Of a stretch of 64,000 bases of DNA, positions 1 to 64,000 are shown piece by piece. The number at the start of each line of letters is the position of its first letter. The stretch's first letter is position 1. Both the position numbers and the translations under genes were made by a program. This DNA comes from an uncultured Gammaproteobacteria bacterium (GTDB lineage Bacteria > Pseudomonadota > Gammaproteobacteria > DRLM01): positions 256,001 through 320,000 of the forward strand of contig CAVSNY010000002.1 in assembly GCA_963729605.1 (NCBI GenBank), given 5' to 3'. Under the pieces are notes generated by a model. It had not been told where the DNA came from, did not search any database, and saw nothing but the letters and a program-made list of their open reading frames with translations.

Positions 1-2
1 AC

Positions 3-482
3 TTCCGGGTGTTCTTCGACGCGGTGCTCAAGCGTCAGCAGTTCGATATTTCCATCGACAATACCGACATGCCCGCCATGGAAGTGGAATTTTACGAGGC
101 GGTGAAGGATGAACGGGGCGGCCGCAAGCTGGTGCAGGTCTATCCCGACCCCGCCCGCCGTGGCGGCCATTACTACAAGGTGCAGGTGATCGGCGAGGTG
201 CTGGCCAACGGTCAGCCGAGTTTCAGCATTTATTGCAACGAGGTGGAGTTCGCCGGGCTAAGTTACGGCGATCAATTGTTCAGCGAGGTCGCGGCCTTTG
301 TGTTGCAGGGGCGCCGCAGCGGCCAGCGTTATCCGATTTATATCACCGACATCGACGGACCGCGCACCATGTTCAGCACCGAACCGGGCGGCCGGGTGCA
401 GACCATCCATTTTCTCAAGTATAAAAAGCAGATCGAAGAGCGGCTCAACGCGGCCTTGGAATCGCTGGATAAAACCACCTGA
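3..482 (+). CDS. cyaA: Class I adenylate cyclase, C-terminal part (5' truncated by window edge)
   Basis: Motifs FSIYCNEVEF..LSYGDQLF..VA..VL..RRSGQRYPIYITDID..QT.H.LKYK..IE..LN resemble the CyaA C-terminus; lptM/lppL nearby as in other gammaproteobacteria. Confidence 0.7.
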   Translation, partial: FRVFFDAVLKRQQFDISIDNTDMPAMEVEFYEAVKDERGGRKLVQVYPDPARRGGHYYKVQVIGEVLANGQPSFSIYCNEVEFAGLSYGDQLFSEVAAFVLQGRRSGQRYPIYITDIDGPRTMFSTEPGGRVQTIHFLKYKKQIEERLNAALESLDKTT

Positions 483-503
483 GCGCCGGATCCGGCGCCA
501 TCC

Positions 504-1178
504 TCATACCGTGGTTTCGCCCAGGACGCGGGCGAGAAACGCGCGGATATCCTCGATCTCCGCGCCGGACACGCCGTGCGCCATGGGATAGACGCGCCAT
601 TCCACCGGGCAACCCATCGCGATCAGCGCCTGTCTGGAGAGTTGGGCGTGGGGCAAGACGATGACCGTGTCCTGATCGCCGTGGGCCATGAAGATCGGCG
701 TGCCGCGATTGGCGTTGGCCAGTTCGGCGGCGGTCTGTTCGGCCAGCGGCAAATAGGTTGAAAGCGCCATGATGCCGGCCAGGGTCCGCGGGTAACGCAG
801 ACCGGTGTGGAGGGCGATGGCGCCGCCCTGGGAAAAACCCGCCAAGACGATGCGCGGCGCGGCGATGCCGCGTTCTTGCTCCCGTTCGATGAGGGCGTGC
901 AGTTGCCGTTCCGACGCGCGGATGCCGGTCTCGTCTTCGCTGCGCGGCCGTTCGAAGGACAGGATGTCGTACCAGGCCCGCATCACGTAACCGCCGTTGA
1001 CGGTGACCGCGCGGTGCGGCGCGTGAGGAAAAATGTAACGCACCGGCGTGGCCAGTCGCAGTTGCGGCACGAGGGGCTCGAAGTCATGGCCGTCGGCGCC
1101 GAGGCCATGCAGCCAGATCACGCTGGCGGTGGCGGGCGTGATGGGGTCGATCTCAATGCAGGGAAGATAAGTGGTCAT
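504..1178 (-). CDS. Carboxylesterase/phospholipase (alpha/beta hydrolase)
   Basis: WLHGLGADGHDF, GFSQGG nucleophile motif, HG..D and terminal His. Confidence 0.92.
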   Translation of the reverse strand: MTTYLPCIEIDPITPATASVIWLHGLGADGHDFEPLVPQLRLATPVRYIFPHAPHRAVTVNGGYVMRAWYDILSFERPRSEDETGIRASERQLHALIEREQERGIAAPRIVLAGFSQGGAIALHTGLRYPRTLAGIMALSTYLPLAEQTAAELANANRGTPIFMAHGDQDTVIVLPHAQLSRQALIAMGCPVEWRVYPMAHGVSGAEIEDIRAFLARVLGETTV

Positions 1179-1267
1179 GGTCGGCGCGCGAGCCTCGTTG
1201 GGTTTGCCGGTGATCCCGGTTTATACTGCGGCGGCATTGTAACGCGGGCGGACGCGGAGGGGTAATC

Positions 1268-1390
1268 GTGAAGCGGTGGATGATACGGCTGACGCTGGGT
1301 GTGCTGATGGGCGCGACGCTGCTCGCGGGTTGTGGACAAAAAGGGCCGCTCTATATTCCCGATGACGCGGTGCGCGATCAGGGCAAATGA
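1268..1390 (+). CDS. lptM: Small lipoprotein LptM/YifL/LppL family (40 aa, not in ORF track)
   Basis: GTG start after GGAGGGG; MKRWMIRLTLGVLMGATLLAGCGQKGPLYIPDDAVRDQGK with lipobox LAGC and CGxKGPLYxP signature. Confidence 0.9.
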   Translation: MKRWMIRLTLGVLMGATLLAGCGQKGPLYIPDDAVRDQGK

Positions 1391-1619
1391 GGGCGGCACC
1401 GATTCACCGCACGGCGTCACTTCAGGAATGGAAATTTCCCCCTTCGTATTCAAAGGTGCCCGCGGGAACGGGGTGGTTGATGCGCGGTGCATCGAGCAAT
1501 TTATTTTAAGGCGCCGATCCGGCGCTATCGCGCGCGCCTTCGTCGTTGGATGAGGGTGTGATCAAACGGTTTGCTCTTGCATCGCAGCGCAAATGTCCCG
1601 GCCAGGGTGAAGCGCAACA

Positions 1620-2183
1620 TTAATGCATGGGGCGGATCAGGCTGGTTTCCACTTCGTCGCGTTTGACCTTGCCCGCCAGGGTTTCCAGCAGGGCCAGGGC
1701 GAAATCCAGCGCGGTGCCCGGCCCGCGCGAGGTGATGAGGGTACCGTCTTGCACCACCGGCGATTCCTGATAATTGACGCCGTCCAGTTGGCGGGCATTC
1801 AATGAGCCGGGATAACTGGTGGCGCGCCGGCCTTTGAGCAGGCCGGCGTCCGCCAGCACCTTGGGCGCGGCGCAGATCGCGGCGATGTATTTTTCCTGGC
1901 GCGCCATGCGCTGCAATAATTCGCGGATGCGGGGATCGTCGTTGAGGTGGTTGGCGCCGGGCAGGCCGCCCGGCAGCACCACCATGTCGTAATCTTGCTT
2001 CAGCGCGTCGTCCAGATCGGTGTCGGGTACCAGTACGGTGCCGCGGCTGGCGCGCACCGGCGTGCCGCGCGCGCCGAGCCCGGCGCTGGTGACCTCGATA
2101 CCGCCGCGCCGCAGGATATCGATCACCGTGACCGCTTCTAATTCTTCGCAACCCGCCGCCAGTGGGATCAGTACTCGAACCAT
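1620..2183 (-). CDS. yajL: DJ-1/PfpI (YajL/ThiJ) family protein
   Basis: VLIPLAAGCEELEAV..DILRR, LPGGLPG, AICAAP, TSRGPGTA; start set at MVRVL. Confidence 0.9.
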   Translation of the reverse strand: MVRVLIPLAAGCEELEAVTVIDILRRGGIEVTSAGLGARGTPVRASRGTVLVPDTDLDDALKQDYDMVVLPGGLPGANHLNDDPRIRELLQRMARQEKYIAAICAAPKVLADAGLLKGRRATSYPGSLNARQLDGVNYQESPVVQDGTLITSRGPGTALDFALALLETLAGKVKRDEVETSLIRPMH

Positions 2184-2253
2184 GGTCGCGCCCTCCGTTG
2201 CCTTCCACCACAGCGTGCAGCATAAAGGCTGGCGCACCGTTTGAGAATCGGAT

Positions 2254-3144
2254 TCAAGGGTTGACCTGAATTTTGAGCGGGGCCACGGCCGCGCCGCCGG
2301 CGCTGGCCAGCCCGGTGGCGGGGGAGGATGCGGTGTGGAGGCCGGGCTGGGCTCGCTGTTCCAGCAGGGCGCGGACGGCGACCAGTTGGACGCCCAGGCC
2401 GGGCAGTTCGGGCAGGTGTCGTTCCAGAAAAGTGAGGGTGGCGTCATGAGGGTGGCCGATGGCCACGGCGCCGCCCTGACGGCGCGCGAGGGTGATCAGG
2501 CGCTTGAATTGGAGGGCGATGGCCTCGGGTGTGGGGTCGTTGTCGAGAAAGACGTCGCGGCGGAGATTGGGCACGCCGTTTTCCACCGCCACTTGCTGCG
2601 CCACCGTGGCGGCGGTGGTGCGGCTGTCCACGAAAAAGAGCCGGCCGCGCCGGTTGATGGCCTGCATCAGCCAGCGCATGGGGCCGGCCTGTTGAGTGAG
2701 CAGGCTGCCCATGTGGTTGTTGATGCCCGTCACGTGGGGAATGTCGGCGAGATTCGCTTCCAGGGTGCGGACGAATTCCTGCTCAGTCATACCGAGCGTA
2801 AGGCTGCCGGGTCCGGCGGGCATGCCGTCGGCGGCCTCCATCGGCAGGTGCAACATGACTTCTTTATCGCGGTGGTGGGCGAGCCGCGCCAGGCGGCGGG
2901 CATAAGGCGTGTGGGGTAAAAAGGCCGCGGCCACCGGTCCCGGCAGGCGGATGGTGCGCAGGCCGTTGTGCAGATTGCCGCCGACGTCGTCGATGATGAT
3001 GGCGATCAGCGGCGGGGTGGCCGCCGGTGCGGTGCCGGGAGAGAGGGGCTCGCCCGCCCAGCCCGCTCCCCACGGCGCAAGGCCGGCCCAGAGCAGACAC
3101 AGCCATGGTCTCCGCCACCGAAATTTAAAGGGAGACCATGGCAT
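2254..3144 (-). CDS. yibQ: Divergent polysaccharide deacetylase (YibQ)
   Basis: IAIIIDDVG, MLHLPME, NNHMGS, FVDSRT, RRDVFLDN, AIGHPH; envC-ctpA synteny. Confidence 0.92.
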   Translation of the reverse strand: MPWSPFKFRWRRPWLCLLWAGLAPWGAGWAGEPLSPGTAPAATPPLIAIIIDDVGGNLHNGLRTIRLPGPVAAAFLPHTPYARRLARLAHHRDKEVMLHLPMEAADGMPAGPGSLTLGMTEQEFVRTLEANLADIPHVTGINNHMGSLLTQQAGPMRWLMQAINRRGRLFFVDSRTTAATVAQQVAVENGVPNLRRDVFLDNDPTPEAIALQFKRLITLARRQGGAVAIGHPHDATLTFLERHLPELPGLGVQLVAVRALLEQRAQPGLHTASSPATGLASAGGAAVAPLKIQVNP

Positions 3145-3170
3145 GGCTACGCCGCCGGTGCGCCGGCCGG

Positions 3171-4559
3171 TTACTTGCGTTTCTGTTGCAGGATGTTGAG
3201 GCCTTTGAGCAGATTGAGCGCCTCGTGTAATTGATAGTCGGTCTTGGCCAGCGGTTGTTCCTTGACTTTCACGTCTTCACCGGGCAACGGGTCGATGCCG
3301 TCTTTCGACAAGGGATCGATGATGTCTTTGACCGCATCTTCAGCTTTCTCTTTTTCTTTCGCCTTTTTCTTGCCGTTTTCCAGATGGCCGGTGAGATTGG
3401 ATTCTTTGACCGGCTCGAATTCCGGCGCATCCGCCTCGGCCACGGTCACGTTGATCAGCGGGATGTCCGGGTTGATGCCTTCGGCCTGGATGGAGCGGCC
3501 GGACGGGGTGTAGTAACGGGCGGTGGTGAGTTTGAGCGCGGCGCCGGTGCCGATGGGCACGATGGTTTGCACCGAACCCTTGCCGAAGGACTTCTCGCCC
3601 ATGATGACCGCGCGGTGATGGTCTTGCAGGGCGCCGGCCACGATTTCCGAGGCCGAGGCGGAGCCGGCGTTGATCAGCACCACGATGGGCGAGCCGTTGA
3701 GCACGTCGGACGGCGTGGCCTTGAATTTCATTTCGGAGTCTTTCACCCGGCCTTCGGTGTAGACGATCAAACCGCTTTCGAGGAAGGCATCCGACACCGA
3801 GACCGCCGCGCTCAACACGCCGCCGGGGTTGTTGCGCAAATCCAGTACCAGGCCCTTGAGCTCGCCGCCGTTTTCGCGCTTGAGTTCGCCGATGGCCTGG
3901 ATCAAGTTTTCCGGGGTGTGGGATTGAAATTGGGTGATGCGCAGATAACCGTAGCCTTTTTCCAGGCTGCGGCTCTTGACGCTCTTCACCTTGATGATGG
4001 CGCGGGTGAGGGTGAACTTGAGCGGTTTTTCCGCGCCCTCGCGGATCACCGTGAGCAGGATGTCGGTGCCCGGTTTGCCGCGCATGATGTCGACCGCGTC
4101 TTTCAGTGACAGGCCTTTCACCGGCGTGCTGTCGAGGCGGATGATGATGTCGCCGGTGCGCAGGCCGGCCTTTTGCGCCGGGGTGTCGTCGATGGGGGAC
4201 ATGACTTTGACGAAGCCGTTTTCCATGGTGACTTCGATGCCCAGGCCGCCGAATTCGCCGGAGGTGCCGACTTGCAGTTCTTTATAGGACTTGGCATCCA
4301 GATAGGACGAGTGAGGATCCAGGTTGGACAACATGCCGCTGATGGCGTGTTCCAGCAGGACTTTATCCTCCACCGGTTCCACATAATCGCTTTTGATTTT
4401 GGCGAACACCTCGGTGAAGGCGCGCAGATCCTCCAGTGGGATGGTGGTGTTGGCCGCCTCATCGGTGCGTTGGGCCCATACCCCGGTGCCGATGGCGATG
4501 CCTACGCCGAGGGTGATGCCGATCGTCAGCACCAGCAGATTACGTTTTTTGTCGATCAT
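3171..4559 (-). CDS. ctpA: Carboxyl-terminal processing protease, S41 family with PDZ
   Basis: LDPHS, GLGIEV, LDLRNNPGG, SASASEIVAGALQD, SFGKGSVQ. Confidence 0.95.
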   Translation of the reverse strand: MIDKKRNLLVLTIGITLGVGIAIGTGVWAQRTDEAANTTIPLEDLRAFTEVFAKIKSDYVEPVEDKVLLEHAISGMLSNLDPHSSYLDAKSYKELQVGTSGEFGGLGIEVTMENGFVKVMSPIDDTPAQKAGLRTGDIIIRLDSTPVKGLSLKDAVDIMRGKPGTDILLTVIREGAEKPLKFTLTRAIIKVKSVKSRSLEKGYGYLRITQFQSHTPENLIQAIGELKRENGGELKGLVLDLRNNPGGVLSAAVSVSDAFLESGLIVYTEGRVKDSEMKFKATPSDVLNGSPIVVLINAGSASASEIVAGALQDHHRAVIMGEKSFGKGSVQTIVPIGTGAALKLTTARYYTPSGRSIQAEGINPDIPLINVTVAEADAPEFEPVKESNLTGHLENGKKKAKEKEKAEDAVKDIIDPLSKDGIDPLPGEDVKVKEQPLAKTDYQLHEALNLLKGLNILQQKRK

Positions 4560-4778
4560 GAGTGACTCCGTGGACCTATCCGGCGTTGAGGCGGTGGATT
4601 AAATGCTTCGGAAAGCATACAAGTTAGCTTGATTCATTTACAAGTTACGCATGCGCGCACGTTTCGATGCGTGTCCATGCGTAACCGCACTGTTTATTTA
4701 CTGGCCCATGCCTGGCCCCTTCCTCGAGTGAGGGGCGCGGGCGGCGGGATTTAAGCGAGATAAACGGGTTAGCGGTCA

Positions 4779-5963
4779 TTAGGGCGCTTTGCACCAGAGC
4801 AACGGGTTGACCGGCGTGCCCTGCTGGCGGATTTCAAAATAAAGGCCCGGCCGTTCGCGCGCCTCGCCGATCCCGCTGCGGGCGATCAGCGCGCGGGCCT
4901 CGACCAGGTCGCCGACGTTTTTGTTGAGCGCTTGATTATAGCCGTACAGGCTCATATAACCGTCGCCGTGATCCAGGATCAGCAGCAGACCGAAACCGCG
5001 CATCCAGTCGGCGAACACCACCCGGCCCGGGGCGATGGCGCGCACCTCCGTCCCTTCGGACGCGTCGATGACGATGCCTTGCCATTTGAGGTGGCCGAGT
5101 TGGCGCGGGCTGCCGAAACGCGCGGCGATCTTGCCTTCGGCCGGTAGTTTCAATTGGCCTTTGAGCTTGGCGAAGCCTTTGCCGGTGAGCGCCGGCGGCG
5201 GCATTTCGGCGATGGCGCGCCGCAGGCGGCCCACCAATTCCTGCAAACCCTGTTCGTCTTCCTTGAGTTGAGCCAGGCGTTGCTGTGAAGTGCTGATTTC
5301 GCTTTCGAGTTGTGAGAGCAATAGCTTACGTTCTTGGCGTTTCTCTTCCAGCGCGGTCTTCTGGATTTGCTGGCGGGTTGATAACTCGTCGAGGGCGCGG
5401 CCCTGGCTTTGGATGTCCTGCTCCAGCCGCGCGACGGCGAGCAGGGTGCGGTTGATGGCGTCGATCTGAGCTGTCCTCGCCCGGTGGAAATATTCGTAGT
5501 ACTTGAGACTGCGCCCGGCGGCGGCCGGTTCCGTCTGGTTGAGCAGTAATTTCACCGGCCCTTGCTGGCCGAAGGCGTAGCTGGCGCGCAGGTGTTCGGC
5601 GAGGGTTTGCCGTTGCTGGGCGAGGCCGGCCTCTTGGTGTCGTTTGTCTTGTTGCAGTTGCGCGAGGGTGGTGGCCTGTTCGCGGCGTTGCTGTTCCAGT
5701 TCGCGCAGGGAGTCGTTGATGCCGCCGATGGCGCGTTCGACCTCGCGGCGCTGGGCGCGCAGATGGTCGTAGCGGGTGCGCAAGGCGTTGAGCTGGGTGC
5801 TGGTCTCCTTGATCACCTGCCGCAATTTTTCCAGTTCCGCTTCCTTGTTTTGGACCTGGCGTTGATCCGCCGCGGCGGCCGCGGCCGACAGGCTCGCCGC
5901 GCAGAGCGCGATGCCCAGGAGCGTGGCGAGCCGTTTCGGGATGGTGGTGGGCCCCGTGTCCAC
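4779..5963 (-). CDS. envC: Murein hydrolase activator EnvC (coiled coil + degenerate M23)
   Basis: Signal peptide, long coiled coil, WQGIVI...DHGDGYMSLYGYN...LYFEIR. Confidence 0.92.
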   Translation of the reverse strand: MDTGPTTIPKRLATLLGIALCAASLSAAAAAADQRQVQNKEAELEKLRQVIKETSTQLNALRTRYDHLRAQRREVERAIGGINDSLRELEQQRREQATTLAQLQQDKRHQEAGLAQQRQTLAEHLRASYAFGQQGPVKLLLNQTEPAAAGRSLKYYEYFHRARTAQIDAINRTLLAVARLEQDIQSQGRALDELSTRQQIQKTALEEKRQERKLLLSQLESEISTSQQRLAQLKEDEQGLQELVGRLRRAIAEMPPPALTGKGFAKLKGQLKLPAEGKIAARFGSPRQLGHLKWQGIVIDASEGTEVRAIAPGRVVFADWMRGFGLLLILDHGDGYMSLYGYNQALNKNVGDLVEARALIARSGIGEARERPGLYFEIRQQGTPVNPLLWCKAP

Positions 5964-5982
5964 TGGGCGTTTACGGCGTCCG

Positions 5983-7542
5983 TTAGTCGGGCTGACGGAG
6001 TTCGATGAGCGGCCGGCCGCTCATCTCCGAGGGCTTTTCGATATTCAACAGATACAGCATGGTCGGCGCCACGTCCGCCAGGGTGCCGGTGTTGGGGGTG
6101 GGTTGCGCGGGACGGCCCACGTACACGAGGGGCACCAGGTTGGTGGTGTGCGCGGTGTGGGCCTGGCCGGTGCTGTCGTCGCTCATCTGTTCGGCGTTGC
6201 CGTGGTCGGCGGTGATCAGCAGTTCGCCGCCGGCCTTTTGCACGGCCGCGACGATCCGTCCCAGGCAGAGGTCGAGGGCCTCGATGGCCTTGATCGCCGC
6301 CGGCATCGAGCCGGTGTGGCCGACCATGTCGGCGTTGGCGTAATTACAGATGATGGCGTCATAACCGCCGCTTTCGATGGCGGCCACCAGCTTGTCGGTG
6401 ACTTCCGGCGCGCTCATCTCGGGCTGGAGATCGTAGGTCGCCACCTTGGGCGAGGGCACCAGGATGCGGTCTTCGCCGGGATAGGGCTGCTCCACGCCGC
6501 CGTTGAAAAAGAAGGTGACGTGGGCGTATTTCTCGGTCTCGGCGATGCGCAGCTGGTGCAGGCCGAGATTGGCGATGTATTCGCCGAAGGTATTGCGCAG
6601 CCGCTCCGGCGGAAAGGCCACCGGCACGTGAAATTCCTCGTTGTATTCGGTGAGGGTGACGAAGGCGCTGAGCTGGGGGAGCACCGCCCGCGGGAAACCG
6701 TCGAAGTCGTCTTCGATGAAGGCGCGGGTGATTTGCCGGGCCCGGTCGGAGCGGTAATTCATGAAGATCACCGAGTCGCCGTCCTGCATGGTCACCGGCA
6801 GTTCGCCGGGCGGCACGAGGGCGGTGGCCTGGATGAATTCGTCGGTCTCGCCGCGTTCATAAGCCGCTTGCAGGCCGCTGAACGGATCGGGCGCGGTGAA
6901 GGCGGCCTTGCCTTGGGTGATCAAATCATAAGCGGTCTGCACCCGCGGCCAGCGATGGTCGCGGTCCATGGCGAAATAACGGCCGACGAGGGAGGCGATG
7001 CGGCCGCGCCCCAGTTGGGTGAAGAGTTCGGACAGGGATTGCAATGAGCTTGCCGCGCTCTTGGGCGGGGTGTCGCGGCCGTCGAGAAAGGCGTGGACGT
7101 AAATTCGCCGGGCGCCACGTTCCGCCGCCAGTTTCACCATGGCCTGGATGTGTTCCTCGTGGCTGTGCACGCCGCCCGGGGAGAGCAGGCCGAGGATGTG
7201 CACGGCCTTGTCGTGGGCGACGGCGGCATCCACCGCGTCGGTCAGGGTGTGGTTGTTGAAGAACGAACCGCTCTTGATCGCCCGGCTGATTCGCGTGAAT
7301 TCCTGGTACACCACCCGGCCGGCGCCGAGGTTGAGATGACCCACTTCGGAGTTGCCCATTTGATCGGCCGGCAGGCCGACGTCGGTGCCGGAGCAGCGGA
7401 TCAGCAGGCGGGGGTAGTTGGTCCACAAGCGGTTCCAGATCGGCGTGCTGGCGTTCAAAATGGCGTTGTGTGCCTTTTGTTCACTGTAACCCCAACCATC
7501 AAGGATAAGTAAAACAACGGGTTTATGACGTGACGGATTCAT
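5983..7542 (-). CDS. gpmI: 2,3-bisphosphoglycerate-independent phosphoglycerate mutase
   Basis: [45 protein letters not shown]. Confidence 0.97.
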
Positions 7543-7768
7543 GCTGACGATGCTTTTCGAATGTGGTTCCTGGAAACGCAAGCAGGTCTTTTTCAATCTA
7601 GCCGCGATTTCCGCGAGACCGGGGGAATACCCAAGTTTCCCCAGACCGGACGGTGATTGTATAATCTTTTGCCCTCAAAAGGCAGTATCGATGTGGAGTG
7701 GCGTGTTTATGGAGGTTGTCGTGACTTAAATAATTCATACATGAAGGTCTCTATCGAGGGTAATAACA

Positions 7769-8080
7769 ATGGAAAATATAACTGCCGCGCTCATCAATGA
7801 TGATGAAGAAATTGAGCAAGCGGCGCGTTCACTGAAGGCAATGGCCCACCCCATCCGGTTGAAAATCCTGTGTGCCCTAGGCGATGATGAAGTGAGTGTT
7901 CAGTGTATCGTGGAAATGGTCGGCACATCCCAAAGCAATATCTCTCAACATCTGGGTATTTTGCGCGAAAAGGGTATATTAATGACCCGCAAGAATGCCA
8001 ACCGGGTATATTATCGGGTAGGCGATAAGCGCACCTTGCGCCTGATCGGCATGATGCGAGAGGTGTTTGTACGGGTTTGA
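7769..8080 (+). CDS. ArsR/SmtB-family regulator (BigR/SqrR-like)
   Basis: AHPIRLKILC, SQSNISQHL, RVYYR; upstream of rhodanese. Confidence 0.9.
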   Translation: MENITAALINDDEEIEQAARSLKAMAHPIRLKILCALGDDEVSVQCIVEMVGTSQSNISQHLGILREKGILMTRKNANRVYYRVGDKRTLRLIGMMREVFVRV

Positions 8081-8143
8081 TGCCCGGATTAAGCCTTGGC
8101 GTGACTGTTAGTACATTTTGAAGTAAAGGTTTCGATTATTCCC

Positions 8144-8569
8144 ATGGCTCAATTTGGCGAATTCGTGGTCAACCACTGGTTGTTGGTATTGGCCTTGGTC
8201 GTGATTCTCGTGTTGATCATAGCCGGTGAGGCCCAGCGCAAATTGTTGGGATTCACGGATATCAAACCGCAGGAGGCGGTGCGTCTGATGAATCAGGAAG
8301 ACGCGATCGCCTTGGATGTGCGCGATGACCCGGAATACAGGCAAGGCCATGTGATCAATGCCGTCCATATCCCGCTGGGGTTATTGGATAAGCGGCTCGG
8401 CGAACTGGAACCTTATAAAGACAAGCCCATCGTGGTTTATTGCCGCACCGGGCAGCGTTCGGCGCAGGCCGGCGTGCAGTTGCGCAAGCAGGGCTTCACC
8501 CGCATCTACAAGCTGGGCGGTGGCATGCTGGCCTGGCAAGGCGCGGACTTGCCGGTGACTAAAAAATAA
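8144..8569 (+). CDS. yibN: Membrane-anchored rhodanese (YibN-like)
   Basis: N-terminal TM, LDVR...GHVINA, active-site CRTGQRS, LGGG..AW. Confidence 0.9.
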   Translation: MAQFGEFVVNHWLLVLALVVILVLIIAGEAQRKLLGFTDIKPQEAVRLMNQEDAIALDVRDDPEYRQGHVINAVHIPLGLLDKRLGELEPYKDKPIVVYCRTGQRSAQAGVQLRKQGFTRIYKLGGGMLAWQGADLPVTKK

Positions 8570-8682
8570 GGCGAAACCGTTTCGCTGGCCGGGCGGTATC
8601 CCTAAGGTATTTATTACGCTGTGACACGGCGGCGTTCGGCCGGCGGGTCCAGTCCATTTAACCGACCGTGAAGGAAATGACG

Positions 8683-9162
8683 ATGGCAGATGCACCGCAA
8701 CCCGAGAACCGGGCCCAATTCACGATTCAGAAGATCTACGTGAAAGACTTGTCTTTCGAAACCCCCAACTCGCCGCAGGTGTTTTTGGAGAAGTGGGAGC
8801 CGGAGGTAGGACTGCAGATCAGCAACAGCGCCACGGTTTTGAACGAGACCACCCATGAGGTGGTGCTCACCCTCACGGTGACCGCCAAGCAAAAAGACAA
8901 GACCGCCTATCTGATCGAAGTGCAGCAGGCCGGTATTTTCAATATCGAGGGTTATCAAAAAGAGCAGGTGGCGATCATGGTGGGCAGTTATTGTCCGCAT
9001 GTTTTATTCCCCTTCGCGCGCGAAACGGTGTCCGATGTGGTGACGCGCGGCGGGTTTCCCCAGTTGTTGCTGGCTCCCATCAATTTCGACATCCTCTACC
9101 AGCAGCATGTGGAGCAGGCGAAAAAACAGCAAGAGCTGGCGGCCTCCGAGCTGACGCACTGA
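8683..9162 (+). CDS. secB: Protein-export chaperone SecB
   Basis: IQKIYVKDLSFETPNSP, EVQQAGIF, CPHVLFPFARE, GGFPQLLLAPINF. Confidence 0.97.
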   Translation: MADAPQPENRAQFTIQKIYVKDLSFETPNSPQVFLEKWEPEVGLQISNSATVLNETTHEVVLTLTVTAKQKDKTAYLIEVQQAGIFNIEGYQKEQVAIMVGSYCPHVLFPFARETVSDVVTRGGFPQLLLAPINFDILYQQHVEQAKKQQELAASELTH

Positions 9163-9239
9163 TCCCTGATCGAAGTGGGCGGAGTGTCGACCAGGATGCG
9201 CACGACCCGGGATTCTTTTCCCGCGAGTTGGACGGTTCG

Positions 9240-10950
<1,711 letters not shown>

Positions 10951-10957
10951 ACGCCGC

Positions 10958-11650
10958 TCAATCGCGGGTGGGTGTGATGCTGAATTCCTGGATCTGCTCC
11001 ATCTTGCTCAAGGTTTCGGCGAGATAACGCAGATTGACGGCGTCGCGGGTGCGAATGCTCATTTGGTATTGAAACATCCGCCCTTCGTCCTCCAGCTGAT
11101 AACTCGGACCGCCCGCGGTGATGTCGTGGGCGCGTATCACGTCGACCAGTTCGTCCTGACTCAAATGACTGTGCCGGGAAAAGCGCACCGTGAGCTGGGC
11201 GTAACGGATGGCGGGCATGATGGACTCCACCCAGCGGAACACCGCCAAGGTGCCGAGGGCCATGGCCACGCCCAGGCCGGCGGCGGAATAAAAACCCATG
11301 CCGATCACGATGCCGATGGCGGCGGTGATCCAGATCGAGGCGGCGGTGGTGAGGCCGCGCACGGCGAGCCGCTCTTTGACGATCACCCCCGCGCCGAGAA
11401 AGCCGATGCCGGTCATGATGCCCTGGGCCATGCGGGTGGGGTCGATGCGGATGGTGTCCCGCGGGGCGTCAGGCAACAGCTCCCATTGATACACCGAGAC
11501 CAGCACCAGCAGGGTCGAGGAAGCGCAGACCAGGACATGGGTGCGGAAACCCGCCGGCCGGCCATGGTAGGTCCGCTCCAGCCCGATGATGCCGCCGGCC
11601 AGCACCGACAAGATGAGGCGAGTGGCTACCGTTATAAATTGCTCATCCAT
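10958..11650 (-). CDS. mgtC: MgtC/SapB family membrane protein
   Basis: IGLER..HGRPAGFRTH, DPTRMAQGIMTGIGFLGAG, GLTTAASIW. Confidence 0.92.
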   Translation of the reverse strand: MDEQFITVATRLILSVLAGGIIGLERTYHGRPAGFRTHVLVCASSTLLVLVSVYQWELLPDAPRDTIRIDPTRMAQGIMTGIGFLGAGVIVKERLAVRGLTTAASIWITAAIGIVIGMGFYSAAGLGVAMALGTLAVFRWVESIMPAIRYAQLTVRFSRHSHLSQDELVDVIRAHDITAGGPSYQLEDEGRMFQYQMSIRTRDAVNLRYLAETLSKMEQIQEFSITPTRD

Positions 11651-11669
11651 TCGAAATCAAACTCCTGAA

Positions 11670-11759
11670 TTATTGCTGGCCAACCGGGGGTACGGGGGGT
11701 AGCGGACAGGGGAGCGGTCGGGATCCTCTGAGAGGGGACGATCTACGTGTTCTCTCCAT
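11670..11759 (-). CDS. Putative Pro-rich leader peptide upstream of mgtC (29 aa)
   Basis: MERTRRSSPLRGSRPLPCPLPPVPPVGQQ*; stop lies just before the mgtC AGGAG. Confidence 0.35.
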   Translation of the reverse strand: MERTRRSSPLRGSRPLPCPLPPVPPVGQQ

Positions 11760-12083
11760 GTCATCGCATTTTAATACCCTTTACCTGAAAGTGATCGGCT
11801 TGAAAGTAGTCGGATCACCCGCCGCCTTTATGAAGGGCCGCCCAAAAGAAGAGCTATGTTATGCTTGGACCGACCCGCTGATTAACCGCCTCCACGGCGA
11901 GCTAACGAGAAGGCGGGCAGTTTCCACGGACCTCGCGGCCGCGCGCAGATAGTGCGCCGATATTAATGAATCAGGGGGCCGCCGCCGACATATCATGAAC
12001 TTAAGTCGATCGTGGAAAATCCATAACGACCATTTGACGGGCGATGACCTATTGAGCGTCCCGCCGATTCTGGAGGTTAGGCA

Positions 12084-13262
12084 ATGAAAGGCAAAGACCG
12101 CCGCCTGGCGGAATTGAAAAACGCCATTCCGGAAATCTCGCCGGAAGAGGCTCTGGCCGAGCACAAACAGGGTGCGGTGTTATTGGATGTGCGCGAGGCC
12201 GACGAAGTGGCCAATGGCAGCCCCAAGGGGGCGCTGCGGCTGAGTCGGGGTTTCCTCGAATTGCGCATCGAAGAGAAGGTGTCCGACCTGGCGCAACCCG
12301 TTTTGGTGATGTGCGCCGGCGGCACGCGGTCGCTGTTCGCGGCCGAGGCGCTGAAACAACTCGGTTATCAAAACGTGAAATCCGTCGCCGGCGGTTTCAG
12401 CCGCTGGAAAAATAAAGGCCTGCCCTTTGAGATGCCCCGGACCCTCGACGACGACGCCCGCGAACGGTATTCCCGTCATCTGTTGTTGCCGGAGGTGGGC
12501 GAGCAAGGGCAGCTGAAATTGCTCGACAGCAAGGTCTTGTTGATCGGCGCCGGCGGCTTGGGTTCGCCGTCGGCCTTTTATCTGGCCGCCGCCGGGGTGG
12601 GTACCCTGGGGTTGGTGGACCACGATGTGGTGGATCGCAGCAATTTGCAGCGGCAGATACTCCATACCGAGGCGCGGGTGGATGTCTCCAAAGTGGCTTC
12701 GGCCCGCGAGGCCCTGGAGTCGCTCAACCCGCGGGTCAAGGTCGTCGGTTATGAAACCCGCCTCGATAGCAGTAACGTGGAAGAGATACTGTCCGGTTAT
12801 GACGTGGTGGTGGACGGCTCGGACAATCTGCCCACCCGATATTTGATCAACGATGCCTGCGTCAAACTGGGCATCCCCAATATCCACGCGGCGGTGTATC
12901 GCTTCGAGGGACAGATCACCGTGTTCTGGCCGGGCTACGAGAAGCGTCGCGGCGGCTGTTACCGCTGTATGTTCCCCGAACCGCCGCCGCCGGAATCGGC
13001 GCCGTCCTGCGCCGAGATCGGCGTGCTCGGCGTGTTGCCCGGCGTGCTCGGCGTGTTGCAGGCGGTGGAGACCTTGAAGGTGCTTTTGAAAATCGGCGAC
13101 TCGCTGGTGGGCAGGATGCTTTATTACGATGCCCTGCACGGGTCGTTCAACGAGTTCAAGCTCAAGCGCAATCCGGAATGTAAAGTCTGCGGCGACCATG
13201 CCCGGTTCACCGGCTACAGCGATTATGCCGAGGTGTGCGCAACCCCGGCCGCGGCGGGCTGA
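12084..13262 (+). CDS. moeB: Rhodanese-MoeB fusion (MoeZ/MoeBR-type sulfur-carrier adenylyltransferase)
   Basis: N-terminal rhodanese (CAGGTRS), RYSRH, GAGGLGSP, SNLQRQILH, CYRC and CKVC zinc motifs. Confidence 0.92.
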   Translation: MKGKDRRLAELKNAIPEISPEEALAEHKQGAVLLDVREADEVANGSPKGALRLSRGFLELRIEEKVSDLAQPVLVMCAGGTRSLFAAEALKQLGYQNVKSVAGGFSRWKNKGLPFEMPRTLDDDARERYSRHLLLPEVGEQGQLKLLDSKVLLIGAGGLGSPSAFYLAAAGVGTLGLVDHDVVDRSNLQRQILHTEARVDVSKVASAREALESLNPRVKVVGYETRLDSSNVEEILSGYDVVVDGSDNLPTRYLINDACVKLGIPNIHAAVYRFEGQITVFWPGYEKRRGGCYRCMFPEPPPPESAPSCAEIGVLGVLPGVLGVLQAVETLKVLLKIGDSLVGRMLYYDALHGSFNEFKLKRNPECKVCGDHARFTGYSDYAEVCATPAAAG

Positions 13263-13273
13263 CGCGGGATTCG

Positions 13274-13759
13274 TTACAGGGAAGGGAGAAATAGGAGGAC
13301 CCTGCCCTGTCCCGGCCAGATGGCGATTTCATAACTGATGAGCCCGGCGTAAAAGGCGAAAATCGAGTAAAGGATATGCCGGATTTTGAGGCGCTTGAAT
13401 AAGGAAAGGTGGTGGTAGCCGACCAACACCACTAAACAGACCGCGGTCATGGCCAGCTTGACCGTGACGAATAAATCGATGTCGCGCCGGATCAAATAGT
13501 CCATCAGCAAGTTCATTTCTTGGGCGCCCAGCTGCAGCAATTGCAGCGTATTGTGGGCGTCGGCCACAGACAGCAGCATGATGCCGAGGGTGAGATAAAA
13601 CAGGTGCGGCGGGTGCCAATCCAGGCTCAATTGCGCGTTAAGGGCGTCTTCCTGGCGCCGGTAACGGCGGCGGCGGCCGCGCAGGCCGTGGACGTGAAAG
13701 AGCGAATGCTGCGGCCGGCGCCGGTCGGTGCGCGGCGTATGGTGTCGTTCTAATAGCAT
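13274..13759 (-). CDS. Membrane protein, DUF5658-like, Arg-rich N-terminus
   Basis: LSVADAHNTLQLLQLGAQEMNLLM...F..VK..MT; several TM segments. Confidence 0.7.
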   Translation of the reverse strand: MLLERHHTPRTDRRRPQHSLFHVHGLRGRRRRYRRQEDALNAQLSLDWHPPHLFYLTLGIMLLSVADAHNTLQLLQLGAQEMNLLMDYLIRRDIDLFVTVKLAMTAVCLVVLVGYHHLSLFKRLKIRHILYSIFAFYAGLISYEIAIWPGQGRVLLFLPSL

Positions 13760-13791
13760 GTTTGAAGCCGGCCCGATTTTTTATTCAAAAA

Positions 13792-13807
13792 AGCAGTATT
13801 CATGCCA
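13792..13807 (-). promoter_or_regulatory. sigma54 promoter for DUF5658-like gene
   Basis: Minus strand TGGCATGAATACTGCT (GG-N10-GC), ~30 nt before ATG, AT-rich upstream. Confidence 0.7.
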
Positions 13808-14006
13808 GTAAAATTATTTCTTTTTATCTCAGTTTGCTAAGTCCAGCACGGTACCGCCGGCCGGCGTCGATGTAAATTCGGCCGACAAATTCGCTACCTG
13901 GTGTGGGCCGTCCTTTATTTTCAGCCCCTGATGGCCGATAACCCGGTACGGATAACGTCCGCCGGTAGTAACACCTTGCGGCGGAGAGACGGTATAGGAG
14001 GCGGAG

Positions 14007-15389
14007 ATGCCCATTGCGGATAGGCTGAGGCAATACCTCGACAGAAAACATATTATTTACGACGTCCATGAGTTGGCGCCGTTTACCTCGTTGCTCCAGG
14101 CCTCGGACGCGGCTGGGATCACCGCCGCCTCGGTGGTGAAAACGGTGGTATTAAAAGACGAAGTCGGTTTGGTGATGGTCGTGATGTTGGCCACCCACAG
14201 CCTGGACGTCGATGCCTTGAGTAAATTGCTGCATCGTCGCATGGAGTTGGCGACCGAGGCGCAGATTAAACAGGTGTTTCCCGATTGCGTGCCCCGTTTC
14301 GTCCCGCCCTTGGGTGAGCCGTATGGCGTACGGACCATCGTCGATGATGCGCTGGTGGCATGTGATGGCCTGTATTTCTCGGGGGGTGACGCCTCTCATT
14401 TGGTGCAAGTCAATAATAAAGATTTCTTCAATCTACTGAGCAATGCCTGGCTGGCCGGCAACTTTTCCCGGGCTATCGGCAGTTATGATGAGCGTGCCGC
14501 GGCGGCGGGCGGCGATACCGCTGTTACTGGCACCGATATCAAAAAACGTATTCAAGCGCTGAAAGAGCTGCCGGCCATGCCCGCGGTGGCGCGACAAATT
14601 TTCGAATTGCGCGCCAATCCGCTGGCCGACGTGGAAAGGCTCGGCAAATTAGTGGAGCTGGATCCCAGCTTGGCGGCGCAGGTGATTCGTTACGCCCGTT
14701 CGCCGTTTTTCAGTTATCGCGGCAAGGTCGATTCGGTCAATACCGCCATCTCGCGGGTGCTCGGTTTCGAGATGGTGATGAATTTGGCGCTGGGTATCGC
14801 CAGCGCGCGGCCGTTCAAGATTCCGGCGATCGGTCCCTTGGGTCTGAACGCCTTCTGGCGCCACGCTACTTATAGCGCGGCCCTGGTGCAGGCCTTGGGA
14901 CGTGAATTGCCGCACCCTATGCGTCCGCCGGCGGGGATGAGTTATCTCGCCGGGTTATTGCACAACATGGGGCACCTGTTGCTGGGGCATTTGTTCAAGC
15001 CTGAATTCTGCATGCTGAATAACGCGGTCAGCGCCCATCCCGGCATCTCGGTGGTGGAGCAGGAAATGGCGATGCTGGGTATCGAACACGGTGAGTTGGG
15101 TGCCTGGCTGATGGAAAGCTGGAATATGCCGGAGGAAATCATCGTCGCCACCCGCGAGCACCACAATGCGAGTTACAACGGTCCGCACGCCGTCTACGCG
15201 CGTTTGACCTTGCTGGCCGACCATATGTTGAAAGAGCATGGCATCGGCGATGCGCCGACCCATGAATTACCGGCGGAGATCATGGCTGAACTGGGATTGG
15301 AGGAGATACAAATCGTCATGGTCATGAGCCGTATCCTGGAAGGCTGCGAGGGACTCAATGCGATGGCGCGTAATCTGGCCGCGGCTTGA
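14007..15389 (+). CDS. YbaK/aminoacyl-tRNA deacylase-like + HDOD domain protein
   Basis: N-terminal VVKTVVLKD...FPDC...VPPLGEPYG; C-terminal LPAMP, DPSLAAQVIRYA, FWRHA, AGLLHNMG, W.MPEE..HH. Confidence 0.88.
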   Translation: MPIADRLRQYLDRKHIIYDVHELAPFTSLLQASDAAGITAASVVKTVVLKDEVGLVMVVMLATHSLDVDALSKLLHRRMELATEAQIKQVFPDCVPRFVPPLGEPYGVRTIVDDALVACDGLYFSGGDASHLVQVNNKDFFNLLSNAWLAGNFSRAIGSYDERAAAAGGDTAVTGTDIKKRIQALKELPAMPAVARQIFELRANPLADVERLGKLVELDPSLAAQVIRYARSPFFSYRGKVDSVNTAISRVLGFEMVMNLALGIASARPFKIPAIGPLGLNAFWRHATYSAALVQALGRELPHPMRPPAGMSYLAGLLHNMGHLLLGHLFKPEFCMLNNAVSAHPGISVVEQEMAMLGIEHGELGAWLMESWNMPEEIIVATREHHNASYNGPHAVYARLTLLADHMLKEHGIGDAPTHELPAEIMAELGLEEIQIVMVMSRILEGCEGLNAMARNLAAA

Positions 15390-15543
15390 GTTCAGTGTAA
15401 GACGATAGATCTCTACCGGATTTTTTTAGCGTTATTTTCATTGCGCTGATCCCGTTCTGATCAGCGCGATCCAGTTTTTCGCAATCCATCTCCCCCGACG
15501 ATCTGACATCGGCAAAAATTGAAATGCGGATGCGAGTCCTCGG

Positions 15544-15578
15544 AAAGGCGGTGCGTTGCTGGTCGCCAACGCACCGCC
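15544..15578 (-). terminator. Likely terminator hairpin downstream of CHRD gene
   Basis: GGCGGTGCGTTG-8nt-CAACGCACCGCC perfect 12-bp stem, short T run on minus strand. Confidence 0.55.
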
Positions 15579-15600
15579 GCGCCGTTTGGTTAAGTAAGGA

Positions 15601-16167
15601 TTAATGCAAAAACTTGAAAGGCGAACGATCTTCGATTTGGCCGCGGACTTCTCCCGGCGGGTTGGCGGTGGTATGAACGTTCACGTAGGTATTCCCGCGT
15701 ATCAGGTTGGCGATGGCATCTTCAAAAGTGTTGATGCCCAGATTCGGTTGCGGAATCAAATTTGCGGCAGTGATCATGCCGGAAATTTCCCCCGTGAAAG
15801 GGCCGTCGTCCCGCGGCAGCGGGGTGCCGGCCGGGTTGTTGCTGCTGTCCCCGAATAACCAAAACATCACCGGCCCATTTTGACCCGCGGGCCCGAGATG
15901 GATATGGGCCATGAAGATAGGGGTGGCGGTATTGCTGACTTTAAGCCGGTAATGGAGCGTGCTGCGATCCTTGGAAAGCGAGATATGGGCCTCGCCATAA
16001 GCCCCCGTGACCAGGCCCACCACGGGGATGACCGTGCCGGAGACATTGGTGTTGATGACTTCTTGGGCGCCGCTTAATTCCGTTTCAAACTTGTTGTTTC
16101 TGGCGTCGACGCTCATTGCGGACAGGCTGGCGAGGGTCGCGGCGGTGAGGGTAATGAATTTATTCAT
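15601..16167 (-). CDS. Secreted CHRD-domain protein
   Basis: Signal peptide, LSGAQE, AHIHLGPAGQNGPV, YVNVHT.ANPPGEVRGQI. Confidence 0.9.
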   Translation of the reverse strand: MNKFITLTAATLASLSAMSVDARNNKFETELSGAQEVINTNVSGTVIPVVGLVTGAYGEAHISLSKDRSTLHYRLKVSNTATPIFMAHIHLGPAGQNGPVMFWLFGDSSNNPAGTPLPRDDGPFTGEISGMITAANLIPQPNLGINTFEDAIANLIRGNTYVNVHTTANPPGEVRGQIEDRSPFKFLH

Positions 16168-16515
16168 ATTGCTTGTTCCTTCAAGATTCGGAGTGGATAA
16201 AGGGAACGCACGGGGACGGCGATGCCGTGGCGGTCCCGTCAGGAATCAACTTCATGAATTTAAAAATGATTGCAGGTACTGATGACGCTGGCGGGCGAGG
16301 GATGGCGTATTGAGCAACGCAGTACGGCGACCTCGCCTTTGAATAAAGGTAGCAGTCTTTTGTGAGGCTGCAAGCCGGGCCTTGTCTACTAATTTTAATG
16401 AATCAATTGTTTACATTTTTATGATGGTGAGCCCGGTCGCGCGTTTCCTGGCGGGGACAATTTGATACACTGAACCCCACAATCGAAAAGAAAAAGATAG
16501 TTGGGGGTAAGTTTT

Positions 16516-16878
16516 ATGAGCGGTTCAATACCGGAGTTTGATTTTGAGTTTTGGGTCAAGCTTGCCGCAACGGATTCGCAAGCCTTTGAAGAAAAACGGC
16601 GCGAAGTGATCGAGGACTTTATCACGCGATGGTCTCCCGACCAGCAGTCGCGCCTGCGCGGCTTGCAGTGGCGGATTGATATGGAACGCAAAAAACACCG
16701 TCATCCGCTGGCGGCGTGTTCGCATTTGTTCAATAAGATGTGGGCGTCGGTGTATGGCGAAGGCGGTTTATCCGACGCCTTGCAAGGCCGGGTGAAACAG
16801 TCCGAACAATCGGCTGTCGTATTGATCTTTTCACCGGATCGGCGCGAACGGGTTCGGGGTTTGGTGGCGGGTCCGTAG
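16516..16878 (+). CDS. DUF3135 family protein
   Basis: FDF..W..LA..D..AFE..R...I......RL.GLQWRID.ER....PL. Confidence 0.75.
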   Translation: MSGSIPEFDFEFWVKLAATDSQAFEEKRREVIEDFITRWSPDQQSRLRGLQWRIDMERKKHRHPLAACSHLFNKMWASVYGEGGLSDALQGRVKQSEQSAVVLIFSPDRRERVRGLVAGP

Positions 16879-16888
16879 CCGTCCGCCG

Positions 16889-17533
16889 TCACAGCCACTG
16901 TCCGGACCAGTGTTTGATCATGCCGCTCCATAAAACGTCAGGCGCGGTATTGAAAACCGCCTCGCCATCGGCGGGGGCGACGATCCAGTCCCCGCGCGCG
17001 ATTTCCCGCTCCAGTTGACCGGCAGCCCACCCGGCGTAACCGGCGTAGATGCGTACCGATGCATCCGTACGCAAGGCGGCAAGACTCGACCGCAGATTGG
17101 AAAGACCGCGGCCCAAAAAAATATTGGAGAATAAAATCTGCGCGGGCGGCGGGGTGTCGCTGCGAATCAATACGAACATTTCATTGGCGCCGACCGGGCC
17201 ACCCGCGTACAAGGGACCCGGATAGTGGCTCAGTTCCTCGATACCCGGCAGGACGTGAGCGATGCTGATGGGGGTAGGCCGGTTGATGATGAGACCCGCC
17301 GCGCCGGTCGCGCCGGTATCGATGATTAAAATAACCGTCTTGCGGAAACGCGGATCCGTCAGGCGCGGATGCGCGATGAGCAGCGTGCCTTTCTGCAAGG
17401 CGAACTGGAACATGTTGAGGGGCGGCGGTCTTATTTCGCCGGCCGCCTTATTGCAAACTAACAAGAACGCCGTGGCCAGGGCGCAAAAGATCGCGAGTCG
17501 GCTGTGACGTCTGTGTGGCGGCATGGTCTGCAT
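16889..17533 (-). CDS. YqgE/AlgH family protein with N-terminal hydrophobic extension
   Basis: LLIAHPRLTDPRFRKTVILI, GLIINRP, GGPV, GYAGWAAGQLEREI..GDW. Confidence 0.85.
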   Translation of the reverse strand: MQTMPPHRRHSRLAIFCALATAFLLVCNKAAGEIRPPPLNMFQFALQKGTLLIAHPRLTDPRFRKTVILIIDTGATGAAGLIINRPTPISIAHVLPGIEELSHYPGPLYAGGPVGANEMFVLIRSDTPPPAQILFSNIFLGRGLSNLRSSLAALRTDASVRIYAGYAGWAAGQLEREIARGDWIVAPADGEAVFNTAPDVLWSGMIKHWSGQWL

Positions 17534-17586
17534 TCCATTCTGCGCTCATTTCAACTATAGCAGCTGATGATGGATGGCGGGCATGA

Positions 17587-17624
17587 ATGAATTTGGCGCT
17601 GGGTATGGTCAGCGCGCGGCCGTT
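17587..17624 (+). repeat. 38-nt intergenic copy of HDOD coding sequence 14778-14815
   Basis: ATGAATTTGGCGCTGGGTATgGtCAGCGCGCGGCCGTT, 36/38 identical, same orientation. Confidence 0.9.
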
Positions 17625-17649
17625 TGGCGAGGAGGCACCCGCGCGTCGT

Positions 17650-18195
17650 TTATTCCGACGCCGCGAGCACTTTTTCCGTCATGCGCATGATGGAGCGGTC
17701 GCTGGTGAAGCGGCCGATGTCGTCCAAGGCCACCCACGCTAAGTCTCTCGATTCGCTGCTGATCACCAAGGGCGTGGCGCGATCCGCTTCCAGCAGCCAG
17801 CGCACGTCGTAGTGTAAATGCCGTGGTTCATCGCCGCGGGCCGGGATGGGATGCACGTCCACATCGAACGGCACGTTGGAGAGGGGTTTGATATCTTCCA
17901 GACCGGACTCTTCGCGGGCCTCGCGCAAGGCCACCGCCAGGATATCCGTTTCGCCGTCGGCATGACCGCCCAATTGCAGCCAGCGATTCAGTTTGCGGTG
18001 GTGGGTCAATAACACATGGCGGCGTTGGCGATCGATTATCCACGCCGAGCCGGTGATATGGCCGATGCGCAAGTGGCGTTCGAAACATTGGGTTTCGTTT
18101 TCCACGAAGCGGACCAGCATTTCATACATCTCCCGCTCGTTTTTATCGTAGGGCTGATACGCCTTCAGCAGCGCTAATAAAGGATGTCTATGCAT
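17650..18195 (-). CDS. NUDIX hydrolase
   Basis: GHITGSAWI, HHRKLNRWLQLGGHAD, Nudix box ALREAREESGL, HYDVR. Confidence 0.9.
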   Translation of the reverse strand: MHRHPLLALLKAYQPYDKNEREMYEMLVRFVENETQCFERHLRIGHITGSAWIIDRQRRHVLLTHHRKLNRWLQLGGHADGETDILAVALREAREESGLEDIKPLSNVPFDVDVHPIPARGDEPRHLHYDVRWLLEADRATPLVISSESRDLAWVALDDIGRFTSDRSIMRMTEKVLAASE

Positions 18196-18242
18196 GTCGT
18201 GCCATCGCGAATAACGTCGGGCGGTCATTATACCCAAATAAT

Positions 18243-18623
18243 TTAACGCGAGTGCCGGGTTTCCCGAGGCAGCGCGCGCAAATCCACCCATACCATGTGT
18301 TCCGCGATATGCGCCGGTAACGCGGTGAGGTGCTGGCGTACACAGGGACCCCGGATGCATAAACCGTCCTCGATGCGGAATTGCGCGCCGTGCAACGTGC
18401 AGAGTATGAGGCTGCGATCGAAGGTCAGAAATTCATCCGCCCCCCAATTGAGCGGAGAACCGGTATGCGGACAGCGATTGAGATAGACGTATACCCGTTG
18501 ATGCTGGCGCACCGCGAACAGGGAACGCATGTCGTCGTTAGGTAGAGGAAACTCCCGGCTTGTCCCATGCGCAAGTTCATCATCACGACATAGCGGGTGT
18601 AAATGTGGCGGCGTGGCGAACAT
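18243..18623 (-). CDS. Rieske [2Fe-2S] ferredoxin-like protein
   Basis: NRCPH...CTLHGAQF...G.C..GPC. Confidence 0.88.
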   Translation of the reverse strand: MFATPPHLHPLCRDDELAHGTSREFPLPNDDMRSLFAVRQHQRVYVYLNRCPHTGSPLNWGADEFLTFDRSLILCTLHGAQFRIEDGLCIRGPCVRQHLTALPAHIAEHMVWVDLRALPRETRHSR

Positions 18624-18873
18624 GATAGTTGCGGCTGGAAGTTTCCGTGAATAAAGTGCCGACGCACTTTAGCATAATGTCACGAGTCATGGTGCGGCCG
18701 AGTGGCTAGCCCTGTAAGCATTTGAATACCCATTGCGCTTTATATTCGTGGTGTCGCGCGGAGTTTCTTCGTTGGAACTTTTATGGCGCAGGTTTGTTTG
18801 ATAAATAAGGCCATGAAGAAGTTCGGGCCTGCTGTCGATACGTTGTATAAGGCCATTGTATGAATGATGCGGT

Positions 18874-19800
18874 ATGAAAGATCCGGCATTGATTGGCGTC
18901 GCGAGCGGCTGGGGCGCGCGGGATCGGGGTTGTGCGGACGGCCCCGATGCGCTATTGGCGGCGGGGCCGGTAATGTGTTTGGCGGGGAAGGGAGATTCTC
19001 CGCCGCCCCATGATATTTTACGCGCCGCGCCGCCGCCGACCGAACGGGATGTGATCGAGGTGGTGGTGGAGATCAATCAACGTTTGGCGCGTACGGTACG
19101 GCGGCGTATGGAAGAGGATTATTTTCCCATCGTCATCGGCGGCGATCATTCCTGCGCGGTGGGAACCTGGAGCGGTGTGCGTGGCGCGGTGGCCGAGCGC
19201 GGCGGCGTGGGCTTGTTGTGGGTGGATGCGCATATGGACAGTCATGTGCCGCAGACCAGTCCCAGCGGCGCGCTGCACGGGATGCCCCTGGCGTGTTTAT
19301 TGGGGCACGGCTTCGACGGACTGACTCACCTGGCCGGCCCGGCCCCCACGTTGCAACCCGCGCATGTGTGTCTGCTGGGTGTGCGCAGTTTTGAAGTCGG
19401 CGAGGCGGCGTTATTGAAAGCGCTGGGTGTGCGAGTGATTTTCATGGAAGAAGTCACGCGGCGCGGATTCGCGACGGTGTGGCGGGAAGCCTTGGCGCAG
19501 GTCTCACGCGCCAGCGCCGGTTATGGAATCACCCTTGATCTGGACGCGCTGGATCCGCGCGATGCGCCCGGTGTGGGGACGCCTGCCCCTGGCGGTATCG
19601 ATGCCGATGAATTGGTGCGCGCGCTGACCGATGCGCGGCAGGATCGAAACTGGTTGGCCTTGGAGATCGCGGAATACAACCCGCACCTTGATCACGATCA
19701 AACGACATTGCGTTTGCTGCGACGCATCGTGTGCGCGGCAGGTGGGAGAACAGTCGATGAATCCTACGATACACCTCGAACAACACTATTGCGCCCATAA
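18874..19800 (+). CDS. rocF: Arginase
   Basis: GGDHSCA, WVDAHMD, SG.LHGMP, DLDALDP..APGVGTP, EYNP. Confidence 0.9.
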   Translation: MKDPALIGVASGWGARDRGCADGPDALLAAGPVMCLAGKGDSPPPHDILRAAPPPTERDVIEVVVEINQRLARTVRRRMEEDYFPIVIGGDHSCAVGTWSGVRGAVAERGGVGLLWVDAHMDSHVPQTSPSGALHGMPLACLLGHGFDGLTHLAGPAPTLQPAHVCLLGVRSFEVGEAALLKALGVRVIFMEEVTRRGFATVWREALAQVSRASAGYGITLDLDALDPRDAPGVGTPAPGGIDADELVRALTDARQDRNWLALEIAEYNPHLDHDQTTLRLLRRIVCAAGGRTVDESYDTPRTTLLRP

Positions 19801-20965
19801 TTACGCGCCCTTGCCGGTGGTGCTGGTGCGGGGCGAGGGCGTGTATGTGTGGGACGACCAGGGCAAGCGCTACCTCGATATGATGAGCGCCTATTCGGCG
19901 GTGAGTCACGGACACTGTCATCCCCGCCTGGTGCGCGCGCTCAGTGAACAAGCGGCGCGGCTCGCGGTGGTGTCGCGGGCGTTTTATTCGGATCGGCTCG
20001 CGCCGTTTTTGCAGCGCCTTTGCGAAGTCACCGGTTACGACATGGCCCTGCCCATGAACAGCGGCGCCGAGGCGGTGGAGACCGCATTGAAGGCCGCGCG
20101 CAAATGGGCCTATACCGTGAAAGGCGTCGCGCCGGAGCGGGCGGAGGTCATCGCCTGCGACGGCAATTTTCACGGCCGCACCATCGCCGTGGTCGGCCTC
20201 TCTTCGGAGCCGCAATACCGCGAGGGTTTCGGGCCGTTTCCGCCCGGCATGAAACGCGTTGCCTACGGTGACGCGGCGGCTTTGGAAGCGGCGATCACGC
20301 CCGATACGGCGGCGTTTCTAGTGGAGCCCATTCAAGGTGAAGGCGGCATCGTGATTCCACCGGCGGGTTATCTCGCCGAGTGCGCCCGCATCTGCAAAAA
20401 ACATAATGTGCTGTTGATCTGCGACGAGATTCAAACCGGCGTGGCGCGTACCGGCGCTTTATTCGCGTGTTCGCACGACGGCGTAAAGCCCGATGGGGTG
20501 GTGCTCGGCAAGGCCTTGGGCGGTGGACTGTTGGCGGTGTCCGCCTTCCTCGCGCGGCGCGAGGTGATGGAGGTGTTTCAGCCCGGCGATCACGGCAGCA
20601 CCTTCGGCGGTAATCCGCTGGCGTCGGCGGTGGCCTTGGAAGCCGTCAATGTCATGTTGGAAGACCGGTATGCCGAGCGGGCCGCCGAGTTGGGCGATTA
20701 TTTTTTGGGGTGTTTGCGGCAAATAAACAGCCCTCTGATACGGGAGGCGCGCGGCAAAGGTTTGTTGATCGGTTTGGAAGTGGATCCTGCCAAAGTATCG
20801 GCACGGACCTTGTGTGAGGCTTTGATGCGGCGGGGCATACTCAGTAAGGAAACCCATCACACGGTCTTGCGTTTCGCGCCGCCGCTGGTGATTACCCGCC
20901 GGCAAATAGACGATGCCGTCGAGCGGATTCGAGAAGTTTTACAAACGTTCAGCCCTATTAACTAG
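19757..20965 (+). CDS. rocD: Ornithine--oxo-acid aminotransferase
   Basis: AHNYAPLPVV, SAYSAVSHGH, EPIQGEGG, DEIQTG, LGKALGGG, HGSTFGGNPLA. Confidence 0.95.
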   Translation: MNPTIHLEQHYCAHNYAPLPVVLVRGEGVYVWDDQGKRYLDMMSAYSAVSHGHCHPRLVRALSEQAARLAVVSRAFYSDRLAPFLQRLCEVTGYDMALPMNSGAEAVETALKAARKWAYTVKGVAPERAEVIACDGNFHGRTIAVVGLSSEPQYREGFGPFPPGMKRVAYGDAAALEAAITPDTAAFLVEPIQGEGGIVIPPAGYLAECARICKKHNVLLICDEIQTGVARTGALFACSHDGVKPDGVVLGKALGGGLLAVSAFLARREVMEVFQPGDHGSTFGGNPLASAVALEAVNVMLEDRYAERAAELGDYFLGCLRQINSPLIREARGKGLLIGLEVDPAKVSARTLCEALMRRGILSKETHHTVLRFAPPLVITRRQIDDAVERIREVLQTFSPIN

Positions 20966-21022
20966 CCCCTAAAAACGGGGTTGAATCGCTTTTAAATTCT
21001 CGTAATTTCATTACGCCGTGCA

Positions 21023-21040
21023 CTGGTACACCCTTTGCAT
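21023..21040 (+). promoter_or_regulatory. sigma54 promoter for PilZ gene
   Basis: CTGGTACACCCTTTGCAT (GG-N10-GC). Confidence 0.65.
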
Positions 21041-21127
21041 TCTTGCTCTCGCGTCAATAAATGCGCCGTCATTCTGGCGCTTGGGTTATAGTAACGGGAC
21101 TTGCCAGCAGCAAGGAGGAATAGAAGT

Positions 21128-21514
21128 ATGTTCACTGACAGTCGGTCAAACGCGCGATTACCCATTCCGAAATATTTCACCGGCGGCGCCTTTCATCTGG
21201 TCGACGGTGAGCGCGAGTATCACTATATCCGGGCCAATGACGTCTGCGTGTCGGGCATTGGCTTGGACGTGCCCTCGCCGCTGGAATGCGGATCGCAAGT
21301 GAAAGTGCGCTACACCACGGAAGGATGGCGGTCGGATCTGGATGGGACGGTGATGTGGTGCGTGCGCTCGGACCGGGTGGGTGTGAGCATGCGCGCCTAT
21401 CAGAATTTTCGAGTGGGTATCCGTCTCAATCCGAACAATGTCCAGGCCAATGCCCTGCTGTTTCTCACGCTGAAAGATGATTTGCAGCAGTCTCGCACGG
21501 AGGCGAGGGGTTGA
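21128..21514 (+). CDS. Standalone PilZ-domain protein
   Basis: AAGGAGG RBS; RSNAR (RxxxR), DVCVSGIGL (variant DxSxxG), G.VMWC, GIRL. Confidence 0.72.
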   Translation: MFTDSRSNARLPIPKYFTGGAFHLVDGEREYHYIRANDVCVSGIGLDVPSPLECGSQVKVRYTTEGWRSDLDGTVMWCVRSDRVGVSMRAYQNFRVGIRLNPNNVQANALLFLTLKDDLQQSRTEARG

Positions 21515-21644
21515 CGCCATTGTGCGTTGTGCCGCGCCCATAAGCGCGCTGCTATTTTAAAAAGGGGCGCGGCCATCGGGCCGCGCGATTCCTCCCCGCC
21601 TCGTTACGGCTGTTGTGTAAGCCGCCGTTTAATCCTCAAGCCGG

Positions 21645-21845
21645 TCAGCACCAATAATGATTATGAAGGACCGTGAATTGGCGAGGTGCCATGACCGCCA
21701 GCTTGATTTCATGTTCTTTTACCCGGCCGACGAAGATCTCGATGCTCTCGTGCGCGAATAGATGATAGGCGGGGAATTGGGGCGAGGTGGGTGTCTTTAA
21801 TTTGATCTCCACCGAGTGGCCTGGTCTGCAAGTGATGATGCGCAT
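21645..21845 (-). CDS. Divergent CsrA/RsmA-like protein with beta2-beta3 insertion (66 aa)
   Basis: AAGGA RBS; MRIITCRPGHSVEI...IEIFVGRVKEHEIKLAVMAPRQFTVL aligns by eye to CsrA MLILTRRVGE.I.I...V.V.VLGVKGNQVRIGV.AP..V.V. Confidence 0.6.
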   Translation of the reverse strand: MRIITCRPGHSVEIKLKTPTSPQFPAYHLFAHESIEIFVGRVKEHEIKLAVMAPRQFTVLHNHYWC

Positions 21846-21918
21846 GGGTATCCTTTCTTTGGGCGAAAGCGGATGCGAATACGGCGGCGGCTTAAAGCCG
21901 GTCTGCACGTTACGATCA

Positions 21919-21961
21919 ATTATAAGTATTACTAAATACATGTCAATATAGCAATACTTAT
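21919..21961 (-). promoter_or_regulatory. Consensus sigma70 promoter with two inverted operators
   Basis: Minus strand TTGACA(21946-41)-N16-TATAAT(21924-19); ATAAGTATTACTA (21922-34) and TAGCAATACTTAT (21949-61) are 12/13 inverted copies. Confidence 0.8.
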
Positions 21962-22019
21962 GTTGCAAGCCGCCGATCACTGCTAATAATCGAACCTTAT
22001 TTTTGCAGGTTCGAGTCGG

Positions 22020-22403
22020 ATGGAAATCGGGGAACGTATCAGATTGGCGCGTGAGGCGGTGGTGATGACCAAGTCCGAATTGGCAAGGCGGGTGGGGGTG
22101 CATCCCAGCGCTTGCATACAATGGGAGAGCGAGGGTGGCACCCATCCCAAAGTAGAGCATCTCGCCCAGGTGGCGATGGTACTGGACGTGCGTTTTGAAT
22201 GGCTGGCCACCGGCCGCGGCGAGATGCGTTACAGCCCCGCCGTACACGAGGAGCGTCCGGCTTACAGCGGGGTCGAGCCGCGTTTGAGTTCCGACGAGAA
22301 GCGCTTGCTGGACCTCTACCGCGGCCTCACTCGACGCAAACAGAAATCCTTGCTGGACGTGCTCGACGGCATGGCCACGGGAGGAGCGGACACTTCTTCC
22401 TGA
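22020..22403 (+). CDS. XRE-family (phage cI-like) HTH repressor lacking an S24 peptidase domain
   Basis: IGERIRLARE...ELARRVGVHPSACIQWE...P....L..VA..LDV.FEWLATGRG; LSSDE..LLDLYR.L. Confidence 0.9.
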   Translation: MEIGERIRLAREAVVMTKSELARRVGVHPSACIQWESEGGTHPKVEHLAQVAMVLDVRFEWLATGRGEMRYSPAVHEERPAYSGVEPRLSSDEKRLLDLYRGLTRRKQKSLLDVLDGMATGGADTSS

Positions 22404-22421
22404 AAAAATCGAGGTTACGCT

Positions 22422-22814
22422 TCATTCGCCGCGGCCGGTGAAACGGGTCATTTGCCGGCGCTGGCGTTTGGTCGGCCGTTCGCCGGGTTGCGGGCCCGCC
22501 ACCGCCAAGAGGCGATGTTGTTCGGCGAGCCGCCGCCGGTCCGCGATGCTCTCCGGTGTTTCCTCATATAAAAGCGCGGCCACGCCGGCGGGACCGCGAC
22601 TCCGTGAGAGGTCTTTGACCACCACGGTGAATTGATACGGCCCTTTGCGAATCTGCAATTCGTCGCCGGGGTGCACGGCGTAGGCGGGTTTGGCTCGGGC
22701 GCCGTTGACGTGGATTTTACCGCCGCCTATCGCCGTGGCCGCGAGGGCGCGGGTCTTGAAGAAGCGGGCCGCCCACAGCCATTTGTCGAGCCGCACTTTG
22801 CCGTCGTCTGTCAT
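22422..22814 (-). CDS. hslR: Ribosome-associated heat shock protein Hsp15
   Basis: RLDKWLWAARFFKTRALA, RGPA..A..LYEET, RPTKRQRR. Confidence 0.95.
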   Translation of the reverse strand: MTDDGKVRLDKWLWAARFFKTRALAATAIGGGKIHVNGARAKPAYAVHPGDELQIRKGPYQFTVVVKDLSRSRGPAGVAALLYEETPESIADRRRLAEQHRLLAVAGPQPGERPTKRQRRQMTRFTGRGE

Positions 22815-23217
22815 GCCGGATGTCGTCAATAACGTAACCATGATGGGTGTATCTCAAGATTGGGCGTTCGCCGCGACAACCCATATGACATGAATTGAAT
22901 TTTAATTGCTCCGCGTTGTCGGAGAACGCATGATTATGCGCCTGCCGCGGTTTTTAGTGGCGAGAAATAAAACTTATCCATGATGCGGAAAAGTCCCTGT
23001 TTTGTACATGGCCACTATCACGCCTATACTGATGCATAACCGCACAGGATAATGTTTGGGCGGCGTGGGATTTCCAGCAACGGGTCGATCGACCTAGCGG
23101 AGTCCCCTCTCAATCATGATCGGGTAAACGGCGTCTTGCCCGTCTCTCATTTCAAGTCATTCTTGCCGTCCACGGCGAAAAAATCGACCGACTTTTATAC
23201 ATTTGATGAGGCCACGG

Positions 23218-24417
23218 ATGTACGAAAAATTTTACGGATTGCAGGCGAAACCGTTTCGCCTCAGTCCGGAGCCCCGGTTCTTTTTCACCAGTGCCACTCA
23301 TAAAAGCGCGCTGGCGTATTTACGTTATGGTTTATATCAGGGCGAGGGTTTCATCGTGGTGACCGGAGGCGCGGGCACCGGGAAGACCACGCTGGTGCGT
23401 ACCTTGTCCGGCGAAGTGGCGGGCCGCCGGATGGCGGTCGGTGAATTGGTCAATACTCAATTGCAAGCCCACGATTTGCTGCGCGCTATCGCCGGCGCGT
23501 TCCAACTTTCCCAGCGCGGCACCAAGTCGGATTTGATCAACCGCCTATACGATTTTCTACTGGTGCGCGCTCAAAAAAATCAACGCGTCTTGCTGGTGGT
23601 GGACGAGGCGCACAATCTGCCGCCCGGCTCGTTTGAAGAGTTGCGCATGCTCTCCAATTTTCAACATGGCGAGCGTTCTTTGTTGCAATGCATCCTGCTC
23701 GGCCAGCCGCCGTTGCGGGACGCGCTGGCGCATTCCGCCTTGCAGCAGCGGGTGATCGCCACTCATCATCTCGAACCGCTGCTGCCCGAAGAGACCCGGG
23801 GCTATATTCTTCACCGCTTGCGTTATGTCGGTTGGCGCGGTGATCCCGTCTTCAGCGGCGAGGCGATCGGATTGATCCATCGTTGCAGCCACGGTATCCC
23901 GCGGCGGATTAACGCGTTGTGCGATCGGCTGCTGCTATTCGGTTGCCTGGAGGAGCGCCACGAGCTCGACGCCGCGGCGGTGGCGAAGGTGTACGCGGAA
24001 TGGGTGACCGAGGCGGGTCTGGAAGCGTGCGTGGCCGATGACGCCGCGAACGGCGTCGTGAATCTCGGCGCCTTGGCGCGGGAACAAGCGGCCATTCGAA
24101 TTTCTCCGCGCCCGGCGCCGCCGCACGAAATCATGACCGCATCGGCGCCGTCTTCAGCGACACCAATCCCGCATTCGGTTGCCGTGGCCGACCCGGGCTT
24201 GCCACCGACCCCGTTGCCAGCCGCGCCGCGCCGTTTGATCGCGGCCCAGTCTTTAGTGCGCCCCCTGATCAGCGTGACGGCGGTTGCAGTGGCGGCCCTG
24301 TTGGTTTGGATGTGGTCGCTGAATGGTGGTGTGCGCGATCAACAGGCGGTGCATACGCCGTCGTCGCCCGCTCCGGCGAGCGGGCCGGCGGCGACCATGA
24401 ACATCCCGTCGAGTTGA
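23218..24417 (+). CDS. ExeA/GspA-like AAA ATPase with Pro/Ala-rich linker and C-terminal TM
   Basis: MYEKFYGLQAKPFRLSPEP, GGAGTGKT, VDEAHNL, LRMLSN, GIPRRINALCDRLLL. Confidence 0.85.
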   Translation: MYEKFYGLQAKPFRLSPEPRFFFTSATHKSALAYLRYGLYQGEGFIVVTGGAGTGKTTLVRTLSGEVAGRRMAVGELVNTQLQAHDLLRAIAGAFQLSQRGTKSDLINRLYDFLLVRAQKNQRVLLVVDEAHNLPPGSFEELRMLSNFQHGERSLLQCILLGQPPLRDALAHSALQQRVIATHHLEPLLPEETRGYILHRLRYVGWRGDPVFSGEAIGLIHRCSHGIPRRINALCDRLLLFGCLEERHELDAAAVAKVYAEWVTEAGLEACVADDAANGVVNLGALAREQAAIRISPRPAPPHEIMTASAPSSATPIPHSVAVADPGLPPTPLPAAPRRLIAAQSLVRPLISVTAVAVAALLVWMWSLNGGVRDQQAVHTPSSPAPASGPAATMNIPSS

Positions 24418-24544
24418 ACCACGTCTACAGCGAATCATTCTCCGTTGCCGTTATTGTGGTTGCGATCACGCCGCGCTTGCGGGGGATGATTTGCGGCGGT
24501 GGTGTATCCAACGGACTCGGTCCGCGGCGATGGGCGCGCTGCGC

Positions 24545-24573
24545 TTGACAGTGCCCATGCCCGCGGGCAGACT
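24545..24573 (+). promoter_or_regulatory. sigma70 promoter of leader-EamA unit
   Basis: TTGACA-N17-CAGACT. Confidence 0.65.
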
Positions 24574-24581
24574 TTCGAACC

Positions 24582-24683
24582 ATGTGTTTACATTCTCAAT
24601 CGGCCGTCGTCGTAATCGCACCTCGCCTGGCCCGGGCGCGAGTGTGGTGTGCGTTTATGTGGCCGGGGGATGTCTATTGTTAG
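24582..24683 (+). CDS. Putative attenuator leader peptide (33 aa)
   Basis: MCLHSQSAVVVIAPRLARARVWCAFMWPGDVYC*; starts 8 nt after the -10 and contains a sequence able to pair with the terminator. Confidence 0.55.
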   Translation: MCLHSQSAVVVIAPRLARARVWCAFMWPGDVYC

Positions 24684-24716
24684 TTTCGTAATACAGTCAG
24701 CGCAGCGCGCAATCCC

Positions 24717-24754
24717 AAGGCCACAGAATCCGCGTTCTGTGGCCTTTTTGTTTT
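24717..24754 (+). terminator. Intrinsic terminator (attenuator) upstream of EamA gene
   Basis: AAGGCCACAGAA-TCCGCG-TTCTGTGGCCTT followed by TTTGTTTT, 27 nt before the start codon. Confidence 0.85.
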
Positions 24755-24781
24755 GGGCGCCGCCATGATCGGGAGGTCAGC

Positions 24782-25666
24782 GTGTCCGTGCCCGCCGCTT
24801 ATCTGGGTATTATCCTTATCTGGTCCACGACGCCGTTGGCGATCAAGTGGAGCGGAGAGGATGTCGGTTTTTTATTCGGCGTCACCGGCCGCATGTTGCT
24901 CGGCGCCGTGTTGTGTCTCGCCTTGATCCGATTGTTGCGGGTCGAGTTGCCCTGGCACCGTACCGCGATACACACCTATCTCGCCGCGGGCATCGGTATC
25001 TACGGCTCCATGCTCTGCGTGTATTGGGGCGCGCAATATATTCCTTCCGGTTTGATCGCGGTGTTGTTCGGATTGACCCCGCTGATGACCGGCGTGCTGG
25101 CGATGGCGTGGCTGGACGAGCGCAGTTTCACGCCCGGCAAACTCGCGGGGATCGCGGCGGGTTTGGCCGGGCTGGCGGTGATCTTCGGCAGCGGTGGTCA
25201 ACATGGACCGCTGGCGGTGCAAGGGATCAGTGCGGTGTTGGTGGCGGTGCTGCTGCATTCGATCAGCAGTGTGCGGGTCAAACAGATCGGCGCCGAGGTG
25301 CCGGCCTTGGCGGTGGCCGCCGGCGGCCTCCTGGTGGCGGTGCCGCTGTATCTCGTCACCTGGTGGCTGGCGGACGGGGTCATGCCGCGGCTGTTGCCGG
25401 CGCGGGCCGTGTTGTCGATTGTTTATCTCGGCGTGGTGGGATCGGCGATCGGTTTCGTCTTGTATTACTACGTGCTCAAGCGCCTCACCGCGGGGCGGGT
25501 GGCCTTGATCACCTTGGTGACGCCGGTCACCGCCTTGCTGCTCGGCAATGTCCTCAATGACGAGCGGCCCGGTCTCGAGGTGTGGGCGGGCACGGCGGTG
25601 ATTTTACTGGGGCTGGTTTTGTATCAGCGCGAAGCGAAGATGCACGCCGACAAGCCGGCGGCGTGA
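24782..25666 (+). CDS. DMT/EamA family transporter
   Basis: About 10 TM segments, LIWSTTPLAIK, YLGVVGSAIGF..YY, LVTPV.ALLLG..L..E. Confidence 0.92.
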   Translation: MSVPAAYLGIILIWSTTPLAIKWSGEDVGFLFGVTGRMLLGAVLCLALIRLLRVELPWHRTAIHTYLAAGIGIYGSMLCVYWGAQYIPSGLIAVLFGLTPLMTGVLAMAWLDERSFTPGKLAGIAAGLAGLAVIFGSGGQHGPLAVQGISAVLVAVLLHSISSVRVKQIGAEVPALAVAAGGLLVAVPLYLVTWWLADGVMPRLLPARAVLSIVYLGVVGSAIGFVLYYYVLKRLTAGRVALITLVTPVTALLLGNVLNDERPGLEVWAGTAVILLGLVLYQREAKMHADKPAA

Positions 25667-25781
25667 GCACGCAGCGGCCCGGTGTCGCGCGTCACTTGCG
25701 CAGGGCGCGCGCCGTCTCGTTGTAAGCGGAGGGACAATAACTTTATACTCCGGGCACCTTTTTTATTCCGGAGCGCGCGCC

Positions 25782-26987
25782 TTGGTTAATCCTATTCCGA
25801 AACCGACCATCCAATCTTTCAATCCCGCCGTGCGTACCTTGATGGGTCCGGGTCCTTCGGATGTGCATCCACGCATACTGGCGGCCATGGCGCGGCCCAC
25901 CATCGGCCATCTCGATCCGCTGTTCGTCGATATGATGGATGAGATGAAGCTGTTATTGCAGTACGCCTTTCAAACCCGCAACGCCCTCACCATTCCCGTT
26001 TCGGCGCCGGGTTCGGCGGGCATGGAGACCTGCTTCGTCAATCTGCTGGAGCCGGGCGACAAAGTGGTGGTCTGCCAGAACGGCGTGTTCGGCGGCCGCA
26101 TGAAAGAGAATGTCGAGCGCTGCGGCGCGCTGCCCATCATGGTGGAAGATGCTTGGGGCGAACCGGTCGATCCCGAAAAATTGGAGGACGCCCTCAAGGC
26201 CCATCCCGGCGTCAAGGTCGTGGCCTTCGTCCATGCCGAGACCTCCACCGGCGCGCGGTCGGATGTGCAACAACTGGCGGAAATCGCCCGCCGTTACGAC
26301 TGCCTCACCATCGTCGATGCGGTGACCTCGCTGGGCGGCATTCCGCTCAAGGTCGATGAGTGGCAAGTGGACGCGATTTATTCCGGCACGCAGAAATGTT
26401 TGTCTTGCACGCCGGGCCTGTCGCCGGTGAGTTTCAGCGAGCGGGCGGTGGCGCGCATCAAGGCGCGCAAAACCAAAGTGCAGAGCTGGTTTTTGGATTT
26501 GAATCTGGTGATGGGGTATTGGGGCGCCAGCACCAAACGCGCCTATCACCACACCGCGCCGATCAACGCCTTGTACGGTTTACACGAGGCCTTGGTGATG
26601 TTGCAGGAAGAGGGTTTGGAGGCGGCGTGGGCGCGCCATCATCGGCATCATCTCGCGCTGCGCGCCGGGGTGGAGGCCTTGGGTCTGCGCTTCGTGGTGA
26701 AAGAAGATTATCGCCTGCCGCAGCTCAATGCGGTCACCGTGCCGGACGGGGTGGACGAGGCGGAGGTCCGCCGCCGCTTGTTGACGGAGTTCAATCTGGA
26801 GATCGGCGCGGGGCTGGGCAGCCTCGCCGGCAAGGTATGGCGCATCGGTTTGATGGGCCATGCCAGCACGCCGAAGAACGTGCTGTTCTGTTTGGCGGCG
26901 CTGGAAAAGGTATTGAGTGATCTTCAGGCGCCGATTCTCCGCGGCAAGGCGCTGGGCGCGGCGGGGGCGGCGCTGGCCGGGGGGTGA
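25782..26987 (+). CDS. Alanine-glyoxylate/serine-pyruvate aminotransferase (class V PLP)
   Basis: LMGPGPS, HAETSTG, VDAVTSLGG, SGTQKCL, YHHTAP, WRIGLMG. Confidence 0.93.
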   Translation: MVNPIPKPTIQSFNPAVRTLMGPGPSDVHPRILAAMARPTIGHLDPLFVDMMDEMKLLLQYAFQTRNALTIPVSAPGSAGMETCFVNLLEPGDKVVVCQNGVFGGRMKENVERCGALPIMVEDAWGEPVDPEKLEDALKAHPGVKVVAFVHAETSTGARSDVQQLAEIARRYDCLTIVDAVTSLGGIPLKVDEWQVDAIYSGTQKCLSCTPGLSPVSFSERAVARIKARKTKVQSWFLDLNLVMGYWGASTKRAYHHTAPINALYGLHEALVMLQEEGLEAAWARHHRHHLALRAGVEALGLRFVVKEDYRLPQLNAVTVPDGVDEAEVRRRLLTEFNLEIGAGLGSLAGKVWRIGLMGHASTPKNVLFCLAALEKVLSDLQAPILRGKALGAAGAALAGG

Positions 26988-27138
26988 CGCGGAGGGTCAC
27001 AAGTTGACTGAAAGGGCCGGTTTCCGGCGGGCGGCGATGAGAACGTGTCGGCGAATTGGGGCGGACTTGGTTAACAGTTTAAATCGGGGGTTTTCCCTCA
27101 CAAGGTTAACCTTTTGAATATCTGGCCAATAATTATTG

Positions 27139-27155
27139 TTGGCACATAGGCTGCA
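27139..27155 (+). promoter_or_regulatory. sigma54 promoter
   Basis: TTGGCACATAGGCTGCA (GG-N10-GC) with AT-rich upstream tract. Confidence 0.75.
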
Positions 27156-27227
27156 ATAGTCGGGGCAGAAAACATGAACGATGCCGCCGCCGGGGCGCGG
27201 CCGTAAACAGCTTCGAGGATACAGCCA

Positions 27228-27569
27228 ATGAGCCAGACGATGACCTACGACGACCTCTCCCAATTGGCGGGGACTTTCCGCGACACCGGTGGTGTGAGCG
27301 AGGAAAACCGGAGTCTGGGTTTCCGCCCCGCCTTTCTCGATCGCGACAGCGGCCGCTTTCTCATGGCGCGGGATGCCGAGGGCGCGCCGGCGGCGGTGCA
27401 CCAGTTCGATGGTCTGCCCGATGACTGGGTGGTGAGACGCGATCAGACCGGCCGGCCGCTGGCGGTGAAGACCTCGGTGGTGGCCGGTTTCGTCCGCGGC
27501 GGCTGTTTCTACACCCGGGAACAGGCGGCGCAGCTGGTACAGTGGGAGTTGGATAAACGCGCCAGCTGA
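27228..27569 (+). CDS. Conserved hypothetical protein
   Basis: GAGGA RBS; TGGVSEENR..GFRPAFLD...DGLP.DW...GFVR...FYTREQAA looks like a conserved uncharacterised family. Confidence 0.7.
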   Translation: MSQTMTYDDLSQLAGTFRDTGGVSEENRSLGFRPAFLDRDSGRFLMARDAEGAPAAVHQFDGLPDDWVVRRDQTGRPLAVKTSVVAGFVRGGCFYTREQAAQLVQWELDKRAS

Positions 27570-27594
27570 ACCGCGGCGCGGAATGCATGGAATA

Positions 27595-27978
27595 TCAGTG
27601 CAGTATTCGCGGCACCGATAAGGTAAAGACCGGGATGTCCGCGTCGAAATGGTTGCCGTCGTCGCCCAGCATCTGATACGTGCCGCGCATCGTGCCCACC
27701 GCCGTATCCAGCACCGCCCCGCTGGTATATTGAAAGGCCTCGCCCGGCCGCAGATAGGGCTGTTCCCCCACCACGCCTTGACCGCGCACCTCCTGCGTCT
27801 TGCCGTTGGCGTCGGTGATGATCCAATGCCGCGAGAGCAGTTTGGCGGGAACCCGTCCCAGATTCTGGATGCTGACCGTATAGGCGAAGACGAAACGATT
27901 CTGCTCGGGAACCGACTGTTCCTCGACGTAGAACGGCTCAACCAAGACTTTGATGCTATAAGAAGAATCGCTGTTCAT
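27595..27978 (-). CDS. apaG: ApaG protein
   Basis: FAYTVSI, LLSRHWIITDANG, GVVGEQP, YTSGAVL.T.VG.M.G.Y. Confidence 0.95.
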   Translation of the reverse strand: MNSDSSYSIKVLVEPFYVEEQSVPEQNRFVFAYTVSIQNLGRVPAKLLSRHWIITDANGKTQEVRGQGVVGEQPYLRPGEAFQYTSGAVLDTAVGTMRGTYQMLGDDGNHFDADIPVFTLSVPRILH

Positions 27979-28091
27979 GTTGACGGCTACCACCTTCAAT
28001 TTGCGCTTTTTTATGGAGGGAGAAGGATATTAGGTGCGCAACTTTAGAGAAAGTTTAGCACAGGCCTTGTAGGCTGTCCCGGCGGGGTGGT

Positions 28092-30386
28092 TTATTTGGC
28101 GGCGACCTTGCGCACTTGGGCGAGATCGGTTTGGCCTTTGAACATCTTGGTGATGCCGTCCTGCATCAACGTCCGCATGCCTTCTTTCATGGACAGGGCC
28201 TGCAATTCCTCGGCCGTGCCCTTGTGATAAATGAGTTCCTTGATGCCGCGGCTGGACACCAGTAACTCGTGGATGCCGGTGCGGCCCCGATATCCGGTGC
28301 CGTCACAGGCCGGACAACCCGGCGCTTTATAGAGGGTGGCCTTGCCGGGGTCGGGGCAGACCTCGGCGAAATGCTCTTCGCCGTAATAGCGGCGGATCAG
28401 GGTCAGTTCGTCGGCGTCGGGTTGATAGGGCTTTTTGCATTTCTCGCACAAGGTGCGCACCAGCCGCTGCGCCATCACCCCCAGAAACGCGTCGGAAAAA
28501 CTGATGGGGTCGATGCCGAGGTCGAGCAGACGGGTGATGGTCTCCGCCGAGGAGTTGGTGTGCAGGGTGGAGAACACCAAATGGCCGGTGAGCGAGGCCT
28601 CGACGCCGGCCTCGGCGGTTTCCTGGTCGCGCATCTCGCCGATCATGATGACGTCCGGATCGGCGCGCAGAAAGGAACGCAGCGCCGTGGCGAAGGTGAG
28701 CCCCGCCTTCTTGTTCATCTGCACCTGCTGCAAGCCGGGCTGGGTGATTTCCACCGGGTCTTCCGCGGTCCAGATCTTGCGCTCGGGGGTGTTGATGTGG
28801 GCGAGAATGGCGTGCAGGGTGGTGGTCTTGCCCGAACCGGTCGGACCCACCACCAGAAAAATGCCGTGAGGATGTTCCACCAGGGCCTTGGTCTCGCGCA
28901 GCGTGCGCTCGGCGAAGTTGAGCTGCTCGAGCGGCGGCGGTTTGTTCGAAGCCAAGATACGCATCACCACCGATTCGCCGTTGACGGTGGGGATGGTGGC
29001 GACGCGCAGCTCGATGGGTTTGCCTTTGATCTTCACCACGCACTTGCCGTCTTGCGGACGGCGGCGGTCCGAGATGTCCATGCCGGCGGTGATTTTGATG
29101 CGCGAGACCACGGCGCGAATATGGCTGGCCGGTATGGTAAGGCTGCGCTGGCATTGGCCGTCGATGCGGATGCGCACCGAGGACGGCACTTTGCCCTTGC
29201 CGGGTTCGATGTGGATGTCGGAGGCGCGCGCGTTGTAGGATTCACGGATCAACTGATTCACCAGCTGGATGACGGTGGCCTCGTTTTCATCGACCGCGTC
29301 CACTTCCTCGTCGGAGATGCCCTCGACGCCTTCTTCGTTGAGGCGGTCCACCAGTTCGTTGATATCGACCTTGCCGTCGATATTGAGCGGGGTTTCGCCG
29401 AGAAATTGCCGGATGTCTTCGGGCAGCGAGACTTTGAAAATGTAATTGCGGGCGCGCAACACCCGTTGAATTTCCATGAGGCGGCGGTCGTCGGTGGGAT
29501 CGTCGATCAACACCACCACTTCATTGCGGTCGCCTTGAATGGGCACCCAGCATTCTTTTTTGAGATAGGCCTCGTTGATGCCCTTCAGCAGCTCCTTGGG
29601 TATTTCCACTTCCGGGTCGTAGCCCATGTACGGCACTTGGTAGTAGCGTTCCAGCGAGGCGCCGATTTCCGCGGCGCTGAGATTGGCCTCGGTGAGCAGT
29701 AAATGGGTGACCGAGGTGCCTTCCTTGGGCGCGCGCTGTTTGAATTCGTCGAGGCGTTGTTGAGTGAGTTTGTCCGACTGCACCAGATATTCGTAGGGAT
29801 CGCGGGTGCCGCCCAATTCATAACGAAACTGGTTGCCGAGGAAGAAGCCCAATTTGATGGTGTTGCGCAGCTCCGCGTCGGAAAATGCCCCGCCGCCGCG
29901 GCGATTGAGCACTTGGATCACCCCGAACAAGACGTCCTTGGATTTGATGGGCACCACGATCATGGATTGGGTGCGAAAGCCGCTCTTGAGATCGTAGGAC
30001 TTGTCAAACCGCAAATTCGGGTGAATATTGGTCAGTTCCTCGGCGTTGTAGACGTCGGTGATGCGTACCGGTTTTTGATTGAGTCCCACATACCCGGCGA
30101 TGGACGAAGTGGAGAGCGCGACCCGGATTTCCTTGATCTCGCTGCCGCTCTTGTATTTGGAGACCAAGGCCGGCTCGGTGCGCGAGCGCTGGTAGACGGT
30201 GATGCGTTCGGCGTTGAGCAGGGAGAGTAAATCCTCCTCGATTTCCGGCATGACGTCGCGGAAATTGGCGGATTCCTGGATGCGTTGAATGACCGCGTTG
30301 AGCCGAACCTGAAACTCGAGCTGGCGCTTGAGTTGATCCGGATTCAGTTTTCTCTGCGCCTCGTTGCTTCCGTCAGTCATGCTCAT
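28092..30386 (-). CDS. GspE/PilB-family secretion ATPase with N-terminal GAF domain
   Basis: GAF (SIAGYV...D.Y...FD..YD.KSGFRTQSMI.VP), ASDIHIEP, PQDG, GPTGSGKTT, EDPVE, LRADPD..MIGEMRD, TGHLVFSTLHTN, CxxC pairs. Confidence 0.92.
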   Translation of the reverse strand: MSMTDGSNEAQRKLNPDQLKRQLEFQVRLNAVIQRIQESANFRDVMPEIEEDLLSLLNAERITVYQRSRTEPALVSKYKSGSEIKEIRVALSTSSIAGYVGLNQKPVRITDVYNAEELTNIHPNLRFDKSYDLKSGFRTQSMIVVPIKSKDVLFGVIQVLNRRGGGAFSDAELRNTIKLGFFLGNQFRYELGGTRDPYEYLVQSDKLTQQRLDEFKQRAPKEGTSVTHLLLTEANLSAAEIGASLERYYQVPYMGYDPEVEIPKELLKGINEAYLKKECWVPIQGDRNEVVVLIDDPTDDRRLMEIQRVLRARNYIFKVSLPEDIRQFLGETPLNIDGKVDINELVDRLNEEGVEGISDEEVDAVDENEATVIQLVNQLIRESYNARASDIHIEPGKGKVPSSVRIRIDGQCQRSLTIPASHIRAVVSRIKITAGMDISDRRRPQDGKCVVKIKGKPIELRVATIPTVNGESVVMRILASNKPPPLEQLNFAERTLRETKALVEHPHGIFLVVGPTGSGKTTTLHAILAHINTPERKIWTAEDPVEITQPGLQQVQMNKKAGLTFATALRSFLRADPDVIMIGEMRDQETAEAGVEASLTGHLVFSTLHTNSSAETITRLLDLGIDPISFSDAFLGVMAQRLVRTLCEKCKKPYQPDADELTLIRRYYGEEHFAEVCPDPGKATLYKAPGCPACDGTGYRGRTGIHELLVSSRGIKELIYHKGTAEELQALSMKEGMRTLMQDGITKMFKGQTDLAQVRKVAAK

Positions 30387-30778
30387 CGTTAGCCGTGTCC
30401 ATATCGAATGCGAACGCCGGAGCGAGAGGCGTCCGCCGGCGGGATGTCCCTGTTCACGGCAAAGCGCCGGCACTCTCGAGCGAGGCAGGCTAGGGTTTCG
30501 AAGCATGTCCCCGCACCCCACGGAGGAACGGGGCATCCGTCATTACTCCCACGCTGGGTATCGACTGGGCGGGGGAATGCTTGAACCCGGGTTGGACCGC
30601 CCGTCCCGCGGACACTCGGAGGGTCCTCGTGGTCGGCAAGGCGGGCGGAGTAGGGTTTTGGTTCGATTAACCTGTTGAAGCGTCATAAGAACTTTGCAAG
30701 ACTGGCGATGCCGGGTTGGATCGCTTTCGGCGGGACGGGCATCCCGTTTTTCCGCGAGTTGGATGAAGTAAGGCGAAT

Positions 30779-32230
30779 ATGCTCACACAGATCATTACAC
30801 GGCTCCGCGCAACCTACCGGCGGGTGATTTGGGACGCGGTCCCCGGCCGTCTGTCGTGGCCCCGGCGGGCGGCGGTCAACGCCATGCGCATTATTCAATG
30901 CATCGCCGTCGAGTTGGCGAAAGGCGACCTCACCCTGCGCGCCATGAGTTTGGTGTACACCACCTTGTTGTCCCTGGTGCCGCTCCTGGCGGTGAGTTTT
31001 TCGATGCTGAAGGCCTTCGGCGTCCACAATCAGATCCAGCCCTTGTTGTTGAACGTATTGTCGCCCCTCGGCGAGCAAGGGGGGGAGTTCAGTCGCCGCA
31101 TCATCGATTTCGTGGAAAACGTGGAAGTGGGCGTGCTGGGGTTCTTGGGCCTGGCGATGTTGATCTACATCGTGGTCTCCCTGGTGCAAAAGATCGAGAG
31201 CGCGTTTAACTTCATTTGGCGCATCGACCAGCCCCGCCGTCTGGCGCGGCGTTTCAGCGATTACATGAGCGTAATCCTGGTCGGACCCGTGCTGATGTTT
31301 TCGGCGCTGGGCATCACCGCCGCGGTGATGGGCACGGACCTGGTGCGAAGTCTGGTGGCCGTCGAACCGATCGCGACCCTGGTGGCGATCGCCGGCGCCG
31401 TACTGCCTTATGTGCTGGTGTGCGCCGCCTTCACTTTCATCTATGTCTTCATTCCCAATACCCGGGTGAATTTTTCCGCGGCCCTCACCGGCGGTTTGAT
31501 CGCCGGCGTGTTATGGGAGACCAGCGGCTGGTTGTTCGCGGCCTTCGTGGCGTCGTCCACCCAATACGCCGCCATCTATTCGGGTTTCGCCATCCTCATC
31601 ACCTTCATGATCTGGCTTTATCTCAGCTGGCTGATCGTGCTGCTGGGGGCGCAGATCGCCTATTACCAGCAACACCCGGCCATGCTGAACGTCCGGCCCG
31701 TCGGCGAACCGCTCAGTAACCAGGGCCGGGAACGCCTGGCGATACTGCTCATGACGATGATCGGGTATAACTATTTCCACCGACGCGGGCCGTGGACGCA
31801 GGAACGTTTGGCGCAGGAGCTGGGCGTCATGCCGCGGTCATTGCGATACCTGCTGGATATTTTGGATAAACACGGATTCATCGGCCGGACCGGCGACGAT
31901 CCGCCCGCTTATTATCCGGCGCGGGACATCGAAACCGTCGGCCTTCACGAGTTGCTGGCGGCGGTCCGCCGGGCCGATGCCGCCGAGGAGACTGTGAACG
32001 GTCGCATCGAACCCACACAAGTGGCGGCGGTGATGCAGCGGATCGATGCGGCGATCGGCGAGGCGCTGGCCGGTCAGACCATCAAGGATTTGGTGCGAGC
32101 CCAGCCGCCTCCGGATGACGAGGCGCCTTCGGTGGCGGGATCGGATCAACGTCCCGGCCGGGACGCCGTTATGAATGAGCAGCCCGGCGCGGCCGGGAGA
32201 AACGAAGTGGGCGATAGGCCGGTGGGGTAA
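30779..32230 (+). CDS. YihY/virulence factor BrkB family membrane protein with C-terminal wHTH-like domain
   Basis: LTLRAMSLVYTTLLSLVP, IESAFNFIW, IYSGFA....MIWLYLSW..VLLGA. Confidence 0.88.
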   Translation: MLTQIITRLRATYRRVIWDAVPGRLSWPRRAAVNAMRIIQCIAVELAKGDLTLRAMSLVYTTLLSLVPLLAVSFSMLKAFGVHNQIQPLLLNVLSPLGEQGGEFSRRIIDFVENVEVGVLGFLGLAMLIYIVVSLVQKIESAFNFIWRIDQPRRLARRFSDYMSVILVGPVLMFSALGITAAVMGTDLVRSLVAVEPIATLVAIAGAVLPYVLVCAAFTFIYVFIPNTRVNFSAALTGGLIAGVLWETSGWLFAAFVASSTQYAAIYSGFAILITFMIWLYLSWLIVLLGAQIAYYQQHPAMLNVRPVGEPLSNQGRERLAILLMTMIGYNYFHRRGPWTQERLAQELGVMPRSLRYLLDILDKHGFIGRTGDDPPAYYPARDIETVGLHELLAAVRRADAAEETVNGRIEPTQVAAVMQRIDAAIGEALAGQTIKDLVRAQPPPDDEAPSVAGSDQRPGRDAVMNEQPGAAGRNEVGDRPVG

Positions 32231-32233
32231 GCG

Positions 32234-32554
32234 ATGAGTGACATAAAGCAAGACGCGGGACCGGACGGGCCGGCCGCCGCGGGCGCGCGAGTAGAGGTCT
32301 ACACCTGGCGGTATTGTTCCTACTGCATGGCCGCGAAACGTTTGCTGCAGAAAAAGGGCGCGGCCTTTACCGAACACGCCATCGACGGCGATGACGAGGC
32401 GCGCGACGAGATGACGCGGCGTGCCGATGGACGGCGCACCCTGCCGCAGATATTCATCAACGGCCAGGCCGTCGGCGGTTACATGGAACTTCAGCGGCTG
32501 GAACAGGCGGGCCGGCTCGACGCTTTGCTGGCCGTGCCGCCGGGGCGGGTTTGA
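32234..32554 (+). CDS. grxC: Glutaredoxin 3-like
   Basis: VEVYT..CSYC..AKRLL, RTLPQIFI...GG..EL..L...G.LD. Confidence 0.88.
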   Translation: MSDIKQDAGPDGPAAAGARVEVYTWRYCSYCMAAKRLLQKKGAAFTEHAIDGDDEARDEMTRRADGRRTLPQIFINGQAVGGYMELQRLEQAGRLDALLAVPPGRV

Positions 32555-32642
32555 GTCCTCGCCGCGGCACCGCTCACCGGCGCGGCTGGACGGCCTGCCG
32601 GCGCGATACGCTACAATGGCGCGCATTGAAGGGGACGCTGAC

Positions 32643-33020
32643 ATGAAAGCCACGATTTATCACAATCCGCGCTGCGGCAAATCGCGCGAGACCCTGGCCT
32701 TGTTGCGCGAACAGGGTATCGAGCCGGTCATCGTCGAATACCTCGCTACGCCGCCCGATGCCGCCGCGCTGAAAAAGCTGTTGACCGCCTTGAAGCTCAA
32801 GCCCCGCCAATTGCTGCGCACCAAGGAAAAAGATTACCAGGCGCTGGGTCTGGACGACCCGGACCTGAGCGACGCCGAACTGATCGAGGCCATGGCGGCG
32901 CACCCGCTGCTCATCGAGCGGCCGATCGTGGTGGCGGGTGGCAAGGCGGTGCTGGGGCGGCCGCCGGAAAAGGTGCTCGATATTATCCAAGGGCCGCGCG
33001 CCAGACGGGAGCGAGGGTGA
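32643..33020 (+). CDS. arsC: Arsenate reductase (glutaredoxin) ArsC/YfgD family
   Basis: IYHNPRCGKSR, EYL, HPLLIERPIV, GRPPE. Confidence 0.9.
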   Translation: MKATIYHNPRCGKSRETLALLREQGIEPVIVEYLATPPDAAALKKLLTALKLKPRQLLRTKEKDYQALGLDDPDLSDAELIEAMAAHPLLIERPIVVAGGKAVLGRPPEKVLDIIQGPRARRERG

Positions 33021-33517
33021 CTACGCCAAAAAAACTTTCCATGCTGTTGTGTTCGGCGGCGCTGGTGTTCGCCGCGGCGGCGCAGGGCGACGAGTCCGCG
33101 GCCTACTTCGGGGTCAAGGCCGGGGTATTGCTGCCCGACATCGACGAATTGGAGGAGGCCTATAACGCCGGTCTGACGGTAGGTTATGGGCGCGGGCCTT
33201 TCGCGGTCGAGGCGGAATTCACCACCACCCTGTTTCCCGGCGAGACCACCTTGTCCGGCGTGGAATGGGACATGACCACCCTGGCCTTGTACGGCGTGTA
33301 TCGCAGCCCAGGTCAGGTTTATTTTAAATTGAAGGCGGGCGCGCTCCATGAGCGGGTCAACTTGAATGTCTCGGGGCTGAACTTGCAGGACCAAGAGAGC
33401 GGCGCCACGGTGGGTTTGGGCGTGGGATACCGGTTCGATAAGCAAGGGCGCCTCGAGCTTGAATACACGATGGTCGAAGAGGATGTGTCGCTGCTCACCT
33501 TGGGATATTTGTTTTAA
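33017..33517 (+). CDS. Small outer-membrane beta-barrel (porin/OmpA-like)
   Basis: Signal peptide, amphipathic beta strands, C-terminal YxF. Confidence 0.85.
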   Translation: MTTPKKLSMLLCSAALVFAAAAQGDESAAYFGVKAGVLLPDIDELEEAYNAGLTVGYGRGPFAVEAEFTTTLFPGETTLSGVEWDMTTLALYGVYRSPGQVYFKLKAGALHERVNLNVSGLNLQDQESGATVGLGVGYRFDKQGRLELEYTMVEEDVSLLTLGYLF

Positions 33518-33706
33518 GGGCTTCGTTTCAAGAATCCAGGTTGCCAAGACGCCCCGAACGCCAAGAGAAATTTCCGGTGTTGCGCGCGTGCGGTTGTGGC
33601 GGCGGGCGGTTGGCACCTTTCACAGGACGCGTTTATTACGCCGGCGCTGGGATGCGGCGAGATCAGCGGCAATAGGCAGGTCTGCATCAAACACAGCGAG
33701 GTAAGA

Positions 33707-34639
33707 ATGTTTATGAAGTTGATCGGCGGTGCCCCGGCGCGGGGCGTGTGCTTGGTTGTGATGATGTCGTGCGCCGTGGTCGGCGCGCATCATCCGGTTT
33801 TCGCTTCGACGCCGATGGCGGCGCGCGATCCGGGCGGGGTGCAGGCCTCGACGCCGGTGACGCAACGGCTGGCCTATATCGAAAGTCTGCTGCAATCGAA
33901 GACCGGTCTGCGGCTGACCGCCTCCGCCGATCCCGAGGTGCGGCAATTGCTGGCGCAATTGCGCGAACGCTTGGCGAAGGCCAAGGACGCGGCGCAGGCC
34001 GGCGACACCGCCCGCGCCGAGCAGTGGTCGCGTGAAGTCATGGCGGGTTTGATGGAGGCGTCGCGGCGTTTGCCCAGCGAAGACGAGGACGACCGCCGCG
34101 CCGAGCAGTTGCGTTATCAGAATTTGCGCCAGGGTATCGAGGTGTTTCAGCAGGCGCATCAGCGCAACTCGAGCCGCTTGAGCGCCGAGGAGGGGAATGC
34201 CGCGGTGGTGGATTTCGATGCCGACACGGTGACGGGCTGGGTGCGCGACGGCGACCACGCCGCGCTGGGCGGCGACTACGTGACCGCCAATGCCTTTTTG
34301 ATCAACGCCCAGCAGGCGATCACCGGCGCGCTGCGCGGGATGTTGAACAACCGCACCCTGGTGCACGAACTCAACATCGATACCGCCGAGGGCGAATATC
34401 AGTATGAGCTGCAACGTTATCAGGGTTACGCGGATTTGATTCCCGTCGCCATCGACCTGCGTTCCCCGCCGCCGCAAACCATTTCGGAAATGCTGGCCTT
34501 GATGGACAAGGCGCAATGGATGGTGCAGCAAGCCGGGCTCACCGCCGACAAGGGCGATTATCCGGTTGCGATCCGCATGGTGCTCGATGCCACCGCCGCG
34601 GTGCGCACGGCCTTGCGCGGCGCCGGGGTGGATATGTAA
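33707..34639 (+). CDS. Secreted all-helical hypothetical protein
   Basis: GAGG RBS, signal peptide, repeated A...GD...A helical hairpins, EYQYELQRY. Confidence 0.7.
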   Translation: MFMKLIGGAPARGVCLVVMMSCAVVGAHHPVFASTPMAARDPGGVQASTPVTQRLAYIESLLQSKTGLRLTASADPEVRQLLAQLRERLAKAKDAAQAGDTARAEQWSREVMAGLMEASRRLPSEDEDDRRAEQLRYQNLRQGIEVFQQAHQRNSSRLSAEEGNAAVVDFDADTVTGWVRDGDHAALGGDYVTANAFLINAQQAITGALRGMLNNRTLVHELNIDTAEGEYQYELQRYQGYADLIPVAIDLRSPPPQTISEMLALMDKAQWMVQQAGLTADKGDYPVAIRMVLDATAAVRTALRGAGVDM

Positions 34640-34688
34640 GGATGGCCCTCCGCGGGTGTGTGAGCAGGTCAGGGCGCGAGGTTTACCG

Positions 34689-35453
34689 ATGTTGGGGGTG
34701 AAGGCCTGGCGACGCCGGCGTGCCTTGCGCGATCCCGGCTTTACTCATCAACAGTGGGCAGCGGCGGTGCGGAGCGTGGCCTTGTTGCAAGATTGGCCGG
34801 CCGGCGCGTTGGCCAGGCTGCGCGAGCATACGGTGTTTTTTCTGCGCGCCAAGCGCTTCACCGCCGCGGGGGGCGGGCAGATCGGCGACGGGCTGCGGCT
34901 GCTCATCGCCATTCAAGCCAGCGTGCCCATCCTCCATCTGGATGTCGATTATTACGCCGGCTGGCGGGAAGTGATCGTCTACCCCGACACCTTCGTGAGC
35001 CGCCATCAGGAAATGGACGAGGCGGGTGTGTTGCACAGCTGGCGGCAGCCGTCGGCCGGCGAGGCCTGGTCTCATGGTCCGCTGGTATTGTCGCGGGCCG
35101 ATGTGGAGGAATCCGCGCTGCAGCGCGACGGCTACAATGTGGTCATCCACGAAATGGCCCACAAGCTGGATATGCTCAACGGCGACGCCAATGGGTTCCC
35201 CCCGCTGCATCGCGAGATGCGTATCCCGGACTGGGTGCGGGCCTGGTCCGAATCCTATGAAACCTTCTGCGGCCAAGTGGACCGTGATGAGGACACGGCG
35301 CTGGATCCCTACGGCGCGGAAAATCCCGCGGAATTTTTTGCCGTGATCAGCGAGTCCTTCTTCGAAACCCCCGCCCTGGTGCACGACCATTTCCCTTTGC
35401 TCTACCCGCAACTCCTGGCCTTTTATCGTTACGACCCCCGCCGCCCGGTTTGA
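34689..35453 (+). CDS. mtfA: M90 zinc metallopeptidase (MtfA family)
   Basis: VIVYP..F, GEAW, NVVIHEMAHKLD, DPYGAENPAEFFAVISE.FFE. Confidence 0.92.
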   Translation: MLGVKAWRRRRALRDPGFTHQQWAAAVRSVALLQDWPAGALARLREHTVFFLRAKRFTAAGGGQIGDGLRLLIAIQASVPILHLDVDYYAGWREVIVYPDTFVSRHQEMDEAGVLHSWRQPSAGEAWSHGPLVLSRADVEESALQRDGYNVVIHEMAHKLDMLNGDANGFPPLHREMRIPDWVRAWSESYETFCGQVDRDEDTALDPYGAENPAEFFAVISESFFETPALVHDHFPLLYPQLLAFYRYDPRRPV

Positions 35454-35471
35454 GTATTCCTTCTCGGGCGC

Positions 35472-35503
35472 AAAAAAAAGCGCTGCCCGGGGAGGGGCAG
35501 CGC
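35472..35503 (-). terminator. Intrinsic terminator of putative sRNA
   Basis: Minus strand GCGCTGCCC-CTCCCC-GGGCAGCGC-TTTTTTTT. Confidence 0.85.
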
Positions 35504-35632
35504 GATCGCTCAAGGAGGGATGAACGAAGACGCTCTACAGTTGGTTCAGGATACCCTTCGCGGTCAGGGAAACCGTGGGTTGGACGGGTATCCAGGAAGG
35601 TCCGCCGGGGGACGGGGAGCCCCTCCGCCGGT
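35472..35632 (-). ncRNA. Putative sigma54-dependent small RNA (~160 nt)
   Basis: Bounded by a sigma54 promoter and a T8 terminator; no ATG; three stems with C-rich loops. Confidence 0.6.
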
Positions 35633-35640
35633 ACTTCAAA

Positions 35641-35691
35641 ATAGCAATCGATGTGCCAAGAAATGGCTATCTATTAAAAATCAGTAACTTA
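35641..35691 (-). promoter_or_regulatory. sigma54 promoter plus IHF-like site
   Basis: Minus strand TTGGCACATCGATTGCT (near-perfect consensus); AATCAGTAACTTA at 35679-35691 matches WATCARnnnnTTR. Confidence 0.85.
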
Positions 35692-35914
35692 ATTGAAATA
35701 TGGCCGTCGCGGTCCACCAAAAACGGTTTTTGCGGCCCCAAAGAGTCGTCGAGGAGAGACGGGCCCGCCCAATATAGAATTAAGATTTTGATTTTTTAAA
35801 TAAAAACCCAGTCTCCAGAGAGAGACGGACCGGCCTGCGCGCCGTGAAATACGACACGAAAGAAACCCCCCGCCCGGCCGATAAGTACTGTAAATATTAC
35901 ATGCGTTTGAAAGG

Positions 35915-38398
35915 ATGACAGCCGGAGTACCTATGGGTGACCGTGACAAGGTAGTGAATATCGGCGCGCGCATTTCGCGTGATGACGGGGTTGCGCATCA
36001 ACACGAATTGCTGGTGCGCTGCCGGCAAATCGCCGAGAAGGATCTGTGCGAGTCGATCAAACAGGTGTTCGATAAAGCCGACGACCTCTTGTTTGAACGC
36101 AGCAACGGGTCCGAGGACGGCGCCAGCCGCTATTTCGATGCGCTGCGTGAATTGCGGATCAAGCGCCAGGAAATGACCCAAACCTATCTCGAGGCCTTGC
36201 TGCGGGAGCACGACGGCCGTTTGCGCCGTGCGCCGGCGGTGGCGGGTAAACCCGGCGGCCGCGTTCCCTTGGGCGGCGGTTTGTCTCTGATCGACGAAAA
36301 AGAGTTGGAAGAATCGCTGGCCGTCGAAGGGATGGTCGGCAAGGCCGGGGAACGTTGCAACCAGGTTTTGTATGCGCTCAGCCAACGTTACGCGCAGTTG
36401 GCGGAGGGCGTGAAGCTTGAGCCCGAAACCCACCCGCTGGCCCCCGAGGTGATCTGCCACGCCTTCCGCGATGCATTGGGCGGCATCGAAGTCGGTGTCG
36501 AAATCAAATTGATCATCTACAAGCTCTTCGAAAAACACGCGGTGAAACCGCTCGACGAACTCTACGACAAGCTCAATACCTTGCTGGCCGATGCCGGGAT
36601 ATTGCCGCAACTCAAGGCGACGGCGCCGGTACGTTCGAGTAGCGCCGCCGCCGAGCGGCCTCGCCCCGCCGCCGCGGCTGACGTCGCGACGGAGGCGGCC
36701 GCGGGCAATTCCCTGCCGGTGCCGGTGACGGCCCTCACCGGGATGACCGGGGGAGGAGGTGACGGGGACGTCTATCACACCCTGCAACGGCTGATGAATC
36801 TCAAAAAATACGGCGGCGCGGCGCCGGGGGCGGAGAGCGGCGGCGGCTTGCCGGGCGGCGCCATGGCCGGCGTAACCGGGCAATTCGGCGGAAGTGGTTA
36901 CGGCGGTGGTACCGTCGCGGCGGTGCCGGTGGCGGCGACGGTTTTGATCGAAGGGCTGTCCTTATTGCAGCAGCTGCCGCCCCCGCCGCCGGAAATGACC
37001 GCGGGCCATGCCGCCATCGCCTATATCAAATCGAGTTTATTGGAGCGCATCGGCGACTCGGCGCTGGGCAAGACCATCGACCCGGTCACCGACAACACCA
37101 TCGACGTCATCGGGATGATCTTCGAGTTTATACTCGACGAGACCAGTATCCCGGAATCGGTGAAGCGCCTGCTCAACCAGCTGCAAATTCCCATCCTCAA
37201 GGTCGCCATCGTCGACAAGGAATTCTTCGCCAACAAGCAGCACCCCGCCCGGCGCCTGCTGAACAGCTTGGGTCACGCCAGCATCGGCTGGAACGACAAA
37301 GACCCGCACACCCAGCGCCGCCGCTTCGAGAAAATGGAATACCTGGTCGGCCGGGTTTTGAAAGAATATGAAACCGATCCCAGCGTCTTCGCCGAACTGC
37401 TCGCCGACTTCACCGGTTTTCTGGCCACCGAGGTGGACGATGAAGAGCCCGCTGAAGAATGGGCGCAGGAAGAATCCCCGCCGGGGGCGCCGGAGGAAGA
37501 GCAAATTGCGCCGGGCAAACACGCCTTCGAGACCGTTGAATTGCGTTTGGGCGGGGTGGAGGCGCCGCGGCTCGTCCGCGATTTTTTGCGTAATACTTGG
37601 CGGCAGGTCTTGGAACAGGTGGCGGCCGCCGAGGGACCGGAGAGCGATTCATGGCGGCGCCGAGTCCAGTTGATGGACGATTTATTGTGGAGCGTGGAAC
37701 CCAAGCCCGGCGGCGATGAACGGCGGCGCATGGTGGCCCTGTTGCCGCGGCTGTTGGGCGGATTGCAGGACGGCATGAACGCCGTCGGCTGCCAGCCGGC
37801 GGAAATGGATGCGGTGCTCAACGGCTTGCAGCCCATTCACATGGCCTGTTTGCGCGGTGAGGCGCCGCCGCCCGAGGCCGGCGAGACGCCGCCGCGGGTG
37901 CCTCGCGCGCCGGCCTCCCAGGAAGTAACGGACATGATCCGTTCCATCCAGCAGGGCATGGACGGTGCGGAGTCCGCACATGACCAGCACGCGGCCAACG
38001 GCGTCGCCGATCTGGAGCGGCAGTTGGCGGGGGCGGCGCACGGCGGTGATTTCATGTCCACGTTCGCCGGAACGGAAGAGGACTCCTTACTCGACCCCGG
38101 CGAGACGCTCATTGAAGACGAATTCACGGAGAAGGTCCGCGCGCTGGCCATCGGCACTTGGCTGGAATTCGCCCAAGGCGACAAACCGCGCCGCGGCAAG
38201 CTGGGCTGGAAGAGCGCGGTGCTGGGGCAATACGTGTTCGTCGATCGCCGCTACAAAGTGGTGACGGAGCGGACCCTGGCCGAATTGGCCGCCGATTTAC
38301 GCACGGGACGCGCGCACGTGGTGGAAAAGGTGGGGATGTTCGATCGCGCCCTCGACGCCGTGATGGCGGGCCTGATGGCCGGGGCCGGCGCCCGGTAA
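35915..38398 (+). CDS. DUF1631 family protein
   Basis: ELEESLA, PLAPE..C.AF, IKLIIYKLFE, LNQLQIPILKVA...FF...HPARRLLN, G.WLEF, FDRAL. Confidence 0.9.
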   Translation: MTAGVPMGDRDKVVNIGARISRDDGVAHQHELLVRCRQIAEKDLCESIKQVFDKADDLLFERSNGSEDGASRYFDALRELRIKRQEMTQTYLEALLREHDGRLRRAPAVAGKPGGRVPLGGGLSLIDEKELEESLAVEGMVGKAGERCNQVLYALSQRYAQLAEGVKLEPETHPLAPEVICHAFRDALGGIEVGVEIKLIIYKLFEKHAVKPLDELYDKLNTLLADAGILPQLKATAPVRSSSAAAERPRPAAAADVATEAAAGNSLPVPVTALTGMTGGGGDGDVYHTLQRLMNLKKYGGAAPGAESGGGLPGGAMAGVTGQFGGSGYGGGTVAAVPVAATVLIEGLSLLQQLPPPPPEMTAGHAAIAYIKSSLLERIGDSALGKTIDPVTDNTIDVIGMIFEFILDETSIPESVKRLLNQLQIPILKVAIVDKEFFANKQHPARRLLNSLGHASIGWNDKDPHTQRRRFEKMEYLVGRVLKEYETDPSVFAELLADFTGFLATEVDDEEPAEEWAQEESPPGAPEEEQIAPGKHAFETVELRLGGVEAPRLVRDFLRNTWRQVLEQVAAAEGPESDSWRRRVQLMDDLLWSVEPKPGGDERRRMVALLPRLLGGLQDGMNAVGCQPAEMDAVLNGLQPIHMACLRGEAPPPEAGETPPRVPRAPASQEVTDMIRSIQQGMDGAESAHDQHAANGVADLERQLAGAAHGGDFMSTFAGTEEDSLLDPGETLIEDEFTEKVRALAIGTWLEFAQGDKPRRGKLGWKSAVLGQYVFVDRRYKVVTERTLAELAADLRTGRAHVVEKVGMFDRALDAVMAGLMAGAGAR

Positions 38399-38516
38399 TT
38401 CCCCTGACGAAGTCGATAGCGTCCGTGAGCGGCTGTTTGCCGCCCGGCGGCGAGTGGGTTATCTTGCTTTTCGACGCGACCACGCGCCGGTATGCGACAC
38501 GGAAGGGGACGGTGCC

Positions 38517-39725
38517 ATGACAATGAAATGGGCCCGCGGCGGACGGCCACGGCTGGTGATGTTGCTCGGTATCGTCGGCCTGCTGGGCGGTGGGCCGGCA
38601 TGGGCGGACACCCCGCCGGCCTGCATCAAACCCGGCGAATGGCTGCGCATGGAGGACGGCAAATCCGTCGCCCACGACGCGCTGTTGAAACAGGTCAGCC
38701 AGCGCCGGGTGGTCTTGCTGGGCGAGCATCACACCAACGCCGATCATCATCGCTGGCAACTGCAAGTCCTGGCCGGCCTGCTCGCCTTGCAGCCCAAGAT
38801 GGCGATCGGCTTCGAGATGTTTCCCCAAGAGGTGCAGCCGGTGCTCGACCGCTGGGTGGCCGGCGAATTGAGCGAAAAGGAATTCCTGCGGCAGACCCAT
38901 TGGCATAGCGGCTGGCGTTTCGATGCCGGCCTCTATATGCCCATCTTTCATTTCGCGCGCATCAACCGCATTCCCATGTACGCCATCAACGTCAACCCCG
39001 CCCTGCTGAGCGAGGCGCGCGCCAAGGGCTGGGCCGCCATCGACCCCGCGGCGCGGCAGGGTATCACCGACCCCGCGCCGGCCAGCCGCGACTATCTAAA
39101 AATGCTGGCGGGCAGTTTCGCCGTCCACCGCCCGCCGGGCGTACGCGATCCGTCGGGCGAGTTGAAGGCCGAGGACAAACAGGCCTTCCAGCGCTTCGTC
39201 GAAGGCCAGCTGCTGTGGGACCGCGCGATGGCCGAGGCCCTCGCCGCGGTGGCCAAACGCCAACCCGCGCCCCTGGTGGTAGGGCTGATGGGCACCGGCC
39301 ACATGGTCTACAACTTCGGCGTGCCGCATCAACTGGCGGCGTTGGACGTGGCCGACACGGTATCCCTCATCCCCTGGGACGATCAAATCAGTTGTGAGGA
39401 AATGGTGCCCGGTTTCGCTCATGCGGTGTTCGGCTTGGCGCCGGACAACGCCGAGCCGGAACCGGACAAACCGAGGTTGGGCGTGTTCCTGGAACCGTCC
39501 GAGGGCGGCGTCAAGGTGGTGAAACTCATCGAGCGCAGCGTGGCCGAGGCCAGCGGCGTCAAGGAGGGCGACCGCATCGTGGAAATCGCCGGCCGCCGCG
39601 TGGCGGAAGTGGACGACGTCATCGCCAAGGTGCAGGCCATGCTCCCCGGCGCCTGGCTGCCGCTCACCGTGCTGCGCGGCGATCAGCGCAAGGAATTGGT
39701 GGCGAAATTTCCCCCGCGGCCGTAA
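38517..39725 (+). CDS. ChaN/PhuW-like heme-uptake family protein with C-terminal PDZ
   Basis: Signal peptide, VVLLGEHH...HH, GFEMF, Q.LWD.AMA, G.GH...GVP; PDZ RLGV...GDRIV. Confidence 0.85.
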   Translation: MTMKWARGGRPRLVMLLGIVGLLGGGPAWADTPPACIKPGEWLRMEDGKSVAHDALLKQVSQRRVVLLGEHHTNADHHRWQLQVLAGLLALQPKMAIGFEMFPQEVQPVLDRWVAGELSEKEFLRQTHWHSGWRFDAGLYMPIFHFARINRIPMYAINVNPALLSEARAKGWAAIDPAARQGITDPAPASRDYLKMLAGSFAVHRPPGVRDPSGELKAEDKQAFQRFVEGQLLWDRAMAEALAAVAKRQPAPLVVGLMGTGHMVYNFGVPHQLAALDVADTVSLIPWDDQISCEEMVPGFAHAVFGLAPDNAEPEPDKPRLGVFLEPSEGGVKVVKLIERSVAEASGVKEGDRIVEIAGRRVAEVDDVIAKVQAMLPGAWLPLTVLRGDQRKELVAKFPPRP

Positions 39726-39897
39726 ACATGTCGATCAAAATCGGGCCGCGGACCCGCATCGATAAAATAGATATACCGTCGTTTGAATCTTCGTGCCGGC
39801 GTACACCGATAGCCACGGCCGATGCGCAGCCCGCATTGCGGGATGTCGGCTGGTGACGCTGTTTCCCTCGCTCTCCAGGGGAGGATTTGGGGCAATC

Positions 39898-40785
39898 CTA
39901 TCCGCCGCCGGCGATGATCTTATTGCGCAGCCGGCCGATGCCTTCTACCTCGCACTCCACCACATCGCCCGCCCGCAAAAACTGCGGCGGGGTGCGGGCG
40001 AAGCCGACGCCGGCCGGGGTGCCGGTGGCGATGATGTCGCCGGGTTCCAGGCTCATGCCCCGCGACAACACCGCGATGGTCTCCGCGATGGGGAAGATCT
40101 GCTGCCGCGAGTTGGCCGCCTGTTTCAATTCGCCGTTGACCCAGCAGCGCAGGTCGAGTTGCTGGGGGTCGGCGATCTCGTCGGCGGTGACGATCCACGG
40201 TCCCATCGGACAGGCGCCGTCCAGGCTTTTGCCGAGAAAATATTGCTTGTGGCGGAATTGCAGGTCGCGGGCCGACAGGTCGTTGATCACCGTGTAGCCG
40301 AAGACATGCTCGAGCGCGCGTTCGGCGGCGATGCCCCGGCCGCCGCGGCCGATGATCACCGCCAGTTCCACTTCCCAATCCAGTTGCGTGGTCACCGCCT
40401 CGTCCAGCGTGATATCGGCCGTGGGCCCGGTGACGCTGGTGACGGCCTTGGTGAAGACCACCGGATGTTCGGGCAACACCGGCGCGCGGCCGTGGGCGGC
40501 GAGGGACTCCGCGGCGTGGTCGGCGTAATTCAAGCCCAGGCATAGGATGTTTTTGCGCGGACGCGGGATGGGCGCCAACAGCGTCAGCTCGCTGAGAGGC
40601 ACCCGGTGCGGCGGCGGACTCGCGGCCACCTCGGCGGCGAAACGCCGCCAGTACGGCGGGCCGGCCGCTATCAGACCGAGCATGTCATCGGCTGACGTCC
40701 CGCCCCGGGCGGGCAGGATGGCGGTCTCGCCCTCCACCGCGCCTATGTGGATTTGTCCGCGATAATCGCAGGTGATTAAGCGCAT
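39898..40785 (-). CDS. Fumarylacetoacetate hydrolase family protein
   Basis: [43 protein letters not shown]. Confidence 0.93.
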
Positions 40786-41017
40786 CGCCGGATACCCCGT
40801 CCTTCGTGATGATGGCGGTGAGTATGGCAGAGGCGCGCACGGCGGCCCAGGCCGCGATAGTTATATCTGTGTCCGCGGGGGGCAGGTCGCCGCGCCCGAT
40901 CATCGCAGTCCGCCGCTCTGGTATATACTTCGATTTTCACTAATCCATATAGCCAGTCCCGCCGGTTCCACGGACCGGGCGGCACCGAATCTTTTTCACT
41001 GCAATGCGGAGACACTC

Positions 41018-41638
41018 ATGAGCCAGAAACCGCAGATCAGCGGCCTACGCCGTTACGATGCCCGGGCGGAGCCCGTCACGCCGCAGGAACAGGCCTTGGC
41101 GCCCCTGGTGCGCGAGCTGCTGGTGGAGTTGGGTGAAAATCCCGAGCGCGACGGCCTCAAACGCACGCCGGAGCGCATCGCCGCCGCCTTGAGCTTTCTC
41201 ACCAGCGGTTACGGCCAGACCGTGCAGGACGTGGTGCAGGGCGCGCTGTTCGTCGATGACTGCAACGAGATGGTGATCGTCAAGGACGTGGAATTTTATT
41301 CCCAGTGCGAACACCACATGCTGCCGTTTTTCGGACGGGTGCACGTGGGGTATGTGCCCGACGGCAAGATCATCGGCCTCAGCAAGATCGCGCGCATCGT
41401 CGATGTCTTCGCCCGCCGCCTGCAAGTGCAGGAGCGCATGACCAGCCAGATCGCCGAGGGTTTGATGGAGGTGTTGTCGCCGCGCGGGGTGGGCGTGGTG
41501 GTGGAGGCCAGCCATTTCTGCATGATGATGCGCGGCGTGCAGAAGCAAAACAGCTCGACCTTGAGCAGCGCCATGCGCGGCAGTTTTCACGAAGACGCAC
41601 GCACCCGCGCCGAATTCATGGACCTGATCCGGCGTTGA
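41018..41638 (+). CDS. folE: GTP cyclohydrolase I
   Basis: [43 protein letters not shown]. Confidence 0.96.
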
Positions 41639-41777
41639 AGAGACGCGCGCCTTGCGCTTGTGTAGTCGTGTCGATCCGATCCGGCGTTTAGAGAGAGTGT
41701 GTTGAATGAATGTCCCTTTCCCTGCCGGGGAGAGACGAAGTAATTTGATGCCCGGTTAAAAACAAAAAGGAACCGAT

Positions 41778-42794
41778 ATGAGCGACACATCCCCCTTGCT
41801 GGCGGCCCAGGAAAAATTCGCGGCGGCGGTGCCGTTACGAATCGTGGCGGCCGAGACGGTGACTCTGCCCGACGCCTTGGGCCGGACCTTATTCGCCGAC
41901 GTCACCGCGCCCACCGATCTGCCTGAGTATCATCGCGCCATCGTCGAAGGGTTCGTGGTGCATACCGACGACACCCGCGCCGCGTCGGAAACGGCGCCCG
42001 TGAGTTTTGACATCGTCGGCGCCGTGAAACCCGGCGACGCGCAGTGCCCGCCCTTCGCGCGCGGCCAGGCGGTGGAAGTGGCCACCGGCAGCGTGCTGCC
42101 CGGCGGCGCCTATTCCGTCGTGCGGATGTGGGAGGCCAAGCGCGACGGCGATCGCTTCACCATCAGCCGGCCATTCCCGCCGCGCTTTTTCATCGAAGAC
42201 CAAGGCTGTGATTTGAAACAAGGCAGCGTGGTGGCGGCGGCCGGCAAACTGCTGGAGCCGCTCGACCTCGGCAACCTGGCGGCCTTGGGCATCGCCAAGC
42301 TGAGCGTGGCGCGGGCGCCGCGGGTGACCGTGTATTCCTGCGGCGACGAGGTCATTCCTTTTGAGCAGGCCATGCGGCCGGGCCTGATCCGCGACAGCAA
42401 CTCGGTGATGCTGAGCGCGGCGGTGCGCGCGGCGGGCGGCGAGCCGCTGGCGGGCGGTATTCTGCGCGACGATTTCGACGTCTTCGTTCAGACCGCGCTG
42501 CGGGCGCTCGCCCACAGCGAGATGCTGCTGATCTCCGGCGGCACCGCCGCCGGCGGGCGGGATTTCATTTCCGATCTGGTGCGCGCCCTCGGCGACTTGC
42601 TGGTGGACGGCGTGCCGATGCGTTCCGGCCGGCCGCTGATCATGGGTGTGGCGCAAGGCAAACCCATCGTCTGCGTGGCCGGCCATCCGCCCGAGGCCTT
42701 GCGCGGCTTCAATCTGTTCGGCGTGGCGGCCTTGAATCGTTTGCTGGGCCGCAGCGCGCCGCTGCCGCTGGACGCGCCGCCTCCCGCTCAATAG
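41778..42794 (+). CDS. Short MoeA-like molybdopterin-binding protein (338 aa)
   Basis: ALGRTL..DV.AP.DLP, ATG..LP, GDEV, IRDSNS.ML, SGGT..G..DF, GHP; no C-terminal domain IV. Confidence 0.8.
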   Translation: MSDTSPLLAAQEKFAAAVPLRIVAAETVTLPDALGRTLFADVTAPTDLPEYHRAIVEGFVVHTDDTRAASETAPVSFDIVGAVKPGDAQCPPFARGQAVEVATGSVLPGGAYSVVRMWEAKRDGDRFTISRPFPPRFFIEDQGCDLKQGSVVAAAGKLLEPLDLGNLAALGIAKLSVARAPRVTVYSCGDEVIPFEQAMRPGLIRDSNSVMLSAAVRAAGGEPLAGGILRDDFDVFVQTALRALAHSEMLLISGGTAAGGRDFISDLVRALGDLLVDGVPMRSGRPLIMGVAQGKPIVCVAGHPPEALRGFNLFGVAALNRLLGRSAPLPLDAPPPAQ

Positions 42795-42994
42795 TGGGGC
42801 GGCGGCGTTTCTTCCCAAGCCGCGGCGATGTTGGGCGCGTTGAGTTCCCGCAGGCGGCCCTTCACCGCCTCCAGTTCCTTGCGGAGCTGGGCGATGAGTT
42901 GTTGCTGTTGCGTCACCACCTCGTTGAGCGCCTGCAGGGTCGCGTCTTGATGGGTGATGCGGATCTCCAGATCGGTTAAACGTGATTCGTTCAT
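42788..42994 (-). CDS. slyX: SlyX family protein
   Basis: LEIRITHQD....LN.VV..QQ, C-terminal ETPPPHY. Confidence 0.92.
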   Translation of the reverse strand: MNESRLTDLEIRITHQDATLQALNEVVTQQQQLIAQLRKELEAVKGRLRELNAPNIAAAWEETPPPHY

Positions 42995-43126
42995 GGGTGC
43001 TGCACCAAGTTTGATTGAACGGTTGCGCCGCCGGCGGGAAAGTGAAAAACCTTGTTCATTTAAAACTCACCTCCCGCCGAGGACGAAGGAATGTCATCGC
43101 CAGCGGGTCAATGATACCGGGCGGCC

Positions 43127-43948
43127 TTAACGCGTGGGCGGCGGCGCGGACACATAAATATCGAAGCGCGTGGTGCTGCCCATCAAGGTGGAGGACGGCG
43201 GCGGACCCGCCAAGGCGGTGGCCAGGCGCGGGCGTTTGACCACCACCCGCTGCCGCGCGGCGCCGAGGGCGGCGGCCAGCAGCGCCGGCGCGTCGAGGTC
43301 GTCGCCCACCATGGCGCGCAGATAACGCATCTCTTTTTTCACCAGGGCGGTTTTTTGCCGGCCGGGATACATGGGGTCGAGGTACACCACGTCGGGGCGC
43401 GTCGCTTCGGTCAAATCGGCGAGATAGACGGCGGCGTCGCCGGATATCAAATGCAGGCGATCGACGCTGGCCGCGCTGGCCGGCACATCGCGGGCGCGTT
43501 CGATACCGTCGCGGAGCAGGGCGGCGATGATCGGCGAGCGTTCCAGCAGGGTGACGCGGCAACCGAGGCAGGCCAGCATGAAGGCGTCGCGCCCCAGCCC
43601 GGCGGTGGCGTCGATTACGCTGGGCGCGGTCAGGCGGTTTTTGATACCGACCGCGCGCGCCAGGGGTTCACGGGCGTGGCCGGCCTGGCGCTGGCGATAA
43701 CCCAGCGCGCCGCTGACGAAGTCCACGTACAGCGGGCCGGGCGCGTCGGGGCCGCGGGCCTGTAATTGCAGTATCGCGCCGTGTTCGCCGCTCACGTAAC
43801 TCAACACGTAGGGATAGGTCGGGTCGTGAGACGAGGCGGCTTCATCGCAACGCGGCAAACCCAGGCGGAGTGCCAGCCGCGCGGCGCGTTCGCCGTAGGC
43901 GGGATCGGCGGCCGCGACGGCGATCGGATGGTGGGGCGTATCGGTCAT
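43127..43948 (-). CDS. rsmJ: 16S rRNA m2G1516 methyltransferase
   Basis: VDF, DATAGLGRDAF, ERSP, DVVYLDPMYP, RVVVKRP, RFDIY. Confidence 0.92.
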   Translation of the reverse strand: MTDTPHHPIAVAAADPAYGERAARLALRLGLPRCDEAASSHDPTYPYVLSYVSGEHGAILQLQARGPDAPGPLYVDFVSGALGYRQRQAGHAREPLARAVGIKNRLTAPSVIDATAGLGRDAFMLACLGCRVTLLERSPIIAALLRDGIERARDVPASAASVDRLHLISGDAAVYLADLTEATRPDVVYLDPMYPGRQKTALVKKEMRYLRAMVGDDLDAPALLAAALGAARQRVVVKRPRLATALAGPPPSSTLMGSTTRFDIYVSAPPPTR

Positions 43949-44062
43949 AATGAGGGCGCAGCCTAACGGTGAATGCGGCGCGCCGCAAGGCCGGGGTTTA
44001 GACGTGAAAAGTGGCGGAAGGAGAGGGTGCGGATAAACCTACATCACGAATGCACAGAGGCG

Positions 44063-44174
44063 CGGAGAACGCGGAGCATGAGGTTGTGGCGGCATAAGAC
44101 GAGCTCACCTGTCGGAGTGACTTCGACAAGGGCGCGTCGCCGTCGATTTTCCTCTATGAACTCCGCGTTCTCCG
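44063..44174. repeat. REP-like long inverted repeat
   Basis: CGGAGAACGCGGAG (44063-76) and CTCCGCGTTCTCCG (44161-74), perfect 14-bp inverted repeat with 9-nt internal periodicity. Confidence 0.65.
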
Positions 44175-44223
44175 GGGCCAATGGTTTTTTCAGATGAATA
44201 CTGGCGACTAAACGGGGTAAATC

Positions 44224-45015
44224 ATGGTGGATGTACGAGAGGTATGCGCGATCGTGATTGAGGCGGCGGAGCGGGAGCTCCTGCCGCGCTTTCTGGTATC
44301 GGCACGCCGGGAAAAACAGGACGGCAGCGTGGTGACCGAGGCCGATATCGCGATGCAGTCCCGGCTCAAACAGGAGTTGGCGGCGCGCTGGCCGCAGTAC
44401 AGTTTTCTCGGCGAGGAGATGGGCGAAGACGAACAAAACGCCTTGTTGCGCGGCGACGCGGCGGGCGTGTGGTGCGTGGACCCGCTGGACGGCACCAGCA
44501 ATTTCGCGGCGGGTATTCCCTTCTTCGCGGTGTCGCTGGCCCTGCTGGTGGGCGGCGAGCCGGTGCTGGGGGTGGTCTACGATCCGGTGCGGCGCGAGTG
44601 CTTCTCCGCTCAACGCGGCGGCGGCGCGTATTTGAATGAACAGCGCTTGGCTGTCGCGCGGCCACCTCTCGCCCTCAAGCAAGCGGTGGCGATCGTCGAT
44701 TTCAAGCGGCTGGCGCCGGCCTTGGCGCAACGTCTGGTGACGCAGGCGCCTTATGCGTCGCAGCGCAGTTTCGGTTCGGTGGTGCTGGATTGGTGCTGGA
44801 TCGCCGCCGGGCGCGGCGATGTATATCTGCACGGCAAACAAAGCATCTGGGATTTGGCGGCAGGCGGTTTGATATTAAGCGAGGCCGGCGGCCATGCGCT
44901 GACCCTCGCCGGCGAACCGGTATACCGCGCCGAGATCGCGCCCCGTTCCGCGGTGGCGGCCTTGGACGGAAGGTTGTTTGAGGAATGGCTGGCGTGGCTG
45001 GCGGTGCCGCGCTGA
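44224..45015 (+). CDS. Inositol monophosphatase family protein
   Basis: VTEAD, GEE, WCVDPLDGTSNF, WDLAAG.LIL.EAGG. Confidence 0.92.
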   Translation: MVDVREVCAIVIEAAERELLPRFLVSARREKQDGSVVTEADIAMQSRLKQELAARWPQYSFLGEEMGEDEQNALLRGDAAGVWCVDPLDGTSNFAAGIPFFAVSLALLVGGEPVLGVVYDPVRRECFSAQRGGGAYLNEQRLAVARPPLALKQAVAIVDFKRLAPALAQRLVTQAPYASQRSFGSVVLDWCWIAAGRGDVYLHGKQSIWDLAAGGLILSEAGGHALTLAGEPVYRAEIAPRSAVAALDGRLFEEWLAWLAVPR

Positions 45016-45207
45016 AGGCGGGCGCCGCTCGATTCGGCACGGAATATTTTCACTGCTCTCTTCGACGGACGGATGAATCGGCGAGCTTATTTTATTCGAA
45101 ATACCCCGCGGCTTGCGGCGGGGATTTTGGCAATGGGCTTCCAAAGAGGAGCGGTGCGGTGTTTCCTCTGATCGCCCGCGGAGAACCATGCCTCGCGGGC
45201 GATCTAA

Positions 45208-45356
45208 GTAACCTCTGATTTATTCAGAGGTTCCCGCGGCACATGGATGCGCCGCCATTTTCAATGGTGTTGACCGTTGAAAATGCAGGGCAGCGAAAAT
45301 GTGATTTTCGCTGCCCGTGCCCTGAAAATTCCAGGATGGGATTATTCAGAGCTTCC
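45208..45356 (+). mobile_element. 149-bp MITE-like structured repeat, copy 1 (IS5-like ends)
   Basis: GTAACCTCTGATTTA...TTATTCAGAGCTTCC, flanked by CTAA/CTGA; about 128/149 identical to the reverse complement of 61079-61227 (counted by eye). Confidence 0.85.
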
Positions 45357-45375
45357 CTGATTTGATTCGCGGCGT

Positions 45376-46203
45376 TCAAGGCGCGCCGGCCGGCGCCTCG
45401 CGTTGCATCTCTTCCAGATGGCGCTGCATCTGTTCGCGCATCTTTTGCCGGGTCTCTTCGTCCATGGGCATGGAGGAATGGGCCCCCGGGCTCGGCATGT
45501 CGCTCATCATCTGTTCCATGATCTTGCGCGGATTGGTGACGGTGTAGTCGGCGGGGAGGGCGAAGCTGCCGGCGGGAAAACCGTCCACCGTGCGGACGGC
45601 GGTGATCTCGTGCACCACCCGGCCCTCGTTGTCGGTGACCCGCATCGGCAGGCCGAGCCGGGGGTATTCGGTGTCGGCCACGTCTTCCGCCGCGGCGCAG
45701 GGATCGCGCGCCGGGTCTTCCTCTCCGGCCGCCTGGCCTTGCGAGAACAGCAACATGGCCTGGATGAAACGCTGCACGTCGTCGGACGCCAGGGTGCGCG
45801 GCGCCACGAAGCGTTCACCGCAGGCCTCGCCCGCCGCGGTCAAGACATAATGTTCGGTGGGATAACCGGCGATCTCGGGACCCGCGCCTTGCTTTTTGAA
45901 GGTGACCGCCGGTTTGGCGGGGTGGTGCGGCGTTTCCGCCGGTGCGGGATGATCGGGGGAATCGCTCAAGTCCACTATTTGTTTTTGTTCGCGATCGATG
46001 GCGTAGGCCTGGTTGTTGTTCAGATTGAGCAGGAGATATTCGGCGGGTTCGCCGTCGCCGTATTCCATGCGCGCCCAGTCGCCGTCGATCATGATGCGAT
46101 GGTTTCCACCTTCTTCGTCCTTGCCTTCAATCAAGGTGGCGGCAAGGCCGGGGCCGGCGGCGGCGGTCAGCAGCAGGGCGAGAACAGGGTTACGGATCGG
46201 CAT
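45376..46203 (-). CDS. Secreted DUF4412-like protein with Met-rich C-terminal tail
   Basis: Signal peptide, G..IAGY.T.HY, GLPMR, F.LP.DY. Confidence 0.75.
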   Translation of the reverse strand: MPIRNPVLALLLTAAAGPGLAATLIEGKDEEGGNHRIMIDGDWARMEYGDGEPAEYLLLNLNNNQAYAIDREQKQIVDLSDSPDHPAPAETPHHPAKPAVTFKKQGAGPEIAGYPTEHYVLTAAGEACGERFVAPRTLASDDVQRFIQAMLLFSQGQAAGEEDPARDPCAAAEDVADTEYPRLGLPMRVTDNEGRVVHEITAVRTVDGFPAGSFALPADYTVTNPRKIMEQMMSDMPSPGAHSSMPMDEETRQKMREQMQRHLEEMQREAPAGAP

Positions 46204-46330
46204 GACGGGTCTCCCAAAAAGTGGCGGGCTAGTCTAACACGCGGCCGCGCGCGGTACAGCGGCGGGACGCATCGAGAGTGATATGTCGCGATGACTAAAA
46301 CCTGTGCTCGGCGCTGAAAGATCCAATCAG

Positions 46331-46435
46331 GGAACCCCTGATTTATCCAGAGGTTCCCGTGGGACGCGCGGAAAGCGAACATCTTCGCTTTCCGCGCGTC
46401 CTGAAAATTTCAGGACGGAATGAGTCGGCGCTTCC
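46331..46435 (+). mobile_element. MITE-like repeat, copy 2 (105 bp, internally shortened)
   Basis: GGAACCCCTGATTTATCCAGAGGTTCCC...CCTGAAAATTTCAGGACGGAATGAGTCGGCGCTTCC; perfect 18-bp internal stem. Confidence 0.78.
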
Positions 46436-46585
46436 TTGTTAGTCCCTTCCTCTTCATTAAGAGAGGGGTGCCGGCGGCGGAGTGGCGGCGTGAACCCACT
46501 GCGCAGTGCGGCCTCTCAACCCACCTGCCCCGCGGGGCGTCTCCAGTAACGAGGAGGGAGATTCTGTCCTGACGTTGATGAGGTA

Positions 46586-47947
46586 TTACCCTTGCGCACC
46601 CGGCAAGGACACGCTGAGTTTCGCGCCGCCCAGCGCGCTGGTGGTGATGGTGAGGTTGCCGCCGTAGGCGCGTACGATGTCCTGCACGATGGCGAGACCG
46701 ATGCCGTGGCCGGGGTGGCTGGCGTCGTCCCTCACCCCGCGTTGCAGCACGGCGCGTGCCTTGTCCGCCGCGATGCCGGGACCGTCGTCTTCGACGCACA
46801 GATGGAGGCCCGGGTGGCTGCCGGCCTCTTCGCCGTTATTGCGCGCGGTGACATCGACCCGCTGTCTGCTCCACTTGTAGGCGTTGTCCATGAGGTTGCC
46901 CAGCAGTTCCAGCAGGTCGCCTTCATCGCCGCTGAAATGGGCGTCGTCGCCGATGTGGATCCGGCAGTCCACCTGTTTGTCGGCGTAGACCTTGCCCAGC
47001 GAGTTGGCGACCTTGCGGATCAGGATTTCCGCCGCCACCGGCGCGGCCAGCGGCAACCGGCCCGACGTGGCGGCGCGTTGCAATTGGTAATCGACGATGT
47101 CGGTCATACGCTGTACCTGCTCGTTGGCCGACGCGCTGAAGAGAGAGGTCGGCGCGTTTTCCAATTCGCCGCGCAGTACCGCCAGCGGGGTTTTCAAACT
47201 GTGCGCCAGGTCGCCCAGGGTATGCCGGTAACGCTCGAGGCGTTCGCGCTGGCTGGCGAGCAGGGCGTTGATATTGTCGGTCAGTCCGCGCATCTCGCGC
47301 GGATAACGCCCTTCGAGCTGGCGTTGCGTACCGTCTTCGATGGCGGCGAGATCTTCGGCGGCTTTGCGTAACGGCGCCAGGCTCCAGTGCAGAATGAAAC
47401 CTTGCACGGTGAGCAGGATCAATGCCACGCCGCCCAGCCAGCCCCACAAGGTTCTGCGGAAATCGGCGACTTGCAGATAATAATTAGTCATGTCCTCGGC
47501 TACCGTGAAGGTGTAACCTTCGGCCATTTTTTCGCTGAGATCGAAGGTGACGCCGATGGCGAAGGCGTAGAGTTCCTTGCTGCCGATGTGGCCGTGCCAG
47601 AACCGTCTGGTGCCCGGACGGATACCGCTGATTAATTCCGTGTCGAGGTCTTGCATGGAGGGGGAATGCCAGCCGGGCTGGCCGTTATTGCGGGTGATTT
47701 GAGCGTAGAGTCCCGAGCCGGTGTGGTTGTAGCGGGTTTCGGGCAGGGCGGCGGGCATGTGAATCGCGCCGGAGGCATCGCGTTCGACGGCGGCGATCAG
47801 TCCCAGCGTCTGGGCTTGCAGCCGTTCCTGTAAAGCCTGTTCCGATTTGTCGCGGAAGGCGTGATCGAGGGTGTAGCCGGTGATGCCGAGAAAGGCGGCG
47901 AGCACGATGCTGCCGGCGATCAATAGACGGGTGGTGAGGGAAAACAT
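46586..47947 (-). CDS. phoQ: PhoQ-like sensor histidine kinase
   Basis: Two TMs, DLAHSLKTPL, YQLQRA, GNLMDNAYKW, EDDGPG, GHGIGL. Confidence 0.85.
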   Translation of the reverse strand: MFSLTTRLLIAGSIVLAAFLGITGYTLDHAFRDKSEQALQERLQAQTLGLIAAVERDASGAIHMPAALPETRYNHTGSGLYAQITRNNGQPGWHSPSMQDLDTELISGIRPGTRRFWHGHIGSKELYAFAIGVTFDLSEKMAEGYTFTVAEDMTNYYLQVADFRRTLWGWLGGVALILLTVQGFILHWSLAPLRKAAEDLAAIEDGTQRQLEGRYPREMRGLTDNINALLASQRERLERYRHTLGDLAHSLKTPLAVLRGELENAPTSLFSASANEQVQRMTDIVDYQLQRAATSGRLPLAAPVAAEILIRKVANSLGKVYADKQVDCRIHIGDDAHFSGDEGDLLELLGNLMDNAYKWSRQRVDVTARNNGEEAGSHPGLHLCVEDDGPGIAADKARAVLQRGVRDDASHPGHGIGLAIVQDIVRAYGGNLTITTSALGGAKLSVSLPGAQG

Positions 47948-48630
47948 CAGGACTTGCTGCGTTCGAGGGTAAGGCGATAGCCGCGGCCGCGCAGGGTTTC
48001 GATGGGGTTGATCTCATTCGCGGGATCGAGCTTGCGGCGCAGCCGGCCGACGAAGACCTCGATGACATTGCTGTCGCGGTCAAAATCTTGTTCATAAATG
48101 TGCTCGGTGAGATCGGCCTTCGATACCACCTGGCCGCTGTGCAGCATGAGGTATTCGAGCACTTTATATTCGTAGGTGGTGAGCTCTACCGCCGCGCCGC
48201 CGACGGTCACTTCATGGGTCGTGGTATTGAGGGTGACCGGGCCGCATTCCAGCACGGCTTGCGCCCAGCCCGCCGCGCGACGTACCAAGGCGCGCAAACG
48301 GGCGAGCAATTCTTCCATGTGGAACGGCTTGACCAGATAATCGTCCGCGCCCGCCTCGAGGCCTTCGACTTTTTCCTGCCAGCGGCCGCGGGCGGTGAGA
48401 ATCAAAATAGGGAAAGTTTTACCGGCGGCGCGGGTTCGGCGGATCGTTTCTATCCCTGAAAGTCGCGGCAGGCCCAGGTCGACGATGGCCGCGTCGAAGG
48501 CGTATTCCGTGGCGAGATAAAGGCCGTCTTCACCGTTGTCCGCCCCGTCGACGGCGTAGCCTTCTTGTTTCAAGCGAGTCTTGAGCTGAGTGAGCAGGCT
48601 GTCCTCGTCTTCGACGACCAATATCCGCAT
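47947..48630 (-). CDS. phoP: PhoP-like OmpR-family response regulator
   Basis: ILVVED, VDLGLP, LTARGRWQEKVEGLEAGADDYLVKPF, DSNVIEVFVGRLRRKL. Confidence 0.88.
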   Translation of the reverse strand: MRILVVEDEDSLLTQLKTRLKQEGYAVDGADNGEDGLYLATEYAFDAAIVDLGLPRLSGIETIRRTRAAGKTFPILILTARGRWQEKVEGLEAGADDYLVKPFHMEELLARLRALVRRAAGWAQAVLECGPVTLNTTTHEVTVGGAAVELTTYEYKVLEYLMLHSGQVVSKADLTEHIYEQDFDRDSNVIEVFVGRLRRKLDPANEINPIETLRGRGYRLTLERSKS

Positions 48631-48731
48631 CGGTAATTCCCATCATGATGGCGTGAGGCCCGGCAGGACTGACGGGCCGATTAACGATAACACAACGATT
48701 ACCGGCGCCGCCGCCCTGCCCGGGCGGGACT

Positions 48732-49259
48732 TCAATAGGCGGGTGAGACGTCGACGCGGATCCACTCGCCCGGCTGGTGGGGCATGCGGGTGGTGTATTC
48801 GCGGCCATGGTAGCGATAGGTGACGCGATAACCGATCACGCGTCTTTCTTCATAGGCGTCGTGGGTGACACGGCAGCGGCGGGTGGTGACCGGGATTTCA
48901 TCGCCGCCTCGCGTGGCCTCGTGCGCGAGCGACGCGCCGAGCAGGGCGCCGGCCACGGTCATGGCGTCCTTTCCCTTGCCCTCGCCGAACTGGTTGCCCA
49001 CCACCCCGCCGACGATACCGCCCAGTATCGTCCCGCTGGCGCCGGACGCGCGCCGCTGGTAATGCGTTTCTTCCCAGCATTCGCGGCGCGGGCTGGAGAG
49101 GGTGATATGTTCGATGATCGGCCGGCTATGCACGACGCGGGCGTAATCACCGTGCCTCTCACGTTTTTGGTAATCGCGGTCCTTGTCGCGTCCCGCGTCG
49201 GCGGTTTCGGCCAGCATGACGAAAGGCAGGGCCAGAGTGACGGTCAATCGGCGATTCAT
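48732..49259 (-). CDS. Glycine-zipper 2TM (YcfJ-like) secreted/envelope protein
   Basis: Signal peptide, ARVV...P, GTILGGIVGGVVGNQFG.G.G....TVAGALLG, GYRVTYRY.G..Y.TRM..QPG. Confidence 0.88.
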   Translation of the reverse strand: MNRRLTVTLALPFVMLAETADAGRDKDRDYQKRERHGDYARVVHSRPIIEHITLSSPRRECWEETHYQRRASGASGTILGGIVGGVVGNQFGEGKGKDAMTVAGALLGASLAHEATRGGDEIPVTTRRCRVTHDAYEERRVIGYRVTYRYHGREYTTRMPHQPGEWIRVDVSPAY

Positions 49260-49312
49260 GGCGGTTCTCCTGTTTGATGTTTGAGTCCCGATTTCAGAAT
49301 ATCCAATCCATT

Positions 49313-49329
49313 CTGAACGCCGTCTGAAT
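49313..49329 (-). promoter_or_regulatory. PhoP-type direct-repeat box
   Basis: Minus strand ATTCAG-N5-GTTCAG upstream of the glycine-zipper-phoPQ operon. Confidence 0.7.
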
Positions 49330-49339
49330 CATTAGGCGC

Positions 49340-49366
49340 AAAAAAAAGCGCGCCGGGTGGCGCGCT
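49340..49366 (-). terminator. Intrinsic terminator of cytochrome c gene
   Basis: AGCGCGCC-ACCC-GGCGCGCT plus T8 on minus strand. Confidence 0.85.
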
Positions 49367-49395
49367 GTAACGAGGGAGGGGAAGTGTTGTTGTGG

Positions 49396-49743
49396 TTATT
49401 TGGAGATGGACAGGACGAAGTCCACCAGTGAGGCGATGTCGGCGTCGGCGACCCGCGGCGAATAGGGGGGCATGGGCACCCCGCCGGTGACCTCGGTCCA
49501 GTTGCCTTTGCCGCCTTTCTTGATTTTGTCTATCAGCAAATCCTTCGCGCCGGCATCGCCTTTGTATTTGGCGGAGACGTCTTTCCAGGCGGGGCCGACG
49601 ACTTTTTTCTCCACCGCATGACAGGCCAAGCAGCCGCTCTTTTTGGCTAGCTCCAGGGACGCGGCTTCATCCGCGAAGGCCGTGGTGTTGACGGCGGTAC
49701 TGGCGGCGACGGCGAGGCCGATGGTCAATAGAAGTTTTTTCAT
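49396..49743 (-). CDS. Periplasmic class I cytochrome c (c551/c552-like)
   Basis: Signal peptide, CLACH, VGPAW, PMPP axial Met. Confidence 0.93.
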   Translation of the reverse strand: MKKLLLTIGLAVAASTAVNTTAFADEAASLELAKKSGCLACHAVEKKVVGPAWKDVSAKYKGDAGAKDLLIDKIKKGGKGNWTEVTGGVPMPPYSPRVADADIASLVDFVLSISK

Positions 49744-49889
49744 TTGGTCTGCTCCTTATGAAGATAAGGCGGTCTGGGTTGTGGCCCGCGCGCCCGAACT
49801 GTGCACAATTCCCTTCCCGGAAGGAGAGGCTGGTCTGTAGGGCGTCCGCCTATCCGGGGTCGGGTGATGATCAAAATAAGTGAATGCAG

Positions 49890-49906
49890 CTGAATAAACC
49901 CTGAAT
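49890..49906 (-). promoter_or_regulatory. Second PhoP-type box upstream of cytochrome c
   Basis: Minus strand ATTCAG-N5-ATTCAG, with a further ATTCAC half-site adjacent. Confidence 0.55.
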
Positions 49907-50056
49907 GGCGCGGCTGGGCAATAAACCATTTTTTAAATCAGATTTTTTGTCCTTTGCTGAAGGCGAAATTTAAAGGTAAAGACGGGGTGGGTTGATCCGA
50001 TACAGGGGTAGGCCGCCGTTGTGGGGAGGGCGCCCCCGATTGTTTCGGAGATGGAC

Positions 50057-51730
50057 ATGCGATATCTGGTTCCGCGTTGGTTTTTGGCCTTGAGTATTCA
50101 GTGGAAACTCCAGTTCGGCTTCTTTTTGGTGACGATGATCACCATCGTGGTCAATCGCTGGGAGGGCTACGGCGAACTTGAAAAGTTGATCGCGATCGCC
50201 CAGGCCAACGGCGCGTCGGCGGCGATGCTTGAACAGCTGGATCAACGCCTGAGCGCCTACGTCACCGCCTCGATTTGGCAATCGGGTGTCGAGTTCATCA
50301 TTTTATTTTTCGTGATCTCGCTGCTGGCCAAATTGTTTTCCAGACCCATCAAGAATCTTTGTCGTGCCCTGGAAGGCATCGAGAAAGGCGACCTGACCCA
50401 TGCGGTGGAGACGCGCTCGCTGGATGAGATCGGTATCCTCGAACACAGCTTCAATGCCATGTTGTCCAATCTCACGGATATCATCCGCAACATCGACGAC
50501 AACAGTAAGCAGATGGCGCAATCGGCGTATCAAGTGGCGACCATCTCCCACGAGATCGCCAAGGTCAGTAAAAACGAACACAGCCGTTCGGAGGAGGTGT
50601 CCTCCGCCACCGAGCAGATGCGGAATATTTCCGCCTCGGTGCAGCAACTCGCCGAGGAGGCCAACAGGCGTTCGGTCGAAACCGAGAAATGCGCGCGGAC
50701 CGGGATCAACACCGTGCATCGCAACATCAGCGAGATGGCGGTGACGGTAAGCGAAGTCGATCGCGCCGCGCACGAAATGGATCAGCTCAAGGGCGCCTCT
50801 CAGCAGATATTCAATATCCTCAGCACCATTCAGACCATCGCCGAACAGACCAATCTACTGGCATTGAACGCGGCGATAGAGGCGGCGCGTGCCGGCGAGG
50901 CCGGTCGCGGATTCGCGGTGGTGGCCGACGAGGTGCGTAGCCTGGCGGTGCGTACCACCGAGTCCACCGGCCAGATATCGAACATCATCGGCGACCTGAA
51001 TCACCGTGTCGAACGGGTGTCTTCCGCCATGGCCGGGGTGGTGGACCGGGTGAACGCCAGCCAGGAAATCGCCCGCGCCACGTCGCAGGCTATCGAAGGG
51101 GTGGTGCAGGAGATCGTTCAAACCGCGCAGGCCAATCAGAAAATTTCCAGTGTCAGCACCGAACAAATGGAGCAGTTTCAGTTGCTGCGTTCGAGTCTGG
51201 ATCGTCTGTTCGAAACCTTCAAGGAGAGTTCGACCAAGGTGGAGACTACCGCCACCATCGGCGATGATTTGTACAAGGTATCGGAAAGCTTGAGCAGCCT
51301 GCTTGCTCAATTCGTCTACGAACGCCACGAGACCATTGAAGCGGCCCAGCAGGAAAAGCGCCGCACGCCCCGCATCGAGCGCCATCTGCTGGTGCGGGTC
51401 GCTCAGCAGAATACGTTGCGTGAAAGCATTTGCAAGGATATGAGCATGACCGGCATGCAGTTGCGGTTGAAGGAGCGTCTGAAAGACGGCGTGCCGCTGC
51501 GGCTGGATATCTTCATGCCCTACGACAAGTTTAGCGAGTATGAAGGACAAAGGCCGCTGACGCTTAACGCGCGCATCGCCTGGCAACGGCAAGGGGATGG
51601 CGGTTGGTTGTGCGGAATGGAGTTCGAACGCATGAGCGAAGCGCAAACGCGGCGTCTTCAAGAATGTTTTCACTATTTCAATAAAAAAGCCGACTTCGAC
51701 GGCGCGCAGCGGACCCGCCGCGCCGGTTGA
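50057..51730 (+). CDS. Methyl-accepting chemotaxis protein with HAMP and C-terminal PilZ domain
   Basis: Two TMs, HAMP, IAEQTNLLALNAAIEAARAGEAGRGFAVVADEVR; EKRRTPR and DMSMTG. Confidence 0.92.
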   Translation: MRYLVPRWFLALSIQWKLQFGFFLVTMITIVVNRWEGYGELEKLIAIAQANGASAAMLEQLDQRLSAYVTASIWQSGVEFIILFFVISLLAKLFSRPIKNLCRALEGIEKGDLTHAVETRSLDEIGILEHSFNAMLSNLTDIIRNIDDNSKQMAQSAYQVATISHEIAKVSKNEHSRSEEVSSATEQMRNISASVQQLAEEANRRSVETEKCARTGINTVHRNISEMAVTVSEVDRAAHEMDQLKGASQQIFNILSTIQTIAEQTNLLALNAAIEAARAGEAGRGFAVVADEVRSLAVRTTESTGQISNIIGDLNHRVERVSSAMAGVVDRVNASQEIARATSQAIEGVVQEIVQTAQANQKISSVSTEQMEQFQLLRSSLDRLFETFKESSTKVETTATIGDDLYKVSESLSSLLAQFVYERHETIEAAQQEKRRTPRIERHLLVRVAQQNTLRESICKDMSMTGMQLRLKERLKDGVPLRLDIFMPYDKFSEYEGQRPLTLNARIAWQRQGDGGWLCGMEFERMSEAQTRRLQECFHYFNKKADFDGAQRTRRAG

Positions 51731-51782
51731 GATGCCATCGTCCGCCGGCCGGCGGACGCCCCTGGATATCCCGCCCTGCTAC

Positions 51783-51929
51783 GGAAGTTTTGAATAATTC
51801 CATCCTGGAATTTTCATGGCACGGGCAGCAAACAGATGATCTTCGCTACCCTTCGTGTTCAATGGCAACCCGTTGAGCACGGCGGTACATTCATCTGCCG
51901 CAGGAACCCTGGAATAACGCAGCGGCTCC
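51783..51929 (-). mobile_element. MITE-like repeat, copy 3 (147 bp, diverged)
   Basis: GGAAGTTTTGAATAATTCCATCCTGGAATTTTCA...GGAACCCTGGAATAACGCAGCGGCTCC, colinear with copy 4. Confidence 0.8.
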
Positions 51930-52093
51930 CCGCCGACGCACGACATCGGTGGCCGGGTTGACGGCGGTAACCGCTCGTAAAATTCACGGAGTATAATGGC
52001 CCAGTAATCGGTGTCCGCGGCGTAGTCCATGCCAGGCGGCGCCGAGACCGGCGGAATTACTGCGCCGCGGAAAAATTCAAAGAGGGGTGGCGC

Positions 52094-53296
52094 GTGAAAA
52101 TAGGAACGCCTTTGAGTCCGGGCGCGACGCGGGTGATGTTGCTCGGCGCCGGCGAACTGGGGAAGGAAGTGATCATCGCCTTGCAGCGGTTGGGGGTGGA
52201 GGTGATCGCGGTGGATCGTTATCCCAACGCGCCGGGGCATCAGGTGGCGCATCGCGCCCACGTCATCGACATGACCGATCCGCACGCGGTGCGGGCGGTG
52301 GTCGAGCGGGAGCGGCCGCATCTCATCGTGCCGGAGATCGAGGCCATCGCCACCGAGGCGCTGGCCGTCATCGAGCGCGATGGTTTGGCGGAAGTGATAC
52401 CCACCGCCCGCGCCGTGCAGCTGACCATGCACCGCGAAGGCATCCGCCGCCTGGCCGCGGAAGAGCTGGATTTGCGCACCTCGCGTTACGCCTTCGCCGA
52501 AAGTCTCATCGAATTGAAGTCGGCGATCGACGGCGCCATCGGTTATCCCTGCGTGGTCAAGCCGGTGATGTCCTCGTCGGGTAAGGGCCAGTCGGTGATC
52601 AACGATCGGCATGAAGTGGCGGCGGCCTGGGATTACGCCATGAACGCGGGCCGCGTCGCCAAGGGCCGGGTGATAGTCGAGGAGATGATCGAATTCGATT
52701 ACGAAGTCACTTTACTCACCGTGCGCGCGGTGGGCGACTCGGGCGCGGTGGAGACGTTTTTCTGCGAGCCGATCGGCCATGTGCAGGTCAAGGGCGATTA
52801 CGTGGAGAGCTGGCAGCCGCAATACATGAGCCCCAAGGCCCTGGCCAAGGCGCGGGAGATCGCCGGTAAAATCACCGCCAATCTGGGCGGCCGCGGCGTG
52901 TTCGGCGTGGAGTTGTTCGTGAAGGGCGACGAGGTGTGGTTCAGCGAAGTGAGTCCGCGGCCGCACGACACCGGCATGGTGACCATGGCCAGCCAGGTCT
53001 TCAACGAGTTTGAACTTCATGCGCGGGCGATCTTGGGTCTGCCGGTGTCCACCGCCTTGCTCGCGCCCGGCGCCAGCGCGGTGGTATACGGCCAGCTGGC
53101 GGAGACCGGCATCGCCTTCGAAGGCGTCGACGAGGCCTTGCGGATCGAAGGCGTGGATCTGCGTTTGTTCGGCAAGCCCGAATCCTTCGAACGGCGGCGG
53201 ATGGGCGTGGCGCTGGCGCGGGCGGATGACGTCACCCAGGCGCGGCAGCGGGCCAAGCAGGCGGCCGCCAAGATCCATCCGGTGAGCGGCGGCTGA
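52094..53296 (+). CDS. purT: Formate-dependent phosphoribosylglycinamide formyltransferase
   Basis: [54 protein letters not shown]. Confidence 0.96.
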
Positions 53297-53326
53297 GGTC
53301 GTGGGGCCGCATGGGCGCGCCGTAGT

Positions 53327-54067
53327 ATGAAAACCGGACTCATCATCATCGGCGACGAAATCCTGTCGGGCAAGCGGCAAGACCGCCACGTCGCGCGGAC
53401 CATCGAGATGCTGCGCGAACGCGGCATGGAATTGAGCTGGTGCCGCATCGTGGGCGACGACCCGGCGCTGATCGTCGCCACCTTGCGCCAGACCATGGCG
53501 AGTCCCGACCTGGTGTTCAGTTGCGGCGGCATCGGCGCGACGCCCGACGATCACACCCGCGCCTGCGCGGCGCGCGCCGCCGGGGTGGCATTGGCGCGGC
53601 ATCCCGCGGCGGTGGCGGAAATGGAGGCGCGCTTCGGGCCGGGCCTCTCGCCCTCGCGTGAATTGTTGGCGTGTTTACCGGTGGGCAGTCAAATCATTCC
53701 CAATCCCTATAACCGGGTGCCGGGTTTCAGCGTGGCCCATCATCATTTCCTGCCGGGCTTTCCCGAGATGGCATGGCCGATGATGGCCTGGGTGCTGGAT
53801 GAACGGTATCCGCACCTGCATCGCGCCGCGCCGGACAGCGAGCGGATCCTGATCGTGCAGGCGCGCGAGGGGGAATTGCTGGCGATGATGGAGGACTTCG
53901 TCGCGCGTTATCCGGCCTGCCGTTTTTCGTCCCTGCCGGAGTTGGGGCGGGAGCCGGTACTGGAGCTGGGTGTGCGCGGCGCCGCCGCCGAGGTGGCGGC
54001 GGCGCTGGGTTATTGGCAGGAGGGTTTGACGGCGCGCAATATTGCCTGGCGGGAAAAGTCGCAATAG
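53327..54067 (+). CDS. CinA-like molybdopterin-binding domain protein
   Basis: IIGDEILSGKRQD, GGIGATPDDHT, IPNPYN.VPGF, PGFPEMAWPM. Confidence 0.85.
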   Translation: MKTGLIIIGDEILSGKRQDRHVARTIEMLRERGMELSWCRIVGDDPALIVATLRQTMASPDLVFSCGGIGATPDDHTRACAARAAGVALARHPAAVAEMEARFGPGLSPSRELLACLPVGSQIIPNPYNRVPGFSVAHHHFLPGFPEMAWPMMAWVLDERYPHLHRAAPDSERILIVQAREGELLAMMEDFVARYPACRFSSLPELGREPVLELGVRGAAAEVAAALGYWQEGLTARNIAWREKSQ

Positions 54068-54086
54068 GTGTTTACGGGAGGTGATG

Positions 54087-54425
54087 ATGAAAGTCCGGGA
54101 ATTGCTCGAAGGCTGGCAGGAGGCCGGCGCCGCTCGCTACGTGACTCAGGAGCTGTGCGCGCCCCTGCCTTTGCACGACCTCGCCCGTCTGATGGCCTTG
54201 GCGGAACTGTATCCGGGCCGCGACCAGGCGCAATTGCTGGCGGATTTGTTGTCCGCCGCCTTGGATGAATTGATGGCAGCCTTTCCCTACGTGCAGGGCG
54301 AGAAGGTGGTGGCGGAGGACGACCACGGCGATCCGCTTTACGAGGATGTCGGTTTGACGCCGCGCTTTCTGGCGCTGACCCAAAAATATTTGCAGGTGTT
54401 GGAGGCGGCGGCGGAGGGGAACTAG
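54087..54425 (+). CDS. Conserved hypothetical protein (family often labelled 'pilin assembly protein')
   Basis: ARL.ALAELYP, DLLSAALDEL...FPYVQG..V...D..GDPLYEDVG.TPRF. Confidence 0.75.
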   Translation: MKVRELLEGWQEAGAARYVTQELCAPLPLHDLARLMALAELYPGRDQAQLLADLLSAALDELMAAFPYVQGEKVVAEDDHGDPLYEDVGLTPRFLALTQKYLQVLEAAAEGN

Positions 54426-54434
54426 TCTCGACGC

Positions 54435-55316
54435 TCAGGCCGCGAGCTGTTCCACCAGGGTGTCGAGTTCGGAAGAGATGGTGAAGAGTTTTTCCACCAT
54501 GGAGAGGACCCAGTTCTCATTCAAGCCCAAACTGGCGAGGACTTCTTTGGGCAGTTCGCCGTTATTGCCGTCGCCCAATTCGTGGCGCGCCAGGGCGCGG
54601 TCGGCGAGCAGGGCGAGTTTTGAATAGATGCAGTGGCGGCCGTCATAATCGGGATAATGATGTTCCCGCGCGGCGATGATGACCTCTTCGGGCAGATCCC
54701 AGGCCCGCATCAGCCACATACCCAATTGCTCATGACGCACGCCCAGCAGTTGTAATTCGATTTCGCGGGTCGAGTTGGCGTCGCTTTCGCTGAATAGATG
54801 ATTGAGCAAGCGGAATTCGTCCGGATGCAGATGATTGAGGGTCACGAAACCCAGGTTGTGCAGGAGACCGGCGAGATAGGTGAGCCCCGGCGGCGGGCGG
54901 ACGGCGGCGGGCATGGCGGCGCTGAATTCCTGCATCAGGGTTGCGCTGTACACCGCATGGCGCCAGAACGCCTCCCGCCCGAGCCGGCCATCCTCCGGCA
55001 TATTCAGGCGATTACCAGTGGCCAGGCCCAACGCCATGTGCAGGCCCATATCAAAACCGAGCACGAGGGTGATGGCCTTTTGCACGGACGTGACCCTGCC
55101 CCCATAGCCGAACAGCGACAGGCGGGCGTAGCGGACGATTTGCGCGGAGAGGCTCGGATCTTTTTCCACTACCGCGGCCAACTCTTGCGCGCCGGCCTGG
55201 GGGTCGTTGCGCAGACGCAGCAGGGCGCGGGCCGCTTCCGGCAGCGTCGGCAGATTGTCCAAGCGTTGGATGCGTTGCCGGATGGTCCGCGCGAACTCAT
55301 CTTTAGTGTGGGCCAT
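54435..55316 (-). CDS. HDOD-domain protein (paralogue of 14007-15389 lacking the YbaK domain)
   Basis: GAGGGAG RBS; LPTLP, DPSLSAQIVRYA, VLGFDM, FWRHA, AGLLHNLG, W.LPEE. Confidence 0.88.
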   Translation of the reverse strand: MAHTKDEFARTIRQRIQRLDNLPTLPEAARALLRLRNDPQAGAQELAAVVEKDPSLSAQIVRYARLSLFGYGGRVTSVQKAITLVLGFDMGLHMALGLATGNRLNMPEDGRLGREAFWRHAVYSATLMQEFSAAMPAAVRPPPGLTYLAGLLHNLGFVTLNHLHPDEFRLLNHLFSESDANSTREIELQLLGVRHEQLGMWLMRAWDLPEEVIIAAREHHYPDYDGRHCIYSKLALLADRALARHELGDGNNGELPKEVLASLGLNENWVLSMVEKLFTISSELDTLVEQLAA

Positions 55317-55656
55317 GAGTTTTTCTCCCTCGAGCAAGGTCCTTAATATTCGTTCCGCCGTTACTGCGGGGTGCGGCCGCCTATTTATTCGTACCTGTCG
55401 GGCGTGAACCGCGCGTCCCGGCTTGATTTCGCCCGGTGTTTCTTCCCGGGCCTCCGTTGAGCACAAGCTCAAGTTCACGGCGTTTTTGCCGGACGGCTGA
55501 CAGCGATAAGCAGGGTATCGGATTATTGATTGAATCGCTTGAATATATCTGTGAGCCGCGAGTTTAAATAATTTGAATGTGGCACGGCGCGCTGGTGCCG
55601 AGCGGCTTGCATCGCGGCATGGGTGCCGCGAACCGGCCGGGCCGCCGCGTGTCCCG

Positions 55657-56535
55657 CTAGTGCTGGGTGGTGGAGGCGTGTTCTATCACGTCCGTGCTGA
55701 AGATATGTTCTATGTCCACCGGGTCGAAATCGTAACGCTGGTTGCAGAACTCGCAATGGACGGTGACCGCGCCTTGTTCCGCCAGCAGGGGTTTGATCTC
55801 GCCGGGTCCGAGCAGGCGCAGGGTGTGCTCCACCCGCTCGCGCGAGCACGAACAACGAAAACTCACCGGGATGGGTTCGAACACCCGCACGTCTTCTTCG
55901 TGAAACAGGCGTTTGATGATCTCGCCGGCGGTGCAGCCGCTCAATTCATCGCCGGTGAGGGTGGCGCCGAGATGGGTCATCCGGTTCCAGGCGTCGCGAT
56001 CTTCGCTTTCGCTATCCGGCGCTTTTTGCAGCAGCAGGCCGGCGGCGTAATCCGCGCCCGCGCCGAGCCACAGGCGGGTGTCCAAATGTTCCGAACGGGT
56101 GAAATACGCTTGCAGCGTCTCGGCCACCGTGTCGCCCGCGGCGTCGACGATGGCTTGATAACGTTCGTCGCCCTGTTCCGGATTGAGGGTGATGACCAGC
56201 CGGCCTTGGCCGATTTGGCTGGCGAGCGCGCCGTACTCCACCGTGCCGTTCCAGCGCGCGGTGGCGCGCAGGCCGTAGTCGCTGCTGCATTCCACCACCA
56301 GCCATTCGATGGGCCCGCCGCCCTGCAATTGCAGGGACAGGGTGCCTCGATAACGCAGGGTGGCGTTGAGCAGCGCGGCGGCGGCCATCAGTTCACCGAT
56401 GCGGTCGCGCAGCGCCGGCGGATAGGTGTGGCGGCTGAGCACCGCCCGCCAACTGGCGCCGAGCTGAACGATGTGGCCGCGGATGCCGTGTTCTTCGAAT
56501 AAAAACGTTTGTAAGGTATCGGCGCTCGCGCTCAC
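55657..56535 (-). CDS. hslO: Redox-regulated chaperone Hsp33
   Basis: IRGHIV, YQAIV, YF.RSE, GLLLQK, CSCS and CEFC zinc motif. Confidence 0.95.
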   Translation of the reverse strand: MSASADTLQTFLFEEHGIRGHIVQLGASWRAVLSRHTYPPALRDRIGELMAAAALLNATLRYRGTLSLQLQGGGPIEWLVVECSSDYGLRATARWNGTVEYGALASQIGQGRLVITLNPEQGDERYQAIVDAAGDTVAETLQAYFTRSEHLDTRLWLGAGADYAAGLLLQKAPDSESEDRDAWNRMTHLGATLTGDELSGCTAGEIIKRLFHEEDVRVFEPIPVSFRCSCSRERVEHTLRLLGPGEIKPLLAEQGAVTVHCEFCNQRYDFDPVDIEHIFSTDVIEHASTTQH

Positions 56536-56775
56536 GCGGGTTCCCGTCTGCTGTGAGTGATATCCATGAGGAAGCGCAGAATAACATGAGCGCCCGTGCC
56601 GCCGCGCCTGGTCCTAAAAACCGCGAATACCCGCCCCGGAGGGCATAGAGAATTGGGTTGGCGGCATTGGGCGAGTTCATCTGTTGGATGCCCCTCGACC
56701 GGGGCGCGGGACTTTGATTTTGTGGACCCCGTGGCCAACGGCTTTTCGGGGCGAGGGATGGCCCGGCCGCGTTGG

Positions 56776-58728
56776 TCAACCGTCCATCTTGGCGGGCTGG
56801 GCGGTCTGGATGGAGGGCATGCGGGTTTTCAAAGGAATGGGCGGGCGGCCGAGCCGGTGATCGTAAATGGCGGTGTAGGCGAATACCTGCTGCAAATAAT
56901 TGCGGGTCTCGTAAAAAGGCACGGTTTCCACCCAGATGTCGGCGGGAACGAGTTGGTCGGCGGCCGGCCGCCAACGCGCAACCCGCGCGCCGCCGGCATT
57001 GTAAGCGGCGGTGGCGAGTACGGCGTTGTCGTCGAAGCGGTCGAGGGTATGGCGCAGATAAGCGATGCCCAGGCGGATATTGGTGCCGGCGTCGAGCAAG
57101 GACTGTGTCCCGTTGAGTTTGACCTTGAGCGCGCGCGCCACCTCGTGCGCGGTGCGCGGCAGCAGTTGCATCAGACCGAGCGCGCCGGCCGAGGAGCGCG
57201 CGTCGGGCATGAAGGCGCTCTCCTGGCGGATGACGGCGAAGGCCCAGGCCGGATCGACGCGGCTGTCGCGCGCCGCGGCGAGCACCGCCTCTTGATGGAC
57301 GATGGGAAAGCGCAGCGGGAGGTCATCCTTGAAGGGCGTGGCCGCCAGGGTGAAGATGGCGCGATCATGCCAGCCCCAGCGTTCCGCGAGTTTGGCGGCG
57401 TGGCTCAATTGGGTGGCGTTCATGTTGCGGGTGGCGTAGGCCCATTCGCGGCGCGCCTCCGCCGTGCGGTCCAGCAAGAACAATTCGCGCGCCCGGCGGA
57501 TGTCCGGCAGCTTTTCCACGCTGGCCAGGCTGTCGTCGCCCACGGTGAGCGGCTGGGACTCCATGGCGTACGGCGCCTCGATCCGGTCGGCGGCGAGGAA
57601 GCCGTAATAGTTGCGGGTGCGCGCCAGGCTTTCATAGATGGCCTTCGCCTCCGGGTTGCCGGTGGCTTCCAGGGCGCGGGCTCGCCAATACAACCAACGC
57701 GGGTTTTGCCGCTCTTCCTGGTTGAGTTCGTCTATCCAAATCCGTGCCGCCTGCCAATCGCCGAGGCTGAGGGCGACCCGCACCCGCCATTCGCGGAGCG
57801 TGCCGTCGAGTTGTTGCGGATCGAGGGCCGCCAGCCGGTCCAACGCCTCGGGATTGCCGCGCAAGGCGTGGCCGAGGGCGAGGCGGCGTTCCACCGCCGC
57901 GCGTTCATCGGCGCTGAACGGGTACTGGGTTTTGACCGCTTCCCAGAGTGTGCCGCCGGCCGCCACGTCGCGCTGCGTCGCCCGTTGTACGGCGTATAAA
58001 ACGATGGCGCGCGCGCGTGGATGGCCCTTGTCCTGCGTGAGCTGGCGGAGGCCGGTGATTTGACTGGGATTGTTATACGCGCTGATCCAGGTATCGAACC
58101 AGGTCTGGTCGGCCTTGGGGAGTTGTTTCGCTAGGTAGCGGGCCAGCGGCAGCTCGCCCTTGTCCATGGCCAGCTCGATACGTTGCCAGATCAAGGCGGG
58201 TGTCAGCGCGCCGGTTTCGCGCCAGGCATCGAATAGCGGATCGCAGGCTTTCGGCTGGCCGCGGCCGGTCAGCCAGAGTTGTTCCACCCCCTCCAGCGCC
58301 GCCTCGCGCCGGCCGGTTTGGTAAAGCGCCTGGCGCTGGAAACAATGCAGCACGATGTCGCTGCCGGGGTGATAGTGGTTGAGAAAAAGATTCCACTGTT
58401 TTTCGCCGGCCAGGTAAGTGAGCCAATGTTGATGCAGCAGCGGGGCGAGCGGAGTTTTTTTAAACGTATCGAGAAAACGGTCCACCTCATTTTCGCGGGA
58501 GCTCGACGGATTGCGCAGCAGTTCAGCGTAGATCAGGTAAGGATAAAGCGGATAATCGCGCAATTCGGCGGCAAGGGTTTGAAAGCGCGGAATATCGTTC
58601 GCGGCCAGCGCACTCTCCGCCTCGACGAAACGGGCGCGTTGCCGCTCGATGTTATCGGGCTCGGCGGCGTGGTTCAGTTGCACGCCGAGACACAATGCCG
58701 CCGCGAGGCAGATATTTTTGGTAATCAT
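56776..58728 (-). CDS. slt: Soluble lytic transglycosylase Slt70
   Basis: YPLYPYL, YW.ARAL, YYGFLAA, RQESAF, GA.GLMQL, AAYNAG, ETVPF.ETRNY. Confidence 0.93.
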   Translation of the reverse strand: MITKNICLAAALCLGVQLNHAAEPDNIERQRARFVEAESALAANDIPRFQTLAAELRDYPLYPYLIYAELLRNPSSSRENEVDRFLDTFKKTPLAPLLHQHWLTYLAGEKQWNLFLNHYHPGSDIVLHCFQRQALYQTGRREAALEGVEQLWLTGRGQPKACDPLFDAWRETGALTPALIWQRIELAMDKGELPLARYLAKQLPKADQTWFDTWISAYNNPSQITGLRQLTQDKGHPRARAIVLYAVQRATQRDVAAGGTLWEAVKTQYPFSADERAAVERRLALGHALRGNPEALDRLAALDPQQLDGTLREWRVRVALSLGDWQAARIWIDELNQEERQNPRWLYWRARALEATGNPEAKAIYESLARTRNYYGFLAADRIEAPYAMESQPLTVGDDSLASVEKLPDIRRARELFLLDRTAEARREWAYATRNMNATQLSHAAKLAERWGWHDRAIFTLAATPFKDDLPLRFPIVHQEAVLAAARDSRVDPAWAFAVIRQESAFMPDARSSAGALGLMQLLPRTAHEVARALKVKLNGTQSLLDAGTNIRLGIAYLRHTLDRFDDNAVLATAAYNAGGARVARWRPAADQLVPADIWVETVPFYETRNYLQQVFAYTAIYDHRLGRPPIPLKTRMPSIQTAQPAKMDG

Positions 58729-58803
58729 GCCAACACCCGTCTCCCTATTACGCGCTCAGCAGCGAGCCTGGTCAGCTCGGTCGTGGCGGTGGTCGTGAAA
58801 CCG

Positions 58804-58834
58804 AAAAGATCGCACCCCCCAATCGGGGTGCGAT
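58804..58834 (-). terminator. Probable terminator after iscR
   Basis: ATCGCACCCC/GGGGTGCGAT stem followed by CTTTT on minus strand. Confidence 0.55.
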
Positions 58835-58850
58835 AGGGGGAGGTAACAGT

Positions 58851-59333
58851 TTAAGCGCTTTCCGGGCGGCGATGACGGGCCAGGCCGCGGCGGAAATGCA
58901 GGGTATCCTGCCTATGAATGACTTCTTTCACGCCGGGACGTTCCGCGAATTGCGCCAAGGTGATACCGTCGAGAAATTCGTAGATGCGCGAGCTGAGGTC
59001 GGACCACAGTTCGTGGGTGAGGCAGCGGTCGCCGTCGTCGCAGTTTTCCTTGCCGCTGCAACGGGTGACGTCCATTTTTTCATTGACGGCACCGATGATG
59101 TCCGCCACCGTGATTTGTTCCGCGGGTCGGGCCAAGCGGTAGCCGCCACGGGGTCCGCGGGTACCGGAGATGAGGCCTTTGCGCCTTAAGCGGGCGAAAA
59201 TCTGTTCCAGATATGAGAGGGAAATCCCCTGGCAAACCGAAATGTCGGCCAGGGTGACGGGTCCATATTTTTCGTGAATCGCCAAATCCATCATGGCTGT
59301 CACGGCGTAGCGGCCTTTGGTAGATAACTTCAT
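58851..59333 (-). CDS. iscR: IscR-like Rrf2 Fe-S regulator
   Basis: MKLSTKGRYAVTAM.DLA, SLSYLEQ.F, RGP.GGY, C-x5-C-x5-CLTH ligands. Confidence 0.9.
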   Translation of the reverse strand: MKLSTKGRYAVTAMMDLAIHEKYGPVTLADISVCQGISLSYLEQIFARLRRKGLISGTRGPRGGYRLARPAEQITVADIIGAVNEKMDVTRCSGKENCDDGDRCLTHELWSDLSSRIYEFLDGITLAQFAERPGVKEVIHRQDTLHFRRGLARHRRPESA

Positions 59334-59367
59334 TTAGACACCTTCTGCTAAAGTTTGGACCGGTTCT

Positions 59368-59429
59368 TATTCCGACTTATTTGGTCAACAAAAAAATATA
59401 TACAATACCCCTCTCAGCAGGTCAACTAT
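59368..59429 (-). promoter_or_regulatory. Two type-1 IscR-like autoregulatory sites
   Basis: Minus strand GTTGACCAAATAAGTCGGAATA and ATAGTTGACCTGCTGAGAGGGGTAT resemble E. coli iscR promoter sites. Confidence 0.65.
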
Positions 59430-59675
59430 TAGGATTGTTAATATTTGTGACTTGACGCGCAAATGGCTGATTGTCTGATTGGCCTGCCCTTGGCAGGGGC
59501 CGTCCATCACGATTTACCGTCCGCTGCCCGCGAATGTTTGAATGCGCTAATCCATTAAGGTAAAAAGAAAACCCGGTTCTGGGGGGAATGATTTAGAACA
59601 TGGAAAGAAAAATGGCCGTTCGCTTTCCTTCATTGGGCGCCGCCGAATAATTGAATTAATTTTTAAGGAGTGCGT

Positions 59676-60221
59676 ATGAAGAAAACCCTGCTGACGGTTT
59701 CCCTGTTTTCATTGATGCTCGCCGCGTGTGGCAAGCAAGATGAACAGCAGCCCCAGGTCGCGCCGGCGACGACGGAAACCCCCTCCTCCGAGGTCAGCCA
59801 GCCGGTGTCCCCGGCCCCGCCGGTGGTAGAGGACGGCGGCGCCGACCCGTCCGCCGCGCCGCTGTCCGAAGACGCCGCGGTGGAAGGTGCGGCGCCACCC
59901 GCTCCACCGGCGGCCGAGGCGGAGCCGGCCCCGCCGCCGGTTCCGGCGATCATGAGTCAAGACGACGCGCTGGTGCTGGCCAACCGCAGCGGTTGTCTGG
60001 CCTGTCACGCGGTATACAAAAAGGTAGTGGGGCCGGCCTGGCAAGATGTCGCCGCGCGTTATCGCGATAAAGACGTGCGGGCCCAGCTCATCGAAAAAGT
60101 CAGGAATGGCGGGACGGGCAACTGGACGGACGTGACGGGTGGAATTCCCATGCCGCCGTATTCGCCGCGCGTGACGGACGTCGACATCGAGAGGCTGGTC
60201 GATTTTATATTATCGCTATGA
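59676..60221 (+). CDS. Lipoprotein cytochrome c with long Pro/Ala/Glu linker
   Basis: AAGGAG RBS, lipobox LAAC, low-complexity tether, CLACH...PMPP domain. Confidence 0.9.
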   Translation: MKKTLLTVSLFSLMLAACGKQDEQQPQVAPATTETPSSEVSQPVSPAPPVVEDGGADPSAAPLSEDAAVEGAAPPAPPAAEAEPAPPPVPAIMSQDDALVLANRSGCLACHAVYKKVVGPAWQDVAARYRDKDVRAQLIEKVRNGGTGNWTDVTGGIPMPPYSPRVTDVDIERLVDFILSL

Positions 60222-60265
60222 CGCCGGTTGCCGGGTATGAGATTGAGTAAAGCCGGTCGTCGTAT

Positions 60266-60406
60266 TTAATGGCGGGGAAGTTTGTTTTTTTCTTCCCTGT
60301 CTTCGGGACGGGCCTCGCCCCGGTAAATTTGAATGGTGAGATAAATCGTCAGGGCAACGGCGATGGTCCCTACGACTATGACCATGGTGGTAATGATCGA
60401 CGCCAT
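60266..60406 (-). CDS. Small single-pass membrane protein (46 aa, not in ORF track)
   Basis: AAGGAG RBS; MASIITTMVIVVGTIAVALTIYLTIQIYRGEARPEDREEKNKLPRH. Confidence 0.65.
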   Translation of the reverse strand: MASIITTMVIVVGTIAVALTIYLTIQIYRGEARPEDREEKNKLPRH

Positions 60407-60515
60407 GAATGTTCACTCCTTTAAGGTTGTTGACACCTGCCGGGGTTCACCTTTGTAAAGCGCGCTTTCATCTTAGCACCAGATGAAAATCTTTTGCTGA
60501 AATTGATGGGTGATC

Positions 60516-61040
60516 TCACTTCGACGCCGGCAGGGCGGCGGCCCGCAGCAAACCGGCCACGGTCTTGGCGTCGCGCAGGGTGCCGTCCAGCGCCCATTGT
60601 CGAGCGGTGGACCAGCTTATCCAATGGCGTTCGATGAATTCATGGGCCTCGGGGCGAGGCGGTACGGCCTCCAGCCCGCGGGCGAGAAAAAGCTGGATGA
60701 CCTCGTCGCAAAAACCGGGTGTGGTGAGCAGGTCGCCCAATGCCAGCCACTCGATCGCGCGCAAGCCGGCTTCCTCCTCCAGTTCGCGTTGCGCGGTGAG
60801 CAGCGGCGCTTCGCCGCCGTCGCGTTTACCCGCGGGCAATTCCCAGATCCAACCGCCGGCGGCGTGGCGGTATTGCCGCAGCAGGCACACGCGCTGTTGA
60901 TCATCGACGGCCACCACCGCGGCGCCGCCGCGATGACGGATGATTTCCAAACTGATATCGCGGCCATCGGGTAAGCGGGCGGTTTCCAAACCGAGATCCA
61001 CCACGCTGCCGCTGTAGAGGATGCGGCGTTGTCCGGTCAT
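60516..61040 (-). CDS. ADP-ribose pyrophosphatase-like NUDIX hydrolase
   Basis: RH.GGAAVV, RQYRH, ELPAGK, AQRELEEEAG, TPGFCDE, DAKT. Confidence 0.9.
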   Translation of the reverse strand: MTGQRRILYSGSVVDLGLETARLPDGRDISLEIIRHRGGAAVVAVDDQQRVCLLRQYRHAAGGWIWELPAGKRDGGEAPLLTAQRELEEEAGLRAIEWLALGDLLTTPGFCDEVIQLFLARGLEAVPPRPEAHEFIERHWISWSTARQWALDGTLRDAKTVAGLLRAAALPASK

Positions 61041-61078
61041 GGGTTCCTCCTCGCCTGTCCGGCGCCGAATGGATTTGA

Positions 61079-61227
61079 GGAAGCGCTGAATAATTCCATC
61101 GTGGAATTTTCAGGGCACGAGAAGCGAAAAGGTGATTTTCGCTTCCCTGCATTTTCAATGGCTGACACCATCGAAAATGGCGGCACCTCCGTGTGCCGCG
61201 GGAACCTCTGACTAAATCAGAGGCTCC
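61079..61227 (-). mobile_element. MITE-like repeat, copy 4 (149 bp) with 4-bp target duplication
   Basis: TTGA|GGAAGCGCTGAATAA...AATCAGAGGCTCC|TTGA. Confidence 0.88.
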
Positions 61228-61237
61228 TTGACTGATT

Positions 61238-62347
61238 TTAAGGAACACCCCGCGCCGTGTTTCCGCGCAGGGCGGCGCGTAAATAATCCGACAGCCGCGC
61301 GACCGCTTCTTCGATGCCGCTGGGCGCGGGTGGCGCGACGGCGGGCAGATCAAGCAGTTGTCGCAATGCTTCGGCGAGATCGCCTTCCGCCAATGCGCGC
61401 GGTGTGACGGCCCGGCCGCGGCCGCGGCGATGCAGCCATTCCACCAGACACGCCGCCTCGGGCCAATCGTCGCGCGGCACATATAATACGGGGACGCCGT
61501 TGCAGACCGCCTCGCTGAAACTGCCGTAGCCGGGTTTGGTCAGCAAGGCGTCGCTGCTGAGCAGCGTGTCCACGAAGTCGAAACCCAGCGATTCAAAGGC
61601 GACCATGTCGGCGCGCGGCGCGTGCCAGCTCTGCGGGACGATCCAATGCAGTCCCGGCCGCCGCGGCCAGCGGCTCGCGTCCACCTGCATAGGAATGCCG
61701 CCCAGCGACACCAGCACGAAGGTGTCGTCCTCGGCCGCGCCGCAACGGGCCGCCAATTCGGCGCGGCGCGGCGTCCCGAGGCGGGCGATGGGGCCGATGG
61801 CGCGGCGGTTGGCGAGATCGCTCATGGGCATGCTCGGCGCAGGTTGTAAAAACAGTTCCGCGTCGTGATAGGCGGCGAGTATCTGGTCGAGGATGGCCGG
61901 TGCCTCGGGGCGGTGGCCGCAGACATGGCGGTACACATCGGCCCAATTCAGCGAACAGAGGGCCAGCGCCGGAATGCCCGCCTGTTTCGCCGCGGCGAGC
62001 AGGCGGTAGGGCGCATTGGCGAAGACCAGATCGGGCGCGAGCTCCGCCAACCATCGCGCCTCCGCCGCGACCTCGCGCTGCCAGTGTCGATGAAAATCTC
62101 GATAGGCCGCGGCGCTGGCGGCGACGTCCACCGACAAGGCGTCGTTCATCAGCATGCCCACGTCCGGCGCCCGGTCGATGAGGGTGAATTCACCGGCGAT
62201 GCGTTTGGCGAGCAGCGCGCGCGGCAGCGTGGTGTACAGCGTCAAACGCAATCCGGGAAGGCGGTGCCGCAAGGCATTCAGCACCGGCGCGGTCTGCGCC
62301 AGATGGCCGTAGCCGTGGGCGGTGATGGCGGCGAGCAGATGGGACAT
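61238..62347 (-). CDS. GT-B fold glycosyltransferase-like protein
   Basis: HGYGH..Q, SLNW..VY, VSLGG, TKPGYGSFSEA, R.DWPE. Confidence 0.75.
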   Translation of the reverse strand: MSHLLAAITAHGYGHLAQTAPVLNALRHRLPGLRLTLYTTLPRALLAKRIAGEFTLIDRAPDVGMLMNDALSVDVAASAAAYRDFHRHWQREVAAEARWLAELAPDLVFANAPYRLLAAAKQAGIPALALCSLNWADVYRHVCGHRPEAPAILDQILAAYHDAELFLQPAPSMPMSDLANRRAIGPIARLGTPRRAELAARCGAAEDDTFVLVSLGGIPMQVDASRWPRRPGLHWIVPQSWHAPRADMVAFESLGFDFVDTLLSSDALLTKPGYGSFSEAVCNGVPVLYVPRDDWPEAACLVEWLHRRGRGRAVTPRALAEGDLAEALRQLLDLPAVAPPAPSGIEEAVARLSDYLRAALRGNTARGVP

Positions 62348-62356
62348 TTTCGTGGC

Positions 62357-62836
62357 TCAGTTGCAATCGGTGGTGATGGCATGCACCTGAAAACCGATGG
62401 CGTGCTCTTGCCGGCGCGTGACCACCATGTGATAGGGCTGACTCAATGCCTGGGTGGTGATACAACCCGCGCCGGGACTGGTGAGATCGAGATGCGCGGT
62501 CAATGCGCCAGCGACGTTACTTAGTTTGCCGATGCGCAGCGCAACGCCGCCGCGGGTGCGCTGACCGAGAAAGGCGGCGATGACCATGTCGCGCTCAAAG
62601 TCGATTTGCGGCAGCGCGGGAGGCGGTTCCTCCATCGCGGTGTGTTCGCGCCAGAGGGCGGCCAGTGAAGCGGCATCGCGTATCACTTCGAAGCGTTGCG
62701 AAATCACGCCGCTCGAATCGCCTTGCGCGAGCGTGTTGAGCGGCGCCTCCGCCGCGCCGCTCTCGTTGATCAAACAGCCGGCCAGCGGCAAGCTGAGCGC
62801 GGCGCCGAAGACCATGAACAAGAATCGGTGTTTCAT
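62357..62836 (-). CDS. Lipoprotein with PrcB C-terminal-like domain
   Basis: Lipobox LAGC; P.IDF...MVIAAFLG.R..GG, P......TQAL.QPYH.V. Confidence 0.8.
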   Translation of the reverse strand: MKHRFLFMVFGAALSLPLAGCLINESGAAEAPLNTLAQGDSSGVISQRFEVIRDAASLAALWREHTAMEEPPPALPQIDFERDMVIAAFLGQRTRGGVALRIGKLSNVAGALTAHLDLTSPGAGCITTQALSQPYHMVVTRRQEHAIGFQVHAITTDCN

Positions 62837-62844
62837 GTATTTGC

Positions 62845-63759
62845 TCACCGTAGCCACGCGTACCAAAGCGGCAGGGTAAACAAACTCAGGGCGGTGGACA
62901 AGGTGACGGTGGTGGCGTAGAGCTGCGTGTCCAGACGGTAGCGATCGCACAATACCAGGCCCAGCACCATGCAGGGCATGGCCGCTTCCAACACGGTGGC
63001 GACGAGCAGATCACCGCCGAGTCCCAGACCGACGGCCACGCCCCACGCCACCAAGGGCATGAACAGCAGTTGAATGATCAGCACCGGCACCACCAGCGGC
63101 AGGCGTTGCAGATAATGCGGATCCCAGGTGAGGGCCATGCCCAGCGAGATGAGCATCAAGGGCACCACGCCGTTGGCGAGGGTTTGCAACCATTGCTCCA
63201 GGCCCGCCGGCAGCGGCACGTTCGCGCCGTTGAGCGTGAGGGCGGCCACCGCCGCCCACAGCGGCGGCACTTTGAGCAGACCCACGAAGGGATTTTCGCG
63301 TTCCTCATGCGCGCCGTAGGCGCGCGCGATGAGGATGCCGACGGTCAGCAGCAGGGGTGTGCAGGCGAACAAATCATATTGAATCGCGACGCCGCGCGCC
63401 CACGGCCCGAAGGTTTTTTCCAATACCGGCAGACCGAGATAGGTGACGTTGGGAAAGGCGGCGGCGAGCAGCATGGCGCCGGTGATGGTCTTGGGCGTGG
63501 CGTGCAGGCGATAGGCGAGGTAGGCGGCGGCCAGTCCCGCCAGCACGCCGCTGGCGGCGACCGCGGCGATGCGCAGCGCGTCCCAACTCAGCGGCGCGCG
63601 CCACAACACCAGCAACACCAGCGCCGGCAGCAATACGCTGTACACCAGACCGGTGAGCACCCGCCGCGCGGTGTCGGCGCTCAGCCCCGGCGGTTTGATA
63701 TAGCGCCAAGCGACGCCGCAGGCGATGAGCGCCGCCATTTGAATAAGGACTTGTTGCAT
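62845..63759 (-). CDS. AEC (auxin efflux carrier) family transporter
   Basis: LLPALV, FPNVTYLGLP, VVPLML.SLG, LEAAMP; many TMs. Confidence 0.9.
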   Translation of the reverse strand: MQQVLIQMAALIACGVAWRYIKPPGLSADTARRVLTGLVYSVLLPALVLLVLWRAPLSWDALRIAAVAASGVLAGLAAAYLAYRLHATPKTITGAMLLAAAFPNVTYLGLPVLEKTFGPWARGVAIQYDLFACTPLLLTVGILIARAYGAHEERENPFVGLLKVPPLWAAVAALTLNGANVPLPAGLEQWLQTLANGVVPLMLISLGMALTWDPHYLQRLPLVVPVLIIQLLFMPLVAWGVAVGLGLGGDLLVATVLEAAMPCMVLGLVLCDRYRLDTQLYATTVTLSTALSLFTLPLWYAWLR

Positions 63760-63805
63760 GGCGGTGGGACGGGTTACGAAATAAAGAGGAGAGTGCCCGC
63801 ACGCG

Positions 63806-64000
63806 TCAACGCGCGCGGTCGCCGAGTTTGAGCGTGCGTTGCGTGAAATCCGCGTCGGTCAGGCCCACGTTCACTTCGACGTTGCGCATGTCGTAGACGG
63901 CGGAGCCCGGGTTGCGGCTGTTGTTCACCACCACCGTGCGCCAGACCCAGGCGTCTTTGACCCGCTCCCATTTCATGAACTGGCTCTTTATCAAATCGCC
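63806..64000 (-). CDS. Outer-membrane lipoprotein-sorting (LolA-like) protein, C-terminal part
   Basis: LIK....W..V...W......V.N.......VNVGL.D..FT.R.L; 5' end beyond window. Confidence 0.65.
   Translation of the reverse strand, partial: GDLIKSQFMKWERVKDAWVWRTVVVNNSRNPGSAVYDMRNVEVNVGLTDADFTQRTLKLGDRAR

Follow-up and report, generated by a model that had tools for sequence, protein, structure and literature searches.

The locus described here lies in the window, by which the whole stretch of 64,000 nucleotides analysed is meant, and consists of two divergent genes placed between genes for a PilZ and an Hsp15 protein. The minus-strand gene, ORF66, is unannotated and encodes 66 residues, whereas the plus-strand gene encodes an XRE-family repressor (Table 1). 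The first-pass annotation had described such a back-to-back arrangement, with a ribosome-binding site ahead of the minus-strand frame, and both are found as claimed: the repressor is cI/DicA-like, and ORF66 stands in a cro-like position with respect to it.

Table 1. Features of the ORF66-XRE locus (positions counted in the window)
Feature	Position	Strand	Remarks
Terminator-like hairpin	21567..21586	minus	stem of 8 G-C pairs, then a T-run; about 60 nt past the ORF66 stop
ORF66, 66 aa, predicted RsmN/RsmF-type CsrA-family protein of the Cys6/His61 clade	21645..21845	minus	stop codon included
Shine-Dalgarno AAGGA	21851..21855	minus	5 nt before the ORF66 ATG; read from the sequence
ORF66 sigma-70 promoter, predicted	21919..21946	minus	consensus TTGACA-N16-TATAAT; scores 12/12
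Inverted-repeat arm 1, presumed operator half	21922..21937		in the ORF66 promoter, within its spacer and -10
Inverted-repeat arm 2, core TAGCAATACT	21946..21961		between both -35 hexamers, just upstream of the ORF66 -35
XRE promoter, predicted	21963..21990	plus	TTGCAA-N16-AATAAT; scores 9/12
XRE-family repressor, 127 aa, DicA/RstR-like	22020..22403	plus	profile matches

ORF66 occurs in 8 of the 41 genomes of relatives (the present one, G000, being counted), including all three other genomes of the genus, its dN/dS ranges from 0.059 to 0.124 in six of six ortholog pairs, and the AGGA motif at its start is kept in five of six orthologous loci. Since dN/dS and conservation exclude a chance open reading frame, ORF66 is a real gene. 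Its composition (GC 0.52, GC3 0.64) differs from that of its neighbours (about 0.61 and 0.72), XRE being typical, and this signal is too weak to call a foreign origin. Contigs from four metatranscriptome runs (X15-X18) span PilZ, Hsp15 and part of XRE (one run) and leave ORF66 uncovered, a pattern that, with contigs, cannot demonstrate absence of expression.

The predicted promoters of both genes are arranged back to back with 17 bp between them. The perfect consensus promoter claimed for ORF66 is indeed there, and the 64-kb window has no second match to TTGACA-N16-18-TATAAT (0/100 shuffles gave a match); its -10 block is conserved in 5/6 orthologous loci, and both hexamers of the XRE promoter in 6/6. 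The ORF66 promoter is straddled by an inverted repeat whose 16-nt arms, 88% complementary, are 8 nt apart. In the earlier description these were two inverted operators near the -35, one of them within the spacer; the inverted arms and the spacer position stand, but the separate operators do not, the arms being the two halves of a single palindrome. Of 1000 dinucleotide shuffles of the intergenic region, 2 gave a repeat matching at 14 or more of the 16 positions; for its AT-rich core alone it was 1 in 1000. In the 3.48-Mb genome, TAGCAATACTTAT with at most one mismatch occurs only in the two palindrome arms, and a genome scan for operator-like words gave no second site with a full arm. Outside the promoters, no block of the intergenic region is conserved as well as arm 2; arm 1 shows only moderate conservation across the orthologous loci, with about 5 to 8 of its 9 core positions still pairing with arm 2 in the nearest relatives. 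This 40-bp palindrome is presumed to be an operator overlapping the ORF66 promoter. A similar perfect palindrome located upstream of a PIN-domain (VapC-like) gene (C7:244162-244187) was taken as unrelated. Three GGA motifs surround the xre start codon (22016-22034), and an Rfam scan of positions 15000-30000 gave no match at E<=0.1.

The XRE protein is composed of an N-terminal HTH and a conserved C-terminal helical tail. Among profiles, it matches the phrog_2328 repressor (2.5e-15), DicA (9.2e-13, under the DicA cut-off), Pfam HTH_3 (6.7e-10) and Phage_CI_repr (7.7e-5), RstR (4.8e-8) and, weakly, the NCBIfam spr1629 repressor/antitoxin (9.7e-5).

In the case of ORF66, its relationship to CsrA is easily missed by direct searches: the protein reaches E 0.0016 and 18.8 bits with Pfam CsrA (PF02599), under the 27-bit cut-off, and 18 bits with NCBIfam CsrA, under the 73-bit cut-off. 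A PDB search with the single sequence found nothing other than chance UvrC rows (E>=0.55), so a profile search was needed, and the resulting family profile matches RsmF (8.2e-16) and RsmN (1e-15) over its full length, whereas canonical CsrAs are matched through the C-terminal half only (positions 34-67, 3.5e-12 to 1.5e-9). An AF2 model of the monomer (pLDDT 90.4) shows the order E-E-H-E-E-E, with a helix at 26-30 between strands E11-16 and E36-43. The insertion is proline-rich, its predicted helix being confined to those residues, and the chain stops 5 residues beyond strand 5, with no C-terminal helix. The top four Foldseek matches of this model are RsmN/RsmF structures (4kji, 4k59, 4krw; TM 0.68-0.71, prob 1.00), every other match being at E>1, and among the 48,161 chains compared with VIA-align, 4kji_A is the only one with Z>=5 (Z 7.6, rmsd 2.8, 63/64 residues aligned), followed by a next best Z of 3.5. 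On this modelled structure, ORF66 is a CsrA-family protein of the RsmN/RsmF fold.

Alignment with the genome's canonical CsrA bears out the CsrA-like strand pattern, the insertion of about 18 residues and the changed RNA-binding residues noticed in the first-pass annotation: an 18-residue insertion, TRR replaced by TCR, HREE by LHNH, and no C-terminal helix. What was overlooked there is that the insertion and the missing helix are explained by a known rearrangement, and the fold is therefore no new departure from CsrA. In the report on RsmN, this protein is described with about 16 extra residues that form a helix between strands 2 and 3 and end in a Gly-Ile motif, and with a truncated C-terminus, and its dimer is made of two docked, fully folded monomers, in contrast to the domain-swapped dimer of RsmA (Morris 2013, PMC3791407).

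According to the same report, Arg62 of RsmN is critical for RNA binding, the R62A change lowering RNA affinity more than 1000-fold, and Arg8 and Glu64 form an intrasubunit salt bridge (Morris 2013, PMC3791407). In ORF66 the key arginine is replaced by His61, the salt-bridge pair by Cys6 and His63, and Leu4 by Arg2. From these replacements and the R62A effect described in that source, canonical GGA binding may have been lost. On the other hand, ORF66 retains three of the four residues of the basic surface (Arg9 as R7, Arg49 as K48, Arg56 as R55). The Gly-Ile position reads Ser34-Ile35, the Ile being invariant in the clade and the Gly site occupied by S, N, T, G or P. Most of the 147 aligned family members have arginine at position 6 (129, with cysteine in 14) and at position 61 (125, with histidine in 8). 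Within the ORF66 clade of eight sequences, C6, K48 and H61 are invariant, and position 63 is variable (H, R, Q, K). The family tree, built on 63 columns, leaves most forks unresolved, and use was made only of a clade of 14 rows (SH-aLRT 88) that contains 12 of the 14 Cys6-type sequences; P0099 and L029, which branch deeper in the Cys6 clade, retain the Arg62 equivalent.

The family itself is large. From a library of 1.84 billion representatives, the profile search collected 337 at E<=1e-3, each standing for one 50%-identity cluster, which suggests that the RsmN fold is widespread; among 75 of the representatives scanned with Pfam, 67 exceed the CsrA cut-off with a match that runs across an insertion of some 17 aa. 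Part of the family is fused to DNA-binding domains: 21 of 154 proteins are fusions of an insertion-type CsrA with an HTH, located at the C-terminus (for example P0009, P0010 and L011/L018), and in the Pfam scan 14 of the 75 carry an HTH family, all of them above the CsrA cut-off. These fusions are also the best scorers of the ORF66-clade profile outside the clade. In all 19 that could be aligned, R6, R61 and E63, which correspond to RsmN Arg8, Arg62 and Glu64, are retained, a pattern that speaks for RNA binding by the fused proteins and against a simple protein-contact role. The genomic surroundings are available for one fusion: a small XRE gene is transcribed divergently from it, and a palindrome covers its predicted -10. 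In a phylum sample of 401 genomes, the fusion profile gave matches to its HTH part only, and a literature search found no study of CsrA(insertion)-XRE HTH fusions.

Regarding the genomic setting, the order PilZ-ORF66-XRE-Hsp15 is conserved in 6/6 loci, and in four sister-genus genomes without ORF66 the XRE gene was not found either, the PilZ-Hsp15 gap measuring 72-241 bp. ORF66 and XRE are thus a two-gene presence/absence unit lying between PilZ and Hsp15, in agreement with the compact module proposed before. A profile scan of genome contigs gave four loci, all of the ORF66 lineage, and a metagenome scan gave two, one of the L029 lineage (PilZ 99% identical) and one too short to hold a neighbour. 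A search for neighbouring XRE and CsrA-like genes had a divided outcome: the pair recurs in a second GTDB family, where, at L029, an XRE gene lies divergent to one of the Cys6 type, but 17 of 22 insertion-type loci in a class sample lack an HTH gene at a distance of 1.5 kb or less, and XRE pairing is not general for the insertion-type family.

The first-pass annotation had read the locus as a phage-like switch with no other phage genes nearby. The repressor type and the geometry fit such a reading, but the context is chromosomal: of the 19 proteins encoded around it from 9 to 36 kb, none gave a match to a phage or mobile-element family, 14 fell into housekeeping families and 5 matched no family at E<=1e-5. 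A tblastn search of 50,697 phage records with ORF66 gave no match, and the CsrA-like part of the fusion P0009 had none in the same phage records or in 72,556 plasmid records, P0009 matching phages and plasmids through its HTH part only; a phage or plasmid origin was rejected on these grounds. A longer plasmid match of P0009 turned out to be an ordinary XRE regulator beside rhtA in a P. aeruginosa plasmid. PHROGs had nothing for ORF66, its relatives matching phrog_9500 ('CsrA-like regulator'), and PADLOC had nothing for ORF66 or PilZ, with generic HTH matches only for XRE.

Our preferred explanation, which we regard as probable, if by no means secure, is a two-gene regulatory cassette in which XRE gates the expression of ORF66, an RsmN-fold output with altered specificity that may also make contact with XRE itself. 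Most likely, XRE would bind the 40-bp palindrome over the ORF66 promoter and hold the gene off, and on the arm beside its own -35 it may tune its own promoter as well. Once repression is lifted, a burst of ORF66 would follow as the output of the cassette, and the protein would most likely act as a dimeric post-transcriptional regulator with a specificity unlike the canonical A(N)GGA. A functional coupling between ORF66 and XRE is indicated because proteins of other lineages carry both domains in one chain.

The fusions (21/154, or 14/75 by Pfam) equally predict a functional or physical link, and an alternative that we consider possible, though rather unlikely, is that XRE protein, and not RNA, is the main target of ORF66, which would serve as an anti-repressor or co-repressor with feedback on the switch. 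ORF66 would then bind the C-terminal tail of XRE, and its Cys/His face would be a surface for protein contact or sensing. A small partner of this kind would resemble SinI with SinR, and the replacement of RsmN RNA-binding residues by others that are invariant within the clade is in line with it. Weak support comes from the predicted complex of two ORF66 chains and one XRE, which scores 0.42 (best of three controls, 0.01) with at least 84% contact agreement among runs and a partner pLDDT of at least 74. The mark used was passed by 116 of 157 solved complexes and by 2 of 215 mismatched pairs, passes at 0.60 or under comprising 18 of those 157 plus both mismatches, and, unless the complex was already likely on other grounds, a pass of this sort is wrong more often than it is right. 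Against this alternative, complex prediction yielded no interface and XRE alone is poorly predicted (AF2 pLDDT 46), the RNA-binding residues are retained in all the aligned fusions, and the Arg62 equivalent is still present in the deeper Cys6 members.

A module of the toxin-antitoxin or defence type, with ORF66 as a growth-arresting RNA binder silenced by XRE, seems highly improbable. The consensus promoter under a dedicated, putative repressor, the presence or absence of both genes as a unit and the weak spr1629 match of XRE would suit it, and an antitoxin role is frequent among XRE proteins; nevertheless, the two genes are divergent and not co-transcribed, ORF66 has no PADLOC match, the neighbourhood is neither mobile nor of defence, and a single chromosomal site is kept across genera. 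Finally, we give hardly any credence to the proposal of the first-pass annotation that ORF66 is a CsrA mimic inactivating host CsrA through mixed dimers: the genome does have one canonical CsrA (G000:C7, 93 bits), with 33% identity to ORF66 across the strands they share, but the model and the family match RsmN instead, and, from the docked RsmN dimer as opposed to the swapped canonical CsrA (Morris 2013, PMC3791407), the strands for a swapped mixed dimer would already be satisfied within each ORF66 chain, which makes such a dimer topologically implausible and heterodimerisation unlikely.

The proposed XRE-gated cassette can be compared with several known systems. RsmN/RsmF of P. aeruginosa (4KJI, 4KRW, 4K59) has the same chain order as ORF66 and likewise no C-terminal helix, at about 71 aa compared with 66 and an identity of 18-22%. 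It differs in that ORF66 has a divergent XRE partner, none being described for rsmN in the parts of the literature at hand, where rsmN is placed antisense in the PA5183-PA5184 intergenic region (Morris 2013, PMC3791407). In the case of canonical CsrA/RsmA/RsmE (PF02599), strands 1-2 and 3-5 are homologous to those of ORF66, which differs in its insertion, absent C-terminal helix and lost key arginine and, going by the RsmN precedent, would not be domain-swapped. Canonical CsrA is controlled by sponge RNAs, whereas ORF66 would have a dedicated transcriptional repressor.

Lambda cI/Cro and DicA/DicC of the Qin prophage are divergent layouts of a repressor and a small gene, and the cassette shares with them a cI/DicA-type repressor facing such a gene. 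Unlike those, its small gene has an RsmN fold with no HTH, so that a second, Cro-like DNA-binding repressor is lacking; there is one palindrome instead of the three tandem operators of cI/Cro-type switches, and the site is a fixed chromosomal one in six loci with no prophage genes. The CsrA(insertion)-XRE fusions hold both domain families of the cassette in one polypeptide, but keep the Arg8/Arg62/Glu64 equivalents where ORF66 has Cys/His/His. No published description of the ORF66-XRE type of pairing was found in the literature, in line with what the first-pass annotation had supposed, and the sources found, as far as available, discuss the RsmN fold for Pseudomonas only and treat the CsrA family as global RNA-binding proteins.

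Taken with its relatives, this locus suggests that in one branch of the family an invariant Cys/His pair has replaced the defining RNA-binding arginines, and that the family is linked time and again to XRE repressors, in the extreme case as single-chain fusions in which a DNA-binding and an RNA-binding site are both kept. A bolder view, to which we would assign a low probability, is that there is a large, essentially unstudied RsmN-fold branch, a good part of it wired to XRE DNA-binding domains in fused or divergent form, in which the Cys6 pair forms a mixed toggle responsive to redox or metal. If true, XRE would shut the ORF66 promoter and ORF66 would shut XRE, acting through the three GGA motifs at the xre start or through the XRE protein, and the invariant Cys6/His61 face, where two arginines were replaced, would sense redox state or metal. 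The result would be a bistable switch of the cI/Cro type with an RNA-binding fold in the role of Cro. In any case, two genes in about 0.9 kb make a small, testable system for combined transcriptional and post-transcriptional repression, and the cassette lets one ask what the RsmN fold does without Arg62. As a minor observation, one of the fusions already carries both activities in its JGI name, 'sRNA-binding carbon storage regulator CsrA/DNA-binding Xre family transcriptional ...'.

ORF66, the unannotated CsrA-like gene, encodes a CsrA paralogue of RsmN fold whose binding face is remodelled. It presumably has a DicA-like repressor of its own, the divergent XRE protein, and belongs to a large, unstudied XRE-linked branch of the CsrA family. 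It is a real gene: its protein is present in 8 of the 41 genomes searched, the source genome (G000) included, among them the three remaining genomes of its genus and, at 47-48% identity, two more genera of the same family, and its dN/dS lies between 0.059 and 0.124 in 6/6 pairs (Nei-Gojobori), with 0.13-0.17 for XRE (3 pairs). The reading frame picked out in the first-pass annotation had been accurately described, with its coordinates, ribosome-binding site (AAGGA) and perfect promoter (score 12/12). This promoter is the sole TTGACA-N16-18-TATAAT match in the 64-kb window, none of 100 shuffles containing any, and its -35 hexamer is separated from that of the XRE promoter by 17 bp. The inverted repeat reported there as two operators is real, but constitutes one palindrome with two arms, the first lying inside the ORF66 promoter, in its spacer and -10, and the second just upstream of the -35 of that promoter, adjoining the XRE -35; after dinucleotide shuffling of the intergenic region, a repeat with at least 14 of 16 matches appeared in 2 of 1000 shuffles. 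At the other end of ORF66, RNA contigs covering the neighbouring PilZ gene in three runs end at 21538, 21554 and 21600, in the terminator-like PilZ/ORF66 region (21533-21600).

Features of the ORF66-XRE cassette and of related loci (window positions unless a locus is named)
Feature	Position	Strand	Remarks
PilZ gene, single-domain	21128-21514	+	ATG 21128, SD AGGAGGA
Terminator-like G+C-rich hairpin and T-run	21586..21567	-	~60 nt 3' of ORF66 stop codon
ORF66	21845 down to 21645	-	66 residues encoded
Shine-Dalgarno AAGGA of ORF66	5 nt 5' of ATG	-	read from sequence
ORF66 promoter, TTGACA-N16-TATAAT	21946..21919	-	predicted, score 12/12
Inverted repeat, 16-nt arms	21922-21937 and 21946-21961		88% complementary, 8 nt spacing
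XRE promoter, TTGCAA-N16-AATAAT	21963..21990	+	predicted, directed at XRE gene
XRE gene	22020-22403	+	
CsrA(insertion)-HTH fusion, 150 aa	L018 (G029) 1240-1692	-	
XRE, 77 aa	L018 (G029) 1783-2016	+	divergent from fusion gene
PilZ homologue	L029 2117-2491; L056 4757-5131	-	

Taken alone, ORF66 matches the Pfam CsrA model with an E-value of 0.0016 and 18.8 bits (cut-off 27) over residues 33-60 only, and the NCBIfam CsrA model with 18 bits (cut-off 73); its identity was settled by the family profile, the comparison of profiles with the PDB and structure prediction. A profile of the ORF66 clade retrieved 337 representatives at E<=1e-3 from 1.84 billion proteins, and in a Pfam scan covering 75 of the best 150 matches, 67 passed the CsrA cut-off, two fell below it and six had no CsrA match, one of the latter being an unrelated Ig-repeat protein. 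The Pfam matches usually extend over residues 1 to ~66 and cover positions 1 to ~49 of the CsrA profile, which indicates an insertion of ~17 residues in the scanned relatives. When a profile of 63 stand-alone members was compared with the PDB, full-length matches were obtained with RsmF (4k59, 8.2e-16) and RsmN (4kji, 1e-15), the CsrA-family protein of P. aeruginosa with a rearranged fold, and canonical CsrAs matched the C-terminal half only (positions 34-67, 3.5e-12 to 1.5e-9). A CsrA fold, as anticipated in the first-pass annotation, is also predicted by the AF2 model (pLDDT 90.4, pTM 0.70, elements E-E-H-E-E-E), whose four best Foldseek matches are RsmN/RsmF (TM 0.68-0.71, the rest at E>1); among 48,161 chains compared with VIA-align, 4kji_A (Z 7.6, rmsd 2.8, 63 residues aligned) is the sole one with Z>=5, followed by Z 3.5. 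These matches indicate that the insertion and the missing C-terminal helix, both rightly seen at first reading, correspond to the RsmN/RsmF rearrangement already described in P. aeruginosa in 2013 (Morris et al., PMC3791407). The source genome contains one canonical CsrA (93 bits), ORF66 being its sole insertion-type copy.

According to Morris et al. (PMC3791407), the RsmN insert of ~16 aa folds as a helix followed by a Gly-Ile motif, and the dimer is formed by folded monomers docked without domain swap. Two guanines are packed by Leu4 and Leu6, Arg8 and Glu64 form a conserved intrasubunit salt bridge, and Arg9, Arg49, Arg56 and Arg62 make up the basic surface that binds RNA, with the R62A change lowering RNA affinity more than 1000-fold; the contacts of strand 5 are made mainly via the backbone. 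As mapped through the host-CsrA and profile-versus-PDB alignments, Arg9, Arg49 and Arg56 are kept in ORF66 as Arg7, Lys48 and Arg55, and Arg62 corresponds to His61, Leu4 to Arg2, Leu6 to Ile4, Gly-Ile to Ser34-Ile35, and the salt-bridge residues Arg8 and Glu64 to Cys6 and His63. In an alignment of 147 family members, 129 have R and 14 have C at position 6; at position 61, 125 have R and eight have H, with a gap in 12. C6, K48 and H61 are invariant in the eight-sequence ORF66 clade, at identities down to 42%, so that the face equivalent to the RNA-binding face of RsmN is still under constraint, with altered chemistry. Twelve of the 14 Cys6-type sequences, with Cys where RsmN has Arg8, fall in one 14-row clade (SH-aLRT 88, in a poorly resolved tree of 146 rows and 63 columns), which takes in the ORF66 lineage and the lineage of P0099 and L029, the latter a locus in another GTDB family; its deeper members already have Cys at position 6 and retain the Arg62 equivalent.

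The compact module originally proposed stands, since the two genes behave as one unit. The order PilZ - ORF66 - XRE - Hsp15 is found in 6/6 family loci, and of five genomes of the same family without a detected ORF66, four gave no XRE either and the fifth only a 34% match. In the four genomes lacking both genes, just 72-241 bp separate PilZ from Hsp15, which are arranged tail to tail next to the same ornithine aminotransferase gene, so the pair, of ~0.9 kb, is gained or lost cleanly, in what are only a few events among kin, carrying no statistic. Of 400 scored genomes sampled from the class, ~20 contain full-length insertion-type matches, the remaining matches being canonical CsrA. Five of the 22 insertion-type loci fetched (three of the ORF66 family, L029 and L018) have an HTH gene no more than 1.5 kb away, and none was found within this distance in the other 17, all with Arg at position 6. 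At L029, a Cys6-type gene accompanies a divergent XRE, so the pairing recurs in another GTDB family. By this class sample, pairing with an XRE clusters in the Cys6 clade and among the fusions and does not extend to the family as a whole.

Among orthologous loci, conservation covers the intergenic core and does not extend to the leader. The two hexamers of the XRE promoter are retained in 6/6 loci and the ORF66 -10 in 5/6, and arm 2 (TAGCAATACT) is near-invariant, with one base changed in each of two loci, arm 1 being variable. Allowing at most one mismatch, the whole 3.48-Mb genome contains the word TAGCAATACTTAT nowhere but at these arms, and by this distribution XRE looks like a local regulator. 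At L029, the predicted promoter scores 10/12 and no inverted repeat was reported by the repeat search. Outside the window, contig C7 of G000 carries a perfect inverted repeat resembling the cassette operator arms, AAGTATTACTT-N4-AAGTAATACT (244162-244187), which, given its place upstream of two genes, a small one and then a PIN-domain (VapC-like) gene, is presumably the operator of that pair. The XRE protein itself shows an HTH_3 domain (6.7e-10) and a Phage_CI_repr match (7.7e-5); against NCBIfam it scores best with the DicA repressor (9.2e-13, residues 3-114 on 6-110 of 135, below cut-off), followed by RstR (4.8e-8), and PHROGs gives a transcriptional repressor (phrog_2328, 2.5e-15). The stretch VHPSACIQWE (residues 27-36), invariant in six orthologues, is taken to be the putative recognition helix from its position in the HTH, and a C-terminal motif is also conserved among the six; the AF2 model (pLDDT 46) is too poor for use. 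The XRE and Hsp15 genes are convergent, with stop codons 18 bp apart (22401-22424) and no terminator-like site found between them.

On the reading with the best support, judging from the geometry, the conservation and the type of repressor, XRE would bind the palindrome and repress the very strong ORF66 promoter, whose output would be a protein of RsmN fold by prediction, probably dimeric. A functional coupling of both proteins is shown by the behaviour of the cassette and by fusions, which make up 21 of 154 family proteins with our own HTH profile and 14 of the 75 scanned with Pfam. Several (P0009, P0010, P0014, P0020 and others) combine CsrA(insertion) and XRE HTH parts in a single chain 146-182 aa long, and one fusion carries the JGI name CsrA/Xre; none was found in a 401-genome sample of the phylum. 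The one fusion seen in genomic context, at L018, has a 12-nt palindrome across its predicted -10. As for other domain variants, P0055 (154 aa) and P0064 (202 aa) apparently contain two tandem insertion-type CsrA domains per chain (two matched stretches), and a CsrA with canonical residues and C-terminal helix (L031, G312:C8, 1423-1719, minus strand) carries a longer, different, acidic insertion of ~25 aa at the same strand 2-3 junction, which seems to tolerate insertions repeatedly.

Tentatively, we favour the reading that ORF66 binds RNA with changed specificity, because three of the four basic-surface residues are kept, strand-5 contacts depend mostly on the backbone (Morris 2013, PMC3791407), and Arg62 is kept in the deeper clade members and in all fusions (19/19 aligned, together with the Arg8 and Glu64 equivalents). 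Three GGA motifs at the xre start (22016-22034), partly dictated by Met-Glu codons and with the double GGATGGA confined to the three closest loci, are a lead to a possible target of ORF66 and not evidence. A direct ORF66-XRE contact, the main rival to RNA binding or an addition to it, is somewhat less likely: a complex prediction for two ORF66 chains and XRE weakly points to it, with a score of 0.42 against 0.01 for the best of three controls. Of 157 solved complexes 116 attain the mark, as do 2 of 215 mismatched pairs, and only 18 of the 157, together with both passing mismatches, attain it at scores <=0.60; at least 84% of contacts agree between runs, with partner pLDDT of at least 74, the score being given without an interface. 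The heterodimer with host CsrA proposed in the first-pass annotation is unlikely on topological grounds (Morris et al., PMC3791407). The observation made in that annotation is confirmed and its interpretation supported in part.

As had been noted, no phage genes are nearby: of 19 neighbouring proteins (9-36 kb), 14 matched housekeeping families and five no family at E<=1e-5, with no match to phage or mobile families. The literature search found nothing on CsrA-XRE pairs or fusions, nor any paper on RsmN-type proteins outside Pseudomonas, although Figure 7 of Morris 2013 and the supplements of Sobrero and Valverde may hold further homologues. Sobrero and Valverde 2020 (PMC7366521) discuss RsmN within Pseudomonas only.

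The PilZ gene adjoins the cassette in 6/6 family loci and remains where the cassette is absent; its RxxxR motif is RSNAR and the second motif is DVCVSG. It is covered by RNA-library contigs from four runs (depth up to 74), which does not by itself demonstrate transcription. In a different GTDB family, a PilZ homologue (24% identity, E ~1e-11) likewise neighbours the Cys6-gene/XRE pair, from the opposite side. Close to PilZ and the cassette are also an ExeA/MshM-like AAA ATPase (23203-24417, plus strand) and a T2SSE-type ATPase that carries GAF and MshEN domains (28095-30536, minus strand), the MshEN domain being a c-di-GMP-binding module, and both ATPases hint at a c-di-GMP and pilus neighbourhood.

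Follow-up and report, generated by a model that had tools for sequence, protein, structure and literature searches.

Terminator-ended, activator-dependent sigma-54 small RNAs such as Qrr and CrcZ are the dedicated, or nearly dedicated, output of a single enhancer-binding protein. GlmY and GlmZ are the known sRNAs of QseEF/GlrKR, an envelope-signalling system that had previously been tied to sRNAs in enteric bacteria only. A GlrR consensus, TGTCN10GACA, and an IHF consensus, WATCARXXXXTTR, have been described for glmY and glmZ (PMC3045617), and according to a review GlrK/GlrR and GlmY/Z strictly co-occur within Enterobacteriaceae (PMC4152352); in the literature, we found GlrR/QseF binding sites discussed for enterobacteria only. 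A different group, the cuckoo/alpha-r14 RNAs of alphaproteobacteria (e.g. NfeR1), is described as presenting anti-Shine-Dalgarno-like loops on variable stems, with a proposed action on ribosome-binding sites (PMC4615179, PMC10746234), and as repeating the 9-mer CCUCCUCCC in each of two to four adjacent hairpins (PMC4615179). The transcription of NfeR1 is described as activated by LsrB and antagonised by NtrC. Here, we compare with these systems a locus in a 64,000-nucleotide stretch of DNA (the window) from an uncultured gammaproteobacterium, and our analysis supports its identification as a small RNA gene that stands alone, is conserved and structured, and appears to be expressed.

The initial annotation had proposed a sigma-54 promoter with an IHF-like site upstream, driving a minus-strand unit of approximately 160 nt that lacks ATG, ends in a terminator and diverges from a DUF1631 gene, and all of these elements were recovered from the sequence (Table 1). 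The promoter match proved to be perfect and is the single zero-mismatch occurrence of TGGCAC-N5-TTGC in the window. Nevertheless, five sites with at most one mismatch occur there against approximately 5.9 expected by chance, so that the match alone is without significance and its credibility comes from conservation: the GG-N10-GC elements were kept in all nine orthologous loci, including the weaker AGGCAC-N5-GTGC of genome G006, and the TTGAT core of the IHF-like site, which is surrounded by an A/T-rich tract, was invariant in five of five aligned species. Two GTC-N10-GAC palindromes, spaced 66 bp centre-to-centre, lie further upstream, and both fit the GlrR/QseF consensus TGTCN10GACA. A GTC-N10-GAC site was present at the distal position in six of the nine locus-bearing genomes; the distal half-site is degenerate in G004 and G009, and the site was not identified in G005, while the G006 locus carries two perfect TGTC-N10-GACA sites. 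These activator sites had been missed by the initial annotation, and they point to a GlrR/QseF-type regulator and an envelope-signalling regulon.

Table 1. Features of the sRNA locus (window positions) and of the candidate regulator operon (contig C6 of genome G000).
Feature	Position	Strand	Remarks
Small RNA	35472..35634	minus	about 160 nt; 5′ end predicted from promoter geometry (± 3 nt); 3′ end at the U-run
Sigma-54 promoter TTGGCAC-N5-TTGCT	35643..35659	minus	in full TTGGCAC-ATCGA-TTGCT (35659-35643); −24 GG at 35657/35656; −12 GC at 35645/35644
IHF-like site AATCAGTAACTTA	35679..35691	plus	fits WATCAR-N4-TTR; between activator sites and promoter
Proximal activator site (predicted), GTCTC-N6-ACGAC	35745..35760	unstranded	GTC-N10-GAC; about 102 nt upstream of the −24 TGG
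Distal activator site (predicted), GTCTC-N6-GAGAC	35811..35826	unstranded	GTC-N10-GAC; perfect palindrome; about 168 nt upstream of the −24 TGG
SL1, 5′ stem-loop (predicted)	35602..35631	minus	two pairs with compensatory change
SL2, central stem-loop (predicted)	35549..35593	minus	outer stem GGAUACCC/GGGUAUCC around CGGU/ACCG; one compensatory pair per stem
Seed hairpin (predicted), 7-bp stem, loop UCCCUCCU	35506..35527	minus	15-mer GUUCAUCCCUCCUUG at 35525-35511
Intrinsic terminator and U8	35472..35503	minus	9-bp stem 35503-35480 with eight G-C pairs; T8 at 35479-35472
DUF1631 gene, 827 aa	35915..38398	plus	divergent neighbour; Pfam E = 9e-174; synteny partner across the order
M90 (MtfA-like) peptidase gene	34566..35453	plus	convergent neighbour
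Regulator operon	G000 C6:235641-239108		kinase, lipoprotein, regulator
GlrR-like regulator, 455-aa sigma-54 activator	G000 C6:237741-239108		best NCBIfam family GlrR

Among minus-strand ORFs of 40 aa or longer, a single one starts inside the unit, a TTG frame (34683-35513) that runs antisense to the M90 peptidase gene and has no Pfam match. The M90 gene itself is convergent with the sRNA in genera g1 and g3, 18 nt separate its stop codon from the end of the sRNA U-run, and the plus strand lacks a T-run after the shared hairpin, an arrangement that would suit a cis effect on M90 through transcription collision or through pairing with read-through M90 transcripts. We nevertheless regard such an effect as very unlikely: the sRNA does not overlap the M90 coding sequence, analogous units in two genomes of another family (G198 and G357, described below) have a different neighbourhood, and a cis role would leave the invariant exposed seed and the conserved hairpins unexplained.

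The predicted fold consists of four hairpins with a minimum free energy of −71.8 kcal/mol (z = −4.49), and none of 200 shuffled sequences folded equally well. Stems had already been predicted by the initial annotation, which suggested looking for covariation next to DUF1631 orthologues, and the stems held up and compensatory changes were seen. Across five genus-g1 sequences, 98.5% of pair cells over 40 predicted pairs were paired, compared with 34-45% when the partners were slid, and four pairs showed compensatory changes against 1.2 ± 0.8 in shuffles, a count that 0 of 500 shuffles reached. The five sequences are closely related, and G002 alone among them supplies all the compensatory changes; thus, the covariation evidence is modest. 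It was counted within g1 only because MAFFT failed on g2 and g3 against g1 over the 5′ two-thirds of the RNA. The two-tier SL2 hairpin was also predicted in the g2 orthologues, with different letters. The terminator stem is conserved and its loop is variable even within g1 (G003 and G002), and in G006 the seed hairpin has one broken stem pair.

To sample the order, 12 genomes belonging to a single family of uncultured Gammaproteobacteria were searched by BLAST, synteny and covariance model. An sRNA unit alike in promoter, size and terminator lies divergent from DUF1631 in nine of the 12. These comprise four of four genomes of genus g1 (G000-G003), which are joined by the metagenome contig L014; G005 (genus g3) and G006 (genus g4), which carry the same seed as g1; and three genomes of genus g2, of which G004 and G009 have another C-rich stretch and G008 has an extra 41-codon ORF. 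No sRNA locus was found in G007, G010 and G011 (83-84% complete), and one-mismatch seed matches in G010 and G011 were judged not to be sRNA genes. The covariance model R1 returned a single copy per genome in six of the 12 genomes, and an exact 20-mer scan of genome contigs retrieved only the four relatives already recovered. A 19-mer scan of metagenome contigs identified L014 as the one true homologue and seven others carrying the reverse complement. Between genera, the 5′ two-thirds of the sRNA diverge beyond alignment by MAFFT; fixed in g1, g3 and g4 are the GG/GC elements, the IHF core, the palindromes, the terminator stem and the 15-mer GUUCAUCCCUCCUUG. In genus g2 the architecture is kept, with CCUUACCCC in a single-stranded stretch in place of the seed, and this different C-rich stretch means that the exact seed is not shared by the whole order.

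Hints of expression were obtained by comparing the assembled contigs of three sequencing runs with positions 35200-36100 (901 nt). A compost RNA library yielded one 121-nt contig (depth 353) that was 100% identical over 35506-35604 and ended in adapter, and a soil library, which we guess to be RNA, yielded one 114-nt contig (depth 20) spanning 35525-35619 with one mismatch. The two contigs come from different studies, lie wholly inside the sRNA and are the only contigs of those libraries on this stretch, whereas the third run shows the kind of cover expected from a relative's DNA. Because contigs give no strand, ends or abundance, they hint at expression without proving it. Neither library placed a contig on the M90 and DUF1631 flanks, an absence that carries no weight. 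Overall, we hold with high confidence that the small RNA gene at 35472-35634 is real.

Among 43 sigma-54-like promoters in G000, only that of the sRNA has GTC-N10-GAC at −260 to −40. A looser scan over the order added one more promoter, located before a secreted aspartic protease (187 aa; Pfam PF13975/PF13650), and this promoter has a perfect TGTC-N10-GACA and is conserved in G005. A perfect palindrome also lies approximately 210 bp upstream of the kinase gene in the operon on contig C6 that encodes the candidate regulator. This kinase has HAMP-HisKA-HATPase domains, and the middle ORF has a lipoprotein signal (lipobox ...VTAC) and a coiled-coil tail; the lipoprotein matched no Pfam family, and its likeness to QseG is one of operon layout. 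The regulator scored 626.9 bits on the NCBIfam GlrR model, with the next family 211 bits lower at 415.6, and the other G000 activators reached at most 361 bits on the GlrR model (10 of 12 scored; L040 and L049 left out). As 626.9 falls below the NF011695 cut-off of 763, the regulator is designated GlrR-like and not a certified equivalog. PpsR/CrtJ, which we take to share the TGTC-N10-GACA consensus, was rejected as the binder, with no PpsR in G000 (best 35 bits against a cut-off of 275).

Together, we consider it likely that the sRNA depends jointly on sigma-54 and the GlrR-like regulator. A GlrR/QseF-type regulator would bind the two upstream GTC-N10-GAC palindromes, and IHF-assisted looping would let the bound regulator activate the sigma-54 promoter, from which a stand-alone, trans-acting sRNA of approximately 160 nt would be transcribed. 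Given that the regulator sits in a kinase-lipoprotein-regulator operon, the sRNA would be the RNA output of an envelope-type two-component system, most likely one resembling QseEGF/GlrKR.

Judged by its sequence, the sRNA is analogous to GlmY/GlmZ in its control. The resemblance covers the sigma-54 promoter, the GlrR/QseF-type sites and the upstream IHF site, as these are described for glmY and glmZ (PMC3045617), a regulator from a kinase-lipoprotein-regulator operon laid out as the enterobacterial glrK-qseG-glrR, and a size of approximately 160 nt, close to that of GlmY (184 to 148 nt). Conversely, there are two activator sites here rather than three, the gene lies apart from the regulator operon in G000 (contig C2 versus C6), the seed is pyrimidine-rich and anti-SD-like without obvious complementarity to the glmS leader, and there is no sibling copy in the genome. 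The GlmY_tke1 and GlmZ_SraJ models of Rfam (presumably RF00128 and RF00083) gave no match, even at E up to 10. Since the models fail, the seed is different, a sibling copy is lacking and this lineage lies outside the Enterobacteriaceae to which the GlmY/GlmZ family belongs, the sRNA is not a member of that family. It resembles Qrr and CrcZ as a terminator-ended output of one activator, but differs in the regulator family and binding sites and in having no Rfam match.

The same resemblance to GlmY raises the alternative of a protein decoy, in which the hairpins would sequester a RapZ-like or other RNA-binding protein and the C-rich loop would be a protein contact. In addition to the regulator type and promoter layout, this reading is favoured by a RapZ-like gene in G000 and by the finding, detailed below, of no conserved mRNA target. 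Counting against it are the failure of the GlmY and GlmZ models and the pattern of divergence. The central hairpin is the RapZ-binding part in GlmY/Z; here it diverges while a short single-stranded stretch is invariant, as is typical of pairing seeds. Furthermore, the RNA-binding domain of RapZ is reported to coincide with GlmY/Z-bearing Enterobacteriaceae (PMC4152352). We therefore regard a decoy as unlikely. The glmS 5′ region of G000 showed no obvious complementarity to the sRNA and nothing above background.

The novelty anticipated by the initial annotation was sustained by Rfam, in which no family reached gathering in the window and none was assigned at E up to 10 over 35350-35950. The 3′ module (35473-35532) aligned below threshold to the Betaproteobacteria toxic sRNA RF02278 (24.9 bits against a gathering score of 50), anti-hemB RF02837 (21.5 against 49.5) and MmgR RF00519 (21.0 against 41), a likeness of C-rich loop and terminator architecture and not of membership; the models of these families centre on anti-SD-like loops. 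We found no description of an sRNA at 35472-35634 in the literature. The sRNA is a new family with an unexpected regulator connection: GlrR-type promoter logic would here drive an unrelated sRNA in an uncultured gammaproteobacterial order, with a similar unit in a second family.

The part of the RNA that has resisted change is the seed. The initial annotation had noted a richness in C-rich motifs, all of which are present, but only one, the UCCCUCCU loop with its 5′ flank, is conserved beyond the genus; the C-run of the 5′ hairpin, for instance, is lost in G005 and G006, the two sister genera aligned for it. The 15-mer with its loop was invariant in seven sequences from three genera (G000, G001, G002, G003, L014, G005 and G006), and the loop had a predicted unpaired probability of 0.87-1.0 in six of the seven and 0.62-0.94 in L014. 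The motif CCUCCUU is common to the seed region and the 3′ tail of 16S rRNA, and ribosome-binding sites of the AAGGAGGG type complement the seed. Sites of this kind do occur naturally: in seven of eight metagenome contigs with the reverse complement of the seed, it forms the Shine-Dalgarno-plus-start-codon region of an ORF. As in cuckoo/alpha-r14 RNAs, a pyrimidine, anti-SD-like motif is exposed in a hairpin loop; the 9-mer CCUCCUCCC is absent here, and a single loop carries UCCCUCCU. A 15-nt anti-SD-like seed frozen while the rest of the RNA drifts makes this a clean case.

The initial annotation had further proposed a translational repressor that pairs with ribosome-binding sites. Targets were sought in G000 with a k-mer pre-filter and duplex energies, using start regions from a home-made gene caller, and no target with complementarity conserved across the seed-bearing genomes emerged. 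Duplex energies formed a continuum with no clear outlier. The best match in G000 was the ribosome-binding region of a restriction-modification methylase, a candidate dismissed because, among five relatives searched, the gene occurs in G003 only. The start regions of GspE and MltD, complementary in G000 and not in the relatives, were likewise set aside. Other G000 candidates comprised a LivG-like ATPase, PCMT, an integrase, a type I restriction subunit and two ORFs without Pfam match. The leaders of the protease, the kinase operon and DUF1631 and the start region of the regulator gave nothing beyond background (mean −15.9, sd 4.2). Pairing with ribosome-binding sites thus finds no conserved target, and is still the most likely mechanism. 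Repression by ribosome-binding-site occlusion is favoured on account of the resemblance to the 16S tail, the sub-threshold Rfam alignments and the parallel with cuckoo/alpha-r14 loops; the balance tilts slightly towards the sRNA acting as an anti-SD repressor.

The seed also resembles one arm of an abundant family of hairpin repeats in the genome (CCCCTCCTTG-loop-CAAGGAGGGG...), which would allow the sRNA to be a regulator or sponge tied to them. A regular expression for the repeats gave 168 matches in G000 (both strands counted), and the seed is fully complementary (15 bp with two G-U) to the other arm of one sub-family. The sequence CAAGGAGGGGTGGAC occurs five times in G000, 18 times in G002 and once in G001, with a T variant twice in G005, where backward controls gave two to three occurrences per genome. 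Yet the copy number swings widely, down to 0 in G006, under an invariant seed; the complementary arm is tied up in the hairpin of the repeat itself; and in the g2 genomes, sites that complement the seed of the same genome are no more frequent than controls (4-7 compared with 3-9). A link to the repeats therefore appears improbable.

As a whole, a GlrR/QseF-activated, trans-acting sRNA that blocks ribosome-binding sites offers the best explanation of the locus, and we hold it with moderate confidence. The folded RNA would begin with a 5′ hairpin and a long central one, continue through a linker to a small hairpin that exposes UCCCUCCU, and end in the terminator. The exposed loop and its 5′ flank would mimic the anti-Shine-Dalgarno tail of 16S rRNA, and the seed would pair with the purine-rich ribosome-binding sites (AAGGAGGG...) of several mRNAs, thereby blocking translation initiation. 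In this scheme we infer the binding of GlrR at the palindromes, the need for rpoN, the RNA ends, the base-pairing, the direction of regulation and the targets.

The promoter arrangement was then followed beyond the order. A signature consisting of a sigma-54 promoter and two GTC-N10-GAC sites at the observed spacings was scanned for in 401 gammaproteobacterial genomes and found in 26 of them, at 32 places; the reversed control hit one genome. A GlrR-like orthologue (E ≤ 1e-170; 91% identical in G002 and 58-69% beyond the genus) was present in 24 of the 26 signature-positive genomes, compared with 61 of 400 overall, a tally that takes in G305 and G317, flagged as unpublished. The association between signature and regulator is strong, but because the genomes are related the count overstates independence and does not amount to a formal statistic. 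In 13 of the genomes that have both, the signature lies within 3.5 kb of the GlrR-like gene.

In two genomes from another family, G198 and G357, the signature is followed by an ORF-free, terminator-ended unit of approximately 160-180 nt with a C-rich hairpin loop, situated 16 bp after the GlrR-like activator gene. In G360 and G202, the unit contains a 22-codon ORF with a long C-rich region behind it. Rfam assigned no family to these analogue units (G198, G357, G360 and G202); the sole match was the unrelated isrC in L082. The 22-codon ORFs, together with G008, whose equivalent promoter and sites control a 41-codon ORF that has a Shine-Dalgarno sequence and leads into a C-rich tail and terminator, suggest a further alternative: the transcript could be the mRNA of a very small protein, with the RNA part as its 3′ UTR. 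For the window this is extremely unlikely, as the unit and its seven closest relatives have neither an ATG nor an ORF with a ribosome-binding site, and conservation peaks in a hairpin loop and not in a reading frame.

By eye, small secreted EF-hand proteins were recognised downstream of the signature at 11 of 30 loci inspected, and an OpgG-like protein at one; other loci code for an OmpA-family lipoprotein and further lipoproteins. Outside the order, the signature stands mainly before genes for periplasmic EF-hand proteins and lipoproteins, and together with the protease these make up a candidate regulon spread over many genera, which leads to hypotheses on the targets of this widespread sensor beyond the enterics. 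A broader reading, which we put forward only tentatively and think rather unlikely, is that a GlrKR/QseEGF-like system exists in approximately one-sixth of the sampled gammaproteobacterial genera and that the sRNA is the tip of an old, unrecognised regulon. Its sigma-54 targets would be periplasmic EF-hand calcium-binding proteins, OmpA-type and other lipoproteins, the secreted protease and, in several lineages, independently shaped sRNAs with exposed anti-SD-like C-rich loops, some of these sRNAs being fused to tiny membrane-peptide ORFs; GlmY/GlmZ would then be a specialised offshoot, and not the origin, of the pairing between GlrR and sRNAs. If this tentative reading were true, firing of the system would turn the RNA arm into a global damper of translation from strong-SD (envelope) mRNAs. 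When the EF-hand candidates were submitted to Pfam, nine of nine tested matched EF-hand models, eight of them above the cut-off.

The sigma-54 promoter type that drives the small RNA recurs in the same genome just upstream of a gene for a secreted retropepsin-like aspartic protease, where it carries a perfect TGTC-N10-GACA palindrome. The protease locus and its promoter are kept in two genera, being present also in a relative from the same order (L065 in G005), and we consider the protease a second candidate member of the regulon of the small RNA. In other gammaproteobacterial genomes, the gene most commonly found downstream of the GlrR-type sigma-54 signature encodes a small secreted EF-hand protein, and these genes often adjoin the regulator gene; this prevalence and proximity together suggest that, outside enteric bacteria, the two-component system has a role related to calcium or to the envelope. 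Promoters of the same type are followed, in some genomes, by a tiny hydrophobic ORF and then by a C-rich region with a terminator, and such units are possibly dual-function RNAs.

Near the genes of the GlrK-like sensor kinase operon lies a PEP-CTERM/exosortase-associated acyltransferase gene, and the genome also encodes a PrsR-like PEP-CTERM-box regulator (L042, 743 bits). Within the window, a conserved motif, TATCGGCC with TTCTTT, is found in the stretch that separates the start codon of DUF1631 from the distal palindrome, at the same place in all orthologous loci, and may represent a DUF1631 promoter or operator. The window contains two more sequences that match a sigma-54-like promoter with a single mismatch, and GTC-N10-GAC sites are absent at both.

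Coordinates of the loci, promoter matches and repeats
Feature	Location	Strand	Remark
Aspartic protease, 187 aa	G000 C7:1246062-1246625	minus	PF13975/PF13650
EF-hand loci	L075-L077, L083-L086, L093, L098-L100, L136, L143, L147, L157		behind signature
Tiny-ORF unit	L024 (G008) 864-1126	minus	41 codons
Tiny-ORF unit	L095/L096 (G360/G202)		22 codons
Acyltransferase	G000 C6:234243-235007	minus	just upstream of operon
TATCGGCC, ~13 nt, then TTCTTT	window ~35860-35890	minus (as read)	conserved
Sigma-54-like match	window 27140-27154	plus	ATG just downstream
Sigma-54-like match	window 21024-21038	plus	
Double-hairpin repeat, example	G000 C5:69594-70127		outside window
Double-hairpin repeat, example	G000 C5:73120-73654		outside window
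Double-hairpin repeat, example	G000 C7:727154-727367		outside window
Double-hairpin repeat, example	G000 C7:528102-528462		outside window

Separately, a double-hairpin repeat family, consisting of CCCCTCCTYG-loop-CRAGGAGGGG followed by a GC hairpin, is very abundant across the genome, with 168 matches to a genome-wide regular expression (both strands counted) and frequent tandem clusters. One arm of the repeat is similar to the C-rich seed of the small RNA, and the other is complementary to it.
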